The notes under the pieces: generated by a model
Database searches by the model: none
Seen by the model: only the letters and a program-made list of their open reading frames with translations
What the model was told of the DNA's origin: nothing
NCBI GenBank assembly: GCA_029560465.1
Contig: JAKQKX010000097.1
Location: 1-60,672 of the forward strand
DNA: 60,672 bases
Reading direction: 5' to 3'
DNA from: Candidatus Omnitrophota bacterium
GTDB lineage: Bacteria > Omnitrophota > Gorgyraeia > Zapsychrales > JANLHA01
Shown: in pieces, positions 1-60,672 of the stretch
Layout of the letters: every line of letters begins with the position of its first letter
Position numbering within the stretch: position 1 is the first letter of the stretch
Position numbers and translations under genes: made by a program

Positions 1-1
1 T

Positions 2-580
2 GCCGTTGCTCTTGATTTATCAGCTAACTCAACCGTGCTCGACATCGGGTGCGGAACGGGCGGCCTTTCCGTCTGCCTTGCTCGGAAGTGCAAAAACGTC
101 TACGCCGTGGACATTTCGCAAGCAATGGTCGAGGTCCTAAAGAATAAAGTCGAAGGCCACGGATTAAAGAATGTTGTACCTCGACAAGCTGGTTTTCTGA
201 CGTACCAACACGAAGGGCATGCTCTGGACGCCATCATCGCTAACATCACTCTTCACCATCTACCGGATTTCTGGAAGCAGATAGCCCTTTGTCGGCTCTA
301 CGATCTACTCAAGCCGGGCGGCAAGATGTTTCTTTCCGATGTCGTCTTTGACTTCAACCCCAGGGCCTACCGAGAGACTATTGATGGCTGGCTGGACGGC
401 ATGAGGAAACTCGCAGGCGCGCAAATGGCAGAGGAGACAGTTTCGCACGTTCGTGATGAATTTAGCACTTGGGATTGGGTGATGTCGGGGATGATCGAGC
501 GTGCTGGATTTCAGGTCGATCAAGCTCTTGAGATCGTGCCGCAGATGCGAGCGTACATATGCAGAAAAGCAGAAGAATAG
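2..580 (+). CDS. Class I SAM-dependent methyltransferase (5' truncated by window edge)
   Basis: Frame is open from nt 2. Motif I VLDIGCGTGG is present, with LKPGG later. Stop TAG at 578-580. Confidence 0.8.
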   Translation, partial: AVALDLSANSTVLDIGCGTGGLSVCLARKCKNVYAVDISQAMVEVLKNKVEGHGLKNVVPRQAGFLTYQHEGHALDAIIANITLHHLPDFWKQIALCRLYDLLKPGGKMFLSDVVFDFNPRAYRETIDGWLDGMRKLAGAQMAEETVSHVRDEFSTWDWVMSGMIERAGFQVDQALEIVPQMRAYICRKAEE

Positions 581-583
581 GAC

Positions 584-643
584 ACACAACAAGCCGGATG
601 CACGCGACAGCTTATAGCCGCCGGTGATGCGCCGGCGTTATAG
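584..643 (+). other. attC-like site A (R'' ACACAAC 584-590, R' GTTATAG 637-643)
   Basis: Arms AAC-aa-GCCGG-at-GCAC and GTGATGC-GCCGGC-GTT form an imperfect inverted repeat with bulged bases. The SD of the next ORF overlaps R'. Confidence 0.5.
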
Positions 644-654
644 GAGAAATTGAA

Positions 655-1011
655 ATGATTGTTTTATTAGCATTCGCCCTGTTGATAATTGCTGGCTCGA
701 CTATACCGGCAATAAAATTGACAAAAAAATATAAAACCATGTCGACATGGGATTGCATTTACCCCTATATCGGAATACCTCTTTGGCTTGTGCTTTCATC
801 CATGCTAAAAATCGGCCAGACTGCCACTTTATCGAATTTCGTGATCGAAAATTTCTGGATAACAGTCATTTCAATGGCTACGCCGTGGATTACTTTATTT
901 ATGCATAAAACTGGAAATAAATCAGCTGTATTAATAGCGCACGGTTTAACATTATTGCCCGTTATTTTTACAGTTGTATTAAGATTGCTGATGCAAAGTC
1001 TGCCGGAATAA
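655..1011 (+). CDS. Hypothetical small membrane protein (cassette ORF)
   Basis: SD AGGAG lies upstream. 118 aa with several hydrophobic helices. AT-rich relative to its neighbours. No family recognised. Confidence 0.55.
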   Translation: MIVLLAFALLIIAGSTIPAIKLTKKYKTMSTWDCIYPYIGIPLWLVLSSMLKIGQTATLSNFVIENFWITVISMATPWITLFMHKTGNKSAVLIAHGLTLLPVIFTVVLRLLMQSLPE

Positions 1012-1015
1012 AAGC

Positions 1016-1070
1016 CTATACCCAGCGAATCCAGCGGACGCTGACGCGCCGCTCAACTTTTTCGTTAGAC
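1016..1070 (+). other. attC-like site B (R'' CTATACC 1016-1022, R' GTTAGAC 1064-1070)
   Basis: R'' is complementary, with 1 mismatch, to the cassette-start TTATAG at 638-643. The inner stem is CAGCGGACG / CGCCGCT. Confidence 0.55.
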
Positions 1071-1086
1071 TTGGAATGGAGTTGAT

Positions 1087-1401
1087 ATGACAGTCCAATA
1101 CAAAGCTGAATTTGATAAGCTTGAATGGGAGTCCCCTATAACGGGAGTCAGGCACAAGTATATTGACCAAAATAATTTGCGTATTCGTCTTGTTGAATAC
1201 TCGAAGGAGATGCCGCTCCATTGGTGTGAAAAGGGGCATTATGGCTATCTCATCAAGGGACAATTGGAAATTGAATATGAAAATGAAAAGATAGTTTATA
1301 AATCAGGTGATGGGATCTTCATTCCTGATGGCTCCGATCACAAGCATAGAGGAAAAACTCTTACAGAAAAAGTGTTGGTTTTCTTTATTGAGAAAGTCTA
1401 A
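1087..1401 (+). CDS. Cupin domain protein (cassette ORF)
   Basis: 104 aa with a single cupin-like segment, GDGIFIPDGSDHKHRG. The stop codon is embedded in the R'' box GTCTAAC. Confidence 0.65.
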   Translation: MTVQYKAEFDKLEWESPITGVRHKYIDQNNLRIRLVEYSKEMPLHWCEKGHYGYLIKGQLEIEYENEKIVYKSGDGIFIPDGSDHKHRGKTLTEKVLVFFIEKV

Positions 1402-1452
1402 CCCGCCACTCCAGCCGACCGGCTTCGCCGGCGGTTGAGCAGCACGTTCGGC
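1396..1452 (+). other. attC-like site C (R'' GTCTAAC 1396-1402, R' GTTCGGC 1446-1452)
   Basis: R'' fits RYYYAAC perfectly and is the exact complement of cassette-start TTAGAC. The inner stem is CTCCAGCCGACCGGC / GCCGGCGGTTGAG. The CAGCAC spacer before R' is shared with site D. Confidence 0.65.
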
Positions 1453-1482
1453 GGGAATCTAAAAAATAATAAGGAGAATTTG

Positions 1483-1980
1483 ATGAAATGTTTTCGCTGT
1501 TCAAAAATAATTGATCTGCCGGGTGATGCCGGCTTGACCTGGAAACTCGTGGTCGCAAATAATACCTACCATTCCAGTCAGACGGTTCATCCTTCAATTT
1601 CTTATTCAAGCACGTTTACCTTTGATCAATACCTTAAGATAGCGCACGAGGAGGTTGTTTTATGTGCTGATTGTCTTAATAAAAGAAGAAAATTGCAGCG
1701 TAATTGTATTATTATTGGAGTAGCCCTGTTTCTCCCTTTTCTCATTACCGTCATTGTCATGGCCGGGAAACAGGTTGATACCTTCGCTAAAGTGGCTTTG
1801 ACTTTTGGAGTTATCGGCCTTCTGACAGCAATAATCGGGGGAATGTCTTTTGATGAGAGTGAATTTAACGGGATGGCTAATAACTATATTATAAATCGTT
1901 ATGTTGCTATGGGGCATTCCAATGTTGTGCTGTTTTCAGAATCGCGCTGGGAAGAGATGGTAAAAAAGAACGGCGGTTAG
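1483..1980 (+). CDS. Hypothetical zinc-ribbon-like membrane protein (cassette ORF)
   Basis: ATG is preceded by SD AAGGAG. CFRC and CADC cysteine pairs are followed by two hydrophobic helices. The upstream in-frame start at 1435 lies inside the attC-like site and is not used. Confidence 0.55.
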   Translation: MKCFRCSKIIDLPGDAGLTWKLVVANNTYHSSQTVHPSISYSSTFTFDQYLKIAHEEVVLCADCLNKRRKLQRNCIIIGVALFLPFLITVIVMAGKQVDTFAKVALTFGVIGLLTAIIGGMSFDESEFNGMANNYIINRYVAMGHSNVVLFSESRWEEMVKKNGG

Positions 1981-1991
1981 TAAAATAAAAA

Positions 1992-2059
1992 TTTTAACAA
2001 TTTCATCCACCCGGCCCTTCCCGCGCTTAGTCAGGGCGGGTGATGTCAGCACGTTAGGC
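1992..2059 (+). other. attC-like site D (R'' TTTTAAC 1992-1998, R' GTTAGGC 2053-2059)
   Basis: Stem CATCCACCCGGCCC / GGGCGGGTGATG leaves two unpaired bases on one side. A 5-7 nt unpaired spacer separates it from both R boxes. R' fits GTTRRRY. Confidence 0.65.
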
Positions 2060-2085
2060 GGCTGGAACAGAGAGGTTATCGAGAC

Positions 2086-2637
2086 TTGACCGAGATCATC
2101 CGGACATCGCGGCTTGATTTGGTGCCGGCAACGGTTGCGCTGCTTTCAGCGGAACTCGAGTCGATCAATGGGTTTGGTTCGCTTCTCGGCGCAGAGGTTC
2201 CCGAAGGGTGGCCACCCGGCCAGTACGACCGGGGAGCAATCACGTTCTTCCGGGACCGATTGAATGAAGATCCGCAGGCCTCAGGATGGTATGGTTGGTA
2301 TGCTCTATTGCGTGCGGATGGGAAACGAGGCCGGAGTCTTGTGGGGGCGGGAGGATACTTTGGCCCACCGAATCCCAATGGCGTGATTGAAATCGGATAT
2401 TCGATTGTTCCTTCCTGCGAGGGGCGGGGATACGCTACGGAGCTTGTACGAGCACTCGTGGGACACGGTTTTGCGGATAGCCGGGTTCAACGAATCGTTG
2501 CGCATACGACGCAAGACAACCCTGGCTCGATCAGGGTATTAGAGCGTGCGGGATTCCTATGCAAAGGCCCAGGTCAAGACCCCGGCCTCCTCGAGTATTC
2601 GGTCGATCGTCCAGCCGCCATCCGTTATGAGATGTGA
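2086..2637 (+). CDS. GNAT family N-acetyltransferase (RimJ/RimL-like)
   Basis: TTG start. N-terminal IRTSRLDLVP and acetyl-CoA motif region EGRGYATELVRALVGHGF. Visibly GC-richer than the flanking cassette DNA. Confidence 0.8.
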   Translation: MTEIIRTSRLDLVPATVALLSAELESINGFGSLLGAEVPEGWPPGQYDRGAITFFRDRLNEDPQASGWYGWYALLRADGKRGRSLVGAGGYFGPPNPNGVIEIGYSIVPSCEGRGYATELVRALVGHGFADSRVQRIVAHTTQDNPGSIRVLERAGFLCKGPGQDPGLLEYSVDRPAAIRYEM

Positions 2638-2649
2638 AAAAGGAATAAA

Positions 2650-2838
2650 ATGTACGCCTTGATTTTAAACTGGGATTTATCGCAAAAACCAAAAGAAATA
2701 TTCCAGACATTGCGGGAATATATAAAAAACGAATCCTGGAAAAGGTATGAAAATAAACCGGGATTAGTCCAGAAAACATGGTATTCCAACCAGGAAACCG
2801 GACAAAACCTGCGGTCTTGCCGGTTATCTTTATGTTAG
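2650..2838 (+). pseudogene. Possible decayed YdhR-like (small monooxygenase-like) gene fragment
   Basis: The 62-aa ORF contains KPGLVQKTWYSNQETG, which resembles my recollection of the YdhR core. A +1 frame continues as GLAGYLYV, resembling the next conserved block, then terminates. The ORF is too short for the family. Weak call from memory. Confidence 0.25.
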
Positions 2839-2856
2839 CCATAAACAAGGGAAAAA

Positions 2857-3702
2857 ATGCCTCCGTTAGATACAGTGAGTAAAGCATATCGAGTGCCGTT
2901 CAGTTCTTTTATTCCATTTCTGCTGATTTCGTTCGGCTTGGCTTGGGGGATTCTTGGTTTATACATTTTTTTCCCGGAAAAAATGGTGTCGGGGTTTGGT
3001 CAGATCACCGGCAACCATCCACTCTTTTTTCTGGCGGTGTACGCGCCTGCCATCGCGGCGTTCATTCTTGTTGCCCGCACCGTTGGCCTTGCCGGCCTAC
3101 GGCGCTTCCTCGCCCGAGCTTTGCTCTGGCGCTGCGGCGCGGGCTGGTATGCCTTTCTGATCATTGGCATTCCGTTGATCTTCATTGGCGGTTCCGCGCT
3201 TAGAGGGAACCTTTTTTCGGAACCGTTTCCCTTTGCGTCCTTTCAGACTCTGCTCGTGGCGTTAGTCCTTGCCGCCATCAAAGGCCCGATCGAGGAGTTC
3301 GGCTGGCGTGGTTTCGCGCTTCCTCTTCTGCAAAGGAAGTTCGCCCCGATCTGGGCCGGGCTGATTCTTGGTGTCATATGGGGGGTGTGGCATCTTCCAG
3401 CGTTTCTGTTGAGCGGAACCCAGCAGAGCGAGTGGTCGTTCACTGCGTTCTTTGCTGGATGCTTAGCGATAAGCGTTATCGTGACGGCACTGTTCAATAG
3501 GTCATATGGCAGCATTCTGCTGTCGGCAGTTTTTCATTTCCAGTTGATGAACCCGATCTTTCCCGATGCCCAACCCTACGACACGTACCTGTTAATCATC
3601 GTCGCCAGCCTAATCGTCTGGTTGAACCGCAAGGATATGTTTACAAAGGACGGGGCAGTTGTGGACGTCGTTCCGAACCAGAGGAAAGTGACCGGTGGCT
3701 AA
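2857..3702 (+). CDS. CPBP family intramembrane glutamic endopeptidase (CAAX protease/Abi-like)
   Basis: Polytopic. Motifs EEFGWRG (EExxxR), GVWHLP (FxxxH-type) and AVFHFQLMN (HxxxN). Confidence 0.85.
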   Translation: MPPLDTVSKAYRVPFSSFIPFLLISFGLAWGILGLYIFFPEKMVSGFGQITGNHPLFFLAVYAPAIAAFILVARTVGLAGLRRFLARALLWRCGAGWYAFLIIGIPLIFIGGSALRGNLFSEPFPFASFQTLLVALVLAAIKGPIEEFGWRGFALPLLQRKFAPIWAGLILGVIWGVWHLPAFLLSGTQQSEWSFTAFFAGCLAISVIVTALFNRSYGSILLSAVFHFQLMNPIFPDAQPYDTYLLIIVASLIVWLNRKDMFTKDGAVVDVVPNQRKVTGG

Positions 3703-3768
3703 CCATGTCATGCACTCGGAGGGGAATTCCGCTTCGCTCCATTCCCTCCGGTGATGGCCACGGTGGAC
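3697..3768 (+). other. attC-like site F with degenerate R' (R'' GGCTAAC 3697-3703, R' GGTGGAC 3762-3768)
   Basis: The long imperfect stem CATGTCATGCACTCGGAGGGGAAT / ATTCCCTCCGGTGATGGCCACG has bulges. R'' is complementary, with 1 mismatch, to cassette-start TTAGGC at 2054-2059. R' reads GGT instead of GTT. Confidence 0.5.
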
Positions 3769-4107
3769 CATTATCCCCCTCAATGGGAACCCCCTTCAGG
3801 AGCTGGACCCTTCCGAAGAAATTGAATTCCTGCTTGTTCCCAAAAACGGCATCAAATCTTTCCTCCTGTGCGAGAAAGAAAACGGCACCCACATCGCCGC
3901 CGGCGTGTGGTATGTTTTCTGCCTGGGCGCGTGAGTTTCTTCAGCTTCCCAAAGACTGACTTTGTGATTTGATACAGGAAATAAACTAAAAACTCTTGAT
4001 ATACGAAGTTCCGTATAAGTGATATTACAGGGCAAATGGATACCATTTTATAAAAAACAGGGCTATAATAATGGAAAAACAGCGTAAAATTGGATTATTC
4101 TAATGGT

Positions 4108-4158
4108 AAGCAACAAAATTAACCAGGGAATGGATAAGTCGTTAAAGAATTGTTAGCG
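4108..4158 (+). other. attC-like site F2 (R'' AAGCAAC 4108-4114, R' GTTAGCG 4152-4158)
   Basis: Short nested palindrome: GCAACAA..TTAAC / GTTAA..TTGTTAGC. R' and its flank are the exact 10-nt complement of the R'' region at 4969-4978. Confidence 0.5.
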
Positions 4159-4163
4159 ATGAA

Positions 4164-4967
4164 TTGAGAAATGAAATGACGAAAAGATATTCAAATACTG
4201 GGAAATTAAATGAACATCCTTTTGTAAAAGATATTCTACGAGATGCTATGAAGGTTTCAATGGCACTTCAAGTTAAGGGTACAGTTTTCAAAGTAGATGC
4301 AAAATACAAGCGTGACCCAACATCAGCTGAATTCTATTGCATCGGCACAGGAAGTTCTATTGCCCATTTAATGGGGATTTGCCAACAAATGGAACATTCT
4401 GTTCTATATTTTTCATCTTTTACTCCAACAAAAAAAATGAAAGAGGCTGGGATAACAAGACATAGTCATTTGCTATATTGTATTGAGAATTATATCATAC
4501 GCACTCAATCAATGTACGATCGAGTCCTTAGGTTAGTAGATAAAGTTTTTTATTTATATAATCCAACCCACCTAATTTCTCATGAATTAATAATAAGTAA
4601 TTCACACATTCTCAATTCTGATATTCCATCAAAATTAAAAGCCATTAGGAAATGTATTAAGGATTATTACAGAGATAGAAATGAGATTATGCATGAGAGG
4701 CAATATCTCGAAAGTGATCTTCGTAGACTGGAAGGTTATACAATATTATTAGATAAAGAACCTTTTAAAAATGATAAATACTTTATGATGGATGTTAAAG
4801 ACATGACGAGAGAAATTATTAAGGGTAAAACTAATACTTTTACATCTGTTAATAAAAATGTCCTTAATGCAATTGCAGATCTATTTGATGCTTTGTTTAA
4901 AAAATATCAATCTCAACTTAAAATTCTTGAAGCAATTTACGGTAAGATGGAAATGGTAACCCAATAA
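4164..4967 (+). CDS. Hypothetical protein with HEPN-like Rx4-6H motif (cassette ORF)
   Basis: Very AT-rich and predicted all-helical. Motif YYRDRNEIMHERQY lies in the C-terminal half. The true start may be the ATG at 4176. Confidence 0.45.
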   Translation: MRNEMTKRYSNTGKLNEHPFVKDILRDAMKVSMALQVKGTVFKVDAKYKRDPTSAEFYCIGTGSSIAHLMGICQQMEHSVLYFSSFTPTKKMKEAGITRHSHLLYCIENYIIRTQSMYDRVLRLVDKVFYLYNPTHLISHELIISNSHILNSDIPSKLKAIRKCIKDYYRDRNEIMHERQYLESDLRRLEGYTILLDKEPFKNDKYFMMDVKDMTREIIKGKTNTFTSVNKNVLNAIADLFDALFKKYQSQLKILEAIYGKMEMVTQ

Positions 4968-4969
4968 TT

Positions 4970-5034
4970 CGCTAACAAAATGCTCTACCCGACTGGCGAA
5001 AAAACCCGCCAGCCGGTAAGCATCGGCGATAAGG
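4970..5034 (+). other. attC-like site G with non-canonical R' (R'' CGCTAAC 4970-4976, R' GATAAGG 5028-5034)
   Basis: Stem ATGCTCTACCCGACTGGCG / CGCCAGCCGGTAAGCAT with bulges. R'' is the exact complement of GTTAGCG at 4152-4158. Confidence 0.6.
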
Positions 5035-5044
5035 AGAAATAAAT

Positions 5045-5377
5045 ATGGATGATATTATCGCAGTGGCGGTAATACTAAAAAATAAGAAGAGACAGTACTT
5101 TTTAACTTGGGGGCGAATTCAGGACAATATTGATTCATCTGAAGTTGAGAAGCTGGTTTTGGAATATAGCAAAATTTGTGAATTGGGATCAGAACCGATG
5201 AAGGCGCAAATATGCAGAACCTTACAAGAGGCTAAAAAAGCGCCATATTTCTATGAATATTTTTTTGTTATGGCGCAGAAAACAATTCCTTACGGGAAGA
5301 CATATGAAAAGTGGCGAGAAAAGATGAATAAGAAAATGAAAAACGGAAAAGAAATATATTATCTTGGAAAACAATAG
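5045..5377 (+). CDS. Hypothetical protein (cassette ORF)
   Basis: SD AAGGAG. 110 aa, AT-rich, with a lysine-rich C-terminus. No family recognised. Confidence 0.5.
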   Translation: MDDIIAVAVILKNKKRQYFLTWGRIQDNIDSSEVEKLVLEYSKICELGSEPMKAQICRTLQEAKKAPYFYEYFFVMAQKTIPYGKTYEKWREKMNKKMKNGKEIYYLGKQ

Positions 5378-5448
5378 CCTTATATCAAGTCACTACAGCG
5401 GACGACGCTTCGCCACCTGCGGCGGCTCGCGCCGCCGCTGAGTTCCGA
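5378..5448 (+). other. attC-like site H (R'' CCTTATA 5378-5384, R' GTTCCGA 5442-5448)
   Basis: CCTTAT is the exact complement of cassette-start ATAAGG at 5029-5034. The inner stem CAGCGGACG / CGCCGCTG is shared with sites B and I. Confidence 0.5.
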
Positions 5449-5559
5449 GGGACAGGGTATCGAGGTGGTTTGATTCATAAGCGAATTAGGTGCATGTCGC
5501 CGGAATTATTACGGAGTTCGGATTACGGGATGTGTTTAAAAATTTTGAGGTAAAAATTT

Positions 5560-6084
5560 ATGAAAAACCTTTTTGAATCTTCTTTCTCCTGGCTTCTTTC
5601 TGATTACTCCAACCATAACTTTTTCTGTGAACGGGATATTGTCTGGACTTTGCAAAAGTACATTCTTGGGGAAATAAAGGATAAGCAATTGCCGTTCAGC
5701 CTTTTTAATGAATGGCCGATGGAGCCGAAAAAACAATATGCCGACCTGGTGATCGGCGCGAAAACCAGTGTAGAGCAGTTTAAGCCGGAAGAGATACTTG
5801 AAGTCAAATATGAACCTGACCGAAACCGCAAAATATTTTTGAAGACAAAATTTCCGGTAGTGAGTTTAAAAGAATTCAAGAAGGATATTGACAGAGTTAG
5901 TGATTTTGTTCGAAAGGGAACAGTCGAGGCCGGTTATTGTTTGTTTGTGGATGAGGGCGGATATTATAAAGAGGATCATGCCGCGCTTAAGGATGCTGAG
6001 CGTGTTTCTTCGGATAATAACGGCCCGGTATTTTATTTGTTCAAGTTTAGATCCGGTGCCACAAACGCGGACGCTGCACCCTGA
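5560..6084 (+). CDS. Hypothetical protein, possible PD-(D/E)xK nuclease fold (cassette ORF)
   Basis: SD GAGG. The ordered motif candidates CERD, YADLVIG and LEVKYE match an E...D...ExK arrangement. Short-motif inference only. Confidence 0.4.
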   Translation: MKNLFESSFSWLLSDYSNHNFFCERDIVWTLQKYILGEIKDKQLPFSLFNEWPMEPKKQYADLVIGAKTSVEQFKPEEILEVKYEPDRNRKIFLKTKFPVVSLKEFKKDIDRVSDFVRKGTVEAGYCLFVDEGGYYKEDHAALKDAERVSSDNNGPVFYLFKFRSGATNADAAP

Positions 6085-6119
6085 CGGATACTTTCACCGT
6101 TTGACTTGGAAAATTATGG

Positions 6120-6159
6120 GGACATAATACTTATTTATTGTGAATTAAGTATTGTGTCC
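6120..6159 (+). terminator. AT-rich 14-bp hairpin followed by CTTTG (possible terminator or extra recombination-site remnant)
   Basis: GGACATAATACTTA / TAAGTATTGTGTCC, with one G-U if transcribed from the + strand, and an approximately 12-nt loop. The U-tract is weak. Confidence 0.3.
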
Positions 6160-6179
6160 TTTGAATTACCTGCTTGAAT

Positions 6180-6244
6180 AAACAACACATAAAATCATTT
6201 CAGTGGACGTTGTTACACGCCGCTACTGAATTCTAATGTTAGGG
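6180..6244 (+). other. attC-like site I (R'' AAACAAC 6180-6186, R' GTTAGGG 6238-6244)
   Basis: Inner stem TTCAGTGGACG / CGCCGCTACTGAA with bulges. It belongs to the same inner-stem family as sites B and H. Confidence 0.5.
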
Positions 6245-6252
6245 CAAGGCAA

Positions 6253-6750
6253 TTGAACGCAATGGTTTCTAGTATGTTGGCTCAAATGAGTCGTACGCGC
6301 ATCTCGAAGGATGACTTCACGGAAGCGTCTGAGTACTTAAACGCAATGCGCGGTCGTCAAGCGGTTGTGGTCAAACGAGCACTTCTCTTTGCTGCCATAG
6401 TTGCCTATGCAAGACCCTTTACGGAAAACGAAGACAAATTGGGGAGGGCAACGACATTCCTAAAGGCTAGCCTATCTAGGATTCTGAATCAATCGGAGCA
6501 AGCTCAGCATGACAAGCTGCTTTCTCTTCGTGACGAGGCGCTTGCCCACTCACAGTTTGATCGAAAACCCATCGTTCGCGTCAGAGGATCGAGTTCGGGC
6601 TTTTTGATGAAAGGCCGGCCATTCGATATTCTTGCCGAGCCAATCAATCTGGAGCTGTTTGGTTCATTGTGTTCAAAAATGGAGCGGCATTGTGTTAATC
6701 AACTCTTTGACCTTAATCGCAAACTCGATGCTCTCAAATCAAAGTCTTAA
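6253..6750 (+). CDS. Hypothetical protein with HEPN-like Rx4-6H motif (cassette ORF)
   Basis: 165 aa and helical. Motif LLSLRDEALAHSQFDR. The ORF-track start is TTG; the ATG at 6262 is an alternative. Confidence 0.45.
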   Translation: MNAMVSSMLAQMSRTRISKDDFTEASEYLNAMRGRQAVVVKRALLFAAIVAYARPFTENEDKLGRATTFLKASLSRILNQSEQAQHDKLLSLRDEALAHSQFDRKPIVRVRGSSSGFLMKGRPFDILAEPINLELFGSLCSKMERHCVNQLFDLNRKLDALKSKS

Positions 6751-6808
6751 CAACAGCTTTGAGAGCGATGCGTAGAAGACAACGCGCGCCTTAATCTGAG
6801 CGTTAGAG
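6745..6808 (+). other. attC-like site J (R'' TCTTAAC 6745-6751, R' GTTAGAG 6802-6808)
   Basis: Imperfect inverted arms flank a short loop. R'' overlaps the stop codon of the preceding ORF. The SD of the next ORF follows R'. Confidence 0.45.
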
Positions 6809-6828
6809 GAGGACAACAAGGAGGAAAA

Positions 6829-7245
6829 ATGGATGCGATTACTTTTAGAGGGATCGAAAGGCTTTTAATAATAATTGGTGCCGTGGTTTACGGTTATTTA
6901 GGTTATCGTTTATACATTAAAGGAATCACAACGGGAGAAGATAATCTGAAGTTTGGATCAAAGGTTGTGAAAATCATTCTTTCTGGCACTAGCCCCGGAT
7001 TATTTTTTATGGCATTCGGTGCAATTGTACTTATCACATCAGTTGTGACCGGTGGTGCTTCTATTAAAGAAGATTTAAAAGAACAAACAATAAGGATGAG
7101 AACTGGCCCAAGCCCATTAGGAGAATTAAACATAAAGATTGAGGACCCACAAGATATAATAAATGCACCTGGCAACGAAACATTACACAAAAAAGTATTA
7201 CAGGATAATCTTATTTATGATAAAAATGAATCTCTAAAAAAGTGA
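6829..7245 (+). CDS. Hypothetical membrane protein (cassette ORF)
   Basis: SD AAGGAGG. Two hydrophobic helices followed by a polar tail. AT-rich. Confidence 0.55.
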   Translation: MDAITFRGIERLLIIIGAVVYGYLGYRLYIKGITTGEDNLKFGSKVVKIILSGTSPGLFFMAFGAIVLITSVVTGGASIKEDLKEQTIRMRTGPSPLGELNIKIEDPQDIINAPGNETLHKKVLQDNLIYDKNESLKK

Positions 7246-7252
7246 AGTACTG

Positions 7253-7385
7253 CCCTAACCACACAATTCACGCTGACCTCAACCAGCGCATCGCTGCACG
7301 CCGGCTCTTGCTCCGCATCTTGTCTGGTGGTAATTTTCGGCAAGTACTTTGCTATGGTTTCAGCGGATAATTGCGGTCGTTAGGC
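7253..7385 (+). other. attC-like site K, terminal and longest (R'' CCCTAAC 7253-7259, R' GTTAGGC 7379-7385)
   Basis: The outer arms TGCCCTAACCACACAATTCACGCTGACC (7251-7278) and GGTTTCAGCGGATAATTGCGGTCGTTAGGCA (7356-7386) are near-complementary with bulges. R'' is complementary, with 1 mismatch, to cassette-start TTAGAG. Confidence 0.65.
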
Positions 7386-7478
7386 ACAGGATGACAAAAA
7401 ATAAGAAATAATAGTGCCGGGTACCAATAATTTCCAGAGATTATTCCAGTAACCCTAGATTTACAGAAATGACGATCC

Positions 7479-8639
7479 ATGACTAAAAGAATCCCCTGGT
7501 TGCTCGCCGTTTGCCTGGGCGCGTGCGGATGCGCGTACATGCTGGGGCTGTATTATGATGTGCGGGTGACATTGGTCCAATCCAACGCCGGCACCGTCAC
7601 CAACTCCCGGGGGGAGGCGTATTCTCTTCATCAGGAGCAGAAAGTGAAAAGTTACGGGTGCGGGGACGGGTATTTTACAGACACCCTTTACACAAGATAT
7701 TCTTTGGTGTCCTCCTCCGGGCAGGACATCACGCGAAAGGAGTACCGGGAGGACATGGCCGCAAAGATGTTCTTAGGGCGGGATGACAGCCTGGTGCTTG
7801 TGTTCGAGAATAACCGCCGGACCGACATTTTTGTCCTGGCCTATCCGTATACAAAGGCGGAAAAGATCCCGGACACGCGGCAGGCTTTGGCCAGCGGGGA
7901 AGACTTGATCCGCGTTTACGCGCTGCGGCGCCTGGCCATGGACGCGTTCAACCGGATGGATTTTTATGCGGGCGGCGATGAGAACAATAAAAAGCTGGCG
8001 CGGGAACTTTATCAGCGTTTGGGTGACGAGGCGGTCACCGCCCTGGAAATCCTTTCGGAAGCGGCGCCGCGTTGCGCCGACCGGGATTGCCATTCTTCCA
8101 GTTTTCCGATTCAGGTGTCGAACCTGCAAAGTATGCTCGGGGCCTCGCCGGGCATACTGTATTGCCGGAACCTTCAGCCCGGGTTAACCCTGGGCCTTTC
8201 CGCCGGTAAGGACGCGTATCAGGCGGGGGATCAGGTTGTGCTGACATTGCGGTGGCATAACGCGGGCGATACCAGCGTTGAATTGGCGTTTCAGGAAAGC
8301 GATGTGCTGCGGCGCATGGTGCGGCTGACGGACGGCAAGGACAAGGCGTTTATCGTGAGGACTGTTCAGGTTGAGGACGATGTTGAGCACAGGGTGCCGC
8401 TTGAGCCGGGAGGCGTTTATGAATACCGGCTCACCGGGGAAATCCGCCGGGAAGACCTGGAAGATCCATATCTTAAGGAAATCCAGCAGAGGGGCGGCAA
8501 CCTGATCCTGCGGTTTCAGGGGGCGGTCCTGTCGCGGATGCCCGTGTTGTTGAAGAAGCCGGATACCATTTATGTTAAAGCCCAATATGCCGGTTCTTTG
8601 TGCTCGAATTCAATTTGGTTCAAGATCAGCGAACCGTAA
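7479..8639 (+). CDS. Hypothetical lipoprotein
   Basis: Signal peptide with the lipobox-like LGAC. 386 aa. No family recognised. Confidence 0.55.
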   Translation: MTKRIPWLLAVCLGACGCAYMLGLYYDVRVTLVQSNAGTVTNSRGEAYSLHQEQKVKSYGCGDGYFTDTLYTRYSLVSSSGQDITRKEYREDMAAKMFLGRDDSLVLVFENNRRTDIFVLAYPYTKAEKIPDTRQALASGEDLIRVYALRRLAMDAFNRMDFYAGGDENNKKLARELYQRLGDEAVTALEILSEAAPRCADRDCHSSSFPIQVSNLQSMLGASPGILYCRNLQPGLTLGLSAGKDAYQAGDQVVLTLRWHNAGDTSVELAFQESDVLRRMVRLTDGKDKAFIVRTVQVEDDVEHRVPLEPGGVYEYRLTGEIRREDLEDPYLKEIQQRGGNLILRFQGAVLSRMPVLLKKPDTIYVKAQYAGSLCSNSIWFKISEP

Positions 8640-8654
8640 TCCCGAAAGGAACCC

Positions 8655-9845
8655 ATGAAAAATATTCTTATCGGCATCCTTGTCCTCGCGGCCGGCGCCG
8701 GGGCGTATTATTTTGCCCGCAGCCGCGGCCAGTTAGAACCGCTTTATCCGCCGCCTTACGTGGCGATTTACGGGCGGGACGCCTGCGGATATACCCAAAA
8801 ATACCGGCAGGACATCAGCGCTTTGAGCATGCGCTCCTATTCGAAAGATATTGACGACCCGGCAACGGCGGATGTCTTGCACAGCCGCATGGAAAAGGCG
8901 GGGCTGGACACCTCGCGCTATGAATTGCCGGTGCTGGACGTGAACGGGAAAATTTTTATCCGGCCCCCCATGGACCAGGTCATCAAGGCGTATCAAGAAT
9001 CTGCGGCAGAGAAATCCGGAATCAAAAAATTTGGAATTAAAAAGCCGGAAATTAAAAAGCGCGCCCCCGGCTTTTTCAAAGACAAATTGACGCTGGAAGG
9101 CGTCAGTTTAGGGGACCCGGCCATGGCCGTGATCAACGGTGAGGTGGTAGGCGTCGGTGATGAGGTGGCCGGCTGCAAGATTATTGAAATAGAAGAATTT
9201 TCCGTCAGGTTAAAAGACAGCCAGGGGAAGGATATCACGATATCGTTAGGCGGGCAGGCGGGCGCCGCGCCGAAAACCTCGCCGCCTAAGCCGGCGCCCC
9301 AGGCGGCACGGGACGCGACCGCTCTGGAATCCTTCCTGGACCGGCTGCCCCCTCCGCCGGACGGGTTTGAATGGTTTAAAATGGCGGAGATCAAGGCCGC
9401 CATCCTTGCCCCGAAGGGCTGGCACGTCAAACATCAGGACCTGGGGGATAAAAAGATTTGGGCTGTCAGCAAAGAAAATGCGGATGCGCGGGACGGTTTT
9501 CAAACCGGCCTGACATTTATATCTTTTCAAAACGTCGCCACCCAGCCGCAGGGCCGTGTCCTGCCGTCGCAATTCGCGAAAGCCATGGCCGATGAAATTG
9601 AAAGCCGGTATAAACTTGAAAGGCGGGAACATGGCCCGAAGGGGCCGTTTTGGGGCTGCCTTTATCAATATGTCGAAGATTCGCCGGGGAGGGAGCCGGT
9701 CAGGATATTTCATTCTTTGGTGGCCAATGACCGGACCGGGACATTGTTTCAAATCATTTTTGAAGCCCCTGTCGCCGCCTGGGACGCGGAATGGCCCGTG
9801 GGGGATGTCATTACCAAGAACATCGTGTTGGACGATGAAATATAA
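8655..9845 (+). CDS. Hypothetical secreted/anchored mosaic protein
   Basis: N-terminal hydrophobic segment. Glutaredoxin-like stretch VAIYGRDACGYTQKY. Three 5-aa K-rich repeats are encoded by tandem 15-bp repeats at about 9018-9062. The block LEGVSLGDPAMAVINGEVVGVGDEV is GspB/PilP-like. Confidence 0.5.
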   Translation: MKNILIGILVLAAGAGAYYFARSRGQLEPLYPPPYVAIYGRDACGYTQKYRQDISALSMRSYSKDIDDPATADVLHSRMEKAGLDTSRYELPVLDVNGKIFIRPPMDQVIKAYQESAAEKSGIKKFGIKKPEIKKRAPGFFKDKLTLEGVSLGDPAMAVINGEVVGVGDEVAGCKIIEIEEFSVRLKDSQGKDITISLGGQAGAAPKTSPPKPAPQAARDATALESFLDRLPPPPDGFEWFKMAEIKAAILAPKGWHVKHQDLGDKKIWAVSKENADARDGFQTGLTFISFQNVATQPQGRVLPSQFAKAMADEIESRYKLERREHGPKGPFWGCLYQYVEDSPGREPVRIFHSLVANDRTGTLFQIIFEAPVAAWDAEWPVGDVITKNIVLDDEI

Positions 9846-9907
9846 TTTTTTGCGCTTTTTCGGCCGCTTCATATCGTGTAGAAGGAATATTTAACCAAGG
9901 AGGAGAC

Positions 9908-10333
9908 ATGTCAGACGTTAAACGGAAAGTTATTGATCTGTTAAAAACACCGCAGTTGTCCAGCCTCGCGACGATGACCCTGGACGGGAAACCCTGGGCC
10001 CGTTATGTCATGATCAGCTCTGACGAAAACTTTAATATCCGTTCGGCGGTCTGCCTTGAATCCAGGAAAGTAAAACAGATCGAAAAAAACCCGGAAGTGC
10101 ACCTGACCTTTGGAATAAACGATCCCCGGGACATGGATAAGCCTTATGTTCAGATTCAGGGGACGGCAAGCATAACGACGGATCAGCAGGAAAAGAACCG
10201 TTATTGGTTTGAAATGCTTTCGGCCGTGTTTAGCGGGCCGGAAGACCCTAATTATGCGCTTATGCTCATTAGGCCTTATCGCGTGGAATTCAATAGCCCG
10301 GGGAGCATGGCCCCGGAGGTTTGGGAGAAATAA
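9908..10333 (+). CDS. Pyridoxamine 5'-phosphate oxidase family protein (general stress protein 26-like)
   Basis: 141 aa with the pattern LATMTLDGKPWARYV ... VHLTF ... YVQIQG. Strong SD. Confidence 0.7.
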   Translation: MSDVKRKVIDLLKTPQLSSLATMTLDGKPWARYVMISSDENFNIRSAVCLESRKVKQIEKNPEVHLTFGINDPRDMDKPYVQIQGTASITTDQQEKNRYWFEMLSAVFSGPEDPNYALMLIRPYRVEFNSPGSMAPEVWEK

Positions 10334-10389
10334 AATATTGCCGCGGCGCTGGTCTGCTGAACCCTCGAAAAGTGTAAAAGGATTTAAAA

Positions 10390-11070
10390 ATGATGAACCT
10401 GATTTCTGTCCTGTTTTTCCTGCTTTTGCCGGTTGGCGCGTATTTCGCGGCAAAACGGTTTTATCCGGAATTCGTCTGGGCTGTTACAGGGGCCTGCGTG
10501 GGCATGATCATCACGCCTGTCAGTGAGAATTTATTAAGGTATTCCGATGTGTTCGCGCGGATTTATTTTTTCCATCAAAACGCGTTTGAGGCCCTGTCTC
10601 TGGGCGGGCGGGCCGGCTACCTGCATTTTGTGATCACAAACGGAATTGTGTGGGGCCCTGTTTATGGCTTTCTCGGCTTTCATTTGGGCAGATTAAGAAA
10701 ACGGTGCTTTTTGAATCCCCGGGAAGTCCCGTTTCCCGGAACTTTATTGTTAAAATTCAAGGAATTGTCCGACCTCACGTTCCCGCTCATGATGTGTGTC
10801 TGCCGGCCGCGGGGCCTGGAAAATACCGACGCGGCTAAACTTTTTGAAGCCCACTGCCCCAAGTGCGCCGCGAAGATGGACCCGGACGTTTTGCTGGAAG
10901 TCGCGGCTTTGTCGGCCGGCTCCTTGCCGGTGGCCGGCGGCATCCCCCAGGGTTGCCCTCACTGCGGGAGCCGCAAACTGGCCATAAAATTATTTGATCT
11001 CACCGATGATGAAAAACAGAATTTATTGAAAGACAAATTTTTTAAGAAGATCGCGAAGAAAGGAATTTGA
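10390..11070 (+). CDS. Hypothetical membrane protein with C-terminal zinc ribbon
   Basis: N-terminal helices, then CPKC ... CPHC pairs. The stop overlaps the start of the next gene (ATGA). Confidence 0.55.
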   Translation: MMNLISVLFFLLLPVGAYFAAKRFYPEFVWAVTGACVGMIITPVSENLLRYSDVFARIYFFHQNAFEALSLGGRAGYLHFVITNGIVWGPVYGFLGFHLGRLRKRCFLNPREVPFPGTLLLKFKELSDLTFPLMMCVCRPRGLENTDAAKLFEAHCPKCAAKMDPDVLLEVAALSAGSLPVAGGIPQGCPHCGSRKLAIKLFDLTDDEKQNLLKDKFFKKIAKKGI

Positions 11071-11771
11071 TGGACGGCCTTTATGTGATGTTGTTGTGGT
11101 ATTTCGTTTTTCTGCTTTCCCTGGTTGCGCACGAGGCGAGCCATGCCTGGGCGTTTATGAGGCTGGGGGATGACACGGCTTACGAAGAGGGGCAGGTGAC
11201 GCTGGATCCCGTTCCCCATATGCGCCGGGAACCGGTGGGCACGGTGCTTGTGCCGTTATTGACCTATTTTTTAAACGGCTGGATGATGGGGTGGGGCAGC
11301 GCGCCGTATAACGCGCGTTGGGCTTATCATTATCCCCGGTCTGCGGCCTGGGCGAGCTTCGCCGGGCCTTCGGCCAACCTCGGCCTTGCTGTTATTGCGG
11401 GAATCATCATCCGCACCGGAATTTTTTTCAACCTGTTTTATGCGCCGGATTCAATCAATTTTGATACTGTCGTGGCGACGAGCCGCGGGGGGATCATCCA
11501 GCCCTTGACCTTCCTGTTGAGCATCACCTTCTCTCTAAATGTTTTACTGTTTATCTTCAACCTCCTGCCGTTCCCCCCTCTGGATGGGAGCGGCGTTATC
11601 CCGTTGTTTCTCCGGGGGGAAGAGGCGGCGGTGAAATATTTGCATTTCATCAGCAATCCGTCGTTCCAGATTTTCGGCCTTTTAATGGCCTGGCATATTA
11701 TGGATTTTATTTTCTATCCTGTTCATATGGGGTTTGTGAACGCGATGTATTGGGGGCTGGCGCATTATTGA
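11067..11771 (+). CDS. Site-2 protease family (M50) metalloprotease
   Basis: HEASHAW (HExxH) lies in a transmembrane helix, with NLLPFPPLDGS later. Confidence 0.85.
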   Translation: MMDGLYVMLLWYFVFLLSLVAHEASHAWAFMRLGDDTAYEEGQVTLDPVPHMRREPVGTVLVPLLTYFLNGWMMGWGSAPYNARWAYHYPRSAAWASFAGPSANLGLAVIAGIIIRTGIFFNLFYAPDSINFDTVVATSRGGIIQPLTFLLSITFSLNVLLFIFNLLPFPPLDGSGVIPLFLRGEEAAVKYLHFISNPSFQIFGLLMAWHIMDFIFYPVHMGFVNAMYWGLAHY

Positions 11772-11849
11772 TGGATTCTTGAAAAAGGGATACAATGATC
11801 CCAATGGCCGCACGGACCAGATGTTTAGCTTGAAGGAAAGGGGAACTCT

Positions 11850-12245
11850 ATGACGGAAGTATCAATACTTTTAGTGGCCCAGTATATTCTGAAATTAATC
11901 CGGCATTTTATTTATATTGATAAAATCCCCCCGTCTTGCCTGATGCGCGAGGAGATCGTGGGTGACAGCGCGAAGGTCCCGGTTGTGTCTATAATTTTTA
12001 TCGGCCTTTGTATATTTTTAATTATAAAGAAAGAAAAAGCCGGGTATTTTCTCGCCTGGTGTATTTCAGCGTTTTCCATTTTTTCGGTTTTTTCCTATGG
12101 ATTATATTTTCATGTTGTGGTCAATGAAATATCCGCGGGGTTTATCGCGTTAAATATCCTGCTGTTATTTGTAAGCGTGAAAACAATCTATCGTGTGCGA
12201 GGGCTGAAAATAAACAACTTTTTTAATAAGAAAATAAAAGCCTGA
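11850..12245 (+). CDS. Hypothetical membrane protein
   Basis: 131 aa with about 3 hydrophobic helices. AT-richer than its neighbours. Confidence 0.45.
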   Translation: MTEVSILLVAQYILKLIRHFIYIDKIPPSCLMREEIVGDSAKVPVVSIIFIGLCIFLIIKKEKAGYFLAWCISAFSIFSVFSYGLYFHVVVNEISAGFIALNILLLFVSVKTIYRVRGLKINNFFNKKIKA

Positions 12246-12305
12246 CAAGCCGCTTGGCAGGGCGCCCCGCCGGGAACCTTGTGTTAACAATAAGGAGGAA
12301 AAGCA

Positions 12306-12950
12306 ATGGCCATTAATGAAGAACTGTTGAATTTCGTCAGGGATGCCCTGGCGCGCGGGCTTCCGCGGGTCCAGATTGAAGACGCTTTGCTGAAGGCGGG
12401 TTGGGATTCCGCGCAGGTGAAAAGCGCGATGACCGCTTACGCGGAGATCCCGTTCCCGATTCCGGTGCCGCGGCCCAAGCCCTACCTCTCCGCGCGCGAG
12501 GCGTTCATGTACCTTGTCCTTTTTACGACGTTATATATCAGCGCGTTCAACCTCGGGAGCCTGATTTTCCAATTCATCGAGCGCGCGTTCCCGGACTCGG
12601 CCGCGTCCTCCGGTTACAATTACACGCGGGAGGCGATCCGTTGGGCGGTCTCGTCCCTTATCATCGCGTTCCCGGTTTTCCTTTATTTATCCCGGTTGCT
12701 TAGCGGCGCGGTCAGGCGCGACCCGGTCAAGCGCGCGTCGAAAGTGCGCAAGTGGCTGACGTACATAACGCTGTTTATCACCGCCGGTGTGATTATTGGC
12801 GATTTAACGGCCCTGATTTATAATTTTCTGGGCGGGGAGATGACCGCGCGTTTCTTCCTGAAAGTGCTGACGGTCGGGGGTATCGCCGGCGCGGTTTTTG
12901 GCTATTACCTGCGCGACATGCGCGCGGAAGAAGCGGAGATCAAATCATGA
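12306..12950 (+). CDS. Membrane protein resembling DUF5671 family
   Basis: Soluble N-terminal helical module (LNFVRDALARGLPRVQIEDALLKAGW), then 4 helices with LYISAFNLGSLIFQFIERAFPD. Family assignment is from memory. Confidence 0.5.
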   Translation: MAINEELLNFVRDALARGLPRVQIEDALLKAGWDSAQVKSAMTAYAEIPFPIPVPRPKPYLSAREAFMYLVLFTTLYISAFNLGSLIFQFIERAFPDSAASSGYNYTREAIRWAVSSLIIAFPVFLYLSRLLSGAVRRDPVKRASKVRKWLTYITLFITAGVIIGDLTALIYNFLGGEMTARFFLKVLTVGGIAGAVFGYYLRDMRAEEAEIKS

Positions 12951-13375
12951 GAGGGCGGGGGCAGGTTGTTTTCACCGCGGCGGTCGTTGTCGTGGTCGTG
13001 GCTGCGGTGGCCGGCGGGCTTTTCTTGCTCGGGTCTCCGGCCCAGGAGCGAATACGGCGCATAGACGGCCAGAGGGTGTCTGACTTAAGCGCGATGGCCG
13101 GAGCGGTCGACCTTTATTGGACGCGCCACACGCGGCTGCCGGCTTCGCTGGAAGAGCTCGCGGCGGAACCCGGGGCTTACGTAAAACGCGGGGATCCGGT
13201 CACCCAGCGGCCTTATGAGTACAGGGCCCGCGAAGGCAACGCCTATGAGTTGTGCGCCGCTTTCGACCGTGAATCAACGGCCAGTCAGCCGGGAGGCTAT
13301 TATTACAGGGATTTCTGGGCGCATGGGGCTGGCCGGCAGTGCTTCAAGCTTGAAGCGCAGGAGATCAAACGGTAG
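12947..13375 (+). CDS. Hypothetical membrane-anchored protein
   Basis: ATGA overlap with the upstream gene. A valine/alanine-rich anchor is followed by a small globular domain. Confidence 0.5.
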   Translation: MRGRGQVVFTAAVVVVVVAAVAGGLFLLGSPAQERIRRIDGQRVSDLSAMAGAVDLYWTRHTRLPASLEELAAEPGAYVKRGDPVTQRPYEYRAREGNAYELCAAFDRESTASQPGGYYYRDFWAHGAGRQCFKLEAQEIKR

Positions 13376-13423
13376 TGCGCTGGCGGTTTTTCCCCGGAGA
13401 TAAAACTTTTTTCAGGCCAAGGG

Positions 13424-13452
13424 TTGCATCTTTTCTAATATTCTGCTAATAT
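13424..13452 (+). promoter_or_regulatory. Sigma-70-like promoter candidate (TTGCAT-17-TAATAT)
   Basis: -35 at 13424-13429 and -10 at 13447-13452, in an AT-rich intergenic region upstream of the giant ORF. Confidence 0.4.
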
Positions 13453-13553
13453 TTAGACAGTCCCTGATTATTGACGTACTTTTCAAAATCACCCGATATT
13501 AATATGTCCCGCCTTTCGTGTCAGCCCTTTCTCCTAAAGGAGGTGTTTCTATC

Positions 13554-16500
13554 TTGCGAAATATACGCAACAGTGCCATGGTTTTTGTTTTTCCCTTCAT
13601 TTTCCTGTTCATTTCAACCCTGTCGTTTGCCCAAACGCTGACGTATCAGGGTGTCATTTCACCCCGCAAGCCGGATGTGGATCTTAATCAAGCCTTTACG
13701 CCCACGCTTTTGGAAGGCCTTATCGTCTATCCAGACAACCCTTTAAGCGTCAATTTCGTCATTTTGCCCGGCCAGGACCTTGGCGAGAAGGACAGCATTT
13801 CCCCGGAGCAGGTTAACGAGTTCGCGAAATATTTTCTGGCGTCGTTGACGATCCCGGAAGAAGACATTTGGGTGAACCTGTCGCCTTATGAAAAAGAAAA
13901 AACGATCCCTGACATCTTAAGCCTGACGGCCATGGGCCGGGAGATGCTGGAGCAGGATTACATTTTGAAAAAATTGTCCGCGGCTGTCATGAACCCGGAA
14001 ATACCTTCTGGGGAAGATTTCTGGAAGCAGACCTACCGGAAGGCCGCGGAAAAATACGGCACCACCGGAATCCCGATCCAGACGTTTAATAAAATTTGGA
14101 TTATCCCCGATAAAGCGGTGATTTATGAGAACGCCAACAGCGCGTATATCGCCCAAAGCCATCTGAAAGTTATGCTGGAAGAAGACCTGATGGCGCTCGA
14201 CCAAAGTTTTGAGTCCCGGGTCCTGGGGGAACGCGGCCAGAGCAAAGAGCAGGCCCAGGACGTGAACGCGCTTTCGTCCCAGGTCGTGCGGGAGGTCCTG
14301 GTGCCGGTTATTGAGAAAGAGGTTAATGAAGGCCGGCATTTCGCCAAACTGCGCCAGATTTATCACGCTATGATTTTAGCCACGTGGTATAAAAGGGCGC
14401 TGAAAGAAACCTTGTTAAAAAAAGCGTATGTTAATCAGGAGAAGGTTGAAGGTATCGCGCTGGATGAAACAACGTATAAAGAAAAGGTTTACGCCCAGTA
14501 TTTTGAGACGCTCCGGCAGGGCGTCGTGAATTTTATCCGCGAGGAAGTTGACCCGGTCAGCCGGGAGATGGTTCCCCGGAAATATTTTTCCGGCGGAATA
14601 ACCCCGGCGAAGAACCTCGGGAAAATCCTGGAAGTCACCAGTTCTCCGATCACAGCCACCCTGGTGGCCCAGAAGTTTCGTGATCCGGGCCTGAATCCCA
14701 ACGGCAGGCTGCCGAATATCGCGTTTTTAGAATTCGTGCCCGTGGGCGATAACTCGTACCGGGCATTTTGGGACACGATGAACGTGTTGAATATCCCAGG
14801 GCCGTACTTAAAACAAATCCGTTTAACGTTTAATGAAACCAGCCAGCGGGACCGCACGAAGATCATCAACGCCGTGTTGAAGCTTCCCGCGGCCCTGCAG
14901 AATCCGGAAGAGAATTTTTATTATATCGTCTGGGCTATCAACACGCTGACGTTGCCGGTTTCGGCCCTGGAGCCGTATTTAAAAGCGAACCGCCCCCAGG
15001 ATTGGGAATCGCTTCTGGCCCGGTTCCGCGATATGGCCGGGCAGCTGGAGCGCGGGCGGGCGCTGCGGTTGTCAAAGAATATCAACCTGACCCGGGAGAC
15101 CGGCGGGATCAAAGGGTACCAGGAAGAAGAGTTGATGGAAGCCCCGGATTATCCGGAGAAAATCGCCGAGCTCAAAGAGCTGACCCGGCAATACGTTGGG
15201 CAAGAGGGCGAGCCGTTGCGGGTGTGGATGATCAATTCTTCGATCGCCGGCGGGGTGGGCGACATTATCTCCGCGTTCGTGGCGCACGCCAAAGCCTTTC
15301 CGGAAAATCTCGTCATGGAATGGTTTAAATATGATTTGAGCGGGCTGGAAGGCACGCCGATCCTCCATTACCTTTTTCACGGCAAAGAAGACGGGCTGCG
15401 CCACACGCCGGGCATGAAAGACCAGTTTGTCTGGACCACCATGCGCAACGCCGCCGCCATGATTCGGATGATCCAGGCACAGAATATCCCGGCCCCGCAT
15501 TACGTGATCGTTAATGACCCGCAGCCGGCGGCGTTATACCGCGTTATGCAGCGGCAGTTCCCGGAATTCTTTGAGTCCTATTTTAAGAATACGGTCTTCA
15601 CCTGGTTCGGGCACATCCCGTTTGAGGCGCGCAGCGACGAGGCGAAGACCGCCACCCGGTTCCTTTCGTATTTCGTGGACACCCACGCTAACAGCGCGTA
15701 CCATGATTACCTGATCAACGGGCAGGGCAGCAAAATTTTGCCTGTCACGCATCCGGTGGTCGCGAACTTGAACTCCATCGATATTTTCGGGTATTACAAT
15801 ATCGGGTTGAATGAACAAACCGTGGCCGCCGTCCTAGACCATTTGAGGATCGAACGAGTGCAACAGGATGTGTTCTTCACGCATAATTCCCGGGTCGACC
15901 CTTTAAAAGGAAAGACCGAGGCCCTGGAAGCGTTTGAACGGATGTATGACAAAAATGAAAATGCCGGCAAGAGGATTCGTATCATTCTGACCGGGCCGGT
16001 GGCCAGTGACAATCCGGGATGGGAAGGCATAGAAGATTTGAAAAGCCGCGTGGACCGCATCAATGCCAAACTGAACGCCCGCTTCCGCACCGGAAACCTG
16101 GAATACGCGGTTTTACGCCTGTTTTTCGCGACGAACCCTGAACGGGATATCAGAGCTGAATTTGAAGGCCGCCGCACGCCTTCAAACGTTCAAAGGGAAG
16201 AGGGGAAACTTCAACAGTGGAGAGAAACGCAGGAGCGTTTGCGGGCCATGGGCATTGACCCTGATTTGATGGTGCCGCAGCTGGATAAAGAAGGCAATCT
16301 GGAGCAGGCTTTGGGTGAAATGTCGATCAAGGTGAACGTCCTGACCCCGACAGACATCCACCAGATCATGCTCAACGCGCTTATGACCCTGCCGATCAGC
16401 AACCTGGCCAATTCCCTGGAAGAAGGGTTTGGCCTAGCCGCCACCGCTGATAAGCTGCATGGCAAAAGTCGCAGATATATGGATGAAGACAGCCGGCGGG

Positions 16501-17255
16501 AAATCCTCCGGCCTGGCCCGGTGCCGATTCTCGGAGACACCGGCGGCCTTGGCCGTCAGCTGGACCCGGACGGGCACGGCACCATGGGATTTTTGGTGGG
16601 GATCAGGGACCATGACCGGCAGAAGGGCGTCACGGTTGATGACCTCCTGCAACGGGACCGGGCGCGGCGCCAACAGGGGGTTGACGAGGCGTTTTTGGAT
16701 ATCGCCGAAATCCGCGACCAGGTTCAGTCGTATATGGACACGCACGACGGCCAGCCCATGCCGTACGTGGAATTTATGACGGCGGAAACTGAATATTATA
16801 TGACAAAAATTCTGGAATTGTATTCCCGCTGGCTGGAGGGGGACCCGGCGTTTGAATCGATGGGCGACCGGTCGTATCAGGATGTCTTGAAGAACTTCAC
16901 GACGATCGCCCATATGATCCGGGTTTTAAGGTGGATGGATGAGCCATCGGCGAAAGAGTTCGCGCGAGGCAGCCCCCTGGCGGCCGGTGATGCGGAGGGG
17001 GTGGCCGTGCAGCCGCTGACCCTCACGGAAACGGAAGCCCTGGCCGGCCGTGCTGACACGCCCGGTGGTATTTTGTTTGACGGCAACCTTCTGCGTCTGG
17101 ACCGCCGGTATGTCCCATCGCCTGTCCCGGGGATGGGGCCGGACTACGCCGTTGACCTTTCCCCTGGCCAGGATGTCCAGGGGCTGGCTCCTCATTTGCT
17201 CAGCATCTCAACAGTGCCTTTGCAGAATATTCCGGTATTATTGAACGTTCATTAA
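13554..17255 (+). CDS. Large signal-peptide protein with unknown N-terminal half and TreT-like GT4 (GT-B) glycosyltransferase domain
   Basis: TTG start, 8 nt after the strong SD AAAGGAGGTG. Signal peptide MRNIRNSAMVFVFPFIFLFISTLSFA-Q. GT4-type motifs MINSSIAGGVGDI, HNSRVDPLKGK and EEGFGLAAT. The ORF track extends the frame to 13518. Confidence 0.6.
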   Translation: MRNIRNSAMVFVFPFIFLFISTLSFAQTLTYQGVISPRKPDVDLNQAFTPTLLEGLIVYPDNPLSVNFVILPGQDLGEKDSISPEQVNEFAKYFLASLTIPEEDIWVNLSPYEKEKTIPDILSLTAMGREMLEQDYILKKLSAAVMNPEIPSGEDFWKQTYRKAAEKYGTTGIPIQTFNKIWIIPDKAVIYENANSAYIAQSHLKVMLEEDLMALDQSFESRVLGERGQSKEQAQDVNALSSQVVREVLVPVIEKEVNEGRHFAKLRQIYHAMILATWYKRALKETLLKKAYVNQEKVEGIALDETTYKEKVYAQYFETLRQGVVNFIREEVDPVSREMVPRKYFSGGITPAKNLGKILEVTSSPITATLVAQKFRDPGLNPNGRLPNIAFLEFVPVGDNSYRAFWDTMNVLNIPGPYLKQIRLTFNETSQRDRTKIINAVLKLPAALQNPEENFYYIVWAINTLTLPVSALEPYLKANRPQDWESLLARFRDMAGQLERGRALRLSKNINLTRETGGIKGYQEEELMEAPDYPEKIAELKELTRQYVGQEGEPLRVWMINSSIAGGVGDIISAFVAHAKAFPENLVMEWFKYDLSGLEGTPILHYLFHGKEDGLRHTPGMKDQFVWTTMRNAAAMIRMIQAQNIPAPHYVIVNDPQPAALYRVMQRQFPEFFESYFKNTVFTWFGHIPFEARSDEAKTATRFLSYFVDTHANSAYHDYLINGQGSKILPVTHPVVANLNSIDIFGYYNIGLNEQTVAAVLDHLRIERVQQDVFFTHNSRVDPLKGKTEALEAFERMYDKNENAGKRIRIILTGPVASDNPGWEGIEDLKSRVDRINAKLNARFRTGNLEYAVLRLFFATNPERDIRAEFEGRRTPSNVQREEGKLQQWRETQERLRAMGIDPDLMVPQLDKEGNLEQALGEMSIKVNVLTPTDIHQIMLNALMTLPISNLANSLEEGFGLAATADKLHGKSRRYMDEDSRREILRPGPVPILGDTGGLGRQLDPDGHGTMGFLVGIRDHDRQKGVTVDDLLQRDRARRQQGVDEAFLDIAEIRDQVQSYMDTHDGQPMPYVEFMTAETEYYMTKILELYSRWLEGDPAFESMGDRSYQDVLKNFTTIAHMIRVLRWMDEPSAKEFARGSPLAAGDAEGVAVQPLTLTETEALAGRADTPGGILFDGNLLRLDRRYVPSPVPGMGPDYAVDLSPGQDVQGLAPHLLSISTVPLQNIPVLLNVH

Positions 17256-17360
17256 CGCCATAAGCCTTTGGCCGGAATTCATCAGGAAGGGGGCACGCAA
17301 GCGCCCCCTTCCTGGCGCTTTCGGGGCATGGCCCAAGAATTTATTCCGGAGGTCACCGTG

Positions 17361-18323
17361 ATGATCAATCAGAAACTCAAGGTGCTGTTTGTTTTTTTTG
17401 CTTTATTCGCCCTGCCCGCGAGCCTTTTTGCCGGGAGCTCTTCCGGCACAACTTATCCCGGGTCGATCATTGTGGGCGGATTAAAACGGACCTATCTCCT
17501 TCATGTCCCGCCGGCGCGTGATAAAACTAAACCAAAGCCGCTTCTCATCGCGTTGCACGGCGGAGGAGGGCAGGGGAAACACATGCGGAGGCTCACGCGG
17601 GGCGGGTTTGACCGGCTGTCCGACCAGGACGGTTTTGTCGTGGCCTACCCGGATGGAGTGGAAAAGCACTGGAACGACGGCCGGGGAGAGACCGCGTATC
17701 GCGCTCATCGGGATAATGTGGATGATGTCGGGTTTATCTCCGCCTTGATCGACCGGATGGTCCGGGAGCTGAACGTTGACCCCCGTCGGGTTTATGTGAC
17801 CGGGATGTCGAACGGCGCGATGATGTCTTATCGCTTGGCCTGCGATTTGAGTGAAAAGATCGCGGCCATCGCTCCTGTGGCCGGGGCCATCCCGGAAAAT
17901 TTGTATCCGTCGTGCTCGCCTTCCCGGCCGGTTCACGTCCTCGCCATCAATAACGTCAATGATCCGCTTATGCCTTTCGCCGGGGGGAATGTCACAGGCC
18001 CGTGGGGGCGGAAAAAACTGGGCGAAGTTTTATCAACAGCGGAAACGGTCGCGTTTTGGGCGAGGCATAATAATTGTTCATTGCCTCCGGCCGTGATTTA
18101 TGAGCCGGACCGGGACCCGCAAGACGGTACCAGGATACGAAAAGAAGTGTACCCCGAGGGTGAAAATGATGTGACCGTGATCCTTTACGCGGTTGAAGGC
18201 GGCGGGCACACATGGCCCGGAGGCTACCAGTATTTTAATGAAAGGATTATCGGCAAGACAAGCAGGGATATGGACGCCAGCGAGGTCATTTGGGGTTTCT
18301 TTAAAAAGCATAAGGCGCCATAG
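17361..18323 (+). CDS. PHB depolymerase family esterase (LpqC-like alpha/beta hydrolase), secreted
   Basis: SD GGAGG. Signal peptide. LIALHGGGGQG and the nucleophile elbow GMSNGAMM. Confidence 0.75.
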   Translation: MINQKLKVLFVFFALFALPASLFAGSSSGTTYPGSIIVGGLKRTYLLHVPPARDKTKPKPLLIALHGGGGQGKHMRRLTRGGFDRLSDQDGFVVAYPDGVEKHWNDGRGETAYRAHRDNVDDVGFISALIDRMVRELNVDPRRVYVTGMSNGAMMSYRLACDLSEKIAAIAPVAGAIPENLYPSCSPSRPVHVLAINNVNDPLMPFAGGNVTGPWGRKKLGEVLSTAETVAFWARHNNCSLPPAVIYEPDRDPQDGTRIRKEVYPEGENDVTVILYAVEGGGHTWPGGYQYFNERIIGKTSRDMDASEVIWGFFKKHKAP

Positions 18324-18416
18324 ATTTTTCTGCCCCGATAAAAAATTTAATGGAATGTTTGTGGGGTGAGGTAGAAAGAGTAGAATGTGGGTAAATAGGT
18401 TAACAAGGAGAATACC

Positions 18417-19007
18417 ATGCTGCATCGGAAAACATTCTTTATCCGGGAACACGTCGGGTTTATAAAGCTGACGGACACGTACGACATTCTGGATCCGGAA
18501 ACGCGAGAACAGTTGGGTGTCGCGAAAGAGAAACCGGCCCCTTTTATCCAGGTGTTGCGACTGCTGATCAATAAACAACTCCTGCCCACCAAAGTTTTTG
18601 TCTATGAAGGCGCTGATCATGAAGATGAAAATCGGCTGCTGTTTTCCATCCAGCGTGGCGTCACGCTGTTGCGGTCCCGGGTCAACATTTATGATGGCCG
18701 CGGAACGGTTATCGGCTGGTTAAAAAGCAAGGTGTTCTCGCTGGGCGGCGCGTTCCATGTTTTTGACGCCGCGGATAATGAAATCGCCTACGTCAAAGGG
18801 GATTGGAAAGGGTGGCATTTCCGCTTCCTGGACAAGGCGGAAAACGAGATAGGGACGATCACCAAGAAATGGGCGGGGATCGGCAAGGAGTTTTTCACGT
18901 CCGCGGACAACTACATCATCGCCTTGAACCATGAGCCCGAGCCGCAGAAAGCCGTTTTATTGCTGGCGGCGGGATTAGCGGTGGATATAATCTACAAAGA
19001 GAAGTAG
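18417..19007 (+). CDS. LURP-one/scramblase-like (tubby C-terminal-like) family protein
   Basis: Repeated beta-hairpin pattern: YDILDPETREQLG ... IYDGRGTVIGWL ... VFDAADNEIAYV ... GTITKKW, with a C-terminal hydrophobic helix. Confidence 0.55.
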   Translation: MLHRKTFFIREHVGFIKLTDTYDILDPETREQLGVAKEKPAPFIQVLRLLINKQLLPTKVFVYEGADHEDENRLLFSIQRGVTLLRSRVNIYDGRGTVIGWLKSKVFSLGGAFHVFDAADNEIAYVKGDWKGWHFRFLDKAENEIGTITKKWAGIGKEFFTSADNYIIALNHEPEPQKAVLLLAAGLAVDIIYKEK

Positions 19008-19050
19008 CCAACCCAGGGGCATGTTTTCATTACAGGACAGGAGGTCCCGG

Positions 19051-19611
19051 ATGACCACTATAAAAGGTTCGGCGTTTTTAACGTCCATGAACCTGGCTCG
19101 CCAGACTCACGGAGAAACCGGGCTGAAAAAAGTTTTGGATTCCCTCAGTGAGGAGGATCGGCAAATTTTGTCTTCCGTCATCAGCATCGGGTGGTACCCT
19201 TTAGACGTTTATGTGAACCTGCTTACCGCGGAATTGATGGAATTTTGCCGTGGGAATGAAGCCGTATTCGTGGAACAACGGGTGTATGCCGGAGTCGAAC
19301 AACAGTTTAAAACGATATACCGGGTGTTCCTGCAGTTTGGGTCCCCGGAGATGATCATGGCACGGCTGAAGAGTGTCAACAAACAGTATTTTCAGAATGT
19401 GTCAACCGAGATTAAGAAACTCGACAGCAATAAATTTCTGCTGGTTTACAGCGGTTTTGAGAAAAGGCACCGGGTCTTCGAGCTGATTTTGAAAGGCTGG
19501 TGGATAAAAATTCTGCAGCTGATCGGCAAAAAGGATGTGCGGTTTGAAATTCAGACGTCTATCGGCGCGGGCAAAGAATACAGTGAATACATCGTAAGTT
19601 GGCAGAAATGA
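19051..19611 (+). CDS. Hypothetical protein (possibly DUF2378-like)
   Basis: ATG after SD AGGAGG. TIKGSAFLTSMNLARQTHGETGLKKVL. Family is uncertain. Confidence 0.45.
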   Translation: MTTIKGSAFLTSMNLARQTHGETGLKKVLDSLSEEDRQILSSVISIGWYPLDVYVNLLTAELMEFCRGNEAVFVEQRVYAGVEQQFKTIYRVFLQFGSPEMIMARLKSVNKQYFQNVSTEIKKLDSNKFLLVYSGFEKRHRVFELILKGWWIKILQLIGKKDVRFEIQTSIGAGKEYSEYIVSWQK

Positions 19612-19661
19612 AACACGTCCGTTCCCTGCTGCGGAGCCTTCCGTCTTTATTGGACACAGAG

Positions 19662-20504
19662 ATGAAAAGAAACATCGTACTGCTTCTGTTGGCCGCGCTT
19701 CTGGGATTAAGGATCGTTATGCTGAAAACTGCGAAAGAAGAAGCCCTCTCCCCGGAGAGCAAAACTTACCTGCTGAACCTGGCCCGGCAAACCCTGATCT
19801 GGCGTTTGCGGGATAACGCTCTGCCGAATCCATCCGGGCGCGGCCTCAATCCCGAGGTCCGCCGGAAAGCGGGTTGTTTTGTTACGCTGTCCAATAAACA
19901 GACCGGGTTGCGGGGGTGCATCGGCATTTTTGAGCGGACGCGGCCTTTATACAAAAATGTGATCAGCCGCGCGGTGGCGGCGTCGCAGGACAGCCGTTTC
20001 ATCTCCGACCCGGTGTCCTATGAAGAAATGAAGGACATCATCATCGAAATCAGTGTTTTGACCGAGCCCAAAGACCTTGGATTTAATTCCCCCCAGGACC
20101 TTTTGGCCAAGCTCCGTCCGGGCATTGACGGCGTTGTCCTGTTTACGCGCTACGGGAGCTCGACGTATCTTCCACAGGTCTGGAAATCTTTTCCCGGTAA
20201 AGAAGCCTTTCTTTCCAGCCTTTGCGAGAAACACGGGGCCCCGGCCGACACGTGGCTTAAGGAATATAATCATATCAAGGTTCAAACCTATCAGGCCCTG
20301 GTGTTCGGGGAAGAAGTATCGGAGAGAAACGTGGCCGGCCCTCAGGGGGCTGTGGTTGGGAAGGACGGGGCGATGGTCCTTGGGGTGGTTGAGCCCTTGC
20401 CCCGAGGCGTTTCCCGCGGCAAGGCCTTCCTTAAACAAGGATCCCGTTTACCTCCGGCAACGATCGTCACCTGGGTGTCTGATATTTCTGAATCCGCGTT
20501 TTAG
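19662..20504 (+). CDS. AMMECR1 domain protein (AmmeMemoRadiSam system protein A-like)
   Basis: GCFVTLSNKQTGLRGCIG signature. The start is uncertain: the ATG at 19662 gives an N-terminal hydrophobic segment, while the ATG at 19719 has a better SD (AAGGA). Confidence 0.75.
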   Translation: MKRNIVLLLLAALLGLRIVMLKTAKEEALSPESKTYLLNLARQTLIWRLRDNALPNPSGRGLNPEVRRKAGCFVTLSNKQTGLRGCIGIFERTRPLYKNVISRAVAASQDSRFISDPVSYEEMKDIIIEISVLTEPKDLGFNSPQDLLAKLRPGIDGVVLFTRYGSSTYLPQVWKSFPGKEAFLSSLCEKHGAPADTWLKEYNHIKVQTYQALVFGEEVSERNVAGPQGAVVGKDGAMVLGVVEPLPRGVSRGKAFLKQGSRLPPATIVTWVSDISESAF

Positions 20505-22468
20505 GTGTTATCCCCCTGGCCCCTCTTTCCTTCAGGCCGTGTCACGCGGCTGCTTAACAGCAATAATAACGCCGGAGTCGCGTGTAAAAAAAGCCGGGCA
20601 TAGCTATCCGGGAAGTGGCTGGCTATGCCTTCCGGCGGATGGCCTGAATTCGCGCCTAAACTGAAAAGCAGCATGGGTATTGAAAACACGAGCAGGAATT
20701 TCTCTTGGGGGCTCCATCGGCGGTGCTGGGTGTTTAAGAGTGTTAATACACAAGAGGCACCTGAAATGAGGATGAGGTTATTCTTTAAAGTCTGCTGCCA
20801 GGCCATGCGCGACAGCAATATTATTTTTTCCAGAGATATCCCGGATTGGAGATGATAGAAATTTGTTCCGTAACCCTGCCGAATCACCCAGAGGATCCAT
20901 AAAAAGGGCAGCAAGCCGACCAGCAGATATCCGAATAAAATTTGTTTTTGTCCTGTCCACAGCCTTTTGTCCCTGGTGAGGCTGAACAGCGCGCCGGCCA
21001 TAAACAGCGCGACAAGAAATCCTTCCATCTTGGAGAGGCATAATCCGCCGGCCAGCGTAAGGGTCAGCAGCAAATATTTTTTTTCTTCCCGGGAGCCCAT
21101 CCAAAGCAGAGCCGCTGTCAAACAAGCCGTCAGATACGCCATCAGGAGGTTCTCGGCATTGGCCGTCACAAAATTATTCGTCAAATCCTTGTTAAACGGG
21201 TTGTAGGCCGCGGAGGCCACGTAGATGATTATTATCAGATGCTGCCAGAGTTTTTTTATCTTCATAATTTCAAAGGCCTTGAAGATATTGATCAAGAAAA
21301 CAATAAATAAAAAGCCGGCGGTCCATTGGGCGGTTTCATCCTGTATGCCGTCCAGCAATGTGAACTGGAGGGCAATGTTTAAAGGCCATAAAAGGGGATA
21401 TAAATTGTGGTGTGTGTAATCAAATATTAATTGTTTATGGTGAAAAATCACTTTTGACTTCATGATCCAGTGTGACATCCCGTCCCAATCCCGGACAGGG
21501 GTCATGACCGTGATGCCCCAAATGGCCGCGGCTAACGCGAAAGCGAAGAATCCGGACAGGAATGTGAGCTTGTCCCGGTCTTGGGAAGAGGCCTGCTGGT
21601 GGGGGGCGGCTCCCTGGGGCAGGAGCCGCCTTTGATTCAGAAGTCCGAAAATAACGGCCAACCCCGCCCAGAGTCCCAGCACGTTATGGCGGGTTAACTG
21701 GCCTCCGGACAGAAGCCAAACCCAGGTTGACGTGGTGGTGGCGAGGTATCCGATGAGATAACTGGTTGAATAAAACCACGCCGGTCCTTCTTTCGTCGGG
21801 CTCATATGGAAAATGTTTAAAACAAGGCGGCCCAGGAAAAGATAAAAGGCCGCTAGGGATAAAGAAAACAGGACGATATGGAGTGTTGAGCGTTTCAGAG
21901 TGCTGCTATCGGGTGGGTTTATAAATTTCTGGTTTTCTTTTGCGTATATATTAATGCCGGTTGAGAGCGTGTGCTTCTGCCAGCCAGGAGGAGGGGGCCC
22001 CGGCTGGTCATGCCCCAGGTCGAGGACATGTGTCCCCGCGGGTTTTATATGAATCGGGAAAAGGTGATACCGCACCGCTGTCTTCAAGAGAGACATCGTT
22101 TGGTTTGGGATCTCAACGACCGCTTCCGTGGGGAGCTTTTTCTTCGCTTCAATCCCGATCTTGGCGCCCGGCATAGACTTGCTTTGCCGCACTTCTTCGT
22201 AATTGAAATGATGGGCTTGAAATCCTTTGAAGTAAAGTCCGGCCTTTAAGAAGATGAAGGAAAGTTCGTGGAAACATAGCAAGGCCATGGATAGGATGAT
22301 GGCGGCCTTTATAATTTTTTTAATACAGGGCATGCTGTTTTTTGTGACGATTGAATCACCCGGTTTCAACAACATTCTTTCAGGCGGTATTTTATCATAG
22401 CTTAACAAAATATTGTTGTTTTTTGGCTGCTTTATCATGATACAATAAGCCCGGGCGGGGCCTCGCAT
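20501..22468 (-). CDS. Hypothetical polytopic membrane protein (GT-C-like glycosyltransferase possible)
   Basis: At least 10 hydrophobic helices after a roughly 190-aa N-terminal region. There is a convergent 4-nt overlap with the AMMECR1 gene. The start may be at 22438. Confidence 0.5.
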   Translation of the reverse strand: MRGPARAYCIMIKQPKNNNILLSYDKIPPERMLLKPGDSIVTKNSMPCIKKIIKAAIILSMALLCFHELSFIFLKAGLYFKGFQAHHFNYEEVRQSKSMPGAKIGIEAKKKLPTEAVVEIPNQTMSLLKTAVRYHLFPIHIKPAGTHVLDLGHDQPGPPPPGWQKHTLSTGINIYAKENQKFINPPDSSTLKRSTLHIVLFSLSLAAFYLFLGRLVLNIFHMSPTKEGPAWFYSTSYLIGYLATTTSTWVWLLSGGQLTRHNVLGLWAGLAVIFGLLNQRRLLPQGAAPHQQASSQDRDKLTFLSGFFAFALAAAIWGITVMTPVRDWDGMSHWIMKSKVIFHHKQLIFDYTHHNLYPLLWPLNIALQFTLLDGIQDETAQWTAGFLFIVFLINIFKAFEIMKIKKLWQHLIIIIYVASAAYNPFNKDLTNNFVTANAENLLMAYLTACLTAALLWMGSREEKKYLLLTLTLAGGLCLSKMEGFLVALFMAGALFSLTRDKRLWTGQKQILFGYLLVGLLPFLWILWVIRQGYGTNFYHLQSGISLEKIILLSRMAWQQTLKNNLILISGASCVLTLLNTQHRRWSPQEKFLLVFSIPMLLFSLGANSGHPPEGIASHFPDSYARLFLHATPALLLLLSSRVTRPEGKRGQGDNT

Positions 22469-22507
22469 CCGCGGGGCTGGATACGGTATTTATGACAGGG
22501 GTATAAT

Positions 22508-23092
22508 ATGAAAAAAGTATTTTTGATGGTATGCCTTTGCTGCGGGCTTGCCGGGTGCTTAAGCTACCAGAAGTACACGTTTAAATTTGATTTTAATACC
22601 GGCGTTGTCGAAAAAGAATATTACGACATCCGGACGCAAAAAGGGGGGGACGAGGATTACAGCGTGGAGAAGGATTGGGAGCTGCTTAAGGCCAAAGCTG
22701 GCGAGGAATTCGGCAAAGAGTTTGACCCCGAGGTGATCAAACCGGTCCGGGCCGAGCTTTTTCAGGACGGGGAAGTCCTCTCGGGCCGGGAAACCTTCGC
22801 GGTCCAGTCGCCCAAAGCCTTCCCTTCCAAGGCCGCTATTCTGGAATTTTTGCACGCGGACGACAATCAGGAGATGGAATTCCGGGCCATAAAAGGAGAG
22901 ATTTTCCTCTTTTCCGGCAACAGAAATATGACGTCATCGTCCGGGAAGACAATAGTGACGGAAAAGAATTGCGTGATCGTCTGGCCTCAAGAGGCGGTTG
23001 TTTTTGACTTCACGGTGCCGCAAGAGAATTCCGGCGGGACATCGCTTTTGCCGTTTTTCCTTTCTGAAAAAGACGCCCTGCCGCACCCTTGA
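22508..23092 (+). CDS. Hypothetical lipoprotein
   Basis: Signal peptide with lipobox LAGC. Confidence 0.55.
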   Translation: MKKVFLMVCLCCGLAGCLSYQKYTFKFDFNTGVVEKEYYDIRTQKGGDEDYSVEKDWELLKAKAGEEFGKEFDPEVIKPVRAELFQDGEVLSGRETFAVQSPKAFPSKAAILEFLHADDNQEMEFRAIKGEIFLFSGNRNMTSSSGKTIVTEKNCVIVWPQEAVVFDFTVPQENSGGTSLLPFFLSEKDALPHP

Positions 23093-23196
23093 GGTTCTTT
23101 TTGCGCACATTTCATTTGGGTTTTCCTGCCGCTGGCAGTATAATTAATATGCCTATAAATAATCCCGATGAGGGGCTAAAGGGGAGGATCCTGAAT

Positions 23197-23382
23197 ATGT
23201 TCGGACTGGGTTTCCAGGAAATAGTTTTAATCCTGATCGTGGCGCTTTTACTGTTTGGGGCGGCCCGTCTGCCGGAAATCGGCCGCGCCCTGGGTAAAGC
23301 TTTGAGCGAATTTAAGAAAGGGATGCATGATATCGGCGGGGATGATTCCAAAGACAAAGACCAGCCCCAAGATTCCGCTTGA
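23197..23382 (+). CDS. tatA: Twin-arginine translocase subunit TatA/E
   Basis: MFGLGFQEIVLILIVALLLFGAARLPEIGRALGKAL with an acidic tail. An SD lies upstream. Confidence 0.85.
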   Translation: MFGLGFQEIVLILIVALLLFGAARLPEIGRALGKALSEFKKGMHDIGGDDSKDKDQPQDSA

Positions 23383-24119
23383 TGAATGACCTTTATCCTC
23401 CTGAATCACAACATCTTGATATAATAGGACATCTGGAGGAGTTGCGCCGCCGCATCCTCGTGTGTCTCGCCTGCCTGGTATTGATAAGCGCGGCTCTGTT
23501 TGCCCGGGGGCGCGCTCTGATCCAATGGGTGAAGCAGCCGGTTGAGGGGCTGGTTGAAGATTTGATTTTTATCACCCCGACCGAGGTGTTTGTTTCATAT
23601 CTTAAAGTCGTCCTCCTGTTCGCGTTCGTGCTGTCTTTTCCAGTGATCCTTTATGAAACATGGGCGTTTTTGGCCCCGGCCGCATCTAAAGGTTTCAGAA
23701 AACGGGCCGTGCTTTGGCTGACATTGGTGATGGCCTTTTTTTTATTGGGGATATGGTTTGCGTACACCATGGCCTTGCCGGCGGCATTGCGGTTTCTTTT
23801 CGCGTTCGGGCGGGATATCGCCACCCCGCAAATCACGCTGGCCCGATATATTTCTTTTTTTGTGGCGTTCATGATGATCGGCGGAGTGGTGTTTGAAACT
23901 CCTGTCTTGATCGGGCTGTTCACGGATATGGGGTTTTTAAACGCCCGCATGCTGGCCCGCAAGCGGAAATACGCTTTTTTGTTCATCCTGGTGTTTTCCG
24001 CAGTGATCACCCCGACGCAGGATATTTTTAACATGCTGGTTTTTGCCGTGCCGATGGCCCTGTTTTTTGAAGTCGGCATCGTCCTGTCCCGTTTGATTGA
24101 GAAGGTGAAGCAGGCATAA
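23379..24119 (+). CDS. tatC: Twin-arginine translocase subunit TatC
   Basis: ATGA overlap with tatA. HLEELRRRI at the N-terminus and six helices. Confidence 0.9.
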   Translation: MMNDLYPPESQHLDIIGHLEELRRRILVCLACLVLISAALFARGRALIQWVKQPVEGLVEDLIFITPTEVFVSYLKVVLLFAFVLSFPVILYETWAFLAPAASKGFRKRAVLWLTLVMAFFLLGIWFAYTMALPAALRFLFAFGRDIATPQITLARYISFFVAFMMIGGVVFETPVLIGLFTDMGFLNARMLARKRKYAFLFILVFSAVITPTQDIFNMLVFAVPMALFFEVGIVLSRLIEKVKQA

Positions 24120-24207
24120 TTCAACGCAGGGTTGGTCCGGTGGTCCTTCATGGGGAAGATGACCTCCGGCTCTTTTTAAAGAGAGGGAGAGGAGAAAGGA
24201 AGGCGCT

Positions 24208-25188
24208 ATGGAAAAGTTCCTTTACAATTTGGAAACTTTTTTGAAGACACAGATGAACCGGAAAGGATTCCTGAAAGTTTGCTGTGCGGTGTTGTTGGCG
24301 TTTATCACCGGGAATCAGCTTCTGAAGGCGGCTTTCGCGAAAAGCGAGGACTCCTCCGGCCGGCCCAAGAAAGGCCTGAAAGGCCTGCATGATATCGTGG
24401 CGGTTAAGGGAGGGGACCCGTATCAAAACACGGTCAAGGCGGTTGAACAGATGGGGGGGATAGGCCGCTTTGTTAAAAAAGGCGACGTGGTCGTGGTTAA
24501 GCCCAACATGGCTTGGGACCGGACGCCGCGGCAGGCGGCCAATACCGACCCCATGGTCGTGGCCGCGCTGGTGGAATTATGTTATAAGGCCGGGGCTAAA
24601 CGCGTGAACGTGTTTGATATCCCCTGTAACGAGGACCGCCCGGTTTATGAGCACAGCGGCATTGCGGCGGCGGCCAAAGAGAAAGGGGCGTTTGTTTATT
24701 TCGCGGACCACTGGAATGTCGTGAAAGCGAAATTTAGCTACAACAGTTCCATGGAGGGCTGGCCGGTTCTGCGTGACGCGGTGGTGTGCGACACGTTCAT
24801 TAATGTCCCGGTTCTGAAGCATCATGGGTACACGAAATTGACCCTGTCGATGAAAAACCTGATGGGGGTTTGCAGCGGGAAGCGGGGGTTGATCCATCTG
24901 GATATCGGCACAAAACTGGTGGATATGACTGATTTTATCAACCCGGATTTGACGGTGATCGATGCCACCCGCGTGCTGCTGCGTAACGGCCCCAGCGGCG
25001 GGAATGAATCCGACGTTCAGGCGTTTAACACGGTCATCGCCGCGACCGATCCGACGCTGGCTGACGTTTATGCCTGTTCCCTGGTGAAAATTGACCCGGC
25101 CGAGATCCCGTATTTAAAAGCCGCCATGGCCCGGGGAGTTGGCCGCAGTGATTTGACTCAGGCGGATGTCCTGGAGGTTCAGGCGTGA
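24208..25188 (+). CDS. DUF362 domain protein with Tat-like signal (NRKGFLK)
   Basis: GDVVVVKPNMAW ... INVPVLKHHGYTKLTLSMKNLMG. N-terminal n-region, hydrophobic stretch and AFA cleavage-like site. Confidence 0.75.
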   Translation: MEKFLYNLETFLKTQMNRKGFLKVCCAVLLAFITGNQLLKAAFAKSEDSSGRPKKGLKGLHDIVAVKGGDPYQNTVKAVEQMGGIGRFVKKGDVVVVKPNMAWDRTPRQAANTDPMVVAALVELCYKAGAKRVNVFDIPCNEDRPVYEHSGIAAAAKEKGAFVYFADHWNVVKAKFSYNSSMEGWPVLRDAVVCDTFINVPVLKHHGYTKLTLSMKNLMGVCSGKRGLIHLDIGTKLVDMTDFINPDLTVIDATRVLLRNGPSGGNESDVQAFNTVIAATDPTLADVYACSLVKIDPAEIPYLKAAMARGVGRSDLTQADVLEVQA

Positions 25189-25237
25189 TGCCGGCGGTAA
25201 CCGGACGGCTCTTTGAAGGAAGGTCCTTTTTGCGTTT

Positions 25238-26740
25238 ATGAAAAAACTCGTCCTTTTACGGCGCATTTCACAGGCTCTGTTTTTAGGGCTTTTTGTTTAT
25301 ATCCTCTGGTCCACGACCTACCCTCTGGGCGGCGGGATTTCCCCGAGAATCCTGTTTAATCTGGACCCTGCGCTCATGATTTTTACTGCTGTGAGCGAAC
25401 GGCTCCTCCTCCCGGGCCTGGTGTTTGCCTTTCTTATGATCGGAGCGACTTTTATCCTGGGCCGTTTTTTTTGCGGGTGGGTGTGCCCTTTGGGAACGGT
25501 CATCGACGCCTTCGGTTCTCTCCGGAAGAAGAACGCGCGTGACCTGTCCTGGCTGAACAACCGGCGCCTGAAAAATATCAAATACGTGTTTTTAGGGATA
25601 TTTTTCCTGCTGGCCGTGGCTGGCTTTCAGGCGGTTTGGGTGATGGACCCTGTTGTGACCGCGGCCCGGGTTGTGTCCCTCAACGTGATTCCCGCGGTGA
25701 CCTTCGCGGCGGACCGCGGTTTTGTCTGGCTGATTCAGCGGTTCGGCCTTTACGGAGGATTTTATGATTTTTACCGCGGTCTGAAGGCGGGAGTTCTGGG
25801 GGTGAGGATCGTGTTTTTCGCCAACGCCTTGATCACGTTTATATATTTTCTGGTTATCGGGTTTTTATCTTTGGTGGTCGCGCGGCTGTGGTGCCGCGCG
25901 CTGTGCCCTTTGGGCGCGCTTTACAGTTTGGTCGCGCTGTTTTCGCGGCTGGAACGCAAAGTCGACGCCTGCAACGGGTGCGGGCTGTGCCGCCGGAACT
26001 GCCGCATGGGCGCGATCCGGGAAGAGGGGGATTACGATAAAGGGGAATGTGTTTTATGCATGGACTGCGTTTATGACTGCCCGACGGGCAAGACGCGGTT
26101 TGCCTTTAAAGGAGCGGCCGTGCCGGCCTTAGCCGCGCCGGCTGCGGGAAGCAAGGGCATGACCAGGCGGTCGTTTTTGTGGCTCATGGCCTCTTCGTTC
26201 TTGTCTTTGGGCGGGCGATGGGCGCCCGCGGCCCGGCGGCGTGTTATCCGGCCGCCCGGCGCCGTGGAAGAGGCCGGATTTTTAAATACCTGCGTGCGCT
26301 GCGGGAACTGCATGAAGGTATGCGTCACCAACGGGCTTCAGCCGGTGATGCTGGAATCCGGTTGGCAGGGGCTCTGGACGCCCCGGCTGGTCCCGGAGAT
26401 CGGGTACTGCGAGTATAACTGCACCCTTTGCGGACAGGTTTGCCCGACGGGTGCGATCCCGCGGCTTTCCCGGGAAGCGAAAAAACAGGTTCGGATGGGG
26501 CTGGCGCGCGTGGACCGTTCCCTCTGCCTGGCCTGGGCCCATAACGAGCCGTGCATTGTGTGTGAAGAGCATTGCCCGGTCGCGGACAAGGCTATTAAGC
26601 TGGATATTGTCCGGGTTCACGGCCGGGATGTTTCCCGTCCTGTGGTGGACCGGGCGTTGTGCATCGGCTGCGGGATCTGCCAGAATAAATGCCCGGTCAG
26701 CCCTGAGCGGGCGATCCGGGTGGAGGCCTTTGTCCCATGA
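25238..26740 (+). CDS. Membrane polyferredoxin: NapH/MauN-like N-terminal half fused to NapG/MauM-like C-terminal half
   Basis: FFCGWVCPLGT and WCRALCPLGALY lie in helices. Several CxxCxxCxxxCP clusters. The internal MTRRSFLW motif is at nt 26159. RPPGAVEEAGFLNTCVRCGNCMKVC. Confidence 0.7.
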   Translation: MKKLVLLRRISQALFLGLFVYILWSTTYPLGGGISPRILFNLDPALMIFTAVSERLLLPGLVFAFLMIGATFILGRFFCGWVCPLGTVIDAFGSLRKKNARDLSWLNNRRLKNIKYVFLGIFFLLAVAGFQAVWVMDPVVTAARVVSLNVIPAVTFAADRGFVWLIQRFGLYGGFYDFYRGLKAGVLGVRIVFFANALITFIYFLVIGFLSLVVARLWCRALCPLGALYSLVALFSRLERKVDACNGCGLCRRNCRMGAIREEGDYDKGECVLCMDCVYDCPTGKTRFAFKGAAVPALAAPAAGSKGMTRRSFLWLMASSFLSLGGRWAPAARRRVIRPPGAVEEAGFLNTCVRCGNCMKVCVTNGLQPVMLESGWQGLWTPRLVPEIGYCEYNCTLCGQVCPTGAIPRLSREAKKQVRMGLARVDRSLCLAWAHNEPCIVCEEHCPVADKAIKLDIVRVHGRDVSRPVVDRALCIGCGICQNKCPVSPERAIRVEAFVP

Positions 26741-27255
26741 ACGGAAAGAGCCAGGCCGTGAACCCGGACACAGGAATCCCTGCGCAAAAACTGCGGGTTT
26801 TTTCCGGCGAGCATCTTTGGTACGAGATCCACATGCTCTATGGGGTCATGGAGCTCCTTCTTCAAGGGGTCGACGATTATTATCTTTATAACGCCCTACT
26901 GGAAGCGTTTGTCCTGCACGCGAGCGTTATCTTGGATTTTTTTTACAAGCCGGCAGTCAAGCCCGATGATGCCCGCGCGGTCCATTACGTGCGCGACCCG
27001 CGCGCGTTTCATAAGGCGCTGCCGCCGTTTGAACAGAAGTTCGGAGGGTTCACCCGGAAACGCAACAAGGAAGTCGTGCATTTGAGCTACCGGCGGCTGT
27101 ATGTGCGGCCGGAAGAAAAGCATTGGCGGTCCTCTAAGATCACCAAAGATATCCGCCGGATCGTTGACATTTTTCTGGATCACGCCGACCCGGCACGGCT
27201 TCATCCTAAAATGTACACATTAAGGACCGGGGCTGAACGCCGTGGCGCGTTTTGA
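26737..27255 (+). CDS. Hypothetical protein with HEPN-like motif
   Basis: ATGA overlap with the polyferredoxin. Helical. RKRNKEVVHLSYRR. Confidence 0.45.
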   Translation: MNGKSQAVNPDTGIPAQKLRVFSGEHLWYEIHMLYGVMELLLQGVDDYYLYNALLEAFVLHASVILDFFYKPAVKPDDARAVHYVRDPRAFHKALPPFEQKFGGFTRKRNKEVVHLSYRRLYVRPEEKHWRSSKITKDIRRIVDIFLDHADPARLHPKMYTLRTGAERRGAF

Positions 27256-27304
27256 GAAACGTTTAATCAGGAAGGGATTTCTAAACATAAACAGAGGAGA
27301 AGCG

Positions 27305-28624
27305 ATGAAAAAAGTTTTTGTGCTGGACACCAACGTGCTGATACATAATCCGATGGCTTTGTACTCGTTCGCGGATAATAAGGTGGTTATCCCCATTACG
27401 GTTATCGAGGAGCTGGACAACCTGAAAAACAGCGTGGACAAGAAAGGGATGCACGCCCGCCAGGTCTTGCGGGAGATTGATATTCATATCAAGCACGGCG
27501 CCTTAAAGCAGGGGTCCAAGATGCCGAACCACGGAGTGATGGTGGTGTCCCTGGGTGCTCCGCCGGAAGAATTCCCCCTGCTGGACGCCAATATTAATGA
27601 TAACAAGATTTTAAGCGTCGCGTGGGATCTGCAGCAGCGGGGGGAAACGGTCTTTTTTATTTCGAAAGACGTGAACGCCCGTATTAAAGCGGAAGCCCTG
27701 GGGATACGGTCGGCGGATTATGAGAAGGAAAAAGTCGAGTATGAGACCCTGTATAAGGGGTGGAAACAGGCCGCCCTGCCCAAACGGGACATTCAGAAAT
27801 TGCGGCAGGGGCAGCTGGTGAAATTGAAGGGCGTCCATTTTAACTGCAATGAATACGCCGTGGTGTCCGCCCCCAAAGATCCGGGCGAGCAAGTGCTGTG
27901 CAAGTACGATGATGGGGAAGATGCCCTGCGGGCGCTCCCGGGAGCGTGCAACGTGATGGGCATCGTCCCGCTGAATATCGAGCAAAGGGTGGCGTTGGAC
28001 CTGCTTCTGGACGACCGGATCAAATTGGTCACCCTTGTGGGGCAGGCGGGGACCGGGAAGACTTTGCTGGCGCTGGCCTCCGCCCTTGAAAAGATCCTCG
28101 CGCGGCACCCGGTCTATGAAAAATTGCTTGTCGTCCGGCCCATTGTCCCGTTAGGAAAAGACCTGGGGTATCTCCCGGGGACCAAGGAAAAGAAACTCAA
28201 TTACTGGATGCAGCCGATTTTTGATAATCTGGTATTTTTACTTAAGCAATCCATCAACGCGCCGAACAAGGACTGGTCGACCAGCGATCTGACGCTGGAT
28301 AACCTGCACAGGTCGGAGCTGATTGAAATAGACGCGGTCACCTATATCCGGGGGCGGAGCATTCCCAACCAGTTTTTTATCGTGGACGAGGCGCAGAATT
28401 TGACCCCTCATGAAATTAAGACGATCATTTCCCGCGCGGGGGAAGGGACAAAGATCGTCCTGACCGGGGACCCGGCGCAGATTGACAATCCATATCTGGA
28501 CGCCAATTCCAACGGTTTGGCGTATGTGGTGGAGCGCCTTAAAAAATTTAATTTGTTCGGGCATATCCTGTTAACCCAGAGCGAACGGTCCAGTCTCGCG
28601 TCGCTGGCCGTGGAACATTTGTAA
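27305..28624 (+). CDS. PIN domain + PhoH-like ATPase (YlaK-type)
   Basis: VFVLDTNVLIHNP (PIN), GQAGTGKT (Walker A) and FFIVDEAQNL (Walker B). Confidence 0.85.
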   Translation: MKKVFVLDTNVLIHNPMALYSFADNKVVIPITVIEELDNLKNSVDKKGMHARQVLREIDIHIKHGALKQGSKMPNHGVMVVSLGAPPEEFPLLDANINDNKILSVAWDLQQRGETVFFISKDVNARIKAEALGIRSADYEKEKVEYETLYKGWKQAALPKRDIQKLRQGQLVKLKGVHFNCNEYAVVSAPKDPGEQVLCKYDDGEDALRALPGACNVMGIVPLNIEQRVALDLLLDDRIKLVTLVGQAGTGKTLLALASALEKILARHPVYEKLLVVRPIVPLGKDLGYLPGTKEKKLNYWMQPIFDNLVFLLKQSINAPNKDWSTSDLTLDNLHRSELIEIDAVTYIRGRSIPNQFFIVDEAQNLTPHEIKTIISRAGEGTKIVLTGDPAQIDNPYLDANSNGLAYVVERLKKFNLFGHILLTQSERSSLASLAVEHL

Positions 28625-28663
28625 ACCGGCCGGGGGCCGCCCAGGGAAGAGGGCATAGAATTT

Positions 28664-29470
28664 ATGAGGGGCCATTTGACGCAGCAGCGCGCGTTTGACC
28701 AGACGGCCGGGTTCTTAAAAACGGCGAAGAGCGTTTTGTTTATCACCGGCGCGGGAATTTCTGCCGAGTCCGGGCTTCCGACGTACCGGGGGCTGGGCGG
28801 GATGTATAATGACCGCCTGACCGAAGACGGTGTCCCGATTGAAACCGCGCTTGCCGGAGCGACTTTGCGCCGCTCCCCGGACGTGACCTGGAAGTACCTC
28901 GCGCAACTGGAAGAACGGTTCCGGGGAGCGGCCTTTAACCAGGCACATCGGGTTGTCGCTGATATTGAGCGTCTCTGGCCGCGGGTCTGGGTGCTGACGC
29001 AGAATATCGACGGATTTCACGGGGATGCCGGTTCCAAGAACGTTATTGAGATCCACGGTAATATTCACCGCGTCCTGTGCGCCGCGTGCGCGTTCCGGAT
29101 GAATATCCGGGATTTTTCTGAGATTGAGATCCCGCCTCTTTGTCCGCGGTGCGGGCATTTGATGCGGCCGGACGTGGTCCTGTTCGGCGAAACGCTGCCC
29201 GTTGAGGCGCTTACGACTCTAGTAGAGCAAATGGAGCAGGGGTTTGACCTGTGTTTCAGCATCGGGACAATGAGCGTGTTCCCCTATATCTGTCAGCCGC
29301 TGGAAGACGTCCAGAGGCGCGGCGGTTTTACGGTCGAGATTAACCCGGAAGAGACAGGACTGTCTTCCATCGTTGACGTCCGGATCGTTTCCGGCGCGGT
29401 TGATGCGTTGACGCGGATATGGGACGTTGTGTCTGGGGGCGCAGGGACGGCTGGACACTGTTTTTCATAA
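28664..29470 (+). CDS. cobB: NAD-dependent protein deacylase (Sir2/CobB family)
   Basis: GAGISAESGLPTYRG, QNIDGFH, and the zinc-ribbon cysteines CAAC ... CPRC. Confidence 0.85.
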   Translation: MRGHLTQQRAFDQTAGFLKTAKSVLFITGAGISAESGLPTYRGLGGMYNDRLTEDGVPIETALAGATLRRSPDVTWKYLAQLEERFRGAAFNQAHRVVADIERLWPRVWVLTQNIDGFHGDAGSKNVIEIHGNIHRVLCAACAFRMNIRDFSEIEIPPLCPRCGHLMRPDVVLFGETLPVEALTTLVEQMEQGFDLCFSIGTMSVFPYICQPLEDVQRRGGFTVEINPEETGLSSIVDVRIVSGAVDALTRIWDVVSGGAGTAGHCFS

Positions 29471-29584
29471 GGCGTTGGATTTTTGAGCCCGGACACAATA
29501 TAATAATTGATAAAGGGGCCGGGGGAACCCGGATTATTCAAGCGGATTTTGATGCTATAAAACTAAGGAAGGAATCGCAGAGGT

Positions 29585-30295
29585 ATGAAGAAGATCAGGA
29601 TTTTATTTCTTGTTGTGAGTGTCTTGTGGGGCCTGGCCCCGAACGGGCAGGCCGCCCAGCCACGGCTTTTTGAGCGCCGGCTGCAGAAAAACATCACGCA
29701 GACGTATTTTGTGCAGACGCCCCAAGGGTACAACCCGGATCAAAAATACCCGCTTCTGATTGCAGTTCATTCAGAGAAGGAAACGTCCCGGGATGCCGTG
29801 GACCAATGGGGCCCGCTTGCGGATCGGGAAAATTATATTTTGATATGCCCGTCGTTCTCTTTGGGCTTTGAAACGCTTCAGAATAAAGAGGACCTCTGGC
29901 TGATGCACGTCCTGCTGGAGTTGCGGTCGGATTTTCCTTATGATCAGGATAAGGTGTATTTGGTCGGGTTTTCCGGCGGTGGGGAATGTGTCCACCGCAT
30001 GGCTTTCAAAAGGTCGAATATTGTTCAGGCGGTGTGCGTGTTCGCGGCTGCGGAGTATGACATCCCGCCGACTCTGATGAGGAACCGGCAGGTCAAATTT
30101 TTCGTGGGCGTCGGGGAGAAAGACAATTTTGTTAAAGACAACCGGGTTTCCAAGTCGCAGAAGTTTTATAATCTGCTTAAAGTGACCGGGTATGACGTGA
30201 CTTTTAAAATATACCCCGAGACCGGGCAGTCCCTCACCGAAGCGATGAGGGAAGACGCGATGATGTTTTTTAACACGATCCGCAAAAGCCAGTAG
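29585..30295 (+). CDS. Secreted alpha/beta hydrolase (esterase family)
   Basis: Signal peptide. LLIAVHS. Nucleophile elbow GFSGGG. Confidence 0.6.
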   Translation: MKKIRILFLVVSVLWGLAPNGQAAQPRLFERRLQKNITQTYFVQTPQGYNPDQKYPLLIAVHSEKETSRDAVDQWGPLADRENYILICPSFSLGFETLQNKEDLWLMHVLLELRSDFPYDQDKVYLVGFSGGGECVHRMAFKRSNIVQAVCVFAAAEYDIPPTLMRNRQVKFFVGVGEKDNFVKDNRVSKSQKFYNLLKVTGYDVTFKIYPETGQSLTEAMREDAMMFFNTIRKSQ

Positions 30296-30306
30296 GGGGC
30301 CCCGCC

Positions 30307-31656
30307 ATGGCCGATTTCCTGGAAAAAGTGTTTCATCTAAAGAAACGAGGGTCCTCCGTCCGGAAAGAAGTCCTTGCAGGGCTTACGACTTTTCTAACGA
30401 TGTCGTATATCATTTTCTTGCAGCCGGCCGTGCTGTCCAGGGATTTCAGCGGGAACCCGACGGGCCTGGACTTCGGCGCGGTCCTTCTGGCGACCTGCCT
30501 TAGCTCCGCCGGCGCTTCCATTTTTATGGGACTTTACGCGCAATACCCCATTGCTTTGGCGCCCGGCATGGGAGAAAATTTTTTCTTCGTTTCTGTGATC
30601 ATGACCCTGACCACCATGGGCGTCGCCGACGCCTGGCAAACCGCGCTGGGGATCATTTTTATTTCCGGGGTCCTTTTTCTTCTCCTTTCGGCCCTGCGGG
30701 TCCGGGAGGCCATCATTGACGCGATCAGCCCCAGCATGAGAAACGGGATTGCCGTCGGGATCGGCCTGTTTATCACGTTTATCGGCCTGCAGCACGGTCG
30801 CCTGATTATTGATAAGCCGGGAACCCTGGTGGGGTTGAATACCCATTTCGCGGCCCCGGATATCCTGGTTTTTTTTGCCGGGCTGATCGTCACCAGCGTC
30901 CTGAAGGTGCGGAAAGTCCGCGGCGCTATCCTGTGGGGAATCCTGGCCGGCGCCCTCGTGGCGCTGTGCCTGGGCAAGATTGAATATCGGGGGATATTCG
31001 GGCTCCCCGACATCCGGCAGCCGCTTATTTTCAAAATGAATATTGCAGAGGCGTTTCGCGTGGCTTACCTGCCGTTTATCATGGTGTTTTTATTTATGGA
31101 TATGTTTGACACGGTCGGGACCCTGGTGGGGGTCGCGGAAGCCGCAGGGTTTATGGACGGCAACCGGCTGCCACGCGCGGACCGGGTTTTAATCGTGGAC
31201 GCGGTCGGGACTCTGGGTGGCGCCTGCCTGGGCACGAGCACCGTCACGAGTTATATTGAAAGCGCGGCGGGGGTCGCGTTCGGCGGCAGGACGGGGTTAA
31301 CGAGCGTGACCGTGGGCGCGTTGTTTCTTGCCGCGCTGTTTTTCGGGCCGCTTATCGGCATGATCGGGAATTACCCCCCCATCACGGCTCCGGCGCTGGT
31401 GATCGTCGGCGTTATGATGATTGAAAGCGTCAAAAAAATTGATTGGGACGACGCCTCGGAAAGCATCCCGGCATTTTTAACTATGATCGGGATCCCGTTT
31501 TGTTATTCCATCGCGGACGGCCTGGCGCTGGGATTTATCAGTTATCCGGTTATTAAGATGTTGAGCGGCCGGGGCCGGGATATGAGCTGGCTCATGGCTG
31601 TGCTTGCGGTTCTGCTTTTGGCGTATTTTATTTTCCTGCGAGGTCGCCTAGGCTAA
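30307..31656 (+). CDS. NCS2 family purine permease (AzgA/PbuG-like adenine/guanine/hypoxanthine)
   Basis: N-terminal KKRGSSVRKEVLAGLTTFLTMSYIIF and polytopic topology throughout. Confidence 0.85.
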   Translation: MADFLEKVFHLKKRGSSVRKEVLAGLTTFLTMSYIIFLQPAVLSRDFSGNPTGLDFGAVLLATCLSSAGASIFMGLYAQYPIALAPGMGENFFFVSVIMTLTTMGVADAWQTALGIIFISGVLFLLLSALRVREAIIDAISPSMRNGIAVGIGLFITFIGLQHGRLIIDKPGTLVGLNTHFAAPDILVFFAGLIVTSVLKVRKVRGAILWGILAGALVALCLGKIEYRGIFGLPDIRQPLIFKMNIAEAFRVAYLPFIMVFLFMDMFDTVGTLVGVAEAAGFMDGNRLPRADRVLIVDAVGTLGGACLGTSTVTSYIESAAGVAFGGRTGLTSVTVGALFLAALFFGPLIGMIGNYPPITAPALVIVGVMMIESVKKIDWDDASESIPAFLTMIGIPFCYSIADGLALGFISYPVIKMLSGRGRDMSWLMAVLAVLLLAYFIFLRGRLG

Positions 31657-31669
31657 AAGACGCGCATTT

Positions 31670-32389
31670 TCAGAATCCAGACATCGCGTCTAGGCCGGTG
31701 ATCATAAAATTTTGCGCTCCCAGAGAAGCCAGTACGCATAGGTTGGCCAGGAGGAACAGGATTTTGAGGACAAAGGGCTGCTTCTTGGGGAAGGACCGCA
31801 AGAAGGCAATGTCCGTGACTCCCAGGGCGATCGCCTGCGATAACAGGATGCCGCGGATAAGCCCCCACAACGGATTGAAAATAAACGCGAAGATCATGAT
31901 GCCGGCGGACGCGCCGAAATGATCGCTTTCCCAGAATGTGGCGTGAAGGCTGGCTTCCGGATTTTTTTTGCTGTTCGTTAATCTGGAAAAAGCCGCCTGC
32001 CTGGCCCCGAACACCCCTCCGAGGCAGACGGTCAGGATAATCCCCGCGGGTAATATTAAAAATAACAGGTCTTGATGCCGGGTTCTTAGAAGGTAGCGGA
32101 GCGTTTCGTTGGCCAGGAGTGCCGCCCAGATGCCTGGGGTTGCCAGGAGGATGCCGGCGAAGCTGTTGAACAAAATCAGGGTGACCGTCCCTTCAGGGCC
32201 TCCGGCAGGTTTTTCGGCCCGCAATGTCCCCAGGCCCCAAGCCGCTAGATAGAGGCCGGTGAAGAATGGGAAGACGAAAACAGGGTCGCTGAAAATATAG
32301 CTGAAAGCGGTCGCGAGCGCGATATATGTCAGGGCCCCGTGGCCAGCAGCGCATGAATTCAGAAATGTAAGGTGTTTATGGGGAGGCAT
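31670..32389 (-). CDS. Hypothetical polytopic membrane protein (operonic with spermidine-synthase-like gene)
   Basis: Overlaps the upstream minus-strand gene by 14 nt. About 7 hydrophobic helices. Confidence 0.55.
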   Translation of the reverse strand: MPPHKHLTFLNSCAAGHGALTYIALATAFSYIFSDPVFVFPFFTGLYLAAWGLGTLRAEKPAGGPEGTVTLILFNSFAGILLATPGIWAALLANETLRYLLRTRHQDLLFLILPAGIILTVCLGGVFGARQAAFSRLTNSKKNPEASLHATFWESDHFGASAGIMIFAFIFNPLWGLIRGILLSQAIALGVTDIAFLRSFPKKQPFVLKILFLLANLCVLASLGAQNFMITGLDAMSGF

Positions 32390-34049
32390 AGTCTTCCGTT
32401 ATCATTTTAAGCCGTGTTTTAATCGGGAATTTTGAAATCAACGTGTCATACCCGCTCAGGGAGTGGTCTGCCGTGTTGGGCAGAGAGTAGCTGATGATCC
32501 CGAATTTGGCCAGGTCCTTCCATCCGTATTCGAGACGGGGCCGGTATTTTTCTTTGTAATCTTCCAGAAAAGAAGCGCGGGATTTTTCCGAATGAAAAAG
32601 GACGAGTTGTTCCGTCTCTCCCAAAGATTCCTCTTTCCCCCGGTAGGATCCTGCAAGGGGAAACAGCCCGGCGTCCAACGCGGTCCGCGCTTGGACAGAC
32701 ATCTTTAACGGGGACGACAAGGTGTTGGATGTGATAACGATCACCCCGTGTTTTGAGAGGAGGCGTTTAAGGTCCCGCAGGAATTGAAGGCTTAAGGTTT
32801 TTGTTTTTATTAAATTTCTTGTCCCCCCCGGCGGGGCATCGACAATAATGAGGTCGTAATGCTTGTTGTCGCGCAAAACCCATTCGAAGGGATTCATGAA
32901 ATGCAGTTTAACGCGCGGGTCATCGAAGGCGCGGCGGGTCAATTCCCGCAGGTAAGGATTTTCCCGGGTTATTGTGACCCACGCTTGATCGGGTTCCACG
33001 ACCGTGATCTCCTTCGCGGATTTGTACTGGACCGCTTGCCGGGCCGCCAGCCCGTCCCCGCCGCCGAGAATAAGGAGGTCCTTGATGTAGGGCCGCAGAG
33101 TCATGTAGGGGTCAAACAGAAAGGCGTGCCCGGGGTCCCCCCGGGATTCTAACGGAAGGAAAAATTGTAACGCGCCGTTTGTCAGCCCCAAAATGAAATA
33201 CTTGCTGGGTCTGGCGAGGATTTCTTTCTCTGTCTCTAAAACCGGCCACCCGTCTTTCCGGGTGATATACAGCAGAATTTGTTGAGACGGTGTCTGATCT
33301 TTGGCAATGAGTGTGGCCGGCCTGTGTCCCAGATAGGCCCTTTGAAGAACCGTGTTTTCTATTTTGTCACTCCACAGGGAGACGGCGAGAAAAAATCCCA
33401 CCAGGGCGGCGATTCCCCAGCGCCAGAGGCGGTCAACCGGCTGGGCTTCATTCCGGGAGAGAAACAGGAATAGAACGAACAGAAAGTTTATAAAGGAGAT
33501 CATGAGGGATGTTTTGAAAAAACCCATGGCGGGGAAAAATACCGACGTGTAAAGCAGCGAGGCGATCGCGCAGGCGAGGGAACTAAAGATTTTAACTGAG
33601 GCCCGGTCCCGGGCGCCATCTGTTGAAGAAAGCCGCGGGGGATAAAATTCCCTCCAGGCCCGCCCGCTTAAAAATCCAATAGCTGCGGCGAGAGCCAGCC
33701 CGAACACCCCGGCTTCCAGGTTGATAACAGCCAGGGAGTCAAAGAGGATGATGTCGATGCCGAGGATGCTGAAAAAACCGGCGAACGTCAAACCCATCTG
33801 GAGCCATATGAGTTTTTTCGGGGTCCTGTGCTCGGGCTCCGGGGCTGGCGCGCTCCGGCGCGCGCTGCCCAGGCCTATAAAAAGGATAAATACGGCGGCC
33901 ACGACCGGATAAACAAACAGGTCTTCCCCGAACACCCTGGACAGCCGGGATGCGATCAGGAACAGATAGCAGGTCGGGCAGAAGGTCATTAAAAACGCCG
34001 CTGCGGGGTTAAATATCCGGATATTGTGGGCCAAGGTTTTGAACCGCAT
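32376..34049 (-). CDS. Membrane-fused spermidine synthase-like (polyamine aminopropyltransferase family) protein
   Basis: N-terminal polytopic region, then LILGGGDGLAARQ ... ITVVEPD ... DLIIVDAP. Confidence 0.7.
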   Translation of the reverse strand: MRFKTLAHNIRIFNPAAAFLMTFCPTCYLFLIASRLSRVFGEDLFVYPVVAAVFILFIGLGSARRSAPAPEPEHRTPKKLIWLQMGLTFAGFFSILGIDIILFDSLAVINLEAGVFGLALAAAIGFLSGRAWREFYPPRLSSTDGARDRASVKIFSSLACAIASLLYTSVFFPAMGFFKTSLMISFINFLFVLFLFLSRNEAQPVDRLWRWGIAALVGFFLAVSLWSDKIENTVLQRAYLGHRPATLIAKDQTPSQQILLYITRKDGWPVLETEKEILARPSKYFILGLTNGALQFFLPLESRGDPGHAFLFDPYMTLRPYIKDLLILGGGDGLAARQAVQYKSAKEITVVEPDQAWVTITRENPYLRELTRRAFDDPRVKLHFMNPFEWVLRDNKHYDLIIVDAPPGGTRNLIKTKTLSLQFLRDLKRLLSKHGVIVITSNTLSSPLKMSVQARTALDAGLFPLAGSYRGKEESLGETEQLVLFHSEKSRASFLEDYKEKYRPRLEYGWKDLAKFGIISYSLPNTADHSLSGYDTLISKFPIKTRLKMITEDYASP

Positions 34050-34063
34050 GTTTCGTCCAGGGG

Positions 34064-36226
34064 TCAGGGGCGCCTCACTTGTTGAATGATATCCTGGGCC
34101 AGGGACAGGCTGATTTTGTCAATCCCCGCCAGATCTTTCGCGGAAGCGGACTTCAAATCTGTCGCGTGTTTATAACCGTTTTCGTAAAGGTGCCGGGCCC
34201 GGATCCGTCCGATTCCTTTCAGGTGGGCCAGGGAGATCAGCTCTTCTCTAATTCCATACTTGACGCGGCTCCTTAAACTGGATAACAGGAGCGTGAGTTT
34301 TTTGTACTGGAAGAGTTCCGCGAATGTGATCGCCGCGTAAAGCAGCCATTGGACAGCCTCGATGTGCCGGTAGATGTCTCCCGGCCCGATATTGAAATCA
34401 TCGCAGATTTTCTCTTCCTTTTCTTCGTCGATCCAGCGGCATAGCATCATCGTTGTTTTCATGATGGACATATTGAGACCCAAGTCGGTGAGCATGGGGA
34501 AATCTTCTTCCTGGAGGATGATTTCGTCCTGGCAGTTGTAGGCAAAGGCTTCGATTTCTTCCCATTGGCTTTTCCAGTTTTTTAATAACGGGCTGTCGGG
34601 GCAGCAGCAGGTGAGGTGGAGTAACCCCAGATACGAAAAAGATTTGCCTTTGGCGATTTTATGCAGGCCGTCCCGGATGATGATGCTCGAGGCCGGGTCG
34701 ATGTACAGCCGGTTGGTGTACTGGCCGAACGGTGTCGCGAAAAAACGGAAGCCCTGTTTCTCGATGAAGTCCTCCTCCTGGAGGAAATCGAAGACGTTGC
34801 CGATCATTTCAATCAGGTTGAGGGTCCGCTTTTGATGGGCCAGGAATGTGTGGGAAATGAAATTAAAGGTGTCGTTGATGTCATGGACGTAATCCCCGGC
34901 GATGGACGCGAGGATGTGCGTCCGCAATGCGCTGTCCGACCCGAGCCGGCTGGTGACGGGTTCGGGATCGGCGTTGATGTAGCGTTCCGCCAGCGCTTTG
35001 GCTTCCCCCGGGGTTTTGGCGATGAGGACCGCTTCCCCGCAGTCATCATACTGCGGCCGGCCGGCCCGGCCCGCGCATTGCTTGTACTCGGAGACCGGGA
35101 TAAAGCTCGCGCCCAGCCCTCCTTCAAACCGTTTGACGTCGCGGATCACCGCCCGGCGGGCCGGGAGGTTGACCCCCGCGGCGAGGGTCGGGGTGGAGCA
35201 GACGATTTTGAGGAGGCCGTTTTTGAAATTTTCTTCGATCAATTTGCGTTGTTCGGGCTTCAGCCCGGCATGATGGAACGCCACGCCATGCTCTACGGCG
35301 TCGCCGAGCCTGCGGCAGATCCGCGTGGCGCTGTTTTCGGAGCCCCGGAGGGTTCTGGCCAGTTGAGCCAACACCCTGCGCTGATCGTCCGGAAGGAACG
35401 TGCCGGCCGTCCCGCACAACAGCCGGCTGGCGGCTTCGGACGAACGGCGGGAACTCGTGAAGACAAGCATTTGGCCTTTGCCTCGCAGCGTGTCGTCGGC
35501 CAGCTTGTTCAGGTCGGGGCCCGTCCCCTGGATGAGGCGGTTGGGCCCGTTATTGAAGCGGATTTCCGCGTTTAAATAAATGCCTTCCCTTAAGGGGATC
35601 GGCCGCCAGCGACTTTCGACGAGCCGGGCATCCAGCCATGACGCGATATCCGAGGCGTTGCTGACGGTCGCGCTCAGGGCGAGGAACTGCACTTTGGGAT
35701 TCAGCTGTTTTATGCGGGCCGCCAGGATTTCCAAGGTCGGGCCGCGTTCCCGGTCGTTCAGAAAATGGATTTCGTCCAGCACCACGACATGAAGCCGGTT
35801 GATGAGCCATTGAGTGCGGGCTCGCAGGAGGGCGTCGACTTTTTCCGCCGTGGCGACAAGGATGTGGTATCCGTTTAAGATATCATGCGCCGTATCGGTG
35901 TCTCCGGTCGCCAAACCGACTTTGATTCCAACGGAAGAATATTTTTTTTTAAGGTCTTCATATTTTTCGCTGGCCAGGGCTTTCAACGGCACGATATAAA
36001 GGCAGCGGCCGGGGGCAGACAGAAGCGCGCGCAGCATGCAGAGTTCCGCCACCAGGGTTTTTCCGGCGGCCGTTGGGACGGAGAGCAGGATATTCCGTCC
36101 TTCCAAGGCTCCGGCTTCGATGGCCTCGGCCTGCGGCGGATACAGCGTGCTGATCCCAGACCGGAGTAAAATAGCCTTTAGCTCTTCCGGGAATTTGTAT
36201 TGAGACAGGATTTCTTCTATGGTCAT
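34064..36226 (-). CDS. Ski2/Hel308-like superfamily 2 DNA helicase
   Basis: SVPTAAGKT, VVLDEIHFL, LSATVSN and HHAGL. C-terminal helix-hairpin-helix HLKGIGRIRARHLYENGY. The start is taken at MTIEEIL; the ORF track extends to 36346. Confidence 0.8.
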   Translation of the reverse strand: MTIEEILSQYKFPEELKAILLRSGISTLYPPQAEAIEAGALEGRNILLSVPTAAGKTLVAELCMLRALLSAPGRCLYIVPLKALASEKYEDLKKKYSSVGIKVGLATGDTDTAHDILNGYHILVATAEKVDALLRARTQWLINRLHVVVLDEIHFLNDRERGPTLEILAARIKQLNPKVQFLALSATVSNASDIASWLDARLVESRWRPIPLREGIYLNAEIRFNNGPNRLIQGTGPDLNKLADDTLRGKGQMLVFTSSRRSSEAASRLLCGTAGTFLPDDQRRVLAQLARTLRGSENSATRICRRLGDAVEHGVAFHHAGLKPEQRKLIEENFKNGLLKIVCSTPTLAAGVNLPARRAVIRDVKRFEGGLGASFIPVSEYKQCAGRAGRPQYDDCGEAVLIAKTPGEAKALAERYINADPEPVTSRLGSDSALRTHILASIAGDYVHDINDTFNFISHTFLAHQKRTLNLIEMIGNVFDFLQEEDFIEKQGFRFFATPFGQYTNRLYIDPASSIIIRDGLHKIAKGKSFSYLGLLHLTCCCPDSPLLKNWKSQWEEIEAFAYNCQDEIILQEEDFPMLTDLGLNMSIMKTTMMLCRWIDEEKEEKICDDFNIGPGDIYRHIEAVQWLLYAAITFAELFQYKKLTLLLSSLRSRVKYGIREELISLAHLKGIGRIRARHLYENGYKHATDLKSASAKDLAGIDKISLSLAQDIIQQVRRP

Positions 36227-36353
36227 GATCAAAAATGGTTTTGGCCCGTTCAGGCCCGGTATTTTGGAATGCTTTATTCTGTCATAATTTTTTTTGTTAG
36301 TAAATAGAGAAGAAAATTGATTCTGTCCATCGCCCTCACGCCGCATTATTCAG

Positions 36354-36382
36354 TTGACCCGCACGGCGTGGGTTATTATAAT
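36354..36382 (+). promoter_or_regulatory. Sigma-70-like promoter candidate (TTGACC-17-TATAAT) for dtd-tatD
   Basis: -35 at 36354-36359 and -10 at 36377-36382, in the divergent intergenic region. Confidence 0.5.
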
Positions 36383-36408
36383 CAATAAAATTGTTTTATA
36401 TTAATATT

Positions 36409-36882
36409 ATGAAAATCGTCATTCAAAGAGTAAAGTATGCCAGGGTGGAGGTCGAGTCCCGGTGCGTGGGGGCGATCGGGAAAGGGGCCCTGATATTTCT
36501 CGGTGTGGCCAGGGATGACACACCGGAAGACATCCAGTATCTGGTCCGAAAAGTGTCACACTTAAGGATGTTTGAGGACGCGGACGGGAAGATGAATTTG
36601 GCTGCCGGGGACGTTGCCGGGGAGTTTCTGGTGGTGTCCCAGTTCACGTTGCTGGGGAACTGCGGGAAGGGGCGCCGGCCTTCTTTTGACAAGGCGGCGG
36701 ATCCGGCCCTGGGAGAAGTTTTTTATAACCGGTTTGTGGAACACTTGCGCGCGCAGGGTTTTAAGGTTGAATGCGGCCGGTTTAGGGCCATGATGGATGT
36801 CATCCTGCTCAACGACGGGCCGGTCACATTTATCCTTGATAGCCGAGAGGCTCCCGGAAGGGTTGAGGAGGCCGGCCGTTAA
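36409..36882 (+). CDS. dtd: D-aminoacyl-tRNA deacylase
   Basis: [18 protein letters not shown] and NDGPVTFIL. Confidence 0.9.
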
Positions 36883-36884
36883 AG

Positions 36885-37652
36885 ATGATTGATACACACG
36901 CGCATTTGGATCATGTCGAACACCTTCCGGATGTCCTGGCTGCCGCCGCACAAGCCGGGGTTTCGGCCATTATCGCCGTGGGAGAAGACCTCGAGTCCAA
37001 CCAGAAGAATCTTAAGATCTGCCAGTCAGCCCCGCGCCCCCGGGTTTACCTCGGGTTTGGTTTTCACCCGGACCGGGCGCACCGCCAGGATCTGGAGCCG
37101 TGTCTGGAGTTTATCAAGGCGCATGCCAAGGAGGCGGTGGCGATCGGGGAAATCGGACTGGATTTCTGGTACCCGTGGGTCAAAATAGACCCCGCGCTGC
37201 AGGAAAAACAAAAAGCGGTTTTCCGCAGGATGTTAGAGGCGGCGAAAGAGTGGGGCCTCCCGGCGATCATCCATTCCCGGGGCGCCTGGCAGGAGAGCCT
37301 GGATATCGCCCGGGAAACCGGAACTCGGAAAGCGGTTTTTCACTGGTACAGCGGGCCTTTGGACGTGTTGGAGGCGATCCTGGCCCAGGGGTATTATGTG
37401 TCCTGTTCTCCGAGCCTTTCTTATAGCAAGCCGTCACAAGCCGTTGTCCGGGCCACGCCTTTAGACCGGCTGCTCATTGAAACCGACACCCCCGTGTTTT
37501 ATCGTAACAGTGATGGCGGAGGCGGGTTTGCCGCTTCCCCCAAAGACGTCCGGATCACCCTGGAATGTGTTTGCCGGCTCAAAGAGCTGCCTCAACAAGC
37601 GGCGGCTGAAAGTTTAGATCAAAACGCCTGCCGGTGTTTTGCCTTAAAATAA
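36885..37652 (+). CDS. TatD family metal-dependent hydrolase
   Basis: MIDTHAHLDH, IGEIGLDF, IIHSR and ETDTP. Confidence 0.85.
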   Translation: MIDTHAHLDHVEHLPDVLAAAAQAGVSAIIAVGEDLESNQKNLKICQSAPRPRVYLGFGFHPDRAHRQDLEPCLEFIKAHAKEAVAIGEIGLDFWYPWVKIDPALQEKQKAVFRRMLEAAKEWGLPAIIHSRGAWQESLDIARETGTRKAVFHWYSGPLDVLEAILAQGYYVSCSPSLSYSKPSQAVVRATPLDRLLIETDTPVFYRNSDGGGGFAASPKDVRITLECVCRLKELPQQAAAESLDQNACRCFALK

Positions 37653-37748
37653 TCCAGTCTTTTATTTATAAATTTTTTATGTATAATTATCTAAGGTTTT
37701 GGTGATACGGTTGAGAGAATATTGTTCAAGGAAGGGAGTTAAAAAATT

Positions 37749-40079
37749 ATGAAAAAGGTCTTTTTAATCGTGCTTATGATCGCGGTGATTGGCTTAGTTG
37801 CCGGGGGAATATTTCTGTATTGGCAAAGCACGCGCCCTCCCCTGGCCGTAGAGGCGATCCTGCCTCCACAGCCGCTTATTTTTGTCCACATGAAAGATAT
37901 CGAGAAGAACCTTGATGAGTTTTCTCAAACCCGGTTCTGGCAGATTCTCAAAGGGATTGACTATATTAAATATATAAAAGAATCCGGCGGGAACGAAGAG
38001 GCCTTGGAGCGCTATAACACAATGATGAAGCAATTGTTTTCTGAAGAGATGAAGATTTTTGTCAAAACTTTTTTGGGGAAAGAAGTTGTCCTGGCGGTAT
38101 ATCCTGGAAAGGAAAACAGCCTTGATTCCCAGAATATGATGGAGGTCGCGTCCCAGACGTTTTTGGTCACCCGGCTTAAGCCGGAGCTGAAGTTTGCGGA
38201 AAAATTTTCTGGCCTGATGGGAAAGATAGACCCGAATATTAGCGTGGAAGAAGTGAATTATGAAAAGAATAAAATTTATCTGATTTCGGTCAAAGGGGCG
38301 CCTTTCAAGATCGGGTATACGCGGATTAAGAATCTGCTGGTGGTGGGGATCAATGACCAGGCGGCCCGCCGGTGCATCGATATTTATAAGAAAAAGGATA
38401 GCGCGTCCCTGAGAGCGGATGCGGATTACTTGCGGGTGCGGTCTCATGCGCACCAGGACGCGGATTTTTTAGGGTACATGAATTTTGTCAAGCTTATTGA
38501 GGACCTTAAGGCGCAAATCGTGGGCTGGCTTGCTGCCAACGGAGAAGACAGCGCGTTGTTTCTTAAGCAGGTGGAGGACAGTTTCAGGCAGGCCAAAGGG
38601 TTCCAGATGATGAGCCTTTCCGCGCTTCCAGGCCCGCAAACACGTTTGAAATTAGACATTCATTATGACAGGGATGCGCTTGAGCCGGACGTCAGGCCGC
38701 TTTATGAGTGCGCCCCCCAGGAGAATGCCTCCCTTCAGTTTATCCCGCGGGACGTGCTGGGCTATCAGTGGAGCCCCTGTTATGATTTTGAATATTATTG
38801 GCAGCAGGCGCCTGAAAAAATGGGGGATGCTTTGCTGGCAAAAGGGGTCGAGGCCGATCCGGAGGAGTTTATCGCCGGGTTGGAACAGGCTTTAGGGATT
38901 AATGTTAAAAATGACCTTATCCCGGCCCTCGGCCGCGAGATGGGCTGGTTTTGGACGGACGTTTCTCTCGATCAGCTTGTCCCTGTTCCGCAACTGGCGT
39001 TCTATATCAAAACCGCGGATCAAGAGAAGGTTAAAACCCTGATACGTGACTTGATTGCGAAACAGTCTTTTGTCCGGGCGGAAACCGAAACGGTTGATGG
39101 TGAGGATATTTATTTCTTTAAAATTCCCATGATTGAGAATTTAGAGCCGACCTATTCTTTCTTGGATGGATATTTGATTATAGCGACCAGCCGGGATTTG
39201 ATCAGGCAGGCGAAGGCCGCGAAGGCGGGGGACAAGCCGTCCATTCTGAAACAGGCGGATTTCCAGGAGCCGAATTTGGGCTTGTCTGCGAAAAATAACG
39301 CGGTGGTTTTCTTAAACGTTCAGGGCATTGCCCAGAAAGCCGATTCTATTCTGGAATGGGGCGCTGGATGGGCGGATCAGCAGATTGCCAAACAGAAAGC
39401 GTTTCGAGACGGGACGGAGAGAAGGATGCAGGATGTGATCGATGATATTGTTTCTAATAAGGATCAGGTGAGCAGCCTGGAAGCCGAGATAGAGAGCCTG
39501 AAAGAGCAGAAAGATGCGATTGTGGAGCAGCCGGAAGAAGTGCTGAAAGTCGACCGGGAGATTGAAAGGATCGATAAATTTTTGGAAAACCTGGAGAAAA
39601 GCCTTGAACCGGACCGTGAAGAAGAACGCCAGCTTAAGTCTGTTCAGGATGATGAGAATTTTCTTTTGCCTCCGGAAGGGCTGGCGCGTTTGAAATTTCT
39701 CCAGGATAGCATTAAAAAGAAACAAACAAAGAAAGATTCCCTCAATGAGGAAAAACAGGCTTTCCTGAATCAGAGGGAAGACCTGACTTCTGTGGACCGG
39801 AAGAAAGCCAAAATAGAACAGGCCATCGCGGACAAGACCGAGGAGATTGAACGGTTGAAGGGTGGTATTAGCGCCGGGATAGACACGCAGGCTGAGCTGG
39901 AAGCCATGCTCATGGAGATAGATTCCCGGAAGACATTAACACCGGCCCAGCGGGAAGACGTGATTCAGGGATTGGTTAAACCGTTAATTCAAGCCGTAGG
40001 CCAAATTTCCACATTTTCGGCCAAGGTGAATCTTGGCCCAAAAATTATAGAGATGGAAAGTTTTCTGAAAATTAAATAG
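37749..40079 (+). CDS. Hypothetical membrane-anchored protein with C-terminal coiled coil
   Basis: N-terminal anchor, a roughly 500-aa globular region, then heptad-rich E/K/Q sequence. Confidence 0.55.
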
Positions 40080-40087
40080 GGGGGCGT

Positions 40088-40465
40088 ATGGATTCATTTC
40101 AAAAAGGGCTGGAAACCCTTAGGGAGATTGATCCGTTATCCGGGGATCGGATCATGAAAATGCTGGAGGATATCGCTCCGGACATGGCCCGCTGGATCAT
40201 TGAATTCCCGTTCGGAGAAGTCTATTCCCGGCCGGGCCTGGATTTGAAAACCCGGGAGCTTTTAACCATCGCTTCGTTAACCACGCAGGGCGCGGCTTCC
40301 CCGCAATTGGAGAACCATATCCACAACGCGTTAAAGGTGGGGTGTTCCCGGGGGGAAATTGTGGAGGCGATTTTGCAGATGGCGGTTTATGCGGGTTTTC
40401 CTAAAGCCCTGAACGCTCTTTTCACGGCCAGGGCCGCTTTTTCGGATAAGGCGCCCGGGTTATAA
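40088..40465 (+). CDS. Carboxymuconolactone decarboxylase family protein
   Basis: [23 protein letters not shown] ... [16 protein letters not shown]. Confidence 0.8.
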
Positions 40466-40692
40466 GCGGCGGAGCCGTCTCCCGTACGGCTTAATCATGA
40501 ACGTCGGGGGAACCCCTTGGTCACGCTGTTGGCTTGGCAAGTTTGTCCTTTCCCGGTTTTGGGCATGGCTGTCATTGTCTTTCCTTAAAATTGTATCCAC
40601 ATCATCACGGCTGATCAGCACGCTTCCAGAACCTGCCGGTGCAAGCATGGCCGGGAACAAGATTGTCATAATCTTTAATAAGGAGGTCCTGT

Positions 40693-41382
40693 ATGTCCTC
40701 AAAAGTTAACCCTGGACGCGTTGTAGTTCTGGTTTTTGTGTGCGGGATTATTGTGGCGGCGGCATGGGGGGGGCGACAGATTTATAACGAGTATATCCAG
40801 AAAAATAAAATACTGAATTTGATGATCAGCCGGCTGGAAGCGGATTCCCGCATCGCCGAGGTCCTGGTGACGGATGTTGTTTTCAACCCCATGACCCAGA
40901 AACATATGACGACCATTAAGTTCCTGGAATATGATGCCCTGCAGGAGCCGATGCCACCTAAGTATTTCACGTTCAGCGGCAATATCATCCAGTTCCAGTC
41001 TTTGGTCGTCCGTTTTGATGATGTTTATGTTAAACAGGGCGACCCGTTAAAAGGGAAAAGCGCTTACCTTTTCTGGAAAGTATTTGTGCTGGACGGGAGA
41101 AATACAGAAGAATATATTGTGACTCCAGTCCACAGCATTCCTGAAGGGTATAAGGTCCCCGGAGGAGACCATGATTTTGAACAAAAACTCTGGCGGGAGT
41201 TCTGGTCGCTTGCCCTGGATTCCAAGAAGGCGATTTCCAAAGGGATCAAGAACGCGCAGATTGAGGCCCCGGGAACTAAATTCGTGCCGGGGGTTCTTTA
41301 CACCCTGAAAATCGAGCATGACGGCGGGATCAGGATTGACACCCAACCGATTCCCGCCGTGTTAAGAGGGGAAAAATTGTAA
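40693..41382 (+). CDS. Hypothetical membrane-anchored protein
   Basis: Strong SD AAGGAGG and a single N-terminal helix. No family recognised. Confidence 0.55.
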   Translation: MSSKVNPGRVVVLVFVCGIIVAAAWGGRQIYNEYIQKNKILNLMISRLEADSRIAEVLVTDVVFNPMTQKHMTTIKFLEYDALQEPMPPKYFTFSGNIIQFQSLVVRFDDVYVKQGDPLKGKSAYLFWKVFVLDGRNTEEYIVTPVHSIPEGYKVPGGDHDFEQKLWREFWSLALDSKKAISKGIKNAQIEAPGTKFVPGVLYTLKIEHDGGIRIDTQPIPAVLRGEKL

Positions 41383-41442
41383 GCCGGGGCCCGGCCTTTT
41401 GTCCGCGTTTCCGGTTTATTTTAATGAAGGAGTTAGAACTGC

Positions 41443-43080
41443 ATGAGAGTCGCATATCCATGGAAAGGGGTTATGGCTGGTCTTGCCCTGTCCCTGTTGG
41501 CCGTGCTGGGGCCGGCGGCGGAAGCGTCCGGCACCCGGACGTTTTTTCAGCAAGCGGTCGAAGCGTTTAATCATCAGAATTTTGAATCGGCTTATGATTT
41601 TTACCGGGTCGTCCTGGAGGAAGACCCCTCTAACCTTGAAGCCCGCAGTGGATTATTGTTATGCCAGATCAACCTCGGAGAGCCGGTTGCGAGATTGGAG
41701 GCCGCGCTGAAGACGGAACTCGTCGAGAACCCTCGGGATGCCATCGTTTTGTTCAGCCTCGGCGTCCTGTCGGATTTAAAAAAGGATCCGGCCGCGGCCG
41801 TGCCATATTATGAGGCGGCGTTAACGGCGGCCCCGGAGCCGGCGGAAATTTATCTGGTGTTATTGAATCTCAAGCTCAAATATTATCCGGATGATCCCGC
41901 CATCCCCCGTTATCTGGAAGGGCTCGACCGGATTTCCCCGAATTCTTATCTGAACTATGCCGGTCAGGCCATGTATTATTTGTCTTTAGCTGAAAGGGAG
42001 CCTGCGCGGGAAGGGATGGTTTCAAAATTGAACCTGGCTGTGCGGGCGGCCCGGGAGGCGCAAGCCCGGCGGCCTTATTCGATCACTCCGTATTATTTCC
42101 TTTCTTCCGGCGCGCTTATGGCCGGGGACCTGGAGCAAACCAAGGGCCTGCTGACCCAGGCGATCGCGCTGGCGCCGTTAGACAGCCTGCTCCACATGAT
42201 TTTGGCTTCGCTTTACCTGCAGGAAGAAAATTTTGAAGAGGCTCATCAGCATTTCGTTATTGCTAAAAAGAGCCTGACCGCGTTGGACCGGCTGGGCGGG
42301 CATGACCGGTCGATTGAAACGTTCCTCAAGATCACCAAGATCCAGAACCGTGTCAAACCCTGGGTCCATCATGCCGCCGCTTTTTTGATCTTGATTTTTT
42401 CCGTGATTCTGCATGAATATATGCATGGCTGGATGGCCTTTAAACGGGGGGACCACACCGCGCATGCCCTGGGCCGGCTGTCCCTTAACCCGTTGGTGCA
42501 TATTGACTGGTTTGGCTCTGTGTTGCTTCCCATGGTTTTGCTGATGAGCAAATCCCCGTTTTTGATCGGATGGGCCAAGCCGGTTCCGGTTAACCCGGGG
42601 AATTACAAGCATCCCCGGTGGGATGATGCCCTGGTGTCCCTGGCCGGCCCCGGGGTTAATATCGTGATCGGCCTGATATTCGCAGGGGCCCTGGTGGCCT
42701 TTGGGCACTATTTCAAGAGCCAGGGGTATGTGTCTTACGGGTTCAGTGCGCTCGGGGCGAACACAATTGTCGCCGGCGGGCACGGCAGGGAGCTGTTGTT
42801 GACATATGGCGTGAATGTCTGCAAATACGGATTCGTGATCAATCTGCTGTTGGCCGGGCTGAATTTGCTTCCGATCCCCCCGTTGGACGGGTCGCACGTT
42901 TTCAGGGCTCTGCTGCCTTTCCGCTGGCTCGATAAGCTTTTTGCGTGGTTAAGTTCCTTCGGCCTGGCCATTGTCGCAGCCCTGGCTTTTTCCGGGATAT
43001 TGGAGTCTCTCCTGCTGCCGGTTTTTGTTGTCCTGCAGGTTATTTTAATCATGGTCGCCCGGATATACGGGTTGGGTTAA
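41443..43080 (+). CDS. TPR-repeat domain fused to site-2 protease family (M50) metalloprotease
   Basis: Signal/anchor and TPR-like repeats in the first roughly 300 aa, then HEYMHGW and NLLPIPPLDGSH. Confidence 0.75.
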   Translation: MRVAYPWKGVMAGLALSLLAVLGPAAEASGTRTFFQQAVEAFNHQNFESAYDFYRVVLEEDPSNLEARSGLLLCQINLGEPVARLEAALKTELVENPRDAIVLFSLGVLSDLKKDPAAAVPYYEAALTAAPEPAEIYLVLLNLKLKYYPDDPAIPRYLEGLDRISPNSYLNYAGQAMYYLSLAEREPAREGMVSKLNLAVRAAREAQARRPYSITPYYFLSSGALMAGDLEQTKGLLTQAIALAPLDSLLHMILASLYLQEENFEEAHQHFVIAKKSLTALDRLGGHDRSIETFLKITKIQNRVKPWVHHAAAFLILIFSVILHEYMHGWMAFKRGDHTAHALGRLSLNPLVHIDWFGSVLLPMVLLMSKSPFLIGWAKPVPVNPGNYKHPRWDDALVSLAGPGVNIVIGLIFAGALVAFGHYFKSQGYVSYGFSALGANTIVAGGHGRELLLTYGVNVCKYGFVINLLLAGLNLLPIPPLDGSHVFRALLPFRWLDKLFAWLSSFGLAIVAALAFSGILESLLLPVFVVLQVILIMVARIYGLG

Positions 43081-43112
43081 TCCTTATCAGGAAACCTGAA
43101 GAGGAGGAAAGA

Positions 43113-43478
43113 ATGAGCGATAAAAGACGATGTCACCGTTTAATGGTGGAGTTGCCTGTGAGTTTCCCTTCTCCGGGGAATAAAGAGGAAATAGTCTTGG
43201 CGGCTACGATGGATATCAGCGCGACAGGCATTTGTCTTGTGACCAAAGAGCCGTTGGAAATCGGGCAGGACCTCGCTATCCAGGTGGAGCTCCCAACGGG
43301 GGAGAAGCCGGTTATTCATGTGAACGTGATCCGGGTGGAAGAGATGATCGGAATGGAGGTCATGGGCGGTTTTAAAGAATATAAAATCGGTTTTAAGATT
43401 ACCGGCCCGGTGGAAGAGGATGAGGCCATTTTTGTCCGGTATTACGCCGAGAAATTGAAGGAAGTTTTTGAGAAATGA
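43113..43478 (+). CDS. PilZ domain protein
   Basis: SD GAGGAGG. RRCHR (RxxxR) and DISATG (DxSxxG). Confidence 0.75.
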   Translation: MSDKRRCHRLMVELPVSFPSPGNKEEIVLAATMDISATGICLVTKEPLEIGQDLAIQVELPTGEKPVIHVNVIRVEEMIGMEVMGGFKEYKIGFKITGPVEEDEAIFVRYYAEKLKEVFEK

Positions 43479-45214
43479 ATAACCAAATATTGGCCGATTT
43501 ATTCAACCGAATGGGCACGCTCCTTGAAATCCGGGGGGAAAATGCTTTCAAAATCCGCGCCTATCATCAGGCGGCGGACCGGCTGTCCCAACTGGCGGAA
43601 GATGTCCGTGTCCTGAGGGATCAGGACCGCCTTTCCGGTATCCCCGGCGTGGGAACGGCTTTGAAAGATAAGATCGTCGAGTACCTGGATTCCGGCCGGG
43701 TGTCGGCTTACGATAAACTGGTCGAAACGGTCCCGGAAAGCCTCTTGGATATCGTGCGGGTTCCCAGCGTCGGCCCCCGGAGGGCCCAACTGTTTTTTGA
43801 GCATTTGAATATCCGGGATATTGACGGGCTGGAGAGCGCCGCCCGGTCCGGAGCCCTGGCAGAGTTGCCGGGGATCAAAACGAAGGCGGTCGAGAATATC
43901 CTGGAGGGGATCCGGATCGTCCGCCAGGCGCAGTCCTTTATGATGCCGGACGAAGCCGACCGCGTGGCTGCCTATATTATTGAGGAGTTGACGAAGCTGC
44001 CGGGGATCAAACAGGTTGAAGCGGCGGGCAGTGTCCGGCGCCGTAAAGAAGAGATTCGTGATATTGACATCCTGGCCGCGGCTTCCGATGCCGGCCCGGT
44101 GATGGACACTTTTGTGTCTCTCCCCCGGGTGAAAGCGGTTCAGGCTCAGGGGCCCACAAAATCGTCTGTCCTCATGGCTGATAGCGTTCAGGTTGATTTG
44201 CGGGTTGTAGACCCGGCCTGTTTCGGGGCGGCATGGCTTTATTTTACCGGATCGAAGAATTTTAATATCCGGTTGAGGCAGGTGGCGCTCCGACAGCGGA
44301 AAAAGGTCAGTGAATACGGAATTTTTTCGACCGCCGGGCCGGAAGAAATCCGTCTGGCTGGAGAAACGGAAGAAACCTGCTTCCGGGCCCTCGGCCTGCC
44401 GTTCATCCATCCGGAGCTGCGGGAAGAAATGGGCATGGACCGGATTTTTAAAGGGGCGGACCCCCGGGAGGACCTCCTTATCCCGGAGTTGATCCGGCTG
44501 GAAGATATCAGAGGGGACCTGCATGTGCATTCGGACTTTTCCGACGGCAAGAGCTCGATTCGTGACATGGTGGCCGGGGCGGCGGCCAGAGGGTATGAAT
44601 ACGTCGGCATCAGTGATCATTCGGCCAGCTTGACCGTGGCCGGAGGGTTATCTCCGGAAGACTTGAAGCGGAAACGGGTTGAAATCGAGCGGGTTCAGAA
44701 AGAGTTCCCCGCTTGCCGGATCCTTTTCGGGACCGAGGTGGAAATCGACGCGGATGGAAATATCGATTATGACAGCGGGGTGTTAAAAGATTTTGATTTT
44801 GTTATCGCAGCGATTCACACGGGCTTGGAGCAGAGCCGGAAGCAGCTGACGCGCCGGCTGGTGAAAGCCTGTCGTAACAAATATGTCCACGCGATCGCTC
44901 ATCCCACGGGCGTGCATAAGGGGAAGCGGGACGCTTATGAGGTTGATCTTAAAGCGGTCTGCGATGCGGCGGCGGAAACGCGTACGTTTCTGGAAATCAA
45001 CGCCTTCCCGGTCCGGCTTGACCTGAATTCTGAGAACGTTTATTATGCCCGGCAGCGGGGGGTGTCTTTCGTGATCGACACGGATTCCCACGCCACGGTC
45101 CATTTGGGGCATATGCCGTACGGCATCGGCGTGGCCCGGCGGGGATGGTTGACAAAAGAACAGGTCCTGAATACCCTGCCTTTAAAGGAATTGCTCAAAG
45201 TTTTACAGAGATAG
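43475..45214 (+). CDS. polX: DNA polymerase/3'-5' exonuclease PolX (family X polymerase + PHP domain)
   Basis: AFKIRAYHQAADRL, GSVRRRKEEIRDIDIL and the PHP motif GDLHVHSDFSDG. Confidence 0.9.
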   Translation: MNNQILADLFNRMGTLLEIRGENAFKIRAYHQAADRLSQLAEDVRVLRDQDRLSGIPGVGTALKDKIVEYLDSGRVSAYDKLVETVPESLLDIVRVPSVGPRRAQLFFEHLNIRDIDGLESAARSGALAELPGIKTKAVENILEGIRIVRQAQSFMMPDEADRVAAYIIEELTKLPGIKQVEAAGSVRRRKEEIRDIDILAAASDAGPVMDTFVSLPRVKAVQAQGPTKSSVLMADSVQVDLRVVDPACFGAAWLYFTGSKNFNIRLRQVALRQRKKVSEYGIFSTAGPEEIRLAGETEETCFRALGLPFIHPELREEMGMDRIFKGADPREDLLIPELIRLEDIRGDLHVHSDFSDGKSSIRDMVAGAAARGYEYVGISDHSASLTVAGGLSPEDLKRKRVEIERVQKEFPACRILFGTEVEIDADGNIDYDSGVLKDFDFVIAAIHTGLEQSRKQLTRRLVKACRNKYVHAIAHPTGVHKGKRDAYEVDLKAVCDAAAETRTFLEINAFPVRLDLNSENVYYARQRGVSFVIDTDSHATVHLGHMPYGIGVARRGWLTKEQVLNTLPLKELLKVLQR

Positions 45215-45243
45215 GAGCCTGTGTTAAATACTGGAATCCACGG

Positions 45244-45273
45244 TTGCACATATCCGGGGTCTTCCCGTATAAT
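45244..45273 (+). promoter_or_regulatory. Sigma-70-like promoter candidate (TTGCAC-18-TATAAT), 10 nt before the start codon
   Basis: -35 at 45244-45249 and -10 at 45268-45273. The ATG is at 45283 with no SD in between. Confidence 0.4.
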
Positions 45274-45282
45274 ACAAACGCC

Positions 45283-46143
45283 ATGTTTACAATTATTAAT
45301 CGACAGCTTTTATCCAAGGATATCAAACGGTTGGATATCGTGGCAGAAACCGTTGCCGCCAAGGCGTTGCCCGGGCAGTTCGTGATCGTGATGCCGGAAA
45401 AGAATGCCGGTTGGCTGCCGTTGACGATTGTCGAGAACGATCCTCTCCGGGGCACGATTTCCCTGGTGTTCCAGGAGCGGGGGCCGGTGACTCGCCGGTT
45501 GGGAGGGTTATCGATCCAGGAATCGGTCTACGCGGTCATGGGGCCCCTCGGGAAGCCGGCCACCATTAAGACGGCGGGGACGGTTGTGTGTGCGGCGTCG
45601 GGTGTGAGCATTGCTTCCCTCTTGCCGGTTTGCCGGGCGCTGAAACGTTGTGAAAACAAGGTGATCGGCCTGATCGGGGCGGACAATAAGAATTCCGTGC
45701 TCCTTGAGACCCAAATGCGGCTGGCCTGCCATAAGCTTATGATCACGACGGAAGATGGAACGTATGAACGCAAAGGGACCGTCGTTGAGTTGTTGAAAGA
45801 AATTCTTGACCAGGAGCGGGTCAAGCTGGTGTATGTGATCGGCCCGGCGGCCATGATGGAAGAGTCCTGCCGCATGACCAGAGCGAAGAAGATAGAAACT
45901 TTTATCCAGGCGAACACGATCATGCATTGCGGGTCAGGGATCTGTGGCTCGTGCCGCCTTGATGCCGGGGCGAAACCGGTGTTGTCCTGCGTGGACGGCC
46001 CGGAATTTAATGGCCATGAGGTTGATTTCGAGAAGCTGAAGGTCCGGTTGCACGCGCATGATCATGCGGCCGGCGGGCTTCAGGATGAGAGCCATCCGGC
46101 CGGAGTCATGAAAAAATTTTTATCGGGTCTGTGGGGGGAGTAA
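45283..46143 (+). CDS. Sulfide/dihydroorotate dehydrogenase-like FAD/NAD-binding protein (NfnA-like)
   Basis: MFTIINRQLLS... ferredoxin-reductase-type fold, with the C-terminal cluster CGSGICGSCRL. Confidence 0.8.
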   Translation: MFTIINRQLLSKDIKRLDIVAETVAAKALPGQFVIVMPEKNAGWLPLTIVENDPLRGTISLVFQERGPVTRRLGGLSIQESVYAVMGPLGKPATIKTAGTVVCAASGVSIASLLPVCRALKRCENKVIGLIGADNKNSVLLETQMRLACHKLMITTEDGTYERKGTVVELLKEILDQERVKLVYVIGPAAMMEESCRMTRAKKIETFIQANTIMHCGSGICGSCRLDAGAKPVLSCVDGPEFNGHEVDFEKLKVRLHAHDHAAGGLQDESHPAGVMKKFLSGLWGE

Positions 46144-46158
46144 TCCCTGCCCCGTTTT

Positions 46159-47541
46159 ATGGCGAGGATTCTTTGTATGCTGCAGCCGCCTCAAAAAATT
46201 CAGTCAAAAGAAAAGCGCGTTAAGAATTTTCAAGAAGTGTGCCAGGGGTTTTCCCGGGCGAACGCTTTGGGGGAGGCCCGGCGCTGCCCGCAGTGCAGCG
46301 ACCCGGTGTGCGTGCGCGCTTGTCCGCTGAATATTGATATCCCGGGATTCATCCGCCTTTTGAGGGAATCAGATTTCCCGGCGGCCTTGCAGAAAATCAA
46401 AGAAGGCAATGCCCTGCCGGATATTTGCGGCCGGGTTTGCGGGGCCCCGTGTGAACGGGCCTGTATCCTCAAGAAAGAAGGCGATCCGATCGCCATCAGG
46501 GCCCTCGAGCGCTACGTGTCCGACCATGGTCAGGCGTTATCGATATTAAAAAAGAAGCGCGTATCTTCCGGCCCTCCTGTCGCGGTCATCGGATCCGGGG
46601 CGGCCGGGTTAGCCGCGGCTTATTATTTGGCCCGGCGTGATTTCCAGGTCACGGTATTTGAGTCGTTCCCGTTTCTCGGGGGAGTCCTGCGTTACGGCAT
46701 CCCGGAGATCCGGCTGCCGGATAAAACGATTGATATGGCGGTCGCTGATATTGAGGAAGAAGGGGTGCGGTTTGAGACCTTAAGCCGTGTTGGCCAGTCT
46801 TTGACGATTGATGACCTGTGGGCCAGGGGGTTCCGCGCCGTTATCCTGGCGGTGGGGACCGGGGGCGCGGATTTGAAACAGATTCCCGGGCATTTTTTGG
46901 GCGGTGTTTTTTTCTCCGAAGAGTTTCTTATGAAGGTCAACGTCTCGGAACCGGACCCCGCGTTGATCAACGACGCGTTGTTCCGGCGATGCAAGAGGGT
47001 GGCGATTTTGGGGGCGGGGAACAAGGCGTTGGATTGCGCGCGGCTCTGCCTCAGGCTGGGGAAGGCCGCGTCCCTGATTTTTCCCCAGGCGGAGGACGAG
47101 ATCGCCGTCCATCCCTCGGACTTTAAAAACGCACAGGAGGAAGGGGTGACGATCGTCCCTCTGACCCGGCCGCTCAAGCTGCAAGGGACGGCGGACCAGG
47201 ATGTCTGCGGGGTTCTCTGTGACCGGATGGATTACGCTGACCCGAAAGGCGACGGCCAGTGGCAGCTTATGGCCGTGCCGGATTCGGCGTTCGTGTTTGA
47301 GGCGGATGCTGTCATCCTTGCCATGGGGCATAAACCGAACATGGCGGTCTTTGATCTGGTGCCGGGATTGACCTCTACGAAGAAAGGGTACCTTTGGGTG
47401 GAAGAATTAACGATGAAAACGCCTCTCGCCCATGTGTACGCCGCCGGGGACGCACTCTCCGGGCAGCTTGATGTGGTCGGGGCCATCGCCTCGGCACGGG
47501 AAGCCGCGGCGGCTGTTGAGAAAGAATTCTTAGAACCATGA
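46159..47541 (+). CDS. GltD-like NADPH-dependent oxidoreductase (NfnB-like / glutamate synthase small-subunit family)
   Basis: CPQCSDPVCVRACPLNIDIP, VAVIGSGAAGLAAAYYLARRDFQVTVFE and a second dinucleotide site, VAILGAGN. Confidence 0.85.
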   Translation: MARILCMLQPPQKIQSKEKRVKNFQEVCQGFSRANALGEARRCPQCSDPVCVRACPLNIDIPGFIRLLRESDFPAALQKIKEGNALPDICGRVCGAPCERACILKKEGDPIAIRALERYVSDHGQALSILKKKRVSSGPPVAVIGSGAAGLAAAYYLARRDFQVTVFESFPFLGGVLRYGIPEIRLPDKTIDMAVADIEEEGVRFETLSRVGQSLTIDDLWARGFRAVILAVGTGGADLKQIPGHFLGGVFFSEEFLMKVNVSEPDPALINDALFRRCKRVAILGAGNKALDCARLCLRLGKAASLIFPQAEDEIAVHPSDFKNAQEEGVTIVPLTRPLKLQGTADQDVCGVLCDRMDYADPKGDGQWQLMAVPDSAFVFEADAVILAMGHKPNMAVFDLVPGLTSTKKGYLWVEELTMKTPLAHVYAAGDALSGQLDVVGAIASAREAAAAVEKEFLEP

Positions 47542-48392
47542 GTACCATAACGCCACGCCATGTCGTTGAAAAGAAGCAGCAAGGGAGTAAGATCTCCATG
47601 CTCACCGCTTACGATACCCCGTTCGCCCGGCTTATAGACGGGTGCGGGATGGATATTATTCTCGTGGGAGATTCGGTCGCCAATGTGGTCCTGGGGATGG
47701 AATCGACGCGTCAGGTGGACATTGAGGTGATGCTGCACCACGCCCGGGCTGTCTGCCGTGGCGTGTCCCGGGCGCTGGTCGTCGGGGACCTGCCTTACGC
47801 GACCTGTCAAAAATCGGCGGAGGGGGTGCTGGCGGATGCCCGTCGTTTTTTAGAAGACGCCGGATGCGGGGCCGTCAAAATCGAATGGTTTAAAGATTGT
47901 TTGCCTGTTGTGCAGGCTTTGATCCGTGCCGGTGTTCCGGTGATGGGGCATGTGGGGCTGACGCCCCAGACAGCGGAAGAACTGGGTGGATATAAAGTGC
48001 AGGGCAAGGGGGCGGAGAGCGCCAGGGCGATTTTAGAACAGGCCGCGCTGTTTGAGGACGCCGGGTGTTTCGCTGTTGTCTTGGAATGTATCCCGGACCG
48101 GCTGGCCGGGCTTATCACACGGCGCTTGACCATTCCAACAATCGGTATAGGCGCTGGCGTTCAGTGCGACGGCCAGGTCCTCGTGCTGCACGATGTCTTG
48201 GGGCTCTTTGACCGGTTTCGCCCCAAGTTTGTCAAAACCTATGTTCAGCTGGATACGATTGTCCAGCAGGCGGTGAGGGCTTTTCAGGAGGACGTTCAAA
48301 GCGGAGCGTTCCCGGGTGACCAGCACCGTTTTATTATAACGGATGAAGAGTACCGCAAACTTGAATCCTGGCTGGATTCTAAGCAGGCGTGA
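47538..48392 (+). CDS. panB: 3-methyl-2-oxobutanoate hydroxymethyltransferase
   Basis: [29 protein letters not shown] and GAVKIE. Confidence 0.9.
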
Positions 48393-48406
48393 GGGGGAAA
48401 GGCGAC

Positions 48407-48724
48407 ATGAAAAAATGCCCGTTTTGCGCGGAAGAAATCCAGGATGAGGCCATCAAATGCCGGTATTGTAATGAGTTCCTGCAGGGATCGGCCAGCAAGC
48501 AAAAGGCCGCGTGGTTTTTCAGTAAGACTTTTTTGGTGCTTGGGTTTTGTTGTGTCGGCCCGCTCATCCTTCCGCTCGTCTGGATCCATCCGCAATACAG
48601 CCGGAACATCAAGATCGCGGTTTCCCTGGTGATCATTGCCATAAGCTGGATTCTGGGGAAAGTGGTTATGCATTATATGGAATATATTTCTTCCTATTAT
48701 AATACTATTTTTCAATCCATTTAA
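48407..48724 (+). CDS. Zinc-ribbon domain membrane protein
   Basis: [25 protein letters not shown], followed by two helices. Confidence 0.65.
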
Positions 48725-48751
48725 GATTCTGCCCCGTAAGCCATGCGTTCA

Positions 48752-49128
48752 TTAATTCGCACGGAAGACTTATGTTCGCTGCTTGCTCCGTAAGTCTTGT
48801 GCTCTCTTGAATATCGTTGGCGTTTCACGCAAACTCAACCCCGGTAAAAAGCTCCGGGGTTAATTCGCGCGGAAGACTTACGTTCGTCGCTTGCTCCGTA
48901 AGTCTTGTGCTCTCTTGAATATCGTTTGCGTTTCACGCAAACTCAACCCCGGTAAAAAGCTCCGGGGTTAATTCGCACGGAAGACTTATGTTCGCTGCTT
49001 GCTCCGTAAGTCTTGTGCTCTCTTGAATATCGTTGGCGTTTCACGCAAACTCAACCCCGGTAAAAAGCTCCGGGGTTAATTCGCACGGAAGACTTATGTT
49101 CGCTGCTTGCTCCGTAAGTCTTGTGCTC
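48752..49128 (+). repeat. Tandem repeat, 108-bp unit x 3.5, each unit with three hairpins
   Basis: Unit starts at 48752, 48860, 48968 and 49076. Copies 1, 3 and 4 are identical; copy 2 differs at 5 positions. Hairpins: GCAC-gg-AAGACTTATG / CGTAAGTCTT-GTGC; TTKGCGT-ttc-ACGCAAA; AACCCCGG-taaaaagct-CCGGGGTT. No ORF spans the repeat. Confidence 0.9.
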
Positions 49129-49139
49129 ATTAAAACCCC

Positions 49140-49168
49140 TTGCATTTTATGGAATTTTTAGCTAGAAT
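49140..49168 (+). promoter_or_regulatory. Sigma-70-like promoter candidate (TTGCAT-17-TAGAAT) for glyQS
   Basis: -35 at 49140-49145 and -10 at 49163-49168, immediately after the last repeat copy. Confidence 0.45.
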
Positions 49169-49216
49169 ATGGCCTCAATTAAACCTTCTGTTGTCTTTTA
49201 GATAAGAATCATTCCT

Positions 49217-50527
49217 ATGCCAGCATCCGTTGATATGGATAAAATTGTTTCCCTGTGTAAACGCCGGGGTTTTATTTTTCAATCTTCAGAAATCTATGGC
49301 GGCTTAGGGAGCGCTTGGGATTACGGCCCTCTGGGCGTTGAGCTGAAACGTAATGTGAAAGCCGCCTGGTGGAAAGCCGTGGTGCACGACCGTGACGATG
49401 TCGTCGGGTTGGATGCCAGCATCCTTATGCACCCCATGACATGGAACGCGTCCGGGCACACGGAGAATTTTACCGACATCTTGGTGGATTGCAAACAGTG
49501 TAAAAAACGTTTCCGGCAGGACCATGTCGGGGAAGAATGCCCGAATTGCGGCGCCCGGGATTTCACGGACGGCCGGGCTTTTAACCTGATGCTGAAAACG
49601 CACTTGGGGGCGGTTGAAGATGAGGGGAGCGTCGTGTATCTCCGCCCGGAAACGGCCCAGGGTATTTTTGTGAATTTCCCGAATGTTGTTGATGTGACCC
49701 GGCGGAAGCTTCCGTTCGGGATCGCGCAAATCGGGAAATCGTTCCGTAATGAAATCACGCCGGGGAACTTTACCTTCCGGACCCGCGAATTTGAGCAGAT
49801 GGAGATCGAATACTTCACCCGGCCTGATGACGCCCAGGCCTGCCACGAACAGTGGATTGAGGCGCGTCACCGGTGGTACCTCGACCTGGGGATCCGGGAA
49901 GAGAATCTCCGGTTGCGGCCGCACGGCACAGACGAGTTGGCCCATTACGCCGCCGGGTGCACGGACGTGGAATATCTTTTTCCGTTCGGGTGGTCTGAGC
50001 TGGAAGGCATTGCCAACCGGACCGATTATGATCTCCGCCAGCACGCCCAGTTTTCCGGGAAAGACCTCTCTTACCAGGACCTGGCCACAAACGAGAAATT
50101 CTACCCGCATATTATTGAGCCGTCGGGCGGGGTTGACCGGGCCACGTTGGCTTTTATCGTTGACGCGTATCATGAAGAAGAGGTGAACGGCAATCTCCGC
50201 GTGGTTTTAAAGCTTCACAAATCTCTTGTCCCGATCCAGGTCGCGTTTTTGCCTTTGTTGAAGAAAAACGCCGATATCGTGACGCTGGCCAAGGCCCTCA
50301 AGAAGGATCTGCAGAAGGATTTTACCTGCGCTTATGATGACACGGCTTCCATAGGAAAACTTTACCGTCGGCAGGATGAGATCGGGACGTTTTATTGCGT
50401 CACTGTGGATGTCCAGTCTCTGGAAGACAAACAGGTGACAGTCCGGTCCCGTGACACGATGACCCAGGAGCGGGTGCCGGCCGACCGGTTGCGGGAGTAT
50501 TTGTTGAAACACCTCAAAGAGTCATAA
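49217..50527 (+). CDS. glyQS: Glycine--tRNA ligase (homodimeric class II type)
   Basis: RRGFIFQSSEIYGGLGSAWDYGPLG, YLRPETAQGIF and FRNEITPGNFTFRTREFEQMEIEYF. Confidence 0.9.
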   Translation: MPASVDMDKIVSLCKRRGFIFQSSEIYGGLGSAWDYGPLGVELKRNVKAAWWKAVVHDRDDVVGLDASILMHPMTWNASGHTENFTDILVDCKQCKKRFRQDHVGEECPNCGARDFTDGRAFNLMLKTHLGAVEDEGSVVYLRPETAQGIFVNFPNVVDVTRRKLPFGIAQIGKSFRNEITPGNFTFRTREFEQMEIEYFTRPDDAQACHEQWIEARHRWYLDLGIREENLRLRPHGTDELAHYAAGCTDVEYLFPFGWSELEGIANRTDYDLRQHAQFSGKDLSYQDLATNEKFYPHIIEPSGGVDRATLAFIVDAYHEEEVNGNLRVVLKLHKSLVPIQVAFLPLLKKNADIVTLAKALKKDLQKDFTCAYDDTASIGKLYRRQDEIGTFYCVTVDVQSLEDKQVTVRSRDTMTQERVPADRLREYLLKHLKES

Positions 50528-50576
50528 CCCTTTTGGGAAATTGTATAACCCTTATTTAAAGAAAGGTTGAAGAACA

Positions 50577-53366
<2,790 letters not shown>

Positions 53367-53388
53367 TATCATAAGGTAGTCTATAAGA

Positions 53389-53442
53389 ACGGATAGGGGG
53401 TGGGCGGAGAGTGGTTTTCCCGCGCCCTATCCGTCCTTTCTT
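53389..53442 (+). terminator. Possible intrinsic terminator after ppdK
   Basis: ACGGATAGGG (53389-53398) pairs with CCCTATCCGT (53425-53434), followed by CCTTTCTT. The loop is long, so the call is moderate. Confidence 0.4.
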
Positions 53443-53495
53443 AAAAATTAACGTGTTTTTTTTCGACAAATCAGTATTGTCATTAAAGGAGCCGC

Positions 53496-54317
53496 ATGGA
53501 TCCCATTAAGGCCTACCTCAAAGATGTCCGTAAAATTCCTTTGTTGACTCCCCAAGAAGAAGTTGATTTAGCCCGGAAAGCCAAAGACGGCGACCAGGAT
53601 GCCCGCAACAAAATGATCCGGTCGAACCTCCGGCTCGTTATCAGTATTGCCAAGCGTTATATGAATTTGGGCGTTCCTTTAAGCGACTTAATAGAGGAAG
53701 GCAATATCGGATTGATGAAGAGTATCGAGAAGTTCGACCCGGAAAAAGGATTCCGTTTTTCCACGTATTCCGCCTGGTGGATCAAACAGGGGATTTCCCG
53801 TGCGATTATTGACCAGGGCAAAATGATCCGTGTCCCGGTTTACATGAATGAAGAGATTTTGAAATATAAAAAGGCGATGGAGGCCTTGACGCATAAATTG
53901 AGGAGGAAACCCCGCATCAGCGAGCTCGCCCGGAAGCTTCAAACCACGGTCGATAAAATCCGGGACTTGGAACGGTCTATCGCGAAAATGTCCAGCCTCG
54001 ACGCCCCAATCGGCAGCGACGGAGACAGCCAGGTGAAAGACCTTATCGAAGACCAGAGCTCGGTCAGCCCGGATGAGCAACTGGAGGTTTTCTTTAATCG
54101 GGAACGGGCGCAGAGTTATTTGAGCATGTTGAGTGACCGGGAAAAGAGGATCCTTATGATGCGCTACGGCCTGGAAGACGGCAAGACGTTTACCTTGGCC
54201 GAGATCGCCAAGAAATTGGGGGTTTCCAGGGAACGCGTCCGGCAAATTGAAGCGGCGACCATTAAAAAGATTCAATTGCTTATTAAACAGCAGGAAGTGG
54301 AACGGGATGAAAACTAA
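53496..54317 (+). CDS. Sigma-70 family RNA polymerase sigma factor (compact group 1/2-like)
   Basis: LVISIAKRY, EEGNIGLMKSIEKFDPEKGFRFSTYSAWWIKQ, IRVPVYM and the region 4 HTH LAEIAKKLGVSRERVRQIE. Confidence 0.85.
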   Translation: MDPIKAYLKDVRKIPLLTPQEEVDLARKAKDGDQDARNKMIRSNLRLVISIAKRYMNLGVPLSDLIEEGNIGLMKSIEKFDPEKGFRFSTYSAWWIKQGISRAIIDQGKMIRVPVYMNEEILKYKKAMEALTHKLRRKPRISELARKLQTTVDKIRDLERSIAKMSSLDAPIGSDGDSQVKDLIEDQSSVSPDEQLEVFFNRERAQSYLSMLSDREKRILMMRYGLEDGKTFTLAEIAKKLGVSRERVRQIEAATIKKIQLLIKQQEVERDEN

Positions 54318-55185
54318 AAAGGTCAAAAACACGTTTGTGCTGACGATCCCGAGTTTTGAGGATTTTTTTCATTCGTTTTATGCCGGGGAGATTATTAAAG
54401 GCGTCAGCCTTGCGGCCAGCCGGCTGAAAATCGACGTCTTGATTCATATCACTGACCGTTACGACCACCGCGGCTGGTTGGATTCGATCTTACTGGACCG
54501 TCATTATATTAACGGCGTTATTTTTGCGGATATTGACAATGATGTTCATGTCGTGAAGAAAGTGATTTGCCGGGGGATTCCGACCTTTGTGCTGAATAAT
54601 GCCCTGGAGGAGCCCATCAACTGTATCGCGGTTGATAATTACAAGGCCTCGTTTGAAATTGTGAAGCATCTGCGGGCCTTGGGGCATACCCGTATCGCGA
54701 CCATCGCCGGCGATCAGACAACCCAGGCTGGGGCGAGGCGGCTTAAAGGGTTTGAAGACGCCCTCGCCGCTGAGAATGTCGCCGTTCCGAAAAATTTTAT
54801 CACGCACGGGGATTTCCTGCGCACGCCGGCGCGGGAAGCCGCCAGAAAATTGCTTAAACTGAAAGAACGGCCAACCGCTATTTTTGCGGCGTCTGATGTC
54901 ATGGCGCTGGAGGCGATCCATGTCGCCCGGCAGTTGAGCCTGCGCGTGCCGGAAGACCTTTCCATTGTCGGCTTTGACGATAGCCCTTTGGCGTCGATGA
55001 GTTCAGTCCCGCTCACCACGGTTTTTCAGCCCCTGGTGGAAATGGGGCGCCTCGGTGTTGAACAATTATTCCTGGTGAGCTGCGGAAAAGCGCAATTGCC
55101 GGTCAAAATGACCCTTTCGACCCGGCTTATAAAAAGGAAATCAACCGCGAAAGCCTGTCAGGAAGACGTCAGTCCGGCGGCCTGA
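54307..55185 (+). CDS. LacI/PurR-type ligand-binding (periplasmic-binding-fold) protein lacking the N-terminal HTH
   Basis: IAVDNYKASFEIVKHLRALGHTRIATIAG and AIFAASDVMALEAIHVARQLSLRVPEDLSIVGFDD. The protein begins directly with the first beta strand (FVLTIPS). The start overlaps the sigma gene by 11 nt. Confidence 0.75.
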   Translation: MKTKKVKNTFVLTIPSFEDFFHSFYAGEIIKGVSLAASRLKIDVLIHITDRYDHRGWLDSILLDRHYINGVIFADIDNDVHVVKKVICRGIPTFVLNNALEEPINCIAVDNYKASFEIVKHLRALGHTRIATIAGDQTTQAGARRLKGFEDALAAENVAVPKNFITHGDFLRTPAREAARKLLKLKERPTAIFAASDVMALEAIHVARQLSLRVPEDLSIVGFDDSPLASMSSVPLTTVFQPLVEMGRLGVEQLFLVSCGKAQLPVKMTLSTRLIKRKSTAKACQEDVSPAA

Positions 55186-55219
55186 AGCGCCATTTTTATC
55201 TACTTGAGGGGGAAAAGAT

Positions 55220-55753
55220 ATGAAGACACACTCTGCGTCCCAAAGCCTTGCCGCAACAATACGGGATGTCCCGGATTTCCCGAAACCCGGAATCCTTTTT
55301 AAAGATATAACGACTTTATTGCAGGACCCCCGCGCGTTTAAGAAAACGGTTGATATCCTCGTCAAGGAATACAAGGGCAAGGAAATTGACGCAGTGGTCG
55401 CTGTCGAGTCCCGGGGTTTTATTTTCGGGGCCGCGCTGGCTTATAAGCTGGGGGCGGCATTTATCCCGGTTCGCAAGAAAGGCAAATTGCCGTATAAGAC
55501 TCAAAGCGTGACTTACGCCCTGGAATACGGGACAGACACCCTTGAAATGCATGTGGACGGTCTGAAGAAAGACGCCCGTGTCCTGATTGTGGATGATCTC
55601 CTGGCGACAGGGGGAACGGTCCAGGCGGTCGCAAAATTAGTCAAAGGATTTAAAGCCAGGATCGTTGGGATGGCGTTTGTGGTTGAACTGGGATTCCTGA
55701 AAGGCCGTCGGAAGTTAAAAGGGGTTCCCGTTTACTCGGTCATCACATTTTAA
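55220..55753 (+). CDS. apt: Adenine phosphoribosyltransferase
   Basis: IRDVPDFPKPGILFKDIT and VLIVDDLLATGGT. Confidence 0.9.
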   Translation: MKTHSASQSLAATIRDVPDFPKPGILFKDITTLLQDPRAFKKTVDILVKEYKGKEIDAVVAVESRGFIFGAALAYKLGAAFIPVRKKGKLPYKTQSVTYALEYGTDTLEMHVDGLKKDARVLIVDDLLATGGTVQAVAKLVKGFKARIVGMAFVVELGFLKGRRKLKGVPVYSVITF

Positions 55754-55839
55754 TATCTTTCATGCCGGAGACGGTCCTCGGCATGTTCCTCTCAGGGCCT
55801 CAGGCCCGCTTTTTCGCTAACCTCACATTTTTTTCTGGT

Positions 55840-57636
55840 ATGATGCCGGCGTTAAACAAGAAACATTTTTTTTATTTTGTCGCTGTCCTCTGCTGGGTCT
55901 TCTGGGCGTTCGCGCCGACCCTGCAAAACGGGTTTGTTAATTATGATGATGACGCGCATCTTTTGCAAAATCCGTTTATCCGCCCTTTGGACCCCGATCA
56001 TGTGCGGTTGATGTTCTCGACGACGGTCAATAAAACTTATATCCCCTTATCGCTTCTTTCTTTCGCCTGGGAACACGCCTTGTGGGGGTTTCATCCTTTT
56101 GTGTACCATTCCCATAACCTCCTTTTGCACCTTTTGAACACGGCGCTGGTTATCTTGATCGCGCGGTCCTTGGGGTTGCCCCGGGCCGCGGGATTGCTAG
56201 CGGGATTGATTTTCGGCGTGCATCCGATGCATGTCGAATCGGTCGCCTGGGTGACGGAACGCAAAGACGTTTTATACGCGTTGTTTTATCTTCTGTCGGT
56301 TTTTTGTTACATAACGTATCTTTGCCTGGCGGGCTTTGCGCGGTGCGCCCGGGACGGTTTTCCCGGCGGGGAGGGCTGCCCCGAGCGCGCGGGCGCGCGT
56401 TGCCCCGCTTGGATCTGGTGGGGGATGGCGCTTGTCTGCGGCGTTTTAAGCGCGTTATCCAAGCCGATGGCTTTAAGCTTGCCGTTTATTTTATTGCTGC
56501 TCGATTGGTACTTTAAAAGAACATTCACGGCCTATGTCTGGATTGAAAAACTCGTCTGCGGAGTCTTGTTGTTCCCGATCGTGTGGATCACTTATTCTTT
56601 GCATATCCGGCATGCCCCCTTGCCGTTCCCGGAGTCCGCGCTCATATGGGTTTGGTGCCTGACATTCCACTTGAAAAAATTCTTTTATCCGGATTTTTTT
56701 GTGGTGTTTTACCCGCCCCCGTTTCCGGTGACGCTCCACAACGGGGCCTTGCTTGGGGGGGCGCTGTTTTTTGTTTTGACCATCGCCGCGCTGATTCGGT
56801 TCCGCCGGCACCGGCTGTTTTTGTTCGCTTTTTTATGGTATGTGTCGTCGGCTTTTTTCCTGTTCCGGTTTGATTACGGCGCCGACTCGCATGTTGTCGC
56901 GGACCGGTTTATGTATTTGCCCAGCCTGGGATTTTGCTGTTGGGCAGCCTGGATCATTTTCCGCGGGTACCAGGCGAGCCGTGGAAAAAGAATTCGGCGG
57001 GGCTTGGTCCTGGCCGGGGCCGTGGTTATGACGCTGTTTTTGTCGGCGCAAACCCGAAAACAGGCTGCTGTTTGGAAAGACGGGGTGACATTATGGGAAC
57101 ACCAGATTGAAACGCACTGGGATGGCCAGCCGGGATTAATTCAGGCCCTGGTGCTGACCAAGTATGCGGACGCCCTGGCGGCGCAGGATGATTTCTCATT
57201 GTTTTTAAAATCCGGGCCGGCTCCTGGTCAAGGTCCTTTAGAGCAGCCGGGGGGGCTGGGTGTTCCCGGGAAGATGGCCCGGGTTGTTGGTTATTATCAA
57301 AAGGCGTTAAAACTCCGCCCTCATCATGCCCCTGCGTTATTTGGTTTGGGGAGAATCTTTTATCAGTCGGGACAAATCTCTTTGGCTGAAGATTATTTAC
57401 AACAGACAATCCGGGCTGACCCCACCCACTTTAGCGCGTATTTTTATTTGGGGAAGGTGTATCTTGGGACCGGCCGGATTGAAAACGCCGTAGTGGCGTT
57501 TCGAAAGGCCGAGGACGTTCATCCCGGCAATCAGAAGGTTGTCAACGATATTATAAAGGAATACGCCCTGTTTCTCGCTTCTCACCCCAACGCGCAAACG
57601 GTCGCCCGGGAACTGAAACGTTTGCAGTCACGGTGA
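55840..57636 (+). CDS. Polytopic GT39/TMTC-like membrane protein with C-terminal TPR repeats
   Basis: MMPALNKKHFFYF... FVNYDDD in the first loop, about 10 helices, then TPR-like repeats (YYQKALKLRPHHAPALFGLG...). The ORF track extends to 55762. Confidence 0.65.
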   Translation: MMPALNKKHFFYFVAVLCWVFWAFAPTLQNGFVNYDDDAHLLQNPFIRPLDPDHVRLMFSTTVNKTYIPLSLLSFAWEHALWGFHPFVYHSHNLLLHLLNTALVILIARSLGLPRAAGLLAGLIFGVHPMHVESVAWVTERKDVLYALFYLLSVFCYITYLCLAGFARCARDGFPGGEGCPERAGARCPAWIWWGMALVCGVLSALSKPMALSLPFILLLLDWYFKRTFTAYVWIEKLVCGVLLFPIVWITYSLHIRHAPLPFPESALIWVWCLTFHLKKFFYPDFFVVFYPPPFPVTLHNGALLGGALFFVLTIAALIRFRRHRLFLFAFLWYVSSAFFLFRFDYGADSHVVADRFMYLPSLGFCCWAAWIIFRGYQASRGKRIRRGLVLAGAVVMTLFLSAQTRKQAAVWKDGVTLWEHQIETHWDGQPGLIQALVLTKYADALAAQDDFSLFLKSGPAPGQGPLEQPGGLGVPGKMARVVGYYQKALKLRPHHAPALFGLGRIFYQSGQISLAEDYLQQTIRADPTHFSAYFYLGKVYLGTGRIENAVVAFRKAEDVHPGNQKVVNDIIKEYALFLASHPNAQTVARELKRLQSR

Positions 57637-57787
57637 CTTTAAGTTGTCCGGCGGTTGTGGGGCAAGAGAGCCCTGACAGGTTAGAACGGCGTGGCCGTTA
57701 AAAAGTCGCGGTGTTTATTCAAGCATCTGATGGCGGGCCCTGAAGGCTCCGCGCGTCCAATGCGCTGAAGATGCGCATGGAATCTCA

Positions 57788-57816
57788 TTGACAGTGGTTC
57801 TATTTAGTGATTAAAT
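57788..57816 (+). promoter_or_regulatory. Sigma-70-like promoter candidate (TTGACA-17-TTAAAT) upstream of tRNA-Arg
   Basis: -35 at 57788-57793 and -10 at 57811-57816, 47 nt before the mature tRNA 5' end. Confidence 0.4.
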
Positions 57817-57862
57817 GGGGGCGGTGTTGACGGGTGTTCTTGTGGAGGCATGCTATAATTGT

Positions 57863-57936
57863 GCGCCTGTAGCTCAGATGGATAGAGCGCGGCTCTCCTA
57901 AGGCCGGCGTGGGTGGTTCGAGTCCACCCAGGCGCA
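57863..57936 (+). tRNA. tRNA-Arg (anticodon CCT)
   Basis: A 74-nt cloverleaf folded by hand. Acceptor GCGCCTG/CAGGCGC. D arm GCTC-AGATGGATA-GAGC. Anticodon stem CGGCT/GGCCG with loop CTCCTAA. T arm GGTGG-TTCGAGT-CCACC. Discriminator A. No encoded CCA. Confidence 0.9.
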
Positions 57937-58208
57937 CTTTTTGTGAACGCGTTGGAACGTATTGTCTGAAAGCCGCTGGAAAAAATCTTCAAAAATCATT
58001 GACTCCGTTATATCTATGTGTGAAAATATTTCACGTTTTAATTTTCTAACCCAGTGATGATTCCAATCGGACACAGAAGGGAGGGGGATGCTTATTTTAT
58101 CGTCGGGGATCATCAAGCTCTGGTCTAATGAAGCCATTAGCTAGACCATAATATATCTAGTTTATTATATAATTGCCGGTTCGCCGGCGGCTAGAAGGAG
58201 ATTACAAT

Positions 58209-59588
58209 ATGAAAAAAATAGTTTTAACATTGCTTGCCGTGGCTTTGATGGCTTTACCGGCCGCTGCTAGTGTGCAGAACATCAAAGTCAGCGGGGATGT
58301 CGATTCTACGTGGCTGGTGAGAGATCAGTTTGACCTTGGGGCTCAAGGCCTCGTCACGAACGACAAACAGTTCTATCAGAACATGTTAGTCACGCAGACC
58401 CGCTTAAGAGTTGATTCGGACCTGACGGATAATGTCAGCGCCACGATTGGCTTGATCAACGAACGGGTTTGGGGTGAAGATAATGAAGAAACTTACGGCA
58501 ACAATGATGTTGACCTCAATCTGGCGTACGTGACCTTAAGAGAGATGTTGTATTCTCCGTTAACGGTCATCGTCGGGCGTCAGCAGTTCGTTTACGGGAA
58601 CGCTTTCGTTATCGCTTCAGGCGGGATGAGCGACAGCCTCTCTGGCGGGTTAAGAGGGGTGGCCGGCGATATGTCCAAGAGGAACGCGGCGGACGCGGTC
58701 CGGATGGTGTTTGATTACAGCCCGTTGACGATTGACGTCGTGGCCACTAAAGTCGCCTCCAACAACCTTTTGGGGGTTGGAAGCCAGGATGACGATATTG
58801 ATCTTTTCGGGATGAACGCCAACTGGGAACTGGGCGATGATAGCGGAACAGTCCTGGAAACTTATTTTTGGGCGAAGATCGACCAGAGCGTGAAAGATGA
58901 CGCTCTCGGTGTTAAAGCGGACACCGTTTATATGCCGGGTCTGCATCTCGCGGCTAATGTCCTGGACGGCCTTTCCGTGTCTGCTGAGGTCGCCTATCAG
59001 TTTGGTAATAAAAATTATGGTACGGCGCAGAGCGCTGACCGCAAGGCGGCCGGGGCCCAGTTGATGGCCAATTACATGGTCCCGCTCGAGAGCACAAAGA
59101 GCTGGAGCCCGGTTTTAACAACGGCTTACACCTATGTGTCGGGAGACAGCGACCCGTCAGATTTGACGGATGATTATGAAGGTTGGGATCCGATGTTTGA
59201 AGACCAGTCCAACGGGAAAATTTATAACACGTTGTTTGCCCAGACGGACTGCCATGTTGTGAAAGTGCGCGGATCGATCGTCCCGCTGGAAGATTTAACC
59301 GCGGGCATAGAGTGGAACGGGTTATGGTTAGACAAACCGTTAGAGGATACGGATGCGGATGGTTTATCGTCTTTGAGCCTTCTTCAGCCGGACGGCAAGT
59401 CGATTACAACGGCAATGGATACCGACAGAGGACTCGGGTCTGAGCTGACTTTTGATCTGGCCTATGATTACACCGAAGACGTCAAGATCGGCGCCAGCTA
59501 TGGTTTGTTCTTCCCGGGGACAGCGTTTACGTCCGCCAATGACCGACGGGCGTCTCAGTTGATGTTAAACGCGATTGTTAACTTCTAA
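58209..59588 (+). CDS. Outer-membrane beta-barrel protein (alginate-export/porin-like)
   Basis: SD GAAGGAG. Signal peptide MKKIVLTLLAVALMALPAAASV. Alternating amphipathic strands. GRQQFVYGNAFV. C-terminal NAIVNF ending in Phe. Confidence 0.7.
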   Translation: MKKIVLTLLAVALMALPAAASVQNIKVSGDVDSTWLVRDQFDLGAQGLVTNDKQFYQNMLVTQTRLRVDSDLTDNVSATIGLINERVWGEDNEETYGNNDVDLNLAYVTLREMLYSPLTVIVGRQQFVYGNAFVIASGGMSDSLSGGLRGVAGDMSKRNAADAVRMVFDYSPLTIDVVATKVASNNLLGVGSQDDDIDLFGMNANWELGDDSGTVLETYFWAKIDQSVKDDALGVKADTVYMPGLHLAANVLDGLSVSAEVAYQFGNKNYGTAQSADRKAAGAQLMANYMVPLESTKSWSPVLTTAYTYVSGDSDPSDLTDDYEGWDPMFEDQSNGKIYNTLFAQTDCHVVKVRGSIVPLEDLTAGIEWNGLWLDKPLEDTDADGLSSLSLLQPDGKSITTAMDTDRGLGSELTFDLAYDYTEDVKIGASYGLFFPGTAFTSANDRRASQLMLNAIVNF

Positions 59589-59619
59589 TTGATTCAAAGC
59601 AGTTTTGTTTGAAGCACCG

Positions 59620-59650
59620 AGCCCCTGCTTAAAAAGCAGGGGCTTTTTTT
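59620..59650 (+). terminator. Rho-independent terminator after the OMP gene
   Basis: AGCCCCTGCTT-aaaa-AGCAGGGGCT followed by TTTTTTT. Confidence 0.8.
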
Positions 59651-60008
59651 GTCGCCTTGGATTTGTGCTTGAAACGCAAAGCCCTCGCGTCCCAGCGAAG
59701 ACAGATGTGCCCGCGCGGGGCTTGGCATTCAACAGGCAGGCCGCGCGGTGGTCAGGAGGCGCGATGAAGAGAATCGGCCTTTTAGGCCGGAGCCGTAATG
59801 CGGGAATGGCTTTATTTCAAAGGGGCCGGCCGTATTGTTTGGAATCGTGTTTATTCTCGACGGGCAAATTGTATTAATATAATTAAAAAAAACAAAATTG
59901 TATTTTAAAATCAGTATTTATTTGTTATCATAAAATTACATCAAAGAAAACTGCCGCGGGGCAAAGTCGTGACCCCGCGCTTAAACTTATTTCAATAGAG
60001 GTGTTTTA

Positions 60009-60584
60009 ATGACCAGAGACGAGATTTATGACCATCTGGCTCAGGTTTATATCGGGAAAAAGAGCAAGCATGAGAAAGAAAAGAAGAAGCAGTTTAACGC
60101 CTGGTTAGTGATTAATATCGTCATTACGGTGGTTATCTTCGTGAGCGCTTTTTACGGTTTTACCGCCTTCCTCGCCCATAAGAAAGATTTTTTTGACAAC
60201 AAGGTTATCTATTCTTTAAACAAAGGGCCGCTGCGTATCAGCTATGATTTGACTTATCCGTATCCACCGGTCAAGACATTTTCTCTGACGACGCCGCAAA
60301 TCAACGCGGTCAAATACCGTTCTTTGCAGTTCGCGGTCCGCGGCCTGGAGGAGGGTTACCCGGGAATCGTTCGCGTGGAAATCCGCAACCGCTTGAACGA
60401 ATCCTCGTCCGTTTTTATCGACGGGATAAAGCTGGGATGGAAGCGCGTTGATGTCCCGTTTGATGATTTTGATCAGATCTCCGACTGGACGGGCATCACG
60501 GAAGTATCTTTTATCCTCGAGGCATGGAACACCGAGAAACAAAGAGGAATTATTCTTATAGATGAAATTTGCTTTTCTAGCTAA
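60009..60584 (+). CDS. Hypothetical membrane-anchored protein
   Basis: K-rich N-terminus and one helix, then a beta-rich domain (EVSFILEAWNTEKQRGIILIDEICF). Confidence 0.55.
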   Translation: MTRDEIYDHLAQVYIGKKSKHEKEKKKQFNAWLVINIVITVVIFVSAFYGFTAFLAHKKDFFDNKVIYSLNKGPLRISYDLTYPYPPVKTFSLTTPQINAVKYRSLQFAVRGLEEGYPGIVRVEIRNRLNESSSVFIDGIKLGWKRVDVPFDDFDQISDWTGITEVSFILEAWNTEKQRGIILIDEICFSS

Positions 60585-60601
60585 AAAGGAGGCTGGTGTA
60601 A

Positions 60602-60672
60602 AATGAGAATTATATCTGTCGCGAATCAAAAAGGAGGGTGTGGAAAAACCACAACGGCGATTAACCTTTCCT
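60602..60672 (+). CDS. ParA/MinD-like ATPase (3' truncated by window edge)
   Basis: SD AAGGAGG. MRIISVANQKGGCGKTTTAINLS contains the deviant Walker A KGGxGKT. Absent from the ORF track because no stop lies in the window. Confidence 0.75.

Follow-up and report, generated by a model that had tools for sequence, protein, structure and literature searches.

A probable integron cassette array on the chromosome of a Candidatus Omnitrophota bacterium of anaerobic digesters

Positions 1–7385 of the contig analyzed here very probably form an integron-type array of gene cassettes on the chromosome of an uncultured Candidatus Omnitrophota bacterium, sampled from anaerobic digesters; the host assignment derives from cluster mates. 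About eleven mobile gene cassettes are within the first 7.4 kb of the 60.7 kb contig, i.e., of the window, which is the whole stretch of 60,672 nt. Each unit consists of an ORF on the + strand followed by its own attC site, and neighboring units meet at G|TT within the R' box. Such a layout is the signature of IntI-type recombination, in which circular cassettes recombine via the folded bottom strand of attC, and an IntI is the likely maker of the junctions. Being of the integron type, with no visible integrase gene, the array adds a new example of this known system from a phylum that has been little studied. The integron-style cassette array proposed in the preliminary description is supported by the agreement of attC models, a folding asymmetry, a closure rule for cassette ends, and a homologous cassette that is bounded at the same G|TT.

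The preliminary description counted ten sites, but twelve are present; an attC at positions 2784–2840 had been missed. Two independent covariance models that stand in for the IntegronFinder attC model were used, and their scores are modest (10–28 bits). The training set of model R1 comprised 17 attC sites of class 1 integrons only, and that of model R3 comprised 8 attC sites, all outside the window. As a control, R1 recovered 20 sites in ten plasmid loci, 17 of these being its own training sequences. Jointly the models recognize 11 of the 12 candidate sites, with best matches almost all in nt 1–7385 and all on the + strand. R1 has seven + strand matches of ≥ 9.9 bits in the array, with the predicted ends (sites D, H, C, J, E, I and A), vs. 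four in the other 114 kb searched (Poisson P ~1e-8). The eight best R3 matches of the whole window are all in the array (H, D, I, C, G, A, D2 and K) and are followed by J and B; site E is matched by R1 only. Folding shows imperfect palindromes of 51–133 nt at every intergenic site, as had been described. The bottom strand is more stable than the top strand in 15 of 16 sites folded, the asymmetry anticipated for attC, and 11 of the 16 have more unpaired bases on the '' arm, similar to the class 1 controls. It is structure and end boxes that the window sites have in common and not sequence (mean pairwise identity ~0.53). The reported AAC and GTT boxes are canonical in most sites, but four have a deviant triplet (R'' TAC in B, R'' ATC in H, R' GAT in G and R' GGT in E).

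Cassette 1 is present as its 3' part (positions 1–637) and has a class I SAM methyltransferase ORF that ends at position 580 (Pfam Methyltransf_25/11). The gene is complete on contigs L016 and L020 (238 aa), and its full-length product, P0001, shows 100% identity. It is followed by attC A (584–643, R'' ACACAAC and R' GTTATAG; R1 9.9 bits, R3 17.5 bits). Cassette 2 (638–1064) encodes a 118 aa protein of no family (ORF 655–1011) and has attC B (1015–1070, R'' CCTATAC and R' GTTAGAC), which is supported by its fold and by R3 (9.6 bits at 1020–1070), with R1 matching only the 3' end. A cupin ORF (1087–1401, Pfam Cupin_2) is in cassette 3 (1065–1446), whose attC C (1396–1452, GTCTAAC to GTTCGGC) is found with exact predicted ends (R1 15.7 bits, R3 21.6 bits). 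Cassette 4 (1447–2053) has an ORF of 165 aa and no family (1483–1980), and attC D (1992–2059, TTTTAAC to GTTAGGC; R1 25.4 bits, E 2.8e-4 over the whole window; R3 24.8 bits). Cassette 5 (2054–2834) encodes a GNAT acetyltransferase (2086–2637, Pfam Acetyltransf_3). The ORF is followed by ~150 nt in which no gene is called (JGI has none in 2638–2856) and by attC D2 (2784–2840, TTCCAAC, CCGGTT and GTTAGCC; R3 14.0 bits, R1 5.4 bits). Cassette 6 (2835–3762) encodes a CPBP/Rce1-like intramembrane protease (2857–3702, Pfam Rce1-like) and ends in attC E (3697–3768), with R'' GGCTAAC and a degenerate R' GGTGGAC, which is recognized by its fold and by R1 at 10.7 bits.

The next unit, cassette 7 (4153–5028), encodes a HEPN-domain protein (4164–4967, Pfam HEPN_Cthe2314) and has attC G (4970–5034, CGCTAAC to GATAAGG; R3 18.2 bits, R1 6.8 bits). 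Cassette 8 (5029–5442) has an ORF of 110 aa and no family (5045–5377), and its attC H (5378–5448, CCTTATATC to GTTCCGA) has the highest R3 score, 28.4 bits (E 5e-5; R1 17.5 bits). AttC H is 82% identical to one attC of a related genome, L038. Cassette 9 (5443–6238) has an ORF of 174 aa (5560–6084) and attC I (6180–6244, AAACAAC to GTTAGGG; R3 23.8 bits, R1 10.2 bits at 6187–6244). It also carries a 52-nt inverted-repeat element (6119–6170), which shows 94% identity to positions 7783–7834 of the related locus L023. The last two cassettes encode proteins of no family: cassette 10 (6239–6802) has an ORF at 6253–6750 (158–165 aa) and attC J (6745–6808, TCTTAAC to GTTAGAG, exact ends; R1 12.0 bits, R3 11.9 bits), and cassette 11 (6803–7379) has an ORF at 6829–7245 (138 aa). 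The array ends in attC K (7253–7385, CCCTAAC to GTTAGGC), which is 133 nt, has exact ends (R3 13.4 bits) and forms a long hairpin with a delta G of -19.7 kcal/mol.

All plausible ORFs in positions 1–7385 are on the + strand, and an SD-like purine run precedes each, in keeping with the same-strand ORFs and SD sequences described previously. That they are promoterless cannot be demonstrated, as promoter-like matches are at chance level. The array units are richer in AT and more varied in composition than the flank, with GC contents of 0.32–0.54 (sd 0.064) compared to 0.534 (sd 0.043). Composition after position 7385 is more even than in the array yet not uniform, GC falling below 0.45 in 2 of the 88 flank blocks.

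The boundaries of the cassettes are also evident from a closure rule, whereby the start of a cassette is the reverse complement of the R'' box of its own downstream site. All hexamers and decamers quoted for this rule occur at the positions given for them. The match of own R'' to own cassette start is 27 vs. 19.8 ± 3.2 for permuted pairings (p = 0.02, ungapped). The rule fits most cassettes but is poor for four (4, 5, 9 and 10). It is exact in cassette 3 (TTAGAC at 1065–1070 and GTCTAA at 1396–1401), where the longer start GTTAGACTT matches its own R'' at 9 of 10 positions, and in cassette 8 (ATAAGG at 5029–5034 and CCTTAT at 5378–5383). In cassette 7, TTAGCGA is the exact complement of TCGCTAA, and the match extends to 10 of 10 positions (4150–4159 and 4969–4978). 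Cassettes 2 (TTATAG, CTATAC) and 11 (TTAGAG, CCCTAA) each have one mismatch. One pairing is to be revised: GGCTAA had been assigned TTAGGC as its partner, but GTTAGCC of attC D2, which opens cassette 6, is an exact complement of GGCTAAC at 3697, i.e., of the R'' of site E, the cassette's own site. The rule also predicted DNA upstream of position 1. The sequence GTTGTGT was found on contigs L016 and L018; on L016 it opens the methyltransferase cassette and is an exact complement of the R'' of attC A (ACACAAC). Closure is exact in all five cassettes of a complete integron (L031, metagenome contig SRR22388160_594846), in the first four of L038 and in two of three in L029, and is valid for most cassettes read across the four related arrays. 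The modularity of the cassettes is seen in the methyltransferase cassette, which is found again in another array (L035) with 76.5% nt identity and other neighbors; the homology begins at G|TT (G|TTGTGT) and stops inside attC.

The array is composite: a chromosomal remnant with an attI-like entry site interrupts it at positions 3776–4152. The left array comprises at least six cassettes in the window and at least two upstream, beyond which an IS110-family element interrupts an attC. Its right end is the degenerate site E, where what is left of the resident platform adjoins it. This platform remnant consists of the 3' end of a NUDIX gene, a promoter/operator-like block that is conserved, and site F, which is attI-like. 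The right array, with five cassettes, extends from exactly G4152|TT to attC K, ~50 nt before conserved chromosomal genes. The NUDIX hydrolase pseudogene (3776–3934, + strand) represents the last ~50 codons, which are 87.7% identical in nt sequence to the 3' end of the NUDIX gene in the related locus L029, and its translation has an in-frame stop upstream. The block at 3997–4070 (+ strand) has a palindrome, TATACGAAGTTCCGTATA, at 4000–4017, the sequence GGCAAATG, and TATAAT at 4064–4069. It is conserved in L023, L029 and L038, and an alignment of this AT-rich sequence to the intI-attI intergenic region of L031 scores 66 vs. 38.8 ± 6.6 for shuffled sequences, with 1 of 500 shuffles reaching that score. 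The block may represent a Pc-like promoter. Site F (4108–4158, + strand), with the crossover at G4152|T4153 (AAAGAATTG|TTAGCG), has no match with R1 or R3. L029, L038 and L031 have this AATTG|TT junction at their first cassettes as well. From its position and a modest alignment to L031, site F probably functions as an attI. Where site E meets the NUDIX remnant, the junction is not of the kind that a canonical G|TT exchange would leave.

The position of the locus is conserved. Positions 3776–4154 are orthologous (87%) to the NUDIX 3' end and intergenic region of L029, and the homology to L023 and L029 stops within 2 nt of G4152. L023, L029 and L038 have the same gene order, ending in YceI and NUDIX, followed by a variable region. 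In related genomes, variable DNA starts at site F, which is a fixed point downstream of NUDIX. In L023 and L029 this region extends up to an orthologue of the 386 aa lipoprotein-like gene that starts the conserved chromosomal flank of the window (7435–13375, + strand), where nt identity is ~89–90% from positions 7435 and 7475. AttC cassettes are in the variable region of two of the three relatives, L029 and L038, and the terminal attCs of both have no GTT; in L023 no attC is detectable by the models. Cassette content is wholly different among the four related genomes while the flanks are ~89–93% identical, which implies cassette turnover on that timescale. Within the window lineage the array is 99.96–100% identical across at least five metagenome samples. 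No sign of ongoing recombination was seen; the one strain variant (L018, L019) has its breakpoint inside the methyltransferase gene and not at an attC.

An intI gene was not found in the window, where a tblastn search with IntI1 confirms the reported absence of a tyrosine recombinase, nor was intI or another recombinase found within 10 kb upstream of the locus edge in L023, L029 and L038, where the left-side genes are housekeeping genes (HisRS to YceI and NUDIX). The left end of the window, after the at least two further cassettes, runs into the IS110-family element within an attC and a contig break, and every assembly breaks in this region. As this end is unassembled, an intI may be present directly past the IS110 element. 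The preliminary description left a choice between the distal part of a chromosomal integron and an integrase-less attC cluster. This framing is right. On present data the array is operationally a CALIN, a label that is provisional given the unassembled left end, and any movement of its cassettes would depend on an IntI with its gene elsewhere.

The array in the window could instead belong, as its distal part, to a sedentary chromosomal integron that is complete, with intI and the true attI beyond the left contig end, past the IS110 element; the left array would be part of that integron and would have been joined to the resident NUDIX-side array by rearrangement. This is possible, if on the whole doubtful. 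The additional upstream cassettes followed by an IS are consistent with it, as is the 88% nt identity of this IS to one inside L031, which has a bona fide IntI, and the attC family of site H is common to L031 and L038. The broken assemblies leave the absence of intI unproven, but the housekeeping genes on the assembled left side of three relatives argue against it, and there is no intI in the window's 53 kb to the right. A fossil array, acquired in the past by a lineage that has since lost its integrase, with decaying sites and no recombination today, is rather unlikely. The mutated core triplets in sites E, G, H and B, the missing GTT of the terminal attCs in L029 and L038, the near identity of the array among samples, and a single strain variant located away from attC all point in that direction. 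However, the complete difference in cassettes among four relatives implies turnover, and most sites keep canonical boxes and the bottom-strand asymmetry.

That the palindromes are ordinary intergenic hairpins, e.g., rho-independent terminators or REP-like repeats, is very improbable. They are directly after stop codons and form stable hairpins, but none is at a terminator-like site or has a T-run, and they share structure and end boxes and not sequence. This explanation is effectively refuted by the missing T-runs, by the confinement of the palindromes to 7.4 kb of 60.7 kb, by their detection with models trained on clinical integron attCs, and by the breaks of homologous cassettes at G|TT.

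Similar to CALINs (2016, PMC4889954), the array has eleven attC on one strand, spaced < 4 kb apart, and no intI is found nearby; most cassettes have no known function, resistance genes are absent, and IS elements are associated. It is larger than most, as 83% of CALINs hold fewer than six sites (PMC4889954), and differs in that several related genomes share its locus and in that it keeps an apparent attI-type entry site and promoter block. Like sedentary chromosomal integrons such as the Vibrio superintegron, it is chromosomal, is fixed in position within a lineage and varies in content between related genomes; it has at least 13 cassettes, mostly hypothetical, with HEPN and GNAT genes, and toxin-antitoxin-type genes in the relatives. 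In contrast to these, no intI adjoins the array, which is far shorter than Vibrio arrays, and its attCs are not a species-specific repeat but vary (56–133 nt, ~53% pairwise identity). Class 1 mobile integrons have the same attC architecture, with seven window sites found by the class 1-only model, and the same G|TT crossover logic. The window differs from them in having no intI1, attI1, 3'-CS or resistance genes, in its candidate phylum host and in its chromosomal location.

In L018, L031 and L038, IS110-family elements are located a few nt past the R'' of attCs and run antiparallel to the cassettes. An IS110-family insertion in the smr attC of plasmid L013 has a similar position and orientation, but the transposases have no relation detectable by BLASTP. 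The IntI of L031 (417 aa) scores 370 bits against TIGR02249, compared to a cut-off of 265. This integron has no cassettes in common with the window array, and its IntI gene is divergent from the cassettes, whereas the Omnitrophota loci have a co-oriented NUDIX gene there. The two share an attC family (...AACAA.TCA.TACAGCGG ... CCGCTGA.TTC..GCGTT...), the AATTG|TT first-cassette junction and a collinear block upstream of the entry site.

The plausible genes in nt 1–7385 are on the + strand throughout. Those with Pfam assignments are a class I methyltransferase (cut by the contig start), a cupin, a GNAT acetyltransferase, a CPBP/Rce1-like protease and a HEPN-domain protein; six more ORFs have no family. 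Almost every ORF is followed by an imperfect palindrome of 51–133 nt that runs from an AAC box to a GTT box. This repeated architecture of a same-strand ORF and palindrome, noticed in the preliminary description, is borne out by the gene calls and site folds, and the six sequence strings quoted there are all present at their coordinates. The candidate attC sites, all on the + strand, are A (584–643), B (1015–1070), C (1396–1452), D (1992–2059), D2 (2784–2840), E (3697–3768), G (4970–5034), H (5378–5448), I (6180–6244), J (6745–6808) and K (7253–7385). Site F (4108–4158), also on the + strand, is a putative attI-like entry site and is counted apart from the attC type. The opening box R'' (RYYYAAC) and the closing box R' (GTTRRRY) are present in all 11 attC-type sites, seven of which have the canonical AAC and GTT. 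One deviant triplet is found in each of B (TAC), H (ATC), G (GAT) and E (GGT, in the R' box GGTGGAC). The mean GC of the array is 0.436 with units ranging from 0.32 to 0.54 (sd 0.064), compared with 0.534 (sd 0.043) for the flank. Promoter-like matches in the array are at chance level (18 vs 13.3 +/- 4.3 expected). An 84-aa ORF at 3705–3959 was rejected as a gene, as its span takes in part of attC E and its frame differs from that of the NUDIX remnant it crosses. The rest of the window is ordinary chromosome, with genes for PPDK, GlyRS, PolX, PhoH, a Hel308-like helicase and others. The window, a complete contig of 60,672 nt, is assigned to Candidatus Omnitrophota: its PPDK, GlyRS and Hel308-like helicase fall into clusters, at 90% identity or more, with proteins listed under that name by NCBI.

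Covariance models were used to detect attC sites. Class 1 integrons were located in PLSDB by their 5'-conserved-segment sequence and ten arrays were taken, from which 17 different attC sites were cut by hand and aligned to give a model, R1, with the R and L helices modelled. The sources are the attC sites of ereA2, arr-2, cmlA5, blaIMP, aac(6')-Il, blaGES, catB6, aac(6')-31, aadB, dfrA1/14/15, blaVIM, aadA1/2, aac(6')-Ib-cr and blaOXA-1. On the plasmid loci R1 recovers 20 sites, 17 of which are its own training sequences. A version refined by realignment (R2) gave no gain over R1 and was dropped. With filters off, R1 matches D (25.4 bits), H (17.5), C (15.7), J (12.0), E (10.7), I (10.2) and A (9.9) in the whole window, all on the + strand, and its ends are the hand-drawn ends in five of the seven (D, C, J, E and A). 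Elsewhere, over 114 kb of search space with both strands counted, only four matches have a like score; at this outside rate 0.26 matches would be expected inside the array (P ~1e-8). When the R1 search is limited to 1–7500, G and 2784–2840 are also matched, together with B and K at their 3' ends, and it is here that site D2 surfaced.

A further model, R3, was trained on eight attC sites that lie outside the window. A complete integron supplied three of them, a related genome two, the contig upstream of the window two and an unrelated array one. Its eight best matches in the window, both strands searched, are H (28.4 bits), D (24.8), I (23.8), C (21.6), G (18.2), A (17.5), 2784–2840 (14.0) and K (13.4, with exact ends), and the next-ranked are J (11.9 bits) and B (9.6 bits). 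Jointly R1 and R3, which stand in for IntegronFinder's own attC model, recognise 11 of the 12 candidate sites; site F is matched by neither. Rfam, which has no attC family, gives no match in the window at gathering thresholds except one tRNA gene at 57863–57936 (RF00005, 57.7 bits).

The attC sites are 56–133 nt in length, with DNA folds of -5.8 to -19.7 kcal/mol and an inner L''/L' pairing with a variable centre. Of 16 sites taken from the window and relatives and folded with DNA parameters, 15 have a bottom strand more stable than the top one. The '' arm has an excess of unpaired bases in 11 of the 16 (+1 to +7 nt, mostly +1 to +3), and the same excess, of +1 to +3, is present in 13 of 17 class 1 controls. 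The opposite excess is found in four sites, A, B, I and F (the last folded alongside the attCs); minimum free energy folds blur the individual extrahelical bases. A hairpin followed by a T-run, as in a terminator, coincides with none of the sites. Palindromes of the REP/BIME type would be expected as many near-identical copies spread over the genome. The sites are alike in architecture but not in sequence, with a mean pairwise identity of ~0.53, and no comparable matches of R1 and R3 are present in the 53-kb flank. Dissimilar in sequence and confined to the array, the sites do not fit REP/BIME elements.

A second property of the array is the closure rule, by which the start of a cassette, after G/TT, complements the R'' box of its own attC. 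Own pairings of R'' and cassette start were compared with permuted pairings at positions 4–10, ungapped. The own pairings give 27 matches vs 19.8 +/- 3.2 for the permuted (p = 0.02), and R'' and R' of the same site match no better than chance. Closure is exact or near-exact in seven of the 11 window cassettes (c1–c11), in c2 and c8 only with a 1–2-nt gap, and fails or is weak in c4, c5, c9 and c10. The rule also makes a prediction: R'' of site A (ACACAAC) requires that the methyltransferase cassette, which starts off the contig, open with GTTGTGT. The full-length methyltransferase (P0001, 100% identical) is found on contigs of 1.1 kb, which add 424 nt upstream of the window, and the site upstream of the gene ends with the predicted start, ...TTCGTTGTGTGAGG. 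In other arrays closure is exact in all five cassettes of the complete integron L031, in the first four cassettes of the relative L038, in two of three cassettes of the relative L029, and in an HNH cassette upstream of the window. The preliminary claim that the opening hexamer of a cassette is the complement of its own R'' is upheld by the permutation test, the upstream prediction and the other arrays, and fails or is weak for four of the 11 cassettes. One pair proposed there, TTAGGC with GGCTAA, is replaced by a better fit, the R' box GTTAGCC of the new site 2784–2840, which is the exact complement of R'' GGCTAAC of site E. This exact complement makes the GNAT and CPBP genes separate cassettes. 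The rule is usable for prediction across contig breaks.

The methyltransferase cassette recurs elsewhere. Its closest homologue, P0002 (78% aa identity), is in another same-strand array, L035. The L035 and window cassettes have 76.5% nt homology from within 2 nt of G/TTGTGT (the slash marks the cassette boundary) to inside the attC. The two attCs share R'' ACACAAC and are recognisably alike in sequence; the neighbour genes and the bases after the G of the attC differ. This recurrence is what would be expected of a mobile cassette. The 72%-identical homologue P0009 was considered as an array member and rejected; it has an ordinary chromosomal context instead. Taken together, the attC models, the closure rule and the L035 cassette bounded at G/TT support the interpretation of an integron-style cassette array that was first put forward from the sequence.

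The same array is present on five other contigs from at least five metagenome samples, with 99.96–100% identity. The ends of these contigs cluster at window ~103–441, 2108, 2532 and 7434, and the contigs with the first complete ORF all break inside the methyltransferase cassette. At the distal end, one copy (L002) departs from the window in its last 18 nt, directly after position 7434, and the ~50 nt that separate the last R' box from the conserved chromosome (window 7380–7434) are without counterpart in relatives. These observations hint at variation at the distal array boundary.

DNA upstream of nt 1 was found by exact-match scan on the 3-kb MAG contig DAOOSE010000148.1 (L018, isolate AMR_MDS_2527) and on a JGI contig (L019). 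Read from the left, both have first an IS110-family transposase gene (PF01548), which runs antiparallel to the cassettes, and then the end of the IS. Next come the remaining 3' part of an attC, with GTTATGC as its last bases, a cassette for an HNH endonuclease (attC 20.1 bits with R1), a cassette with a 103-aa ORF, and the methyltransferase cassette. In both, the methyltransferase gene is truncated at window ~139 (L018 2036) and fused to the tail of a different cassette, which is followed by a DUF6653 cassette. This form, present in two independent assemblies, is a real strain variant, with the break inside the gene and not at an attC, and probably explains the fragmentation of every assembly at this point. 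A full-length close homologue of the upstream transposase was not found in assemblies, the best being 66% identical. L031 was reached through a fragment with 86% identity to the L018 transposase, and no BLASTP similarity was detected between the L018 transposase and the IS110-family element in the smr attC of the class 1 integron plasmid L013.

Syntenic loci were found via flank orthologues in three related Omnitrophota genomes: L023 (a 228-kb contig), L029 (GCA_964489065.1, a 471-kb contig) and L038 (a 3.36-Mb contig). The gene order in all three is ...HD-(YbeY)-RecO-...-2-Hacid_dh-YceI-(DUF3592)-NUDIX, followed by a variable region, which in L023 and L029 closes at the orthologue of window 7479 onward. 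The window from 7435 onward is ~89–90% identical to L023 and L029. An unexpected result is that window positions 3776–4154 are 87% identical to the NUDIX 3' end and downstream intergenic region of L029, with homology ending within 2 nt of G4152 in site F. The NUDIX piece in the window is a pseudogene of ~50 codons. The array in the window is therefore composite and has, in order, a left array ending at the degenerate site E, a remnant of the resident platform, and a right array of five cassettes starting from F. The junction between E and NUDIX does not match a canonical G/TT exchange. In L029 three cassettes follow the common junction ...AAAGAATTG/TTCGGAG, with two attCs of 14 and 30.2 bits (R1). 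L038 has a ~9-kb array after ...AATAATTG/TTATGTG, with HEPN, Abi_alpha and VapBC cassettes and two identical IS110-family copies, each ~8 nt past the AAC of an attC. The L023 variable region has different genes and no attC detected by R1.

The left half of site F is fixed in the four genomes, and cassettes start after G/TT. A conserved block upstream of F (window 3997–4070), a putative Pc-like promoter reading into the cassettes, includes TATAAT at 4064–4069 and an upstream palindrome; it is not picked up by a simple scan for sigma-70 promoters. L031, a Logan contig of 6.4 kb (SRR22388160_594846), has a gene for a 417-aa protein, which reaches 370 bits against TIGR02249, 'integron integrase', where the cut-off is 265. 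This IntI is a singleton. Its gene is divergent from six or seven cassettes with strong attCs of 44.6, 22.3 and 20.5 bits, and the contig has an IS, inserted just after R'', that is 88% nt-identical to the IS upstream of the window. The first cassette opens at ...TTAATTG/TTGTGC, so that AATTG/TT is common to F and the L031 attI position. The region from intI to this junction is collinear with the conserved block of the window, i.e., the palindrome TATACGAA..TTCGTA, TAAGTG.TATTA and GGCAAATG. The local score of the two blocks is 66 vs 38.8 +/- 6.6 for dinucleotide shuffles, a value reached by one in 500. The comparison is suggestive, not strong, that F and its upstream block represent an attI/Pc-type platform of the integron family of L031, with NUDIX in the place of intI.

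CALINs are defined as two or more attC sites on one strand, each less than 4 kb from the next, in DNA that has no integron-integrase in the vicinity (PMC4889954). In the window there are eleven attC sites on one strand with a maximum spacing of ~1.2 kb. A tblastn search of the 60.7 kb with IntI1 found no intI, in agreement with the early reading that a tyrosine recombinase is absent from the window, and in L023, L029 and L038 the 10 kb on the left side of the locus contain no recombinase. On present data the window array is operationally a CALIN, a provisional label that covers the assembled DNA as far left as the upstream IS110. That the array is part of a complete integron is possible but less likely; such an integron would have its intI to the left of that IS110. 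A sedentary chromosomal integron would also have a conserved position, as this locus does; the window array differs in its heterogeneous attCs and in that no intI was found. Next to the CALIN assignment we place, tentatively and with low confidence, the proposal that an Omnitrophota lineage keeps, at a fixed chromosomal site directly downstream of NUDIX, an integrase-less integron platform consisting of the operator/promoter block and the attI-like AATTG/TT, with cassettes turning over between relatives. If true, this platform needs an IntI that acts in trans, encoded at another place in the genome or brought in by transient mobile integrons like L031.

Integron cassette arrays in general are well known. 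Omnitrophota is an uncultured phylum, in part with ultra-small cells, and a full-text literature search found no description of integrons in it. The comparisons support the window array as an integron cassette array of known kind in a phylum for which the literature search found no mention of them. The locus shows Omnitrophota taking part in the cassette economy of anaerobic digesters, with genes for a methyltransferase, cupin, GNAT, CPBP protease and HEPN protein in the window and Abi and VapBC in relatives. Of most interest is the entry site beside NUDIX, which is conserved in the lineage and apparently lacks an integrase. With one entry point in four related genomes, at least three of them without a neighbouring integrase, the locus is a natural test case for the origin of CALINs, and also for CALIN activity kept up by a trans-acting integrase.

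Several minor features were observed. GAT/ATC replaces GTT/AAC in three linked boxes: R' GATAAGG of site G (5028–5034), R'' CCTTATATC of site H (5378–5386) and R'' GCTATATC at L018 ~1650. As one cassette has both of the deviant boxes, R' of G and R'' of H, the non-canonical triplet was apparently already in the circular form. An M50-like peptidase gene in the flank (window 11067–11771) has a 69% nt-identical homologue at L038 17950–18651, between two attCs in the array, and the L029 array end has a duplicated 102-nt fragment of the start of a PNPOx gene. It may be that certain genes of the flank are old cassettes that became fixed, or that the array end is prone to rearrangement.

Ten cassette proteins scanned against PADLOC defence models gave no convincing match, with one borderline for the HEPN protein (E 0.0097). 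The first cassette after F encodes a HEPN protein in both the window (4164–4967, Cthe2314) and L029 (10884–11516, Swt1-like), which are different HEPN families. In L038 the second cassette (11837–12784) encodes a RiboL-PSP HEPN protein and is followed by the Abi_alpha cassette. L023 has a c-di-GMP-I-GGC riboswitch aptamer at 4993–5071 (RF03167, 60.2 bits, gathering threshold 59), between YceI and small-ORF/DUF3592/NUDIX, just upstream of the gene bordering the cassette entry site.

IS110-family elements are found a few nt after the R'' of an attC at L018 1–550, L031 ~960–1560, and L038 14290–15530 and 16600–17840. They are always antiparallel to the cassettes and represent at least two different elements, with transposases 25% identical. 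The pattern resembles that of IS1111-attC elements in clinical integrons, and BLASTP detects no relation of these transposases to the class 1 example in L013. At window 6119–6170, an inverted-repeat element of 52 nt (GGACAtAATACTTAtttattgtgaatTAAGTATTgTGTCC) is 94% identical to L023 7783–7834, above the ~90% of the flank, and is just upstream of an attC-like palindrome in both. The window copy overlaps a promoter-like TTGACT-16-CATAAT at 6101–6128, and the element may represent a cassette-borne operator or promoter.

Follow-up and report, generated by a model that had tools for sequence, protein, structure and literature searches.

The spacer between the last gene of a panB cluster and glyQS in an Omnitrophota genome is filled by a tandem array of hairpin-forming units. 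The locus raises the question of what such an array does at the border of two sets of housekeeping genes, and whether it acts as RNA, as DNA or not at all. To our knowledge, Omnitrophota are uncultivated, and transcript ends and operon insulation in them are almost unstudied. The DNA analyzed here is a stretch of 60,672 nucleotides from a Candidatus Omnitrophota bacterium (GCA_029560465.1 JAKQKX010000097.1:1-60672), which is referred to below as the window, and the homologues of the proteins that flank the array carry the name Candidatus Omnitrophota. A first, sequence-only reading of the window had left three candidates for the array, namely a tandem small-RNA array, a structured 3' UTR or a protein-binding array.

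Tandem Repeats Finder (TRF) reported one strong array in the 60.7-kb window, at positions 48752-49128, with a period of 108, 3.5 copies, 96% matches and a score of 719. The copies start at 48752, 48860, 48968 and 49076, and both TRF and the alignment agree with the earlier description of a 108-bp unit in 3.5 copies with these starts. The copy number is valid for this assembly but not in general, as 7 units lie beside an identical GlyRS on another contig. On the + strand, unit 1 (48752-48859, 108 bp) was delimited by TRF, alignment, folds and a covariance-model match of 77.6 bits; unit 2 (48860-48967, 108 bp) and unit 3 (48968-49075, 108 bp, equal to unit 1 in sequence) by TRF, alignment and the covariance model; and the terminal half unit (49076-49128), which is composed only of TTAATTC and hairpin 1 (49083-49126), by TRF, the relatives and the covariance model. 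In the alignment, copies 1 and 3 and the half copy 4 show no differences among them, and copy 2 is a variant that differs from the others at exactly five positions, all of which had been noticed before. Two of them fall in the stem of hairpin 1 (A10>G, which changes A-U to G.U on the + strand, and T22>C, which changes U.G to C-G), the change C28T29>TC falls in the loop of the same hairpin, and through G68>T a G/A mismatch of hairpin 2 becomes T-A. At the left edge (48725-48751, + strand) lies the sequence GATTCTGCCCCGTAAGCCATGCGTTCA, read previously as a diverged partial copy; we see it in the same way, as a degenerate 3' half of hairpin 1 that matches by eye at 17 of 27 positions.

Segments of the unit were found nowhere else in the 60.7-kb window and gave 0 matches in shuffled sequence. 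The array is not CRISPR, as had been stated, because the whole 108-bp period repeats at 96% identity and unique spacers are absent. The earlier finding that there is no ORF also stands, since stops are present in each of the six frames of every unit in the window, and the array is thus non-coding. All six frames are closed as well in the unit of L057, one of the relatives described below, and a coding repeat was rejected on this basis together with the occurrence of 106- and 109-bp units in relatives.

Each unit divides into a module A, in which TTAATTC precedes hairpin 1, and a module B with hairpins 2 and 3, both 54 bp long. In unit 1, the single-stranded TTAATTC lies at 48752-48758, hairpin 1 at 48759-48802, hairpin 2 with its lower stem at 48807-48838 and hairpin 3 at 48839-48859; the three hairpins occupy 48867-48910, 48915-48946 and 48947-48967 in unit 2 and 48975-49018, 49023-49054 and 49055-49075 in unit 3, all on the + strand. 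Their sequences are unrelated to one another, and the units run strictly head-to-tail. The folds agree with the three hairpins per unit proposed earlier, including a hairpin 1 whose 14 bp (4 + 10) carry a GG bulge and enclose a 14-nt loop. This hairpin has TTCGCAC...GTGCTC at its foot and is bracketed by TTAA...TTAA (TTAATTCG ... TCATTAA) with short, AT-simple flanks. The purine bulge GGA is present in most hairpin-1 copies and is replaced by AGA/AGAG in several L057 modules and one L052 copy. A 2-bp apical mini-stem in the loop of hairpin 1, which appeared in single-sequence folds only, was dropped because it is too small and the alignment there is poor. Hairpin 2 had been described as a 7-bp hairpin, which corresponds to its upper stem of 7-8 bp with a UUC-type loop; an additional 4-bp lower stem (TTGA/TCAA), lying across a 5-nt internal loop, had been missed and was found through the relatives and the consensus fold. 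Hairpin 3 consists of CCCCGG, a 9-nt loop and CCGGGG, and is followed by TTAATTCG. Its extension to the 8 bp given previously depends on two A's that are in competition with the lower stem of hairpin 2. In single-sequence folds the + and - strands are about equal, with z-scores of about -7.

The zinc-ribbon gene upstream (48407-48724, + strand, 105 aa), taken from the ORF list and with a weak Pfam match to Zn_ribbon_3, closes the panB cluster, with a TAA stop (48722-48724) that directly adjoins the repeat region. The hydrophobic C-terminal half of the encoded protein suggests a membrane protein, and more than 3000 homologues exist, mostly named Omnitrophota zinc-ribbon proteins. Downstream, the protein-domain scan identified glyQS (49217-50527, + strand, ATG at 49217), which encodes a class-II GlyRS, and the placement of the array between these two genes is therefore as reported before. 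The gene order, with all genes on the + strand, is a PolX-type polymerase, an Fe-S/FAD oxidoreductase pair, panB, the zinc-ribbon gene, the array, glyQS, ppdK and a sigma-70 family gene, and a scan of nine proteins from this neighborhood showed housekeeping proteins.

Every array in every lineage ends with the terminal module, TTAATTC plus hairpin 1. The right junction, TCATTAAAACCCC (49127-49139, + strand), is identical across the six hairpin-1-bearing lineages, and in folds of GGGG...CCCC constructs it is able to form, with the preceding GGGGTTAAT, a longer helix that encloses the last hairpin 1. Next to it on the + strand (49140-49168) are TTGCAT (49140-49145), a 17-nt spacer and TAGAAT (49163-49168), which we predict to be the glyQS-ppdK promoter. 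This assignment is probable because the hexamers are kept while the spacer sequence changes, even in the array-free L048 and L054. A simple promoter scan left the site uncalled, and TTGCAT agrees with TTGACA at 3 of 6 positions. Within the unit, the only -35/-10-like pair is TTGAAT...CAAACT, and TTGAAT-N17-CAAACT was rejected as a unit promoter because it is absent from relatives and its TTGA pairs with TCAA in a covarying stem. The scan of the arrays in the window, L057 and L037 found no conserved unit-internal promoter on either strand.

The terminator scan gave no canonical terminator between the zinc-ribbon gene and glyQS, and no terminator-like site within the arrays of the window, L057 and L037 at a threshold of at least 5 U in 8. 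Hairpin 3 is a GC-rich stem-loop of 6-8 bp in all lineages, as is typical of an intrinsic terminator, but a U-tract right after its stem is absent: the tail, UUAAUUCG, has 4 U in 8 and falls below the threshold of the scan. This is in agreement with the earlier observation that none of the hairpins is followed by a U-tract. Canonical U-tract terminators are present elsewhere in the genome, at 59620-59650 and after ppdK. Judged from the arrangement of genes and signals, the array is positioned at an operon boundary, where L055 has a canonical terminator and a promoter.

The same locus was compared in many assemblies, through contigs with an identical or related GlyRS and zinc-ribbon protein. 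Digester and sludge samples (JGI 3300010355, 3300009782 and the 33000261xx series, and ERZ21869602) are among the sources of these populations. Homologous arrays of 1.5-7 copies are present at this locus in five further Omnitrophota lineages (including L029, L036-L045, L052 and L057), with unit lengths of 105-109 bp or of 159 bp. In the window's own species, the window has 3.5 units, L002 has 7 units with an A-A junction, L001 has a 100-N gap, and L003, L004, L051 and L058 are contigs that break inside the array. L029 carries 109-bp units and an N gap, and L052 has 2.5 units of 105 bp. L036-L045 have 2.5 units of 106/108 bp, apart from L039 and L044, which have 1.5 units and a common linked SNP in the glyQS leader that is absent from the 2.5-unit contigs. 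In L057, where the locus lies on a 3.35-Mb single contig, there are 2.2 units of 159 bp, each composed of two hairpin-1 modules, hairpin 2 and hairpin 3. L046 has a single module A with a hairpin-3 homologue before it and lacks hairpin 2. The multi-copy state is thus found in five of the six hairpin-1-bearing lineages. The array is absent from L054 (GlyRS identity of 88%), which has a short spacer with flank-like fragments and the promoter; from L055/L056 (81%), which have a canonical terminator and the promoter; and from L048 (76%), which has one plain hairpin and the promoter. All of these keep the gene order of the window locus, and no evident terminator was seen by eye at the site in L054, the closest array-free relative.

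By GlyRS identity, the array-bearing lineages form three branches at 91-93% and L054 falls outside them; the element is therefore at least as old as the ancestor that these few lineages share. That L046, with its single copy, represents the ancestral state was considered and rejected, since its sister L057 (GlyRS identity of 94.9%) has both hairpin 2 and an array; the single module of L046 is probably the result of collapse. The left edge of the array differs by lineage, with a partial hairpin 1 in the window and a partial hairpin 2/3 in relatives. Copy number differs between 3.5 and 7 units in the window's species, beside an identical GlyRS, and between 2.5 and 1.5 units in L036-L045, and the homogenized units, the hybrid units of L044 and the loss or gain of units in L039 and L002 fit unequal recombination or slippage.

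To place the sequence divergence of the units on a scale, four-fold degenerate sites of glyQS have an identity of 0.59-0.69 between branches. Comparing the window unit with those of the 105-109-bp lineages, TTAATTCG is identical at 8/8 positions, the hairpin-1 stem at 87-93%, the hairpin-2 upper stem and loop at 89-95% and the hairpin 3 region at 71-76%, and the values fall to 47-71% in the hairpin-1 loop and 25-50% in the linker. The hairpin-2 lower stem has an identity of only 25-63%, with its changes compensated (TTGA/TCAA, CTGA/TTAG and CTAA/TTAG). In a covariance-model alignment of 21 distinct hairpin-1 copies, 95.6% of the cells are paired and both sides have changed in 7 of 14 pairs, counts limited by the small number of lineages and by the use of an alignment that had been fitted to the model itself. 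None of 500 shuffles reached the observed values on four of five measures, and the paired cells dropped to 22-55% in slid controls. Pair 22-40 of hairpin 1 presents the series C-G / U.G / U-A. The upper stem of hairpin 2 is CTGCG/CGCAG in L057 vs GTTTGCG/CGCAAAC, and hairpin 3 reads CCCCGC/GCGGGG in L046 and L057, with one compensated pair. These patterns indicate that all three hairpins are maintained via compensatory changes, and that the rate of change in loops and linkers is close to neutral. Conserved stems beside drifting loops argue against a neutral minisatellite.

The two stem substitutions of copy 2 had been described as keeping the pairing only if the array is read as + strand RNA. 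The wider set of copies agrees with this direction, with 11 G.T vs 3 A.C cells in hairpin 1 on the + strand in five lineages, or about 6 vs 2 independent events. However, the original argument involved two substitutions only, and with seven lineages the asymmetry is still only suggestive and not statistically significant. In the consensus fold, the + strand has an advantage of about 2 kcal/mol and is the only one for which the hairpin-2 lower stem is predicted. Reading the array as + strand RNA, in the sense of all neighboring genes, is thus weakly favored.

Searches for further copies led back to the same locus. With filters off, the hairpin-1 covariance model found only the four array copies in the window and array copies only in 16 related loci with their flanks. 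The genome-wide scan for dispersal covered one MAG of these lineages (L029) with an exact-arm pattern; this pattern, run on species-representative genomes, gave 30 chance palindromes in unrelated taxa and the orthologous locus of L029. A degenerate hairpin-1 pattern found one contig, at the same locus, in a metagenome collection that evidently lacks the array-bearing JGI samples, which makes this a weak negative, and viral contigs, plasmids and phages gave no array match. Within the limits of these searches the element is single-locus, and the dispersed REP/MITE-type repeat that the sequence-only reading had named as the case against it finds no further copies in the window, the 16 loci, the one MAG or the metagenome scan. 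As for known families, the earlier reading had recognized none, and the Rfam check proposed with it supports this view: Rfam 15 gave nothing for the array region at E<=10 or for the arrays of three related loci at E<=1, and at gathering thresholds the only hit in the whole window was a tRNA-Arg outside the array. ARAGORN found no tRNA or tmRNA within the array. Two DNA elements were considered and rejected by inspection of their sites. For a parS-like site in hairpin 2, GTTTCACG is what we take to be one parS half-site, but its partner half-site is absent, and L052 reads GTTTCCCG; and the GTTRRRY/RYYYAAC core sites of an integron attC are absent.

Overall, the region appears to be an array specific to these lineages and restricted to one locus, built from a structured non-coding unit with an invariant UUAAUUCG. 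We tentatively suggest, as the best explanation of its role, a sense-strand 3' UTR or intercistronic hairpin array that acts as a partial terminator and a protector of the mRNA 3' end, and is thus REP/BIME-like in function. Among the three candidates of the earlier reading, the structured 3' UTR is therefore the best supported, a small-RNA array with a promoter in each unit is unsupported, and a protein-binding array is retained as a candidate. Transcription of the array, termination and stabilization are inferred. The array would be transcribed as the tail of the panB/zinc-ribbon mRNA, in which each hairpin 3 with UUAAUU would be a weak intrinsic terminator or pause of cumulative effect, and the stable hairpins would block 3'->5' exonucleases. 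In this way the array would end and stabilize the upstream mRNA and limit read-through into the glyQS-ppdK promoter, which starts 11 bp past the last hairpin. Unequal recombination or replication slippage would homogenize, add and remove units, giving species-specific units and strain differences in copy number, and more copies would give stronger insulation. There are also hints against this reading, as a mere terminator or exonuclease barrier has no obvious need of three different hairpins, an invariant single-stranded 8-nt motif or stems conserved in sequence as well as in pairing, and hairpin 3 fails the terminator scan because its tail, UUAAUUCG, lacks a proper U-tract. In a bolder version, to which we give little credence, the array would be a new kind of structured-RNA module, confined to one locus and evolving in concert, with copy number itself as the regulatory variable, either as a heritable rheostat of the leak from panB to glyQS-ppdK or through multiple identical small RNAs or protein decoys cut at UUAAUUCG and acting in trans.

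A specific protein or nuclease may lie behind the invariance of UUAAUUCG and the conservation of the stems in sequence, and these features keep a trans-acting RNA and a DNA site in play. It could be proposed that the array is cut, for example at UUAAUUCG, into stable trans-acting small RNAs of about 108 nt, or that it forms a decoy for an RNA-binding protein, with the copy number setting the dosage. The unit has the size and shape of a small RNA (two hairpins, then a 3' GC hairpin and UU), the AU-rich single-stranded motif between the hairpins is invariant in all lineages, the stem sequence is conserved beyond the needs of pairing, and GGA is kept in the bulge of most hairpin-1 copies. However, loops are the usual seed regions of small RNAs and here they are the least conserved parts, and the change to AGA/AGAG in L057 modules and one L052 copy weakens a CsrA-type site; a CsrA-type GGA decoy was rejected on the loss of the bulge in L057 modules. 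Tandem small-RNA arrays do exist, such as NsiR1 with 12 copies (PMC4030482), but each NsiR1 copy has its own promoter and the unit studied here has no conserved one on either strand. Considering also that the element is limited to a handful of close lineages and a single locus, we regard this proposal as unlikely. An array that works as DNA, with protein-bound palindromes or cruciforms forming a regulatory or insulating region upstream of the glyQS promoter, would explain why the last hairpin-1 module always adjoins the -35 region via the invariant TCATTAAAACCCC, and why the arms are conserved and the centers variable, as in palindromic operators. Counted from the coordinates, the center of the last palindrome is about 70 bp upstream of the inferred start site (near 49175, about 7 nt past TAGAAT), which is a typical activator position. 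However, the hairpin-1 arms are separated by a spacer that varies in length by about 13-15 nt (our own count) as well as in sequence, so half-sites would rotate on duplex DNA; the internal modules are hundreds of bp away from the promoter; and the compensated changes, the U.G intermediate and the one-strand excess of G.T fit a folded single strand better. A DNA-level function is therefore improbable in our view.

It could also be argued that the array has no function and is a selfish or near-neutral minisatellite, derived from a TTAA-flanked, MITE-like insertion or a chance duplication of the spacer and amplified by slippage. The TTAA...TTAA bracket around hairpin 1, the unstable copy number, the left edge eroded differently in each lineage and the collapse of L046 to one module without hairpin 2 are in line with this origin, as is L054, the closest outgroup, which resembles an "empty site" that keeps CCCGCAAATCCAG and GATAAACCCC. 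On the other hand, conservation is a mosaic in which the stems and the 8-nt motif lie well above neutral and the loops and linkers drift, compensatory changes are present in all three hairpins, the multi-copy state is kept in five of six lineages, and a second copy was found nowhere in the window, the related loci, the one MAG, the metagenome scan, viral contigs, plasmids or phages; we doubt this reading for these reasons. That the tandem structure or the copy number is an artefact of short-read metagenome assembly is very unlikely indeed. The window's species has been assembled as 3.5 or 7 units, with N gaps or with breaks, and L029 has an N gap, but this doubt touches only the exact number in the window's species, 3.5 or 7 units by assembly. 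Independent assemblies from many samples agree on tandem units, the order of copies is consistent by unit variants, and the tandem repetition is real and no artefact, because one array of 2.2 x 159 bp lies on the 3.35-Mb single contig. Finally, the position directly upstream of glyQS and the GGA, a glycine codon, in the hairpin-1 bulge of most copies might suggest that glyQS is regulated by an unusual leader, one that senses tRNA-Gly (T-box-like) or binds GlyRS. We consider this highly improbable: neither a T-box nor any other Rfam model matches at E<=10, the array is upstream of the conserved promoter and thus outside the primary glyQS leader, several L057 modules have lost GGA, and close relatives do without the array.

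The present analysis extends the earlier note by three points: single-locus conservation across related species, an array lying flush with the glyQS promoter, and a variable copy number. The locus offers a natural series, in which related lineages have 1.5-7 units, a single module or no unit at one and the same operon boundary. If the suggested 3'-end function is true, REP/BIME-type hairpin arrays can arise and persist at a single locus without a mobile-element family, and read-through between housekeeping operons would be tuned simply by a change in copy number. In practical terms, the array breaks or collapses short-read assemblies in several public MAGs, and copy numbers in such records are therefore untrustworthy.

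Compared with known systems, the array shares with NsiR1 of heterocystous cyanobacteria the head-to-tail arrangement of small structured RNA units beside one gene and conservation in related genomes, but each NsiR1 repeat has its own promoter and the Omnitrophota units have no conserved one (PMC4030482). The BrickBuilt element of Porphyromonas gingivalis is likewise a species-restricted, spacerless intergenic tandem repeat that has been discussed as a transcriptional modulator; it consists of 23-nt units inside a MITE, with 19 per genome and inverted-repeat ends (PMC4596501). In contrast, the Omnitrophota unit is 105-159 bp and single-locus, and the arms of hairpin 1 are all that could be read as terminal inverted repeats. 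Copies at different loci, as expected of a MITE, were absent from the window, the 16 loci, the genome and metagenome scans, viral contigs, plasmids and phages, and the array has neither the model match nor the 5'-leader position of a T-box.

REPs are dispersed around the genome, and their orientation alternates within BIMEs. They have a high genomic copy number and a GTAG or CGTC tag (PMC3733652) and are linked to RAYT transposases (PMC3337134). The tandem REP325 of E. coli, located between yjdM and yjdN, is a partial terminator and a stabilizer of the upstream mRNA, and its transcripts form a ladder of truncated forms (bioRxiv 10.64898/2026.03.23.713779). The mechanism of REP325 is the one proposed here for the array, which resembles REP/BIME elements in having tandem stable hairpins between co-oriented genes, in being non-coding, in lacking a canonical U-tract and in its strain-variable presence and copy number. 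However, the Omnitrophota unit occurs at one locus only (with one MAG scanned genome-wide) as opposed to the high copy number of REPs, has no known link to a transposase, and forms direct head-to-tail repeats of three unrelated hairpins instead of alternating palindromes. GTAG/CTAC or CGTC/GACG is absent from the ends of the hairpin-1 stem, and CGTC occurs only inside the copy-2 loop. In its proposed function the array is thus most like REP/BIME, but in dispersal, tag and orientation it is outside that family.

Mycobacterial MIRUs are tandem units in operon spacers; they are found at dozens of loci, and conserved hairpins are not among their defining features. The Omnitrophota array shares with MIRUs and other VNTRs the intergenic units of tens to about 100 bp, the copy-number polymorphism and the slippage or unequal recombination, and it differs from MIRUs in being single-locus and kept across species with compensatory evolution of its stems. 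With an intergenic tandem unit and a strain-variable copy number, the array fits the loose class of intergenic minisatellites/VNTRs.

The copy number of the array is difficult to establish from public records. In the public MAG records, N runs or contig ends fall precisely within the array: at 3378-3477 in L001, a contig of the same species as the window, and at about 6441-6540 and about 3589-3663 in L029 and L038, which carry the same locus in related Omnitrophota lineages. Therefore, copy numbers taken from short-read assemblies of this locus are unreliable. The array's left junction in L051 (3318-3370), from a 99%-identical strain, also differs (GCCATGTGCACGG versus GCCATGCGTTCATTAATTCGCACGG); barring an artefact at the end of the contig, the left edge thus varies among strains of a single species. 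L029 is the record CAZAXH010000001.1, titled 'uncultured Planctomycetales bacterium', a label that is apparently inconsistent because its GlyRS is 98% identical to a cluster representative named Candidatus Omnitrophota.

Two hairpin-1 modules were found to adjoin each other directly, with no hairpin-2/hairpin-3 module between them, in L002 (3482-3589), the conspecific contig with seven units, and in L057 (2566-2669), from a related lineage; the junctions read CTCATTAATTCGC and CTCATTAATCGC. In L057, the doublet is now incorporated in the repeating unit of 159 bp.

Elsewhere in the window, a second, weak tandem repeat (18 bp × 2.5 copies, 77% matches) lies at 25896-25940 within the ORF at 25238-26740. 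A single tRNA-Arg(CCT) gene (57863-57937) is located in a 536-bp spacer and is preceded by TTGACA- and TATAAT-like hexamers. Three spacers longer than 450 bp (581-1434, 3703-4163, and 4968-5559) contain no ORF of at least 120 aa. Short unannotated ORFs apparently lie in two or more of these spacers, given an AGGAG-like site followed by ATG near 655 and near 5045.

The region 49140-49216 comprises the predicted glyQS promoter and its roughly 45-nt 5′ leader (ATGGCYTCAATTAAACCTTCTG...), and no strong Shine-Dalgarno motif is visible in it upstream of the glyQS ATG. Judged by eye, the between-lineage conservation of promoter and leader is apparently far above that of four-fold coding sites (0.59-0.69 identity). 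The leader may carry a regulatory signal of its own.
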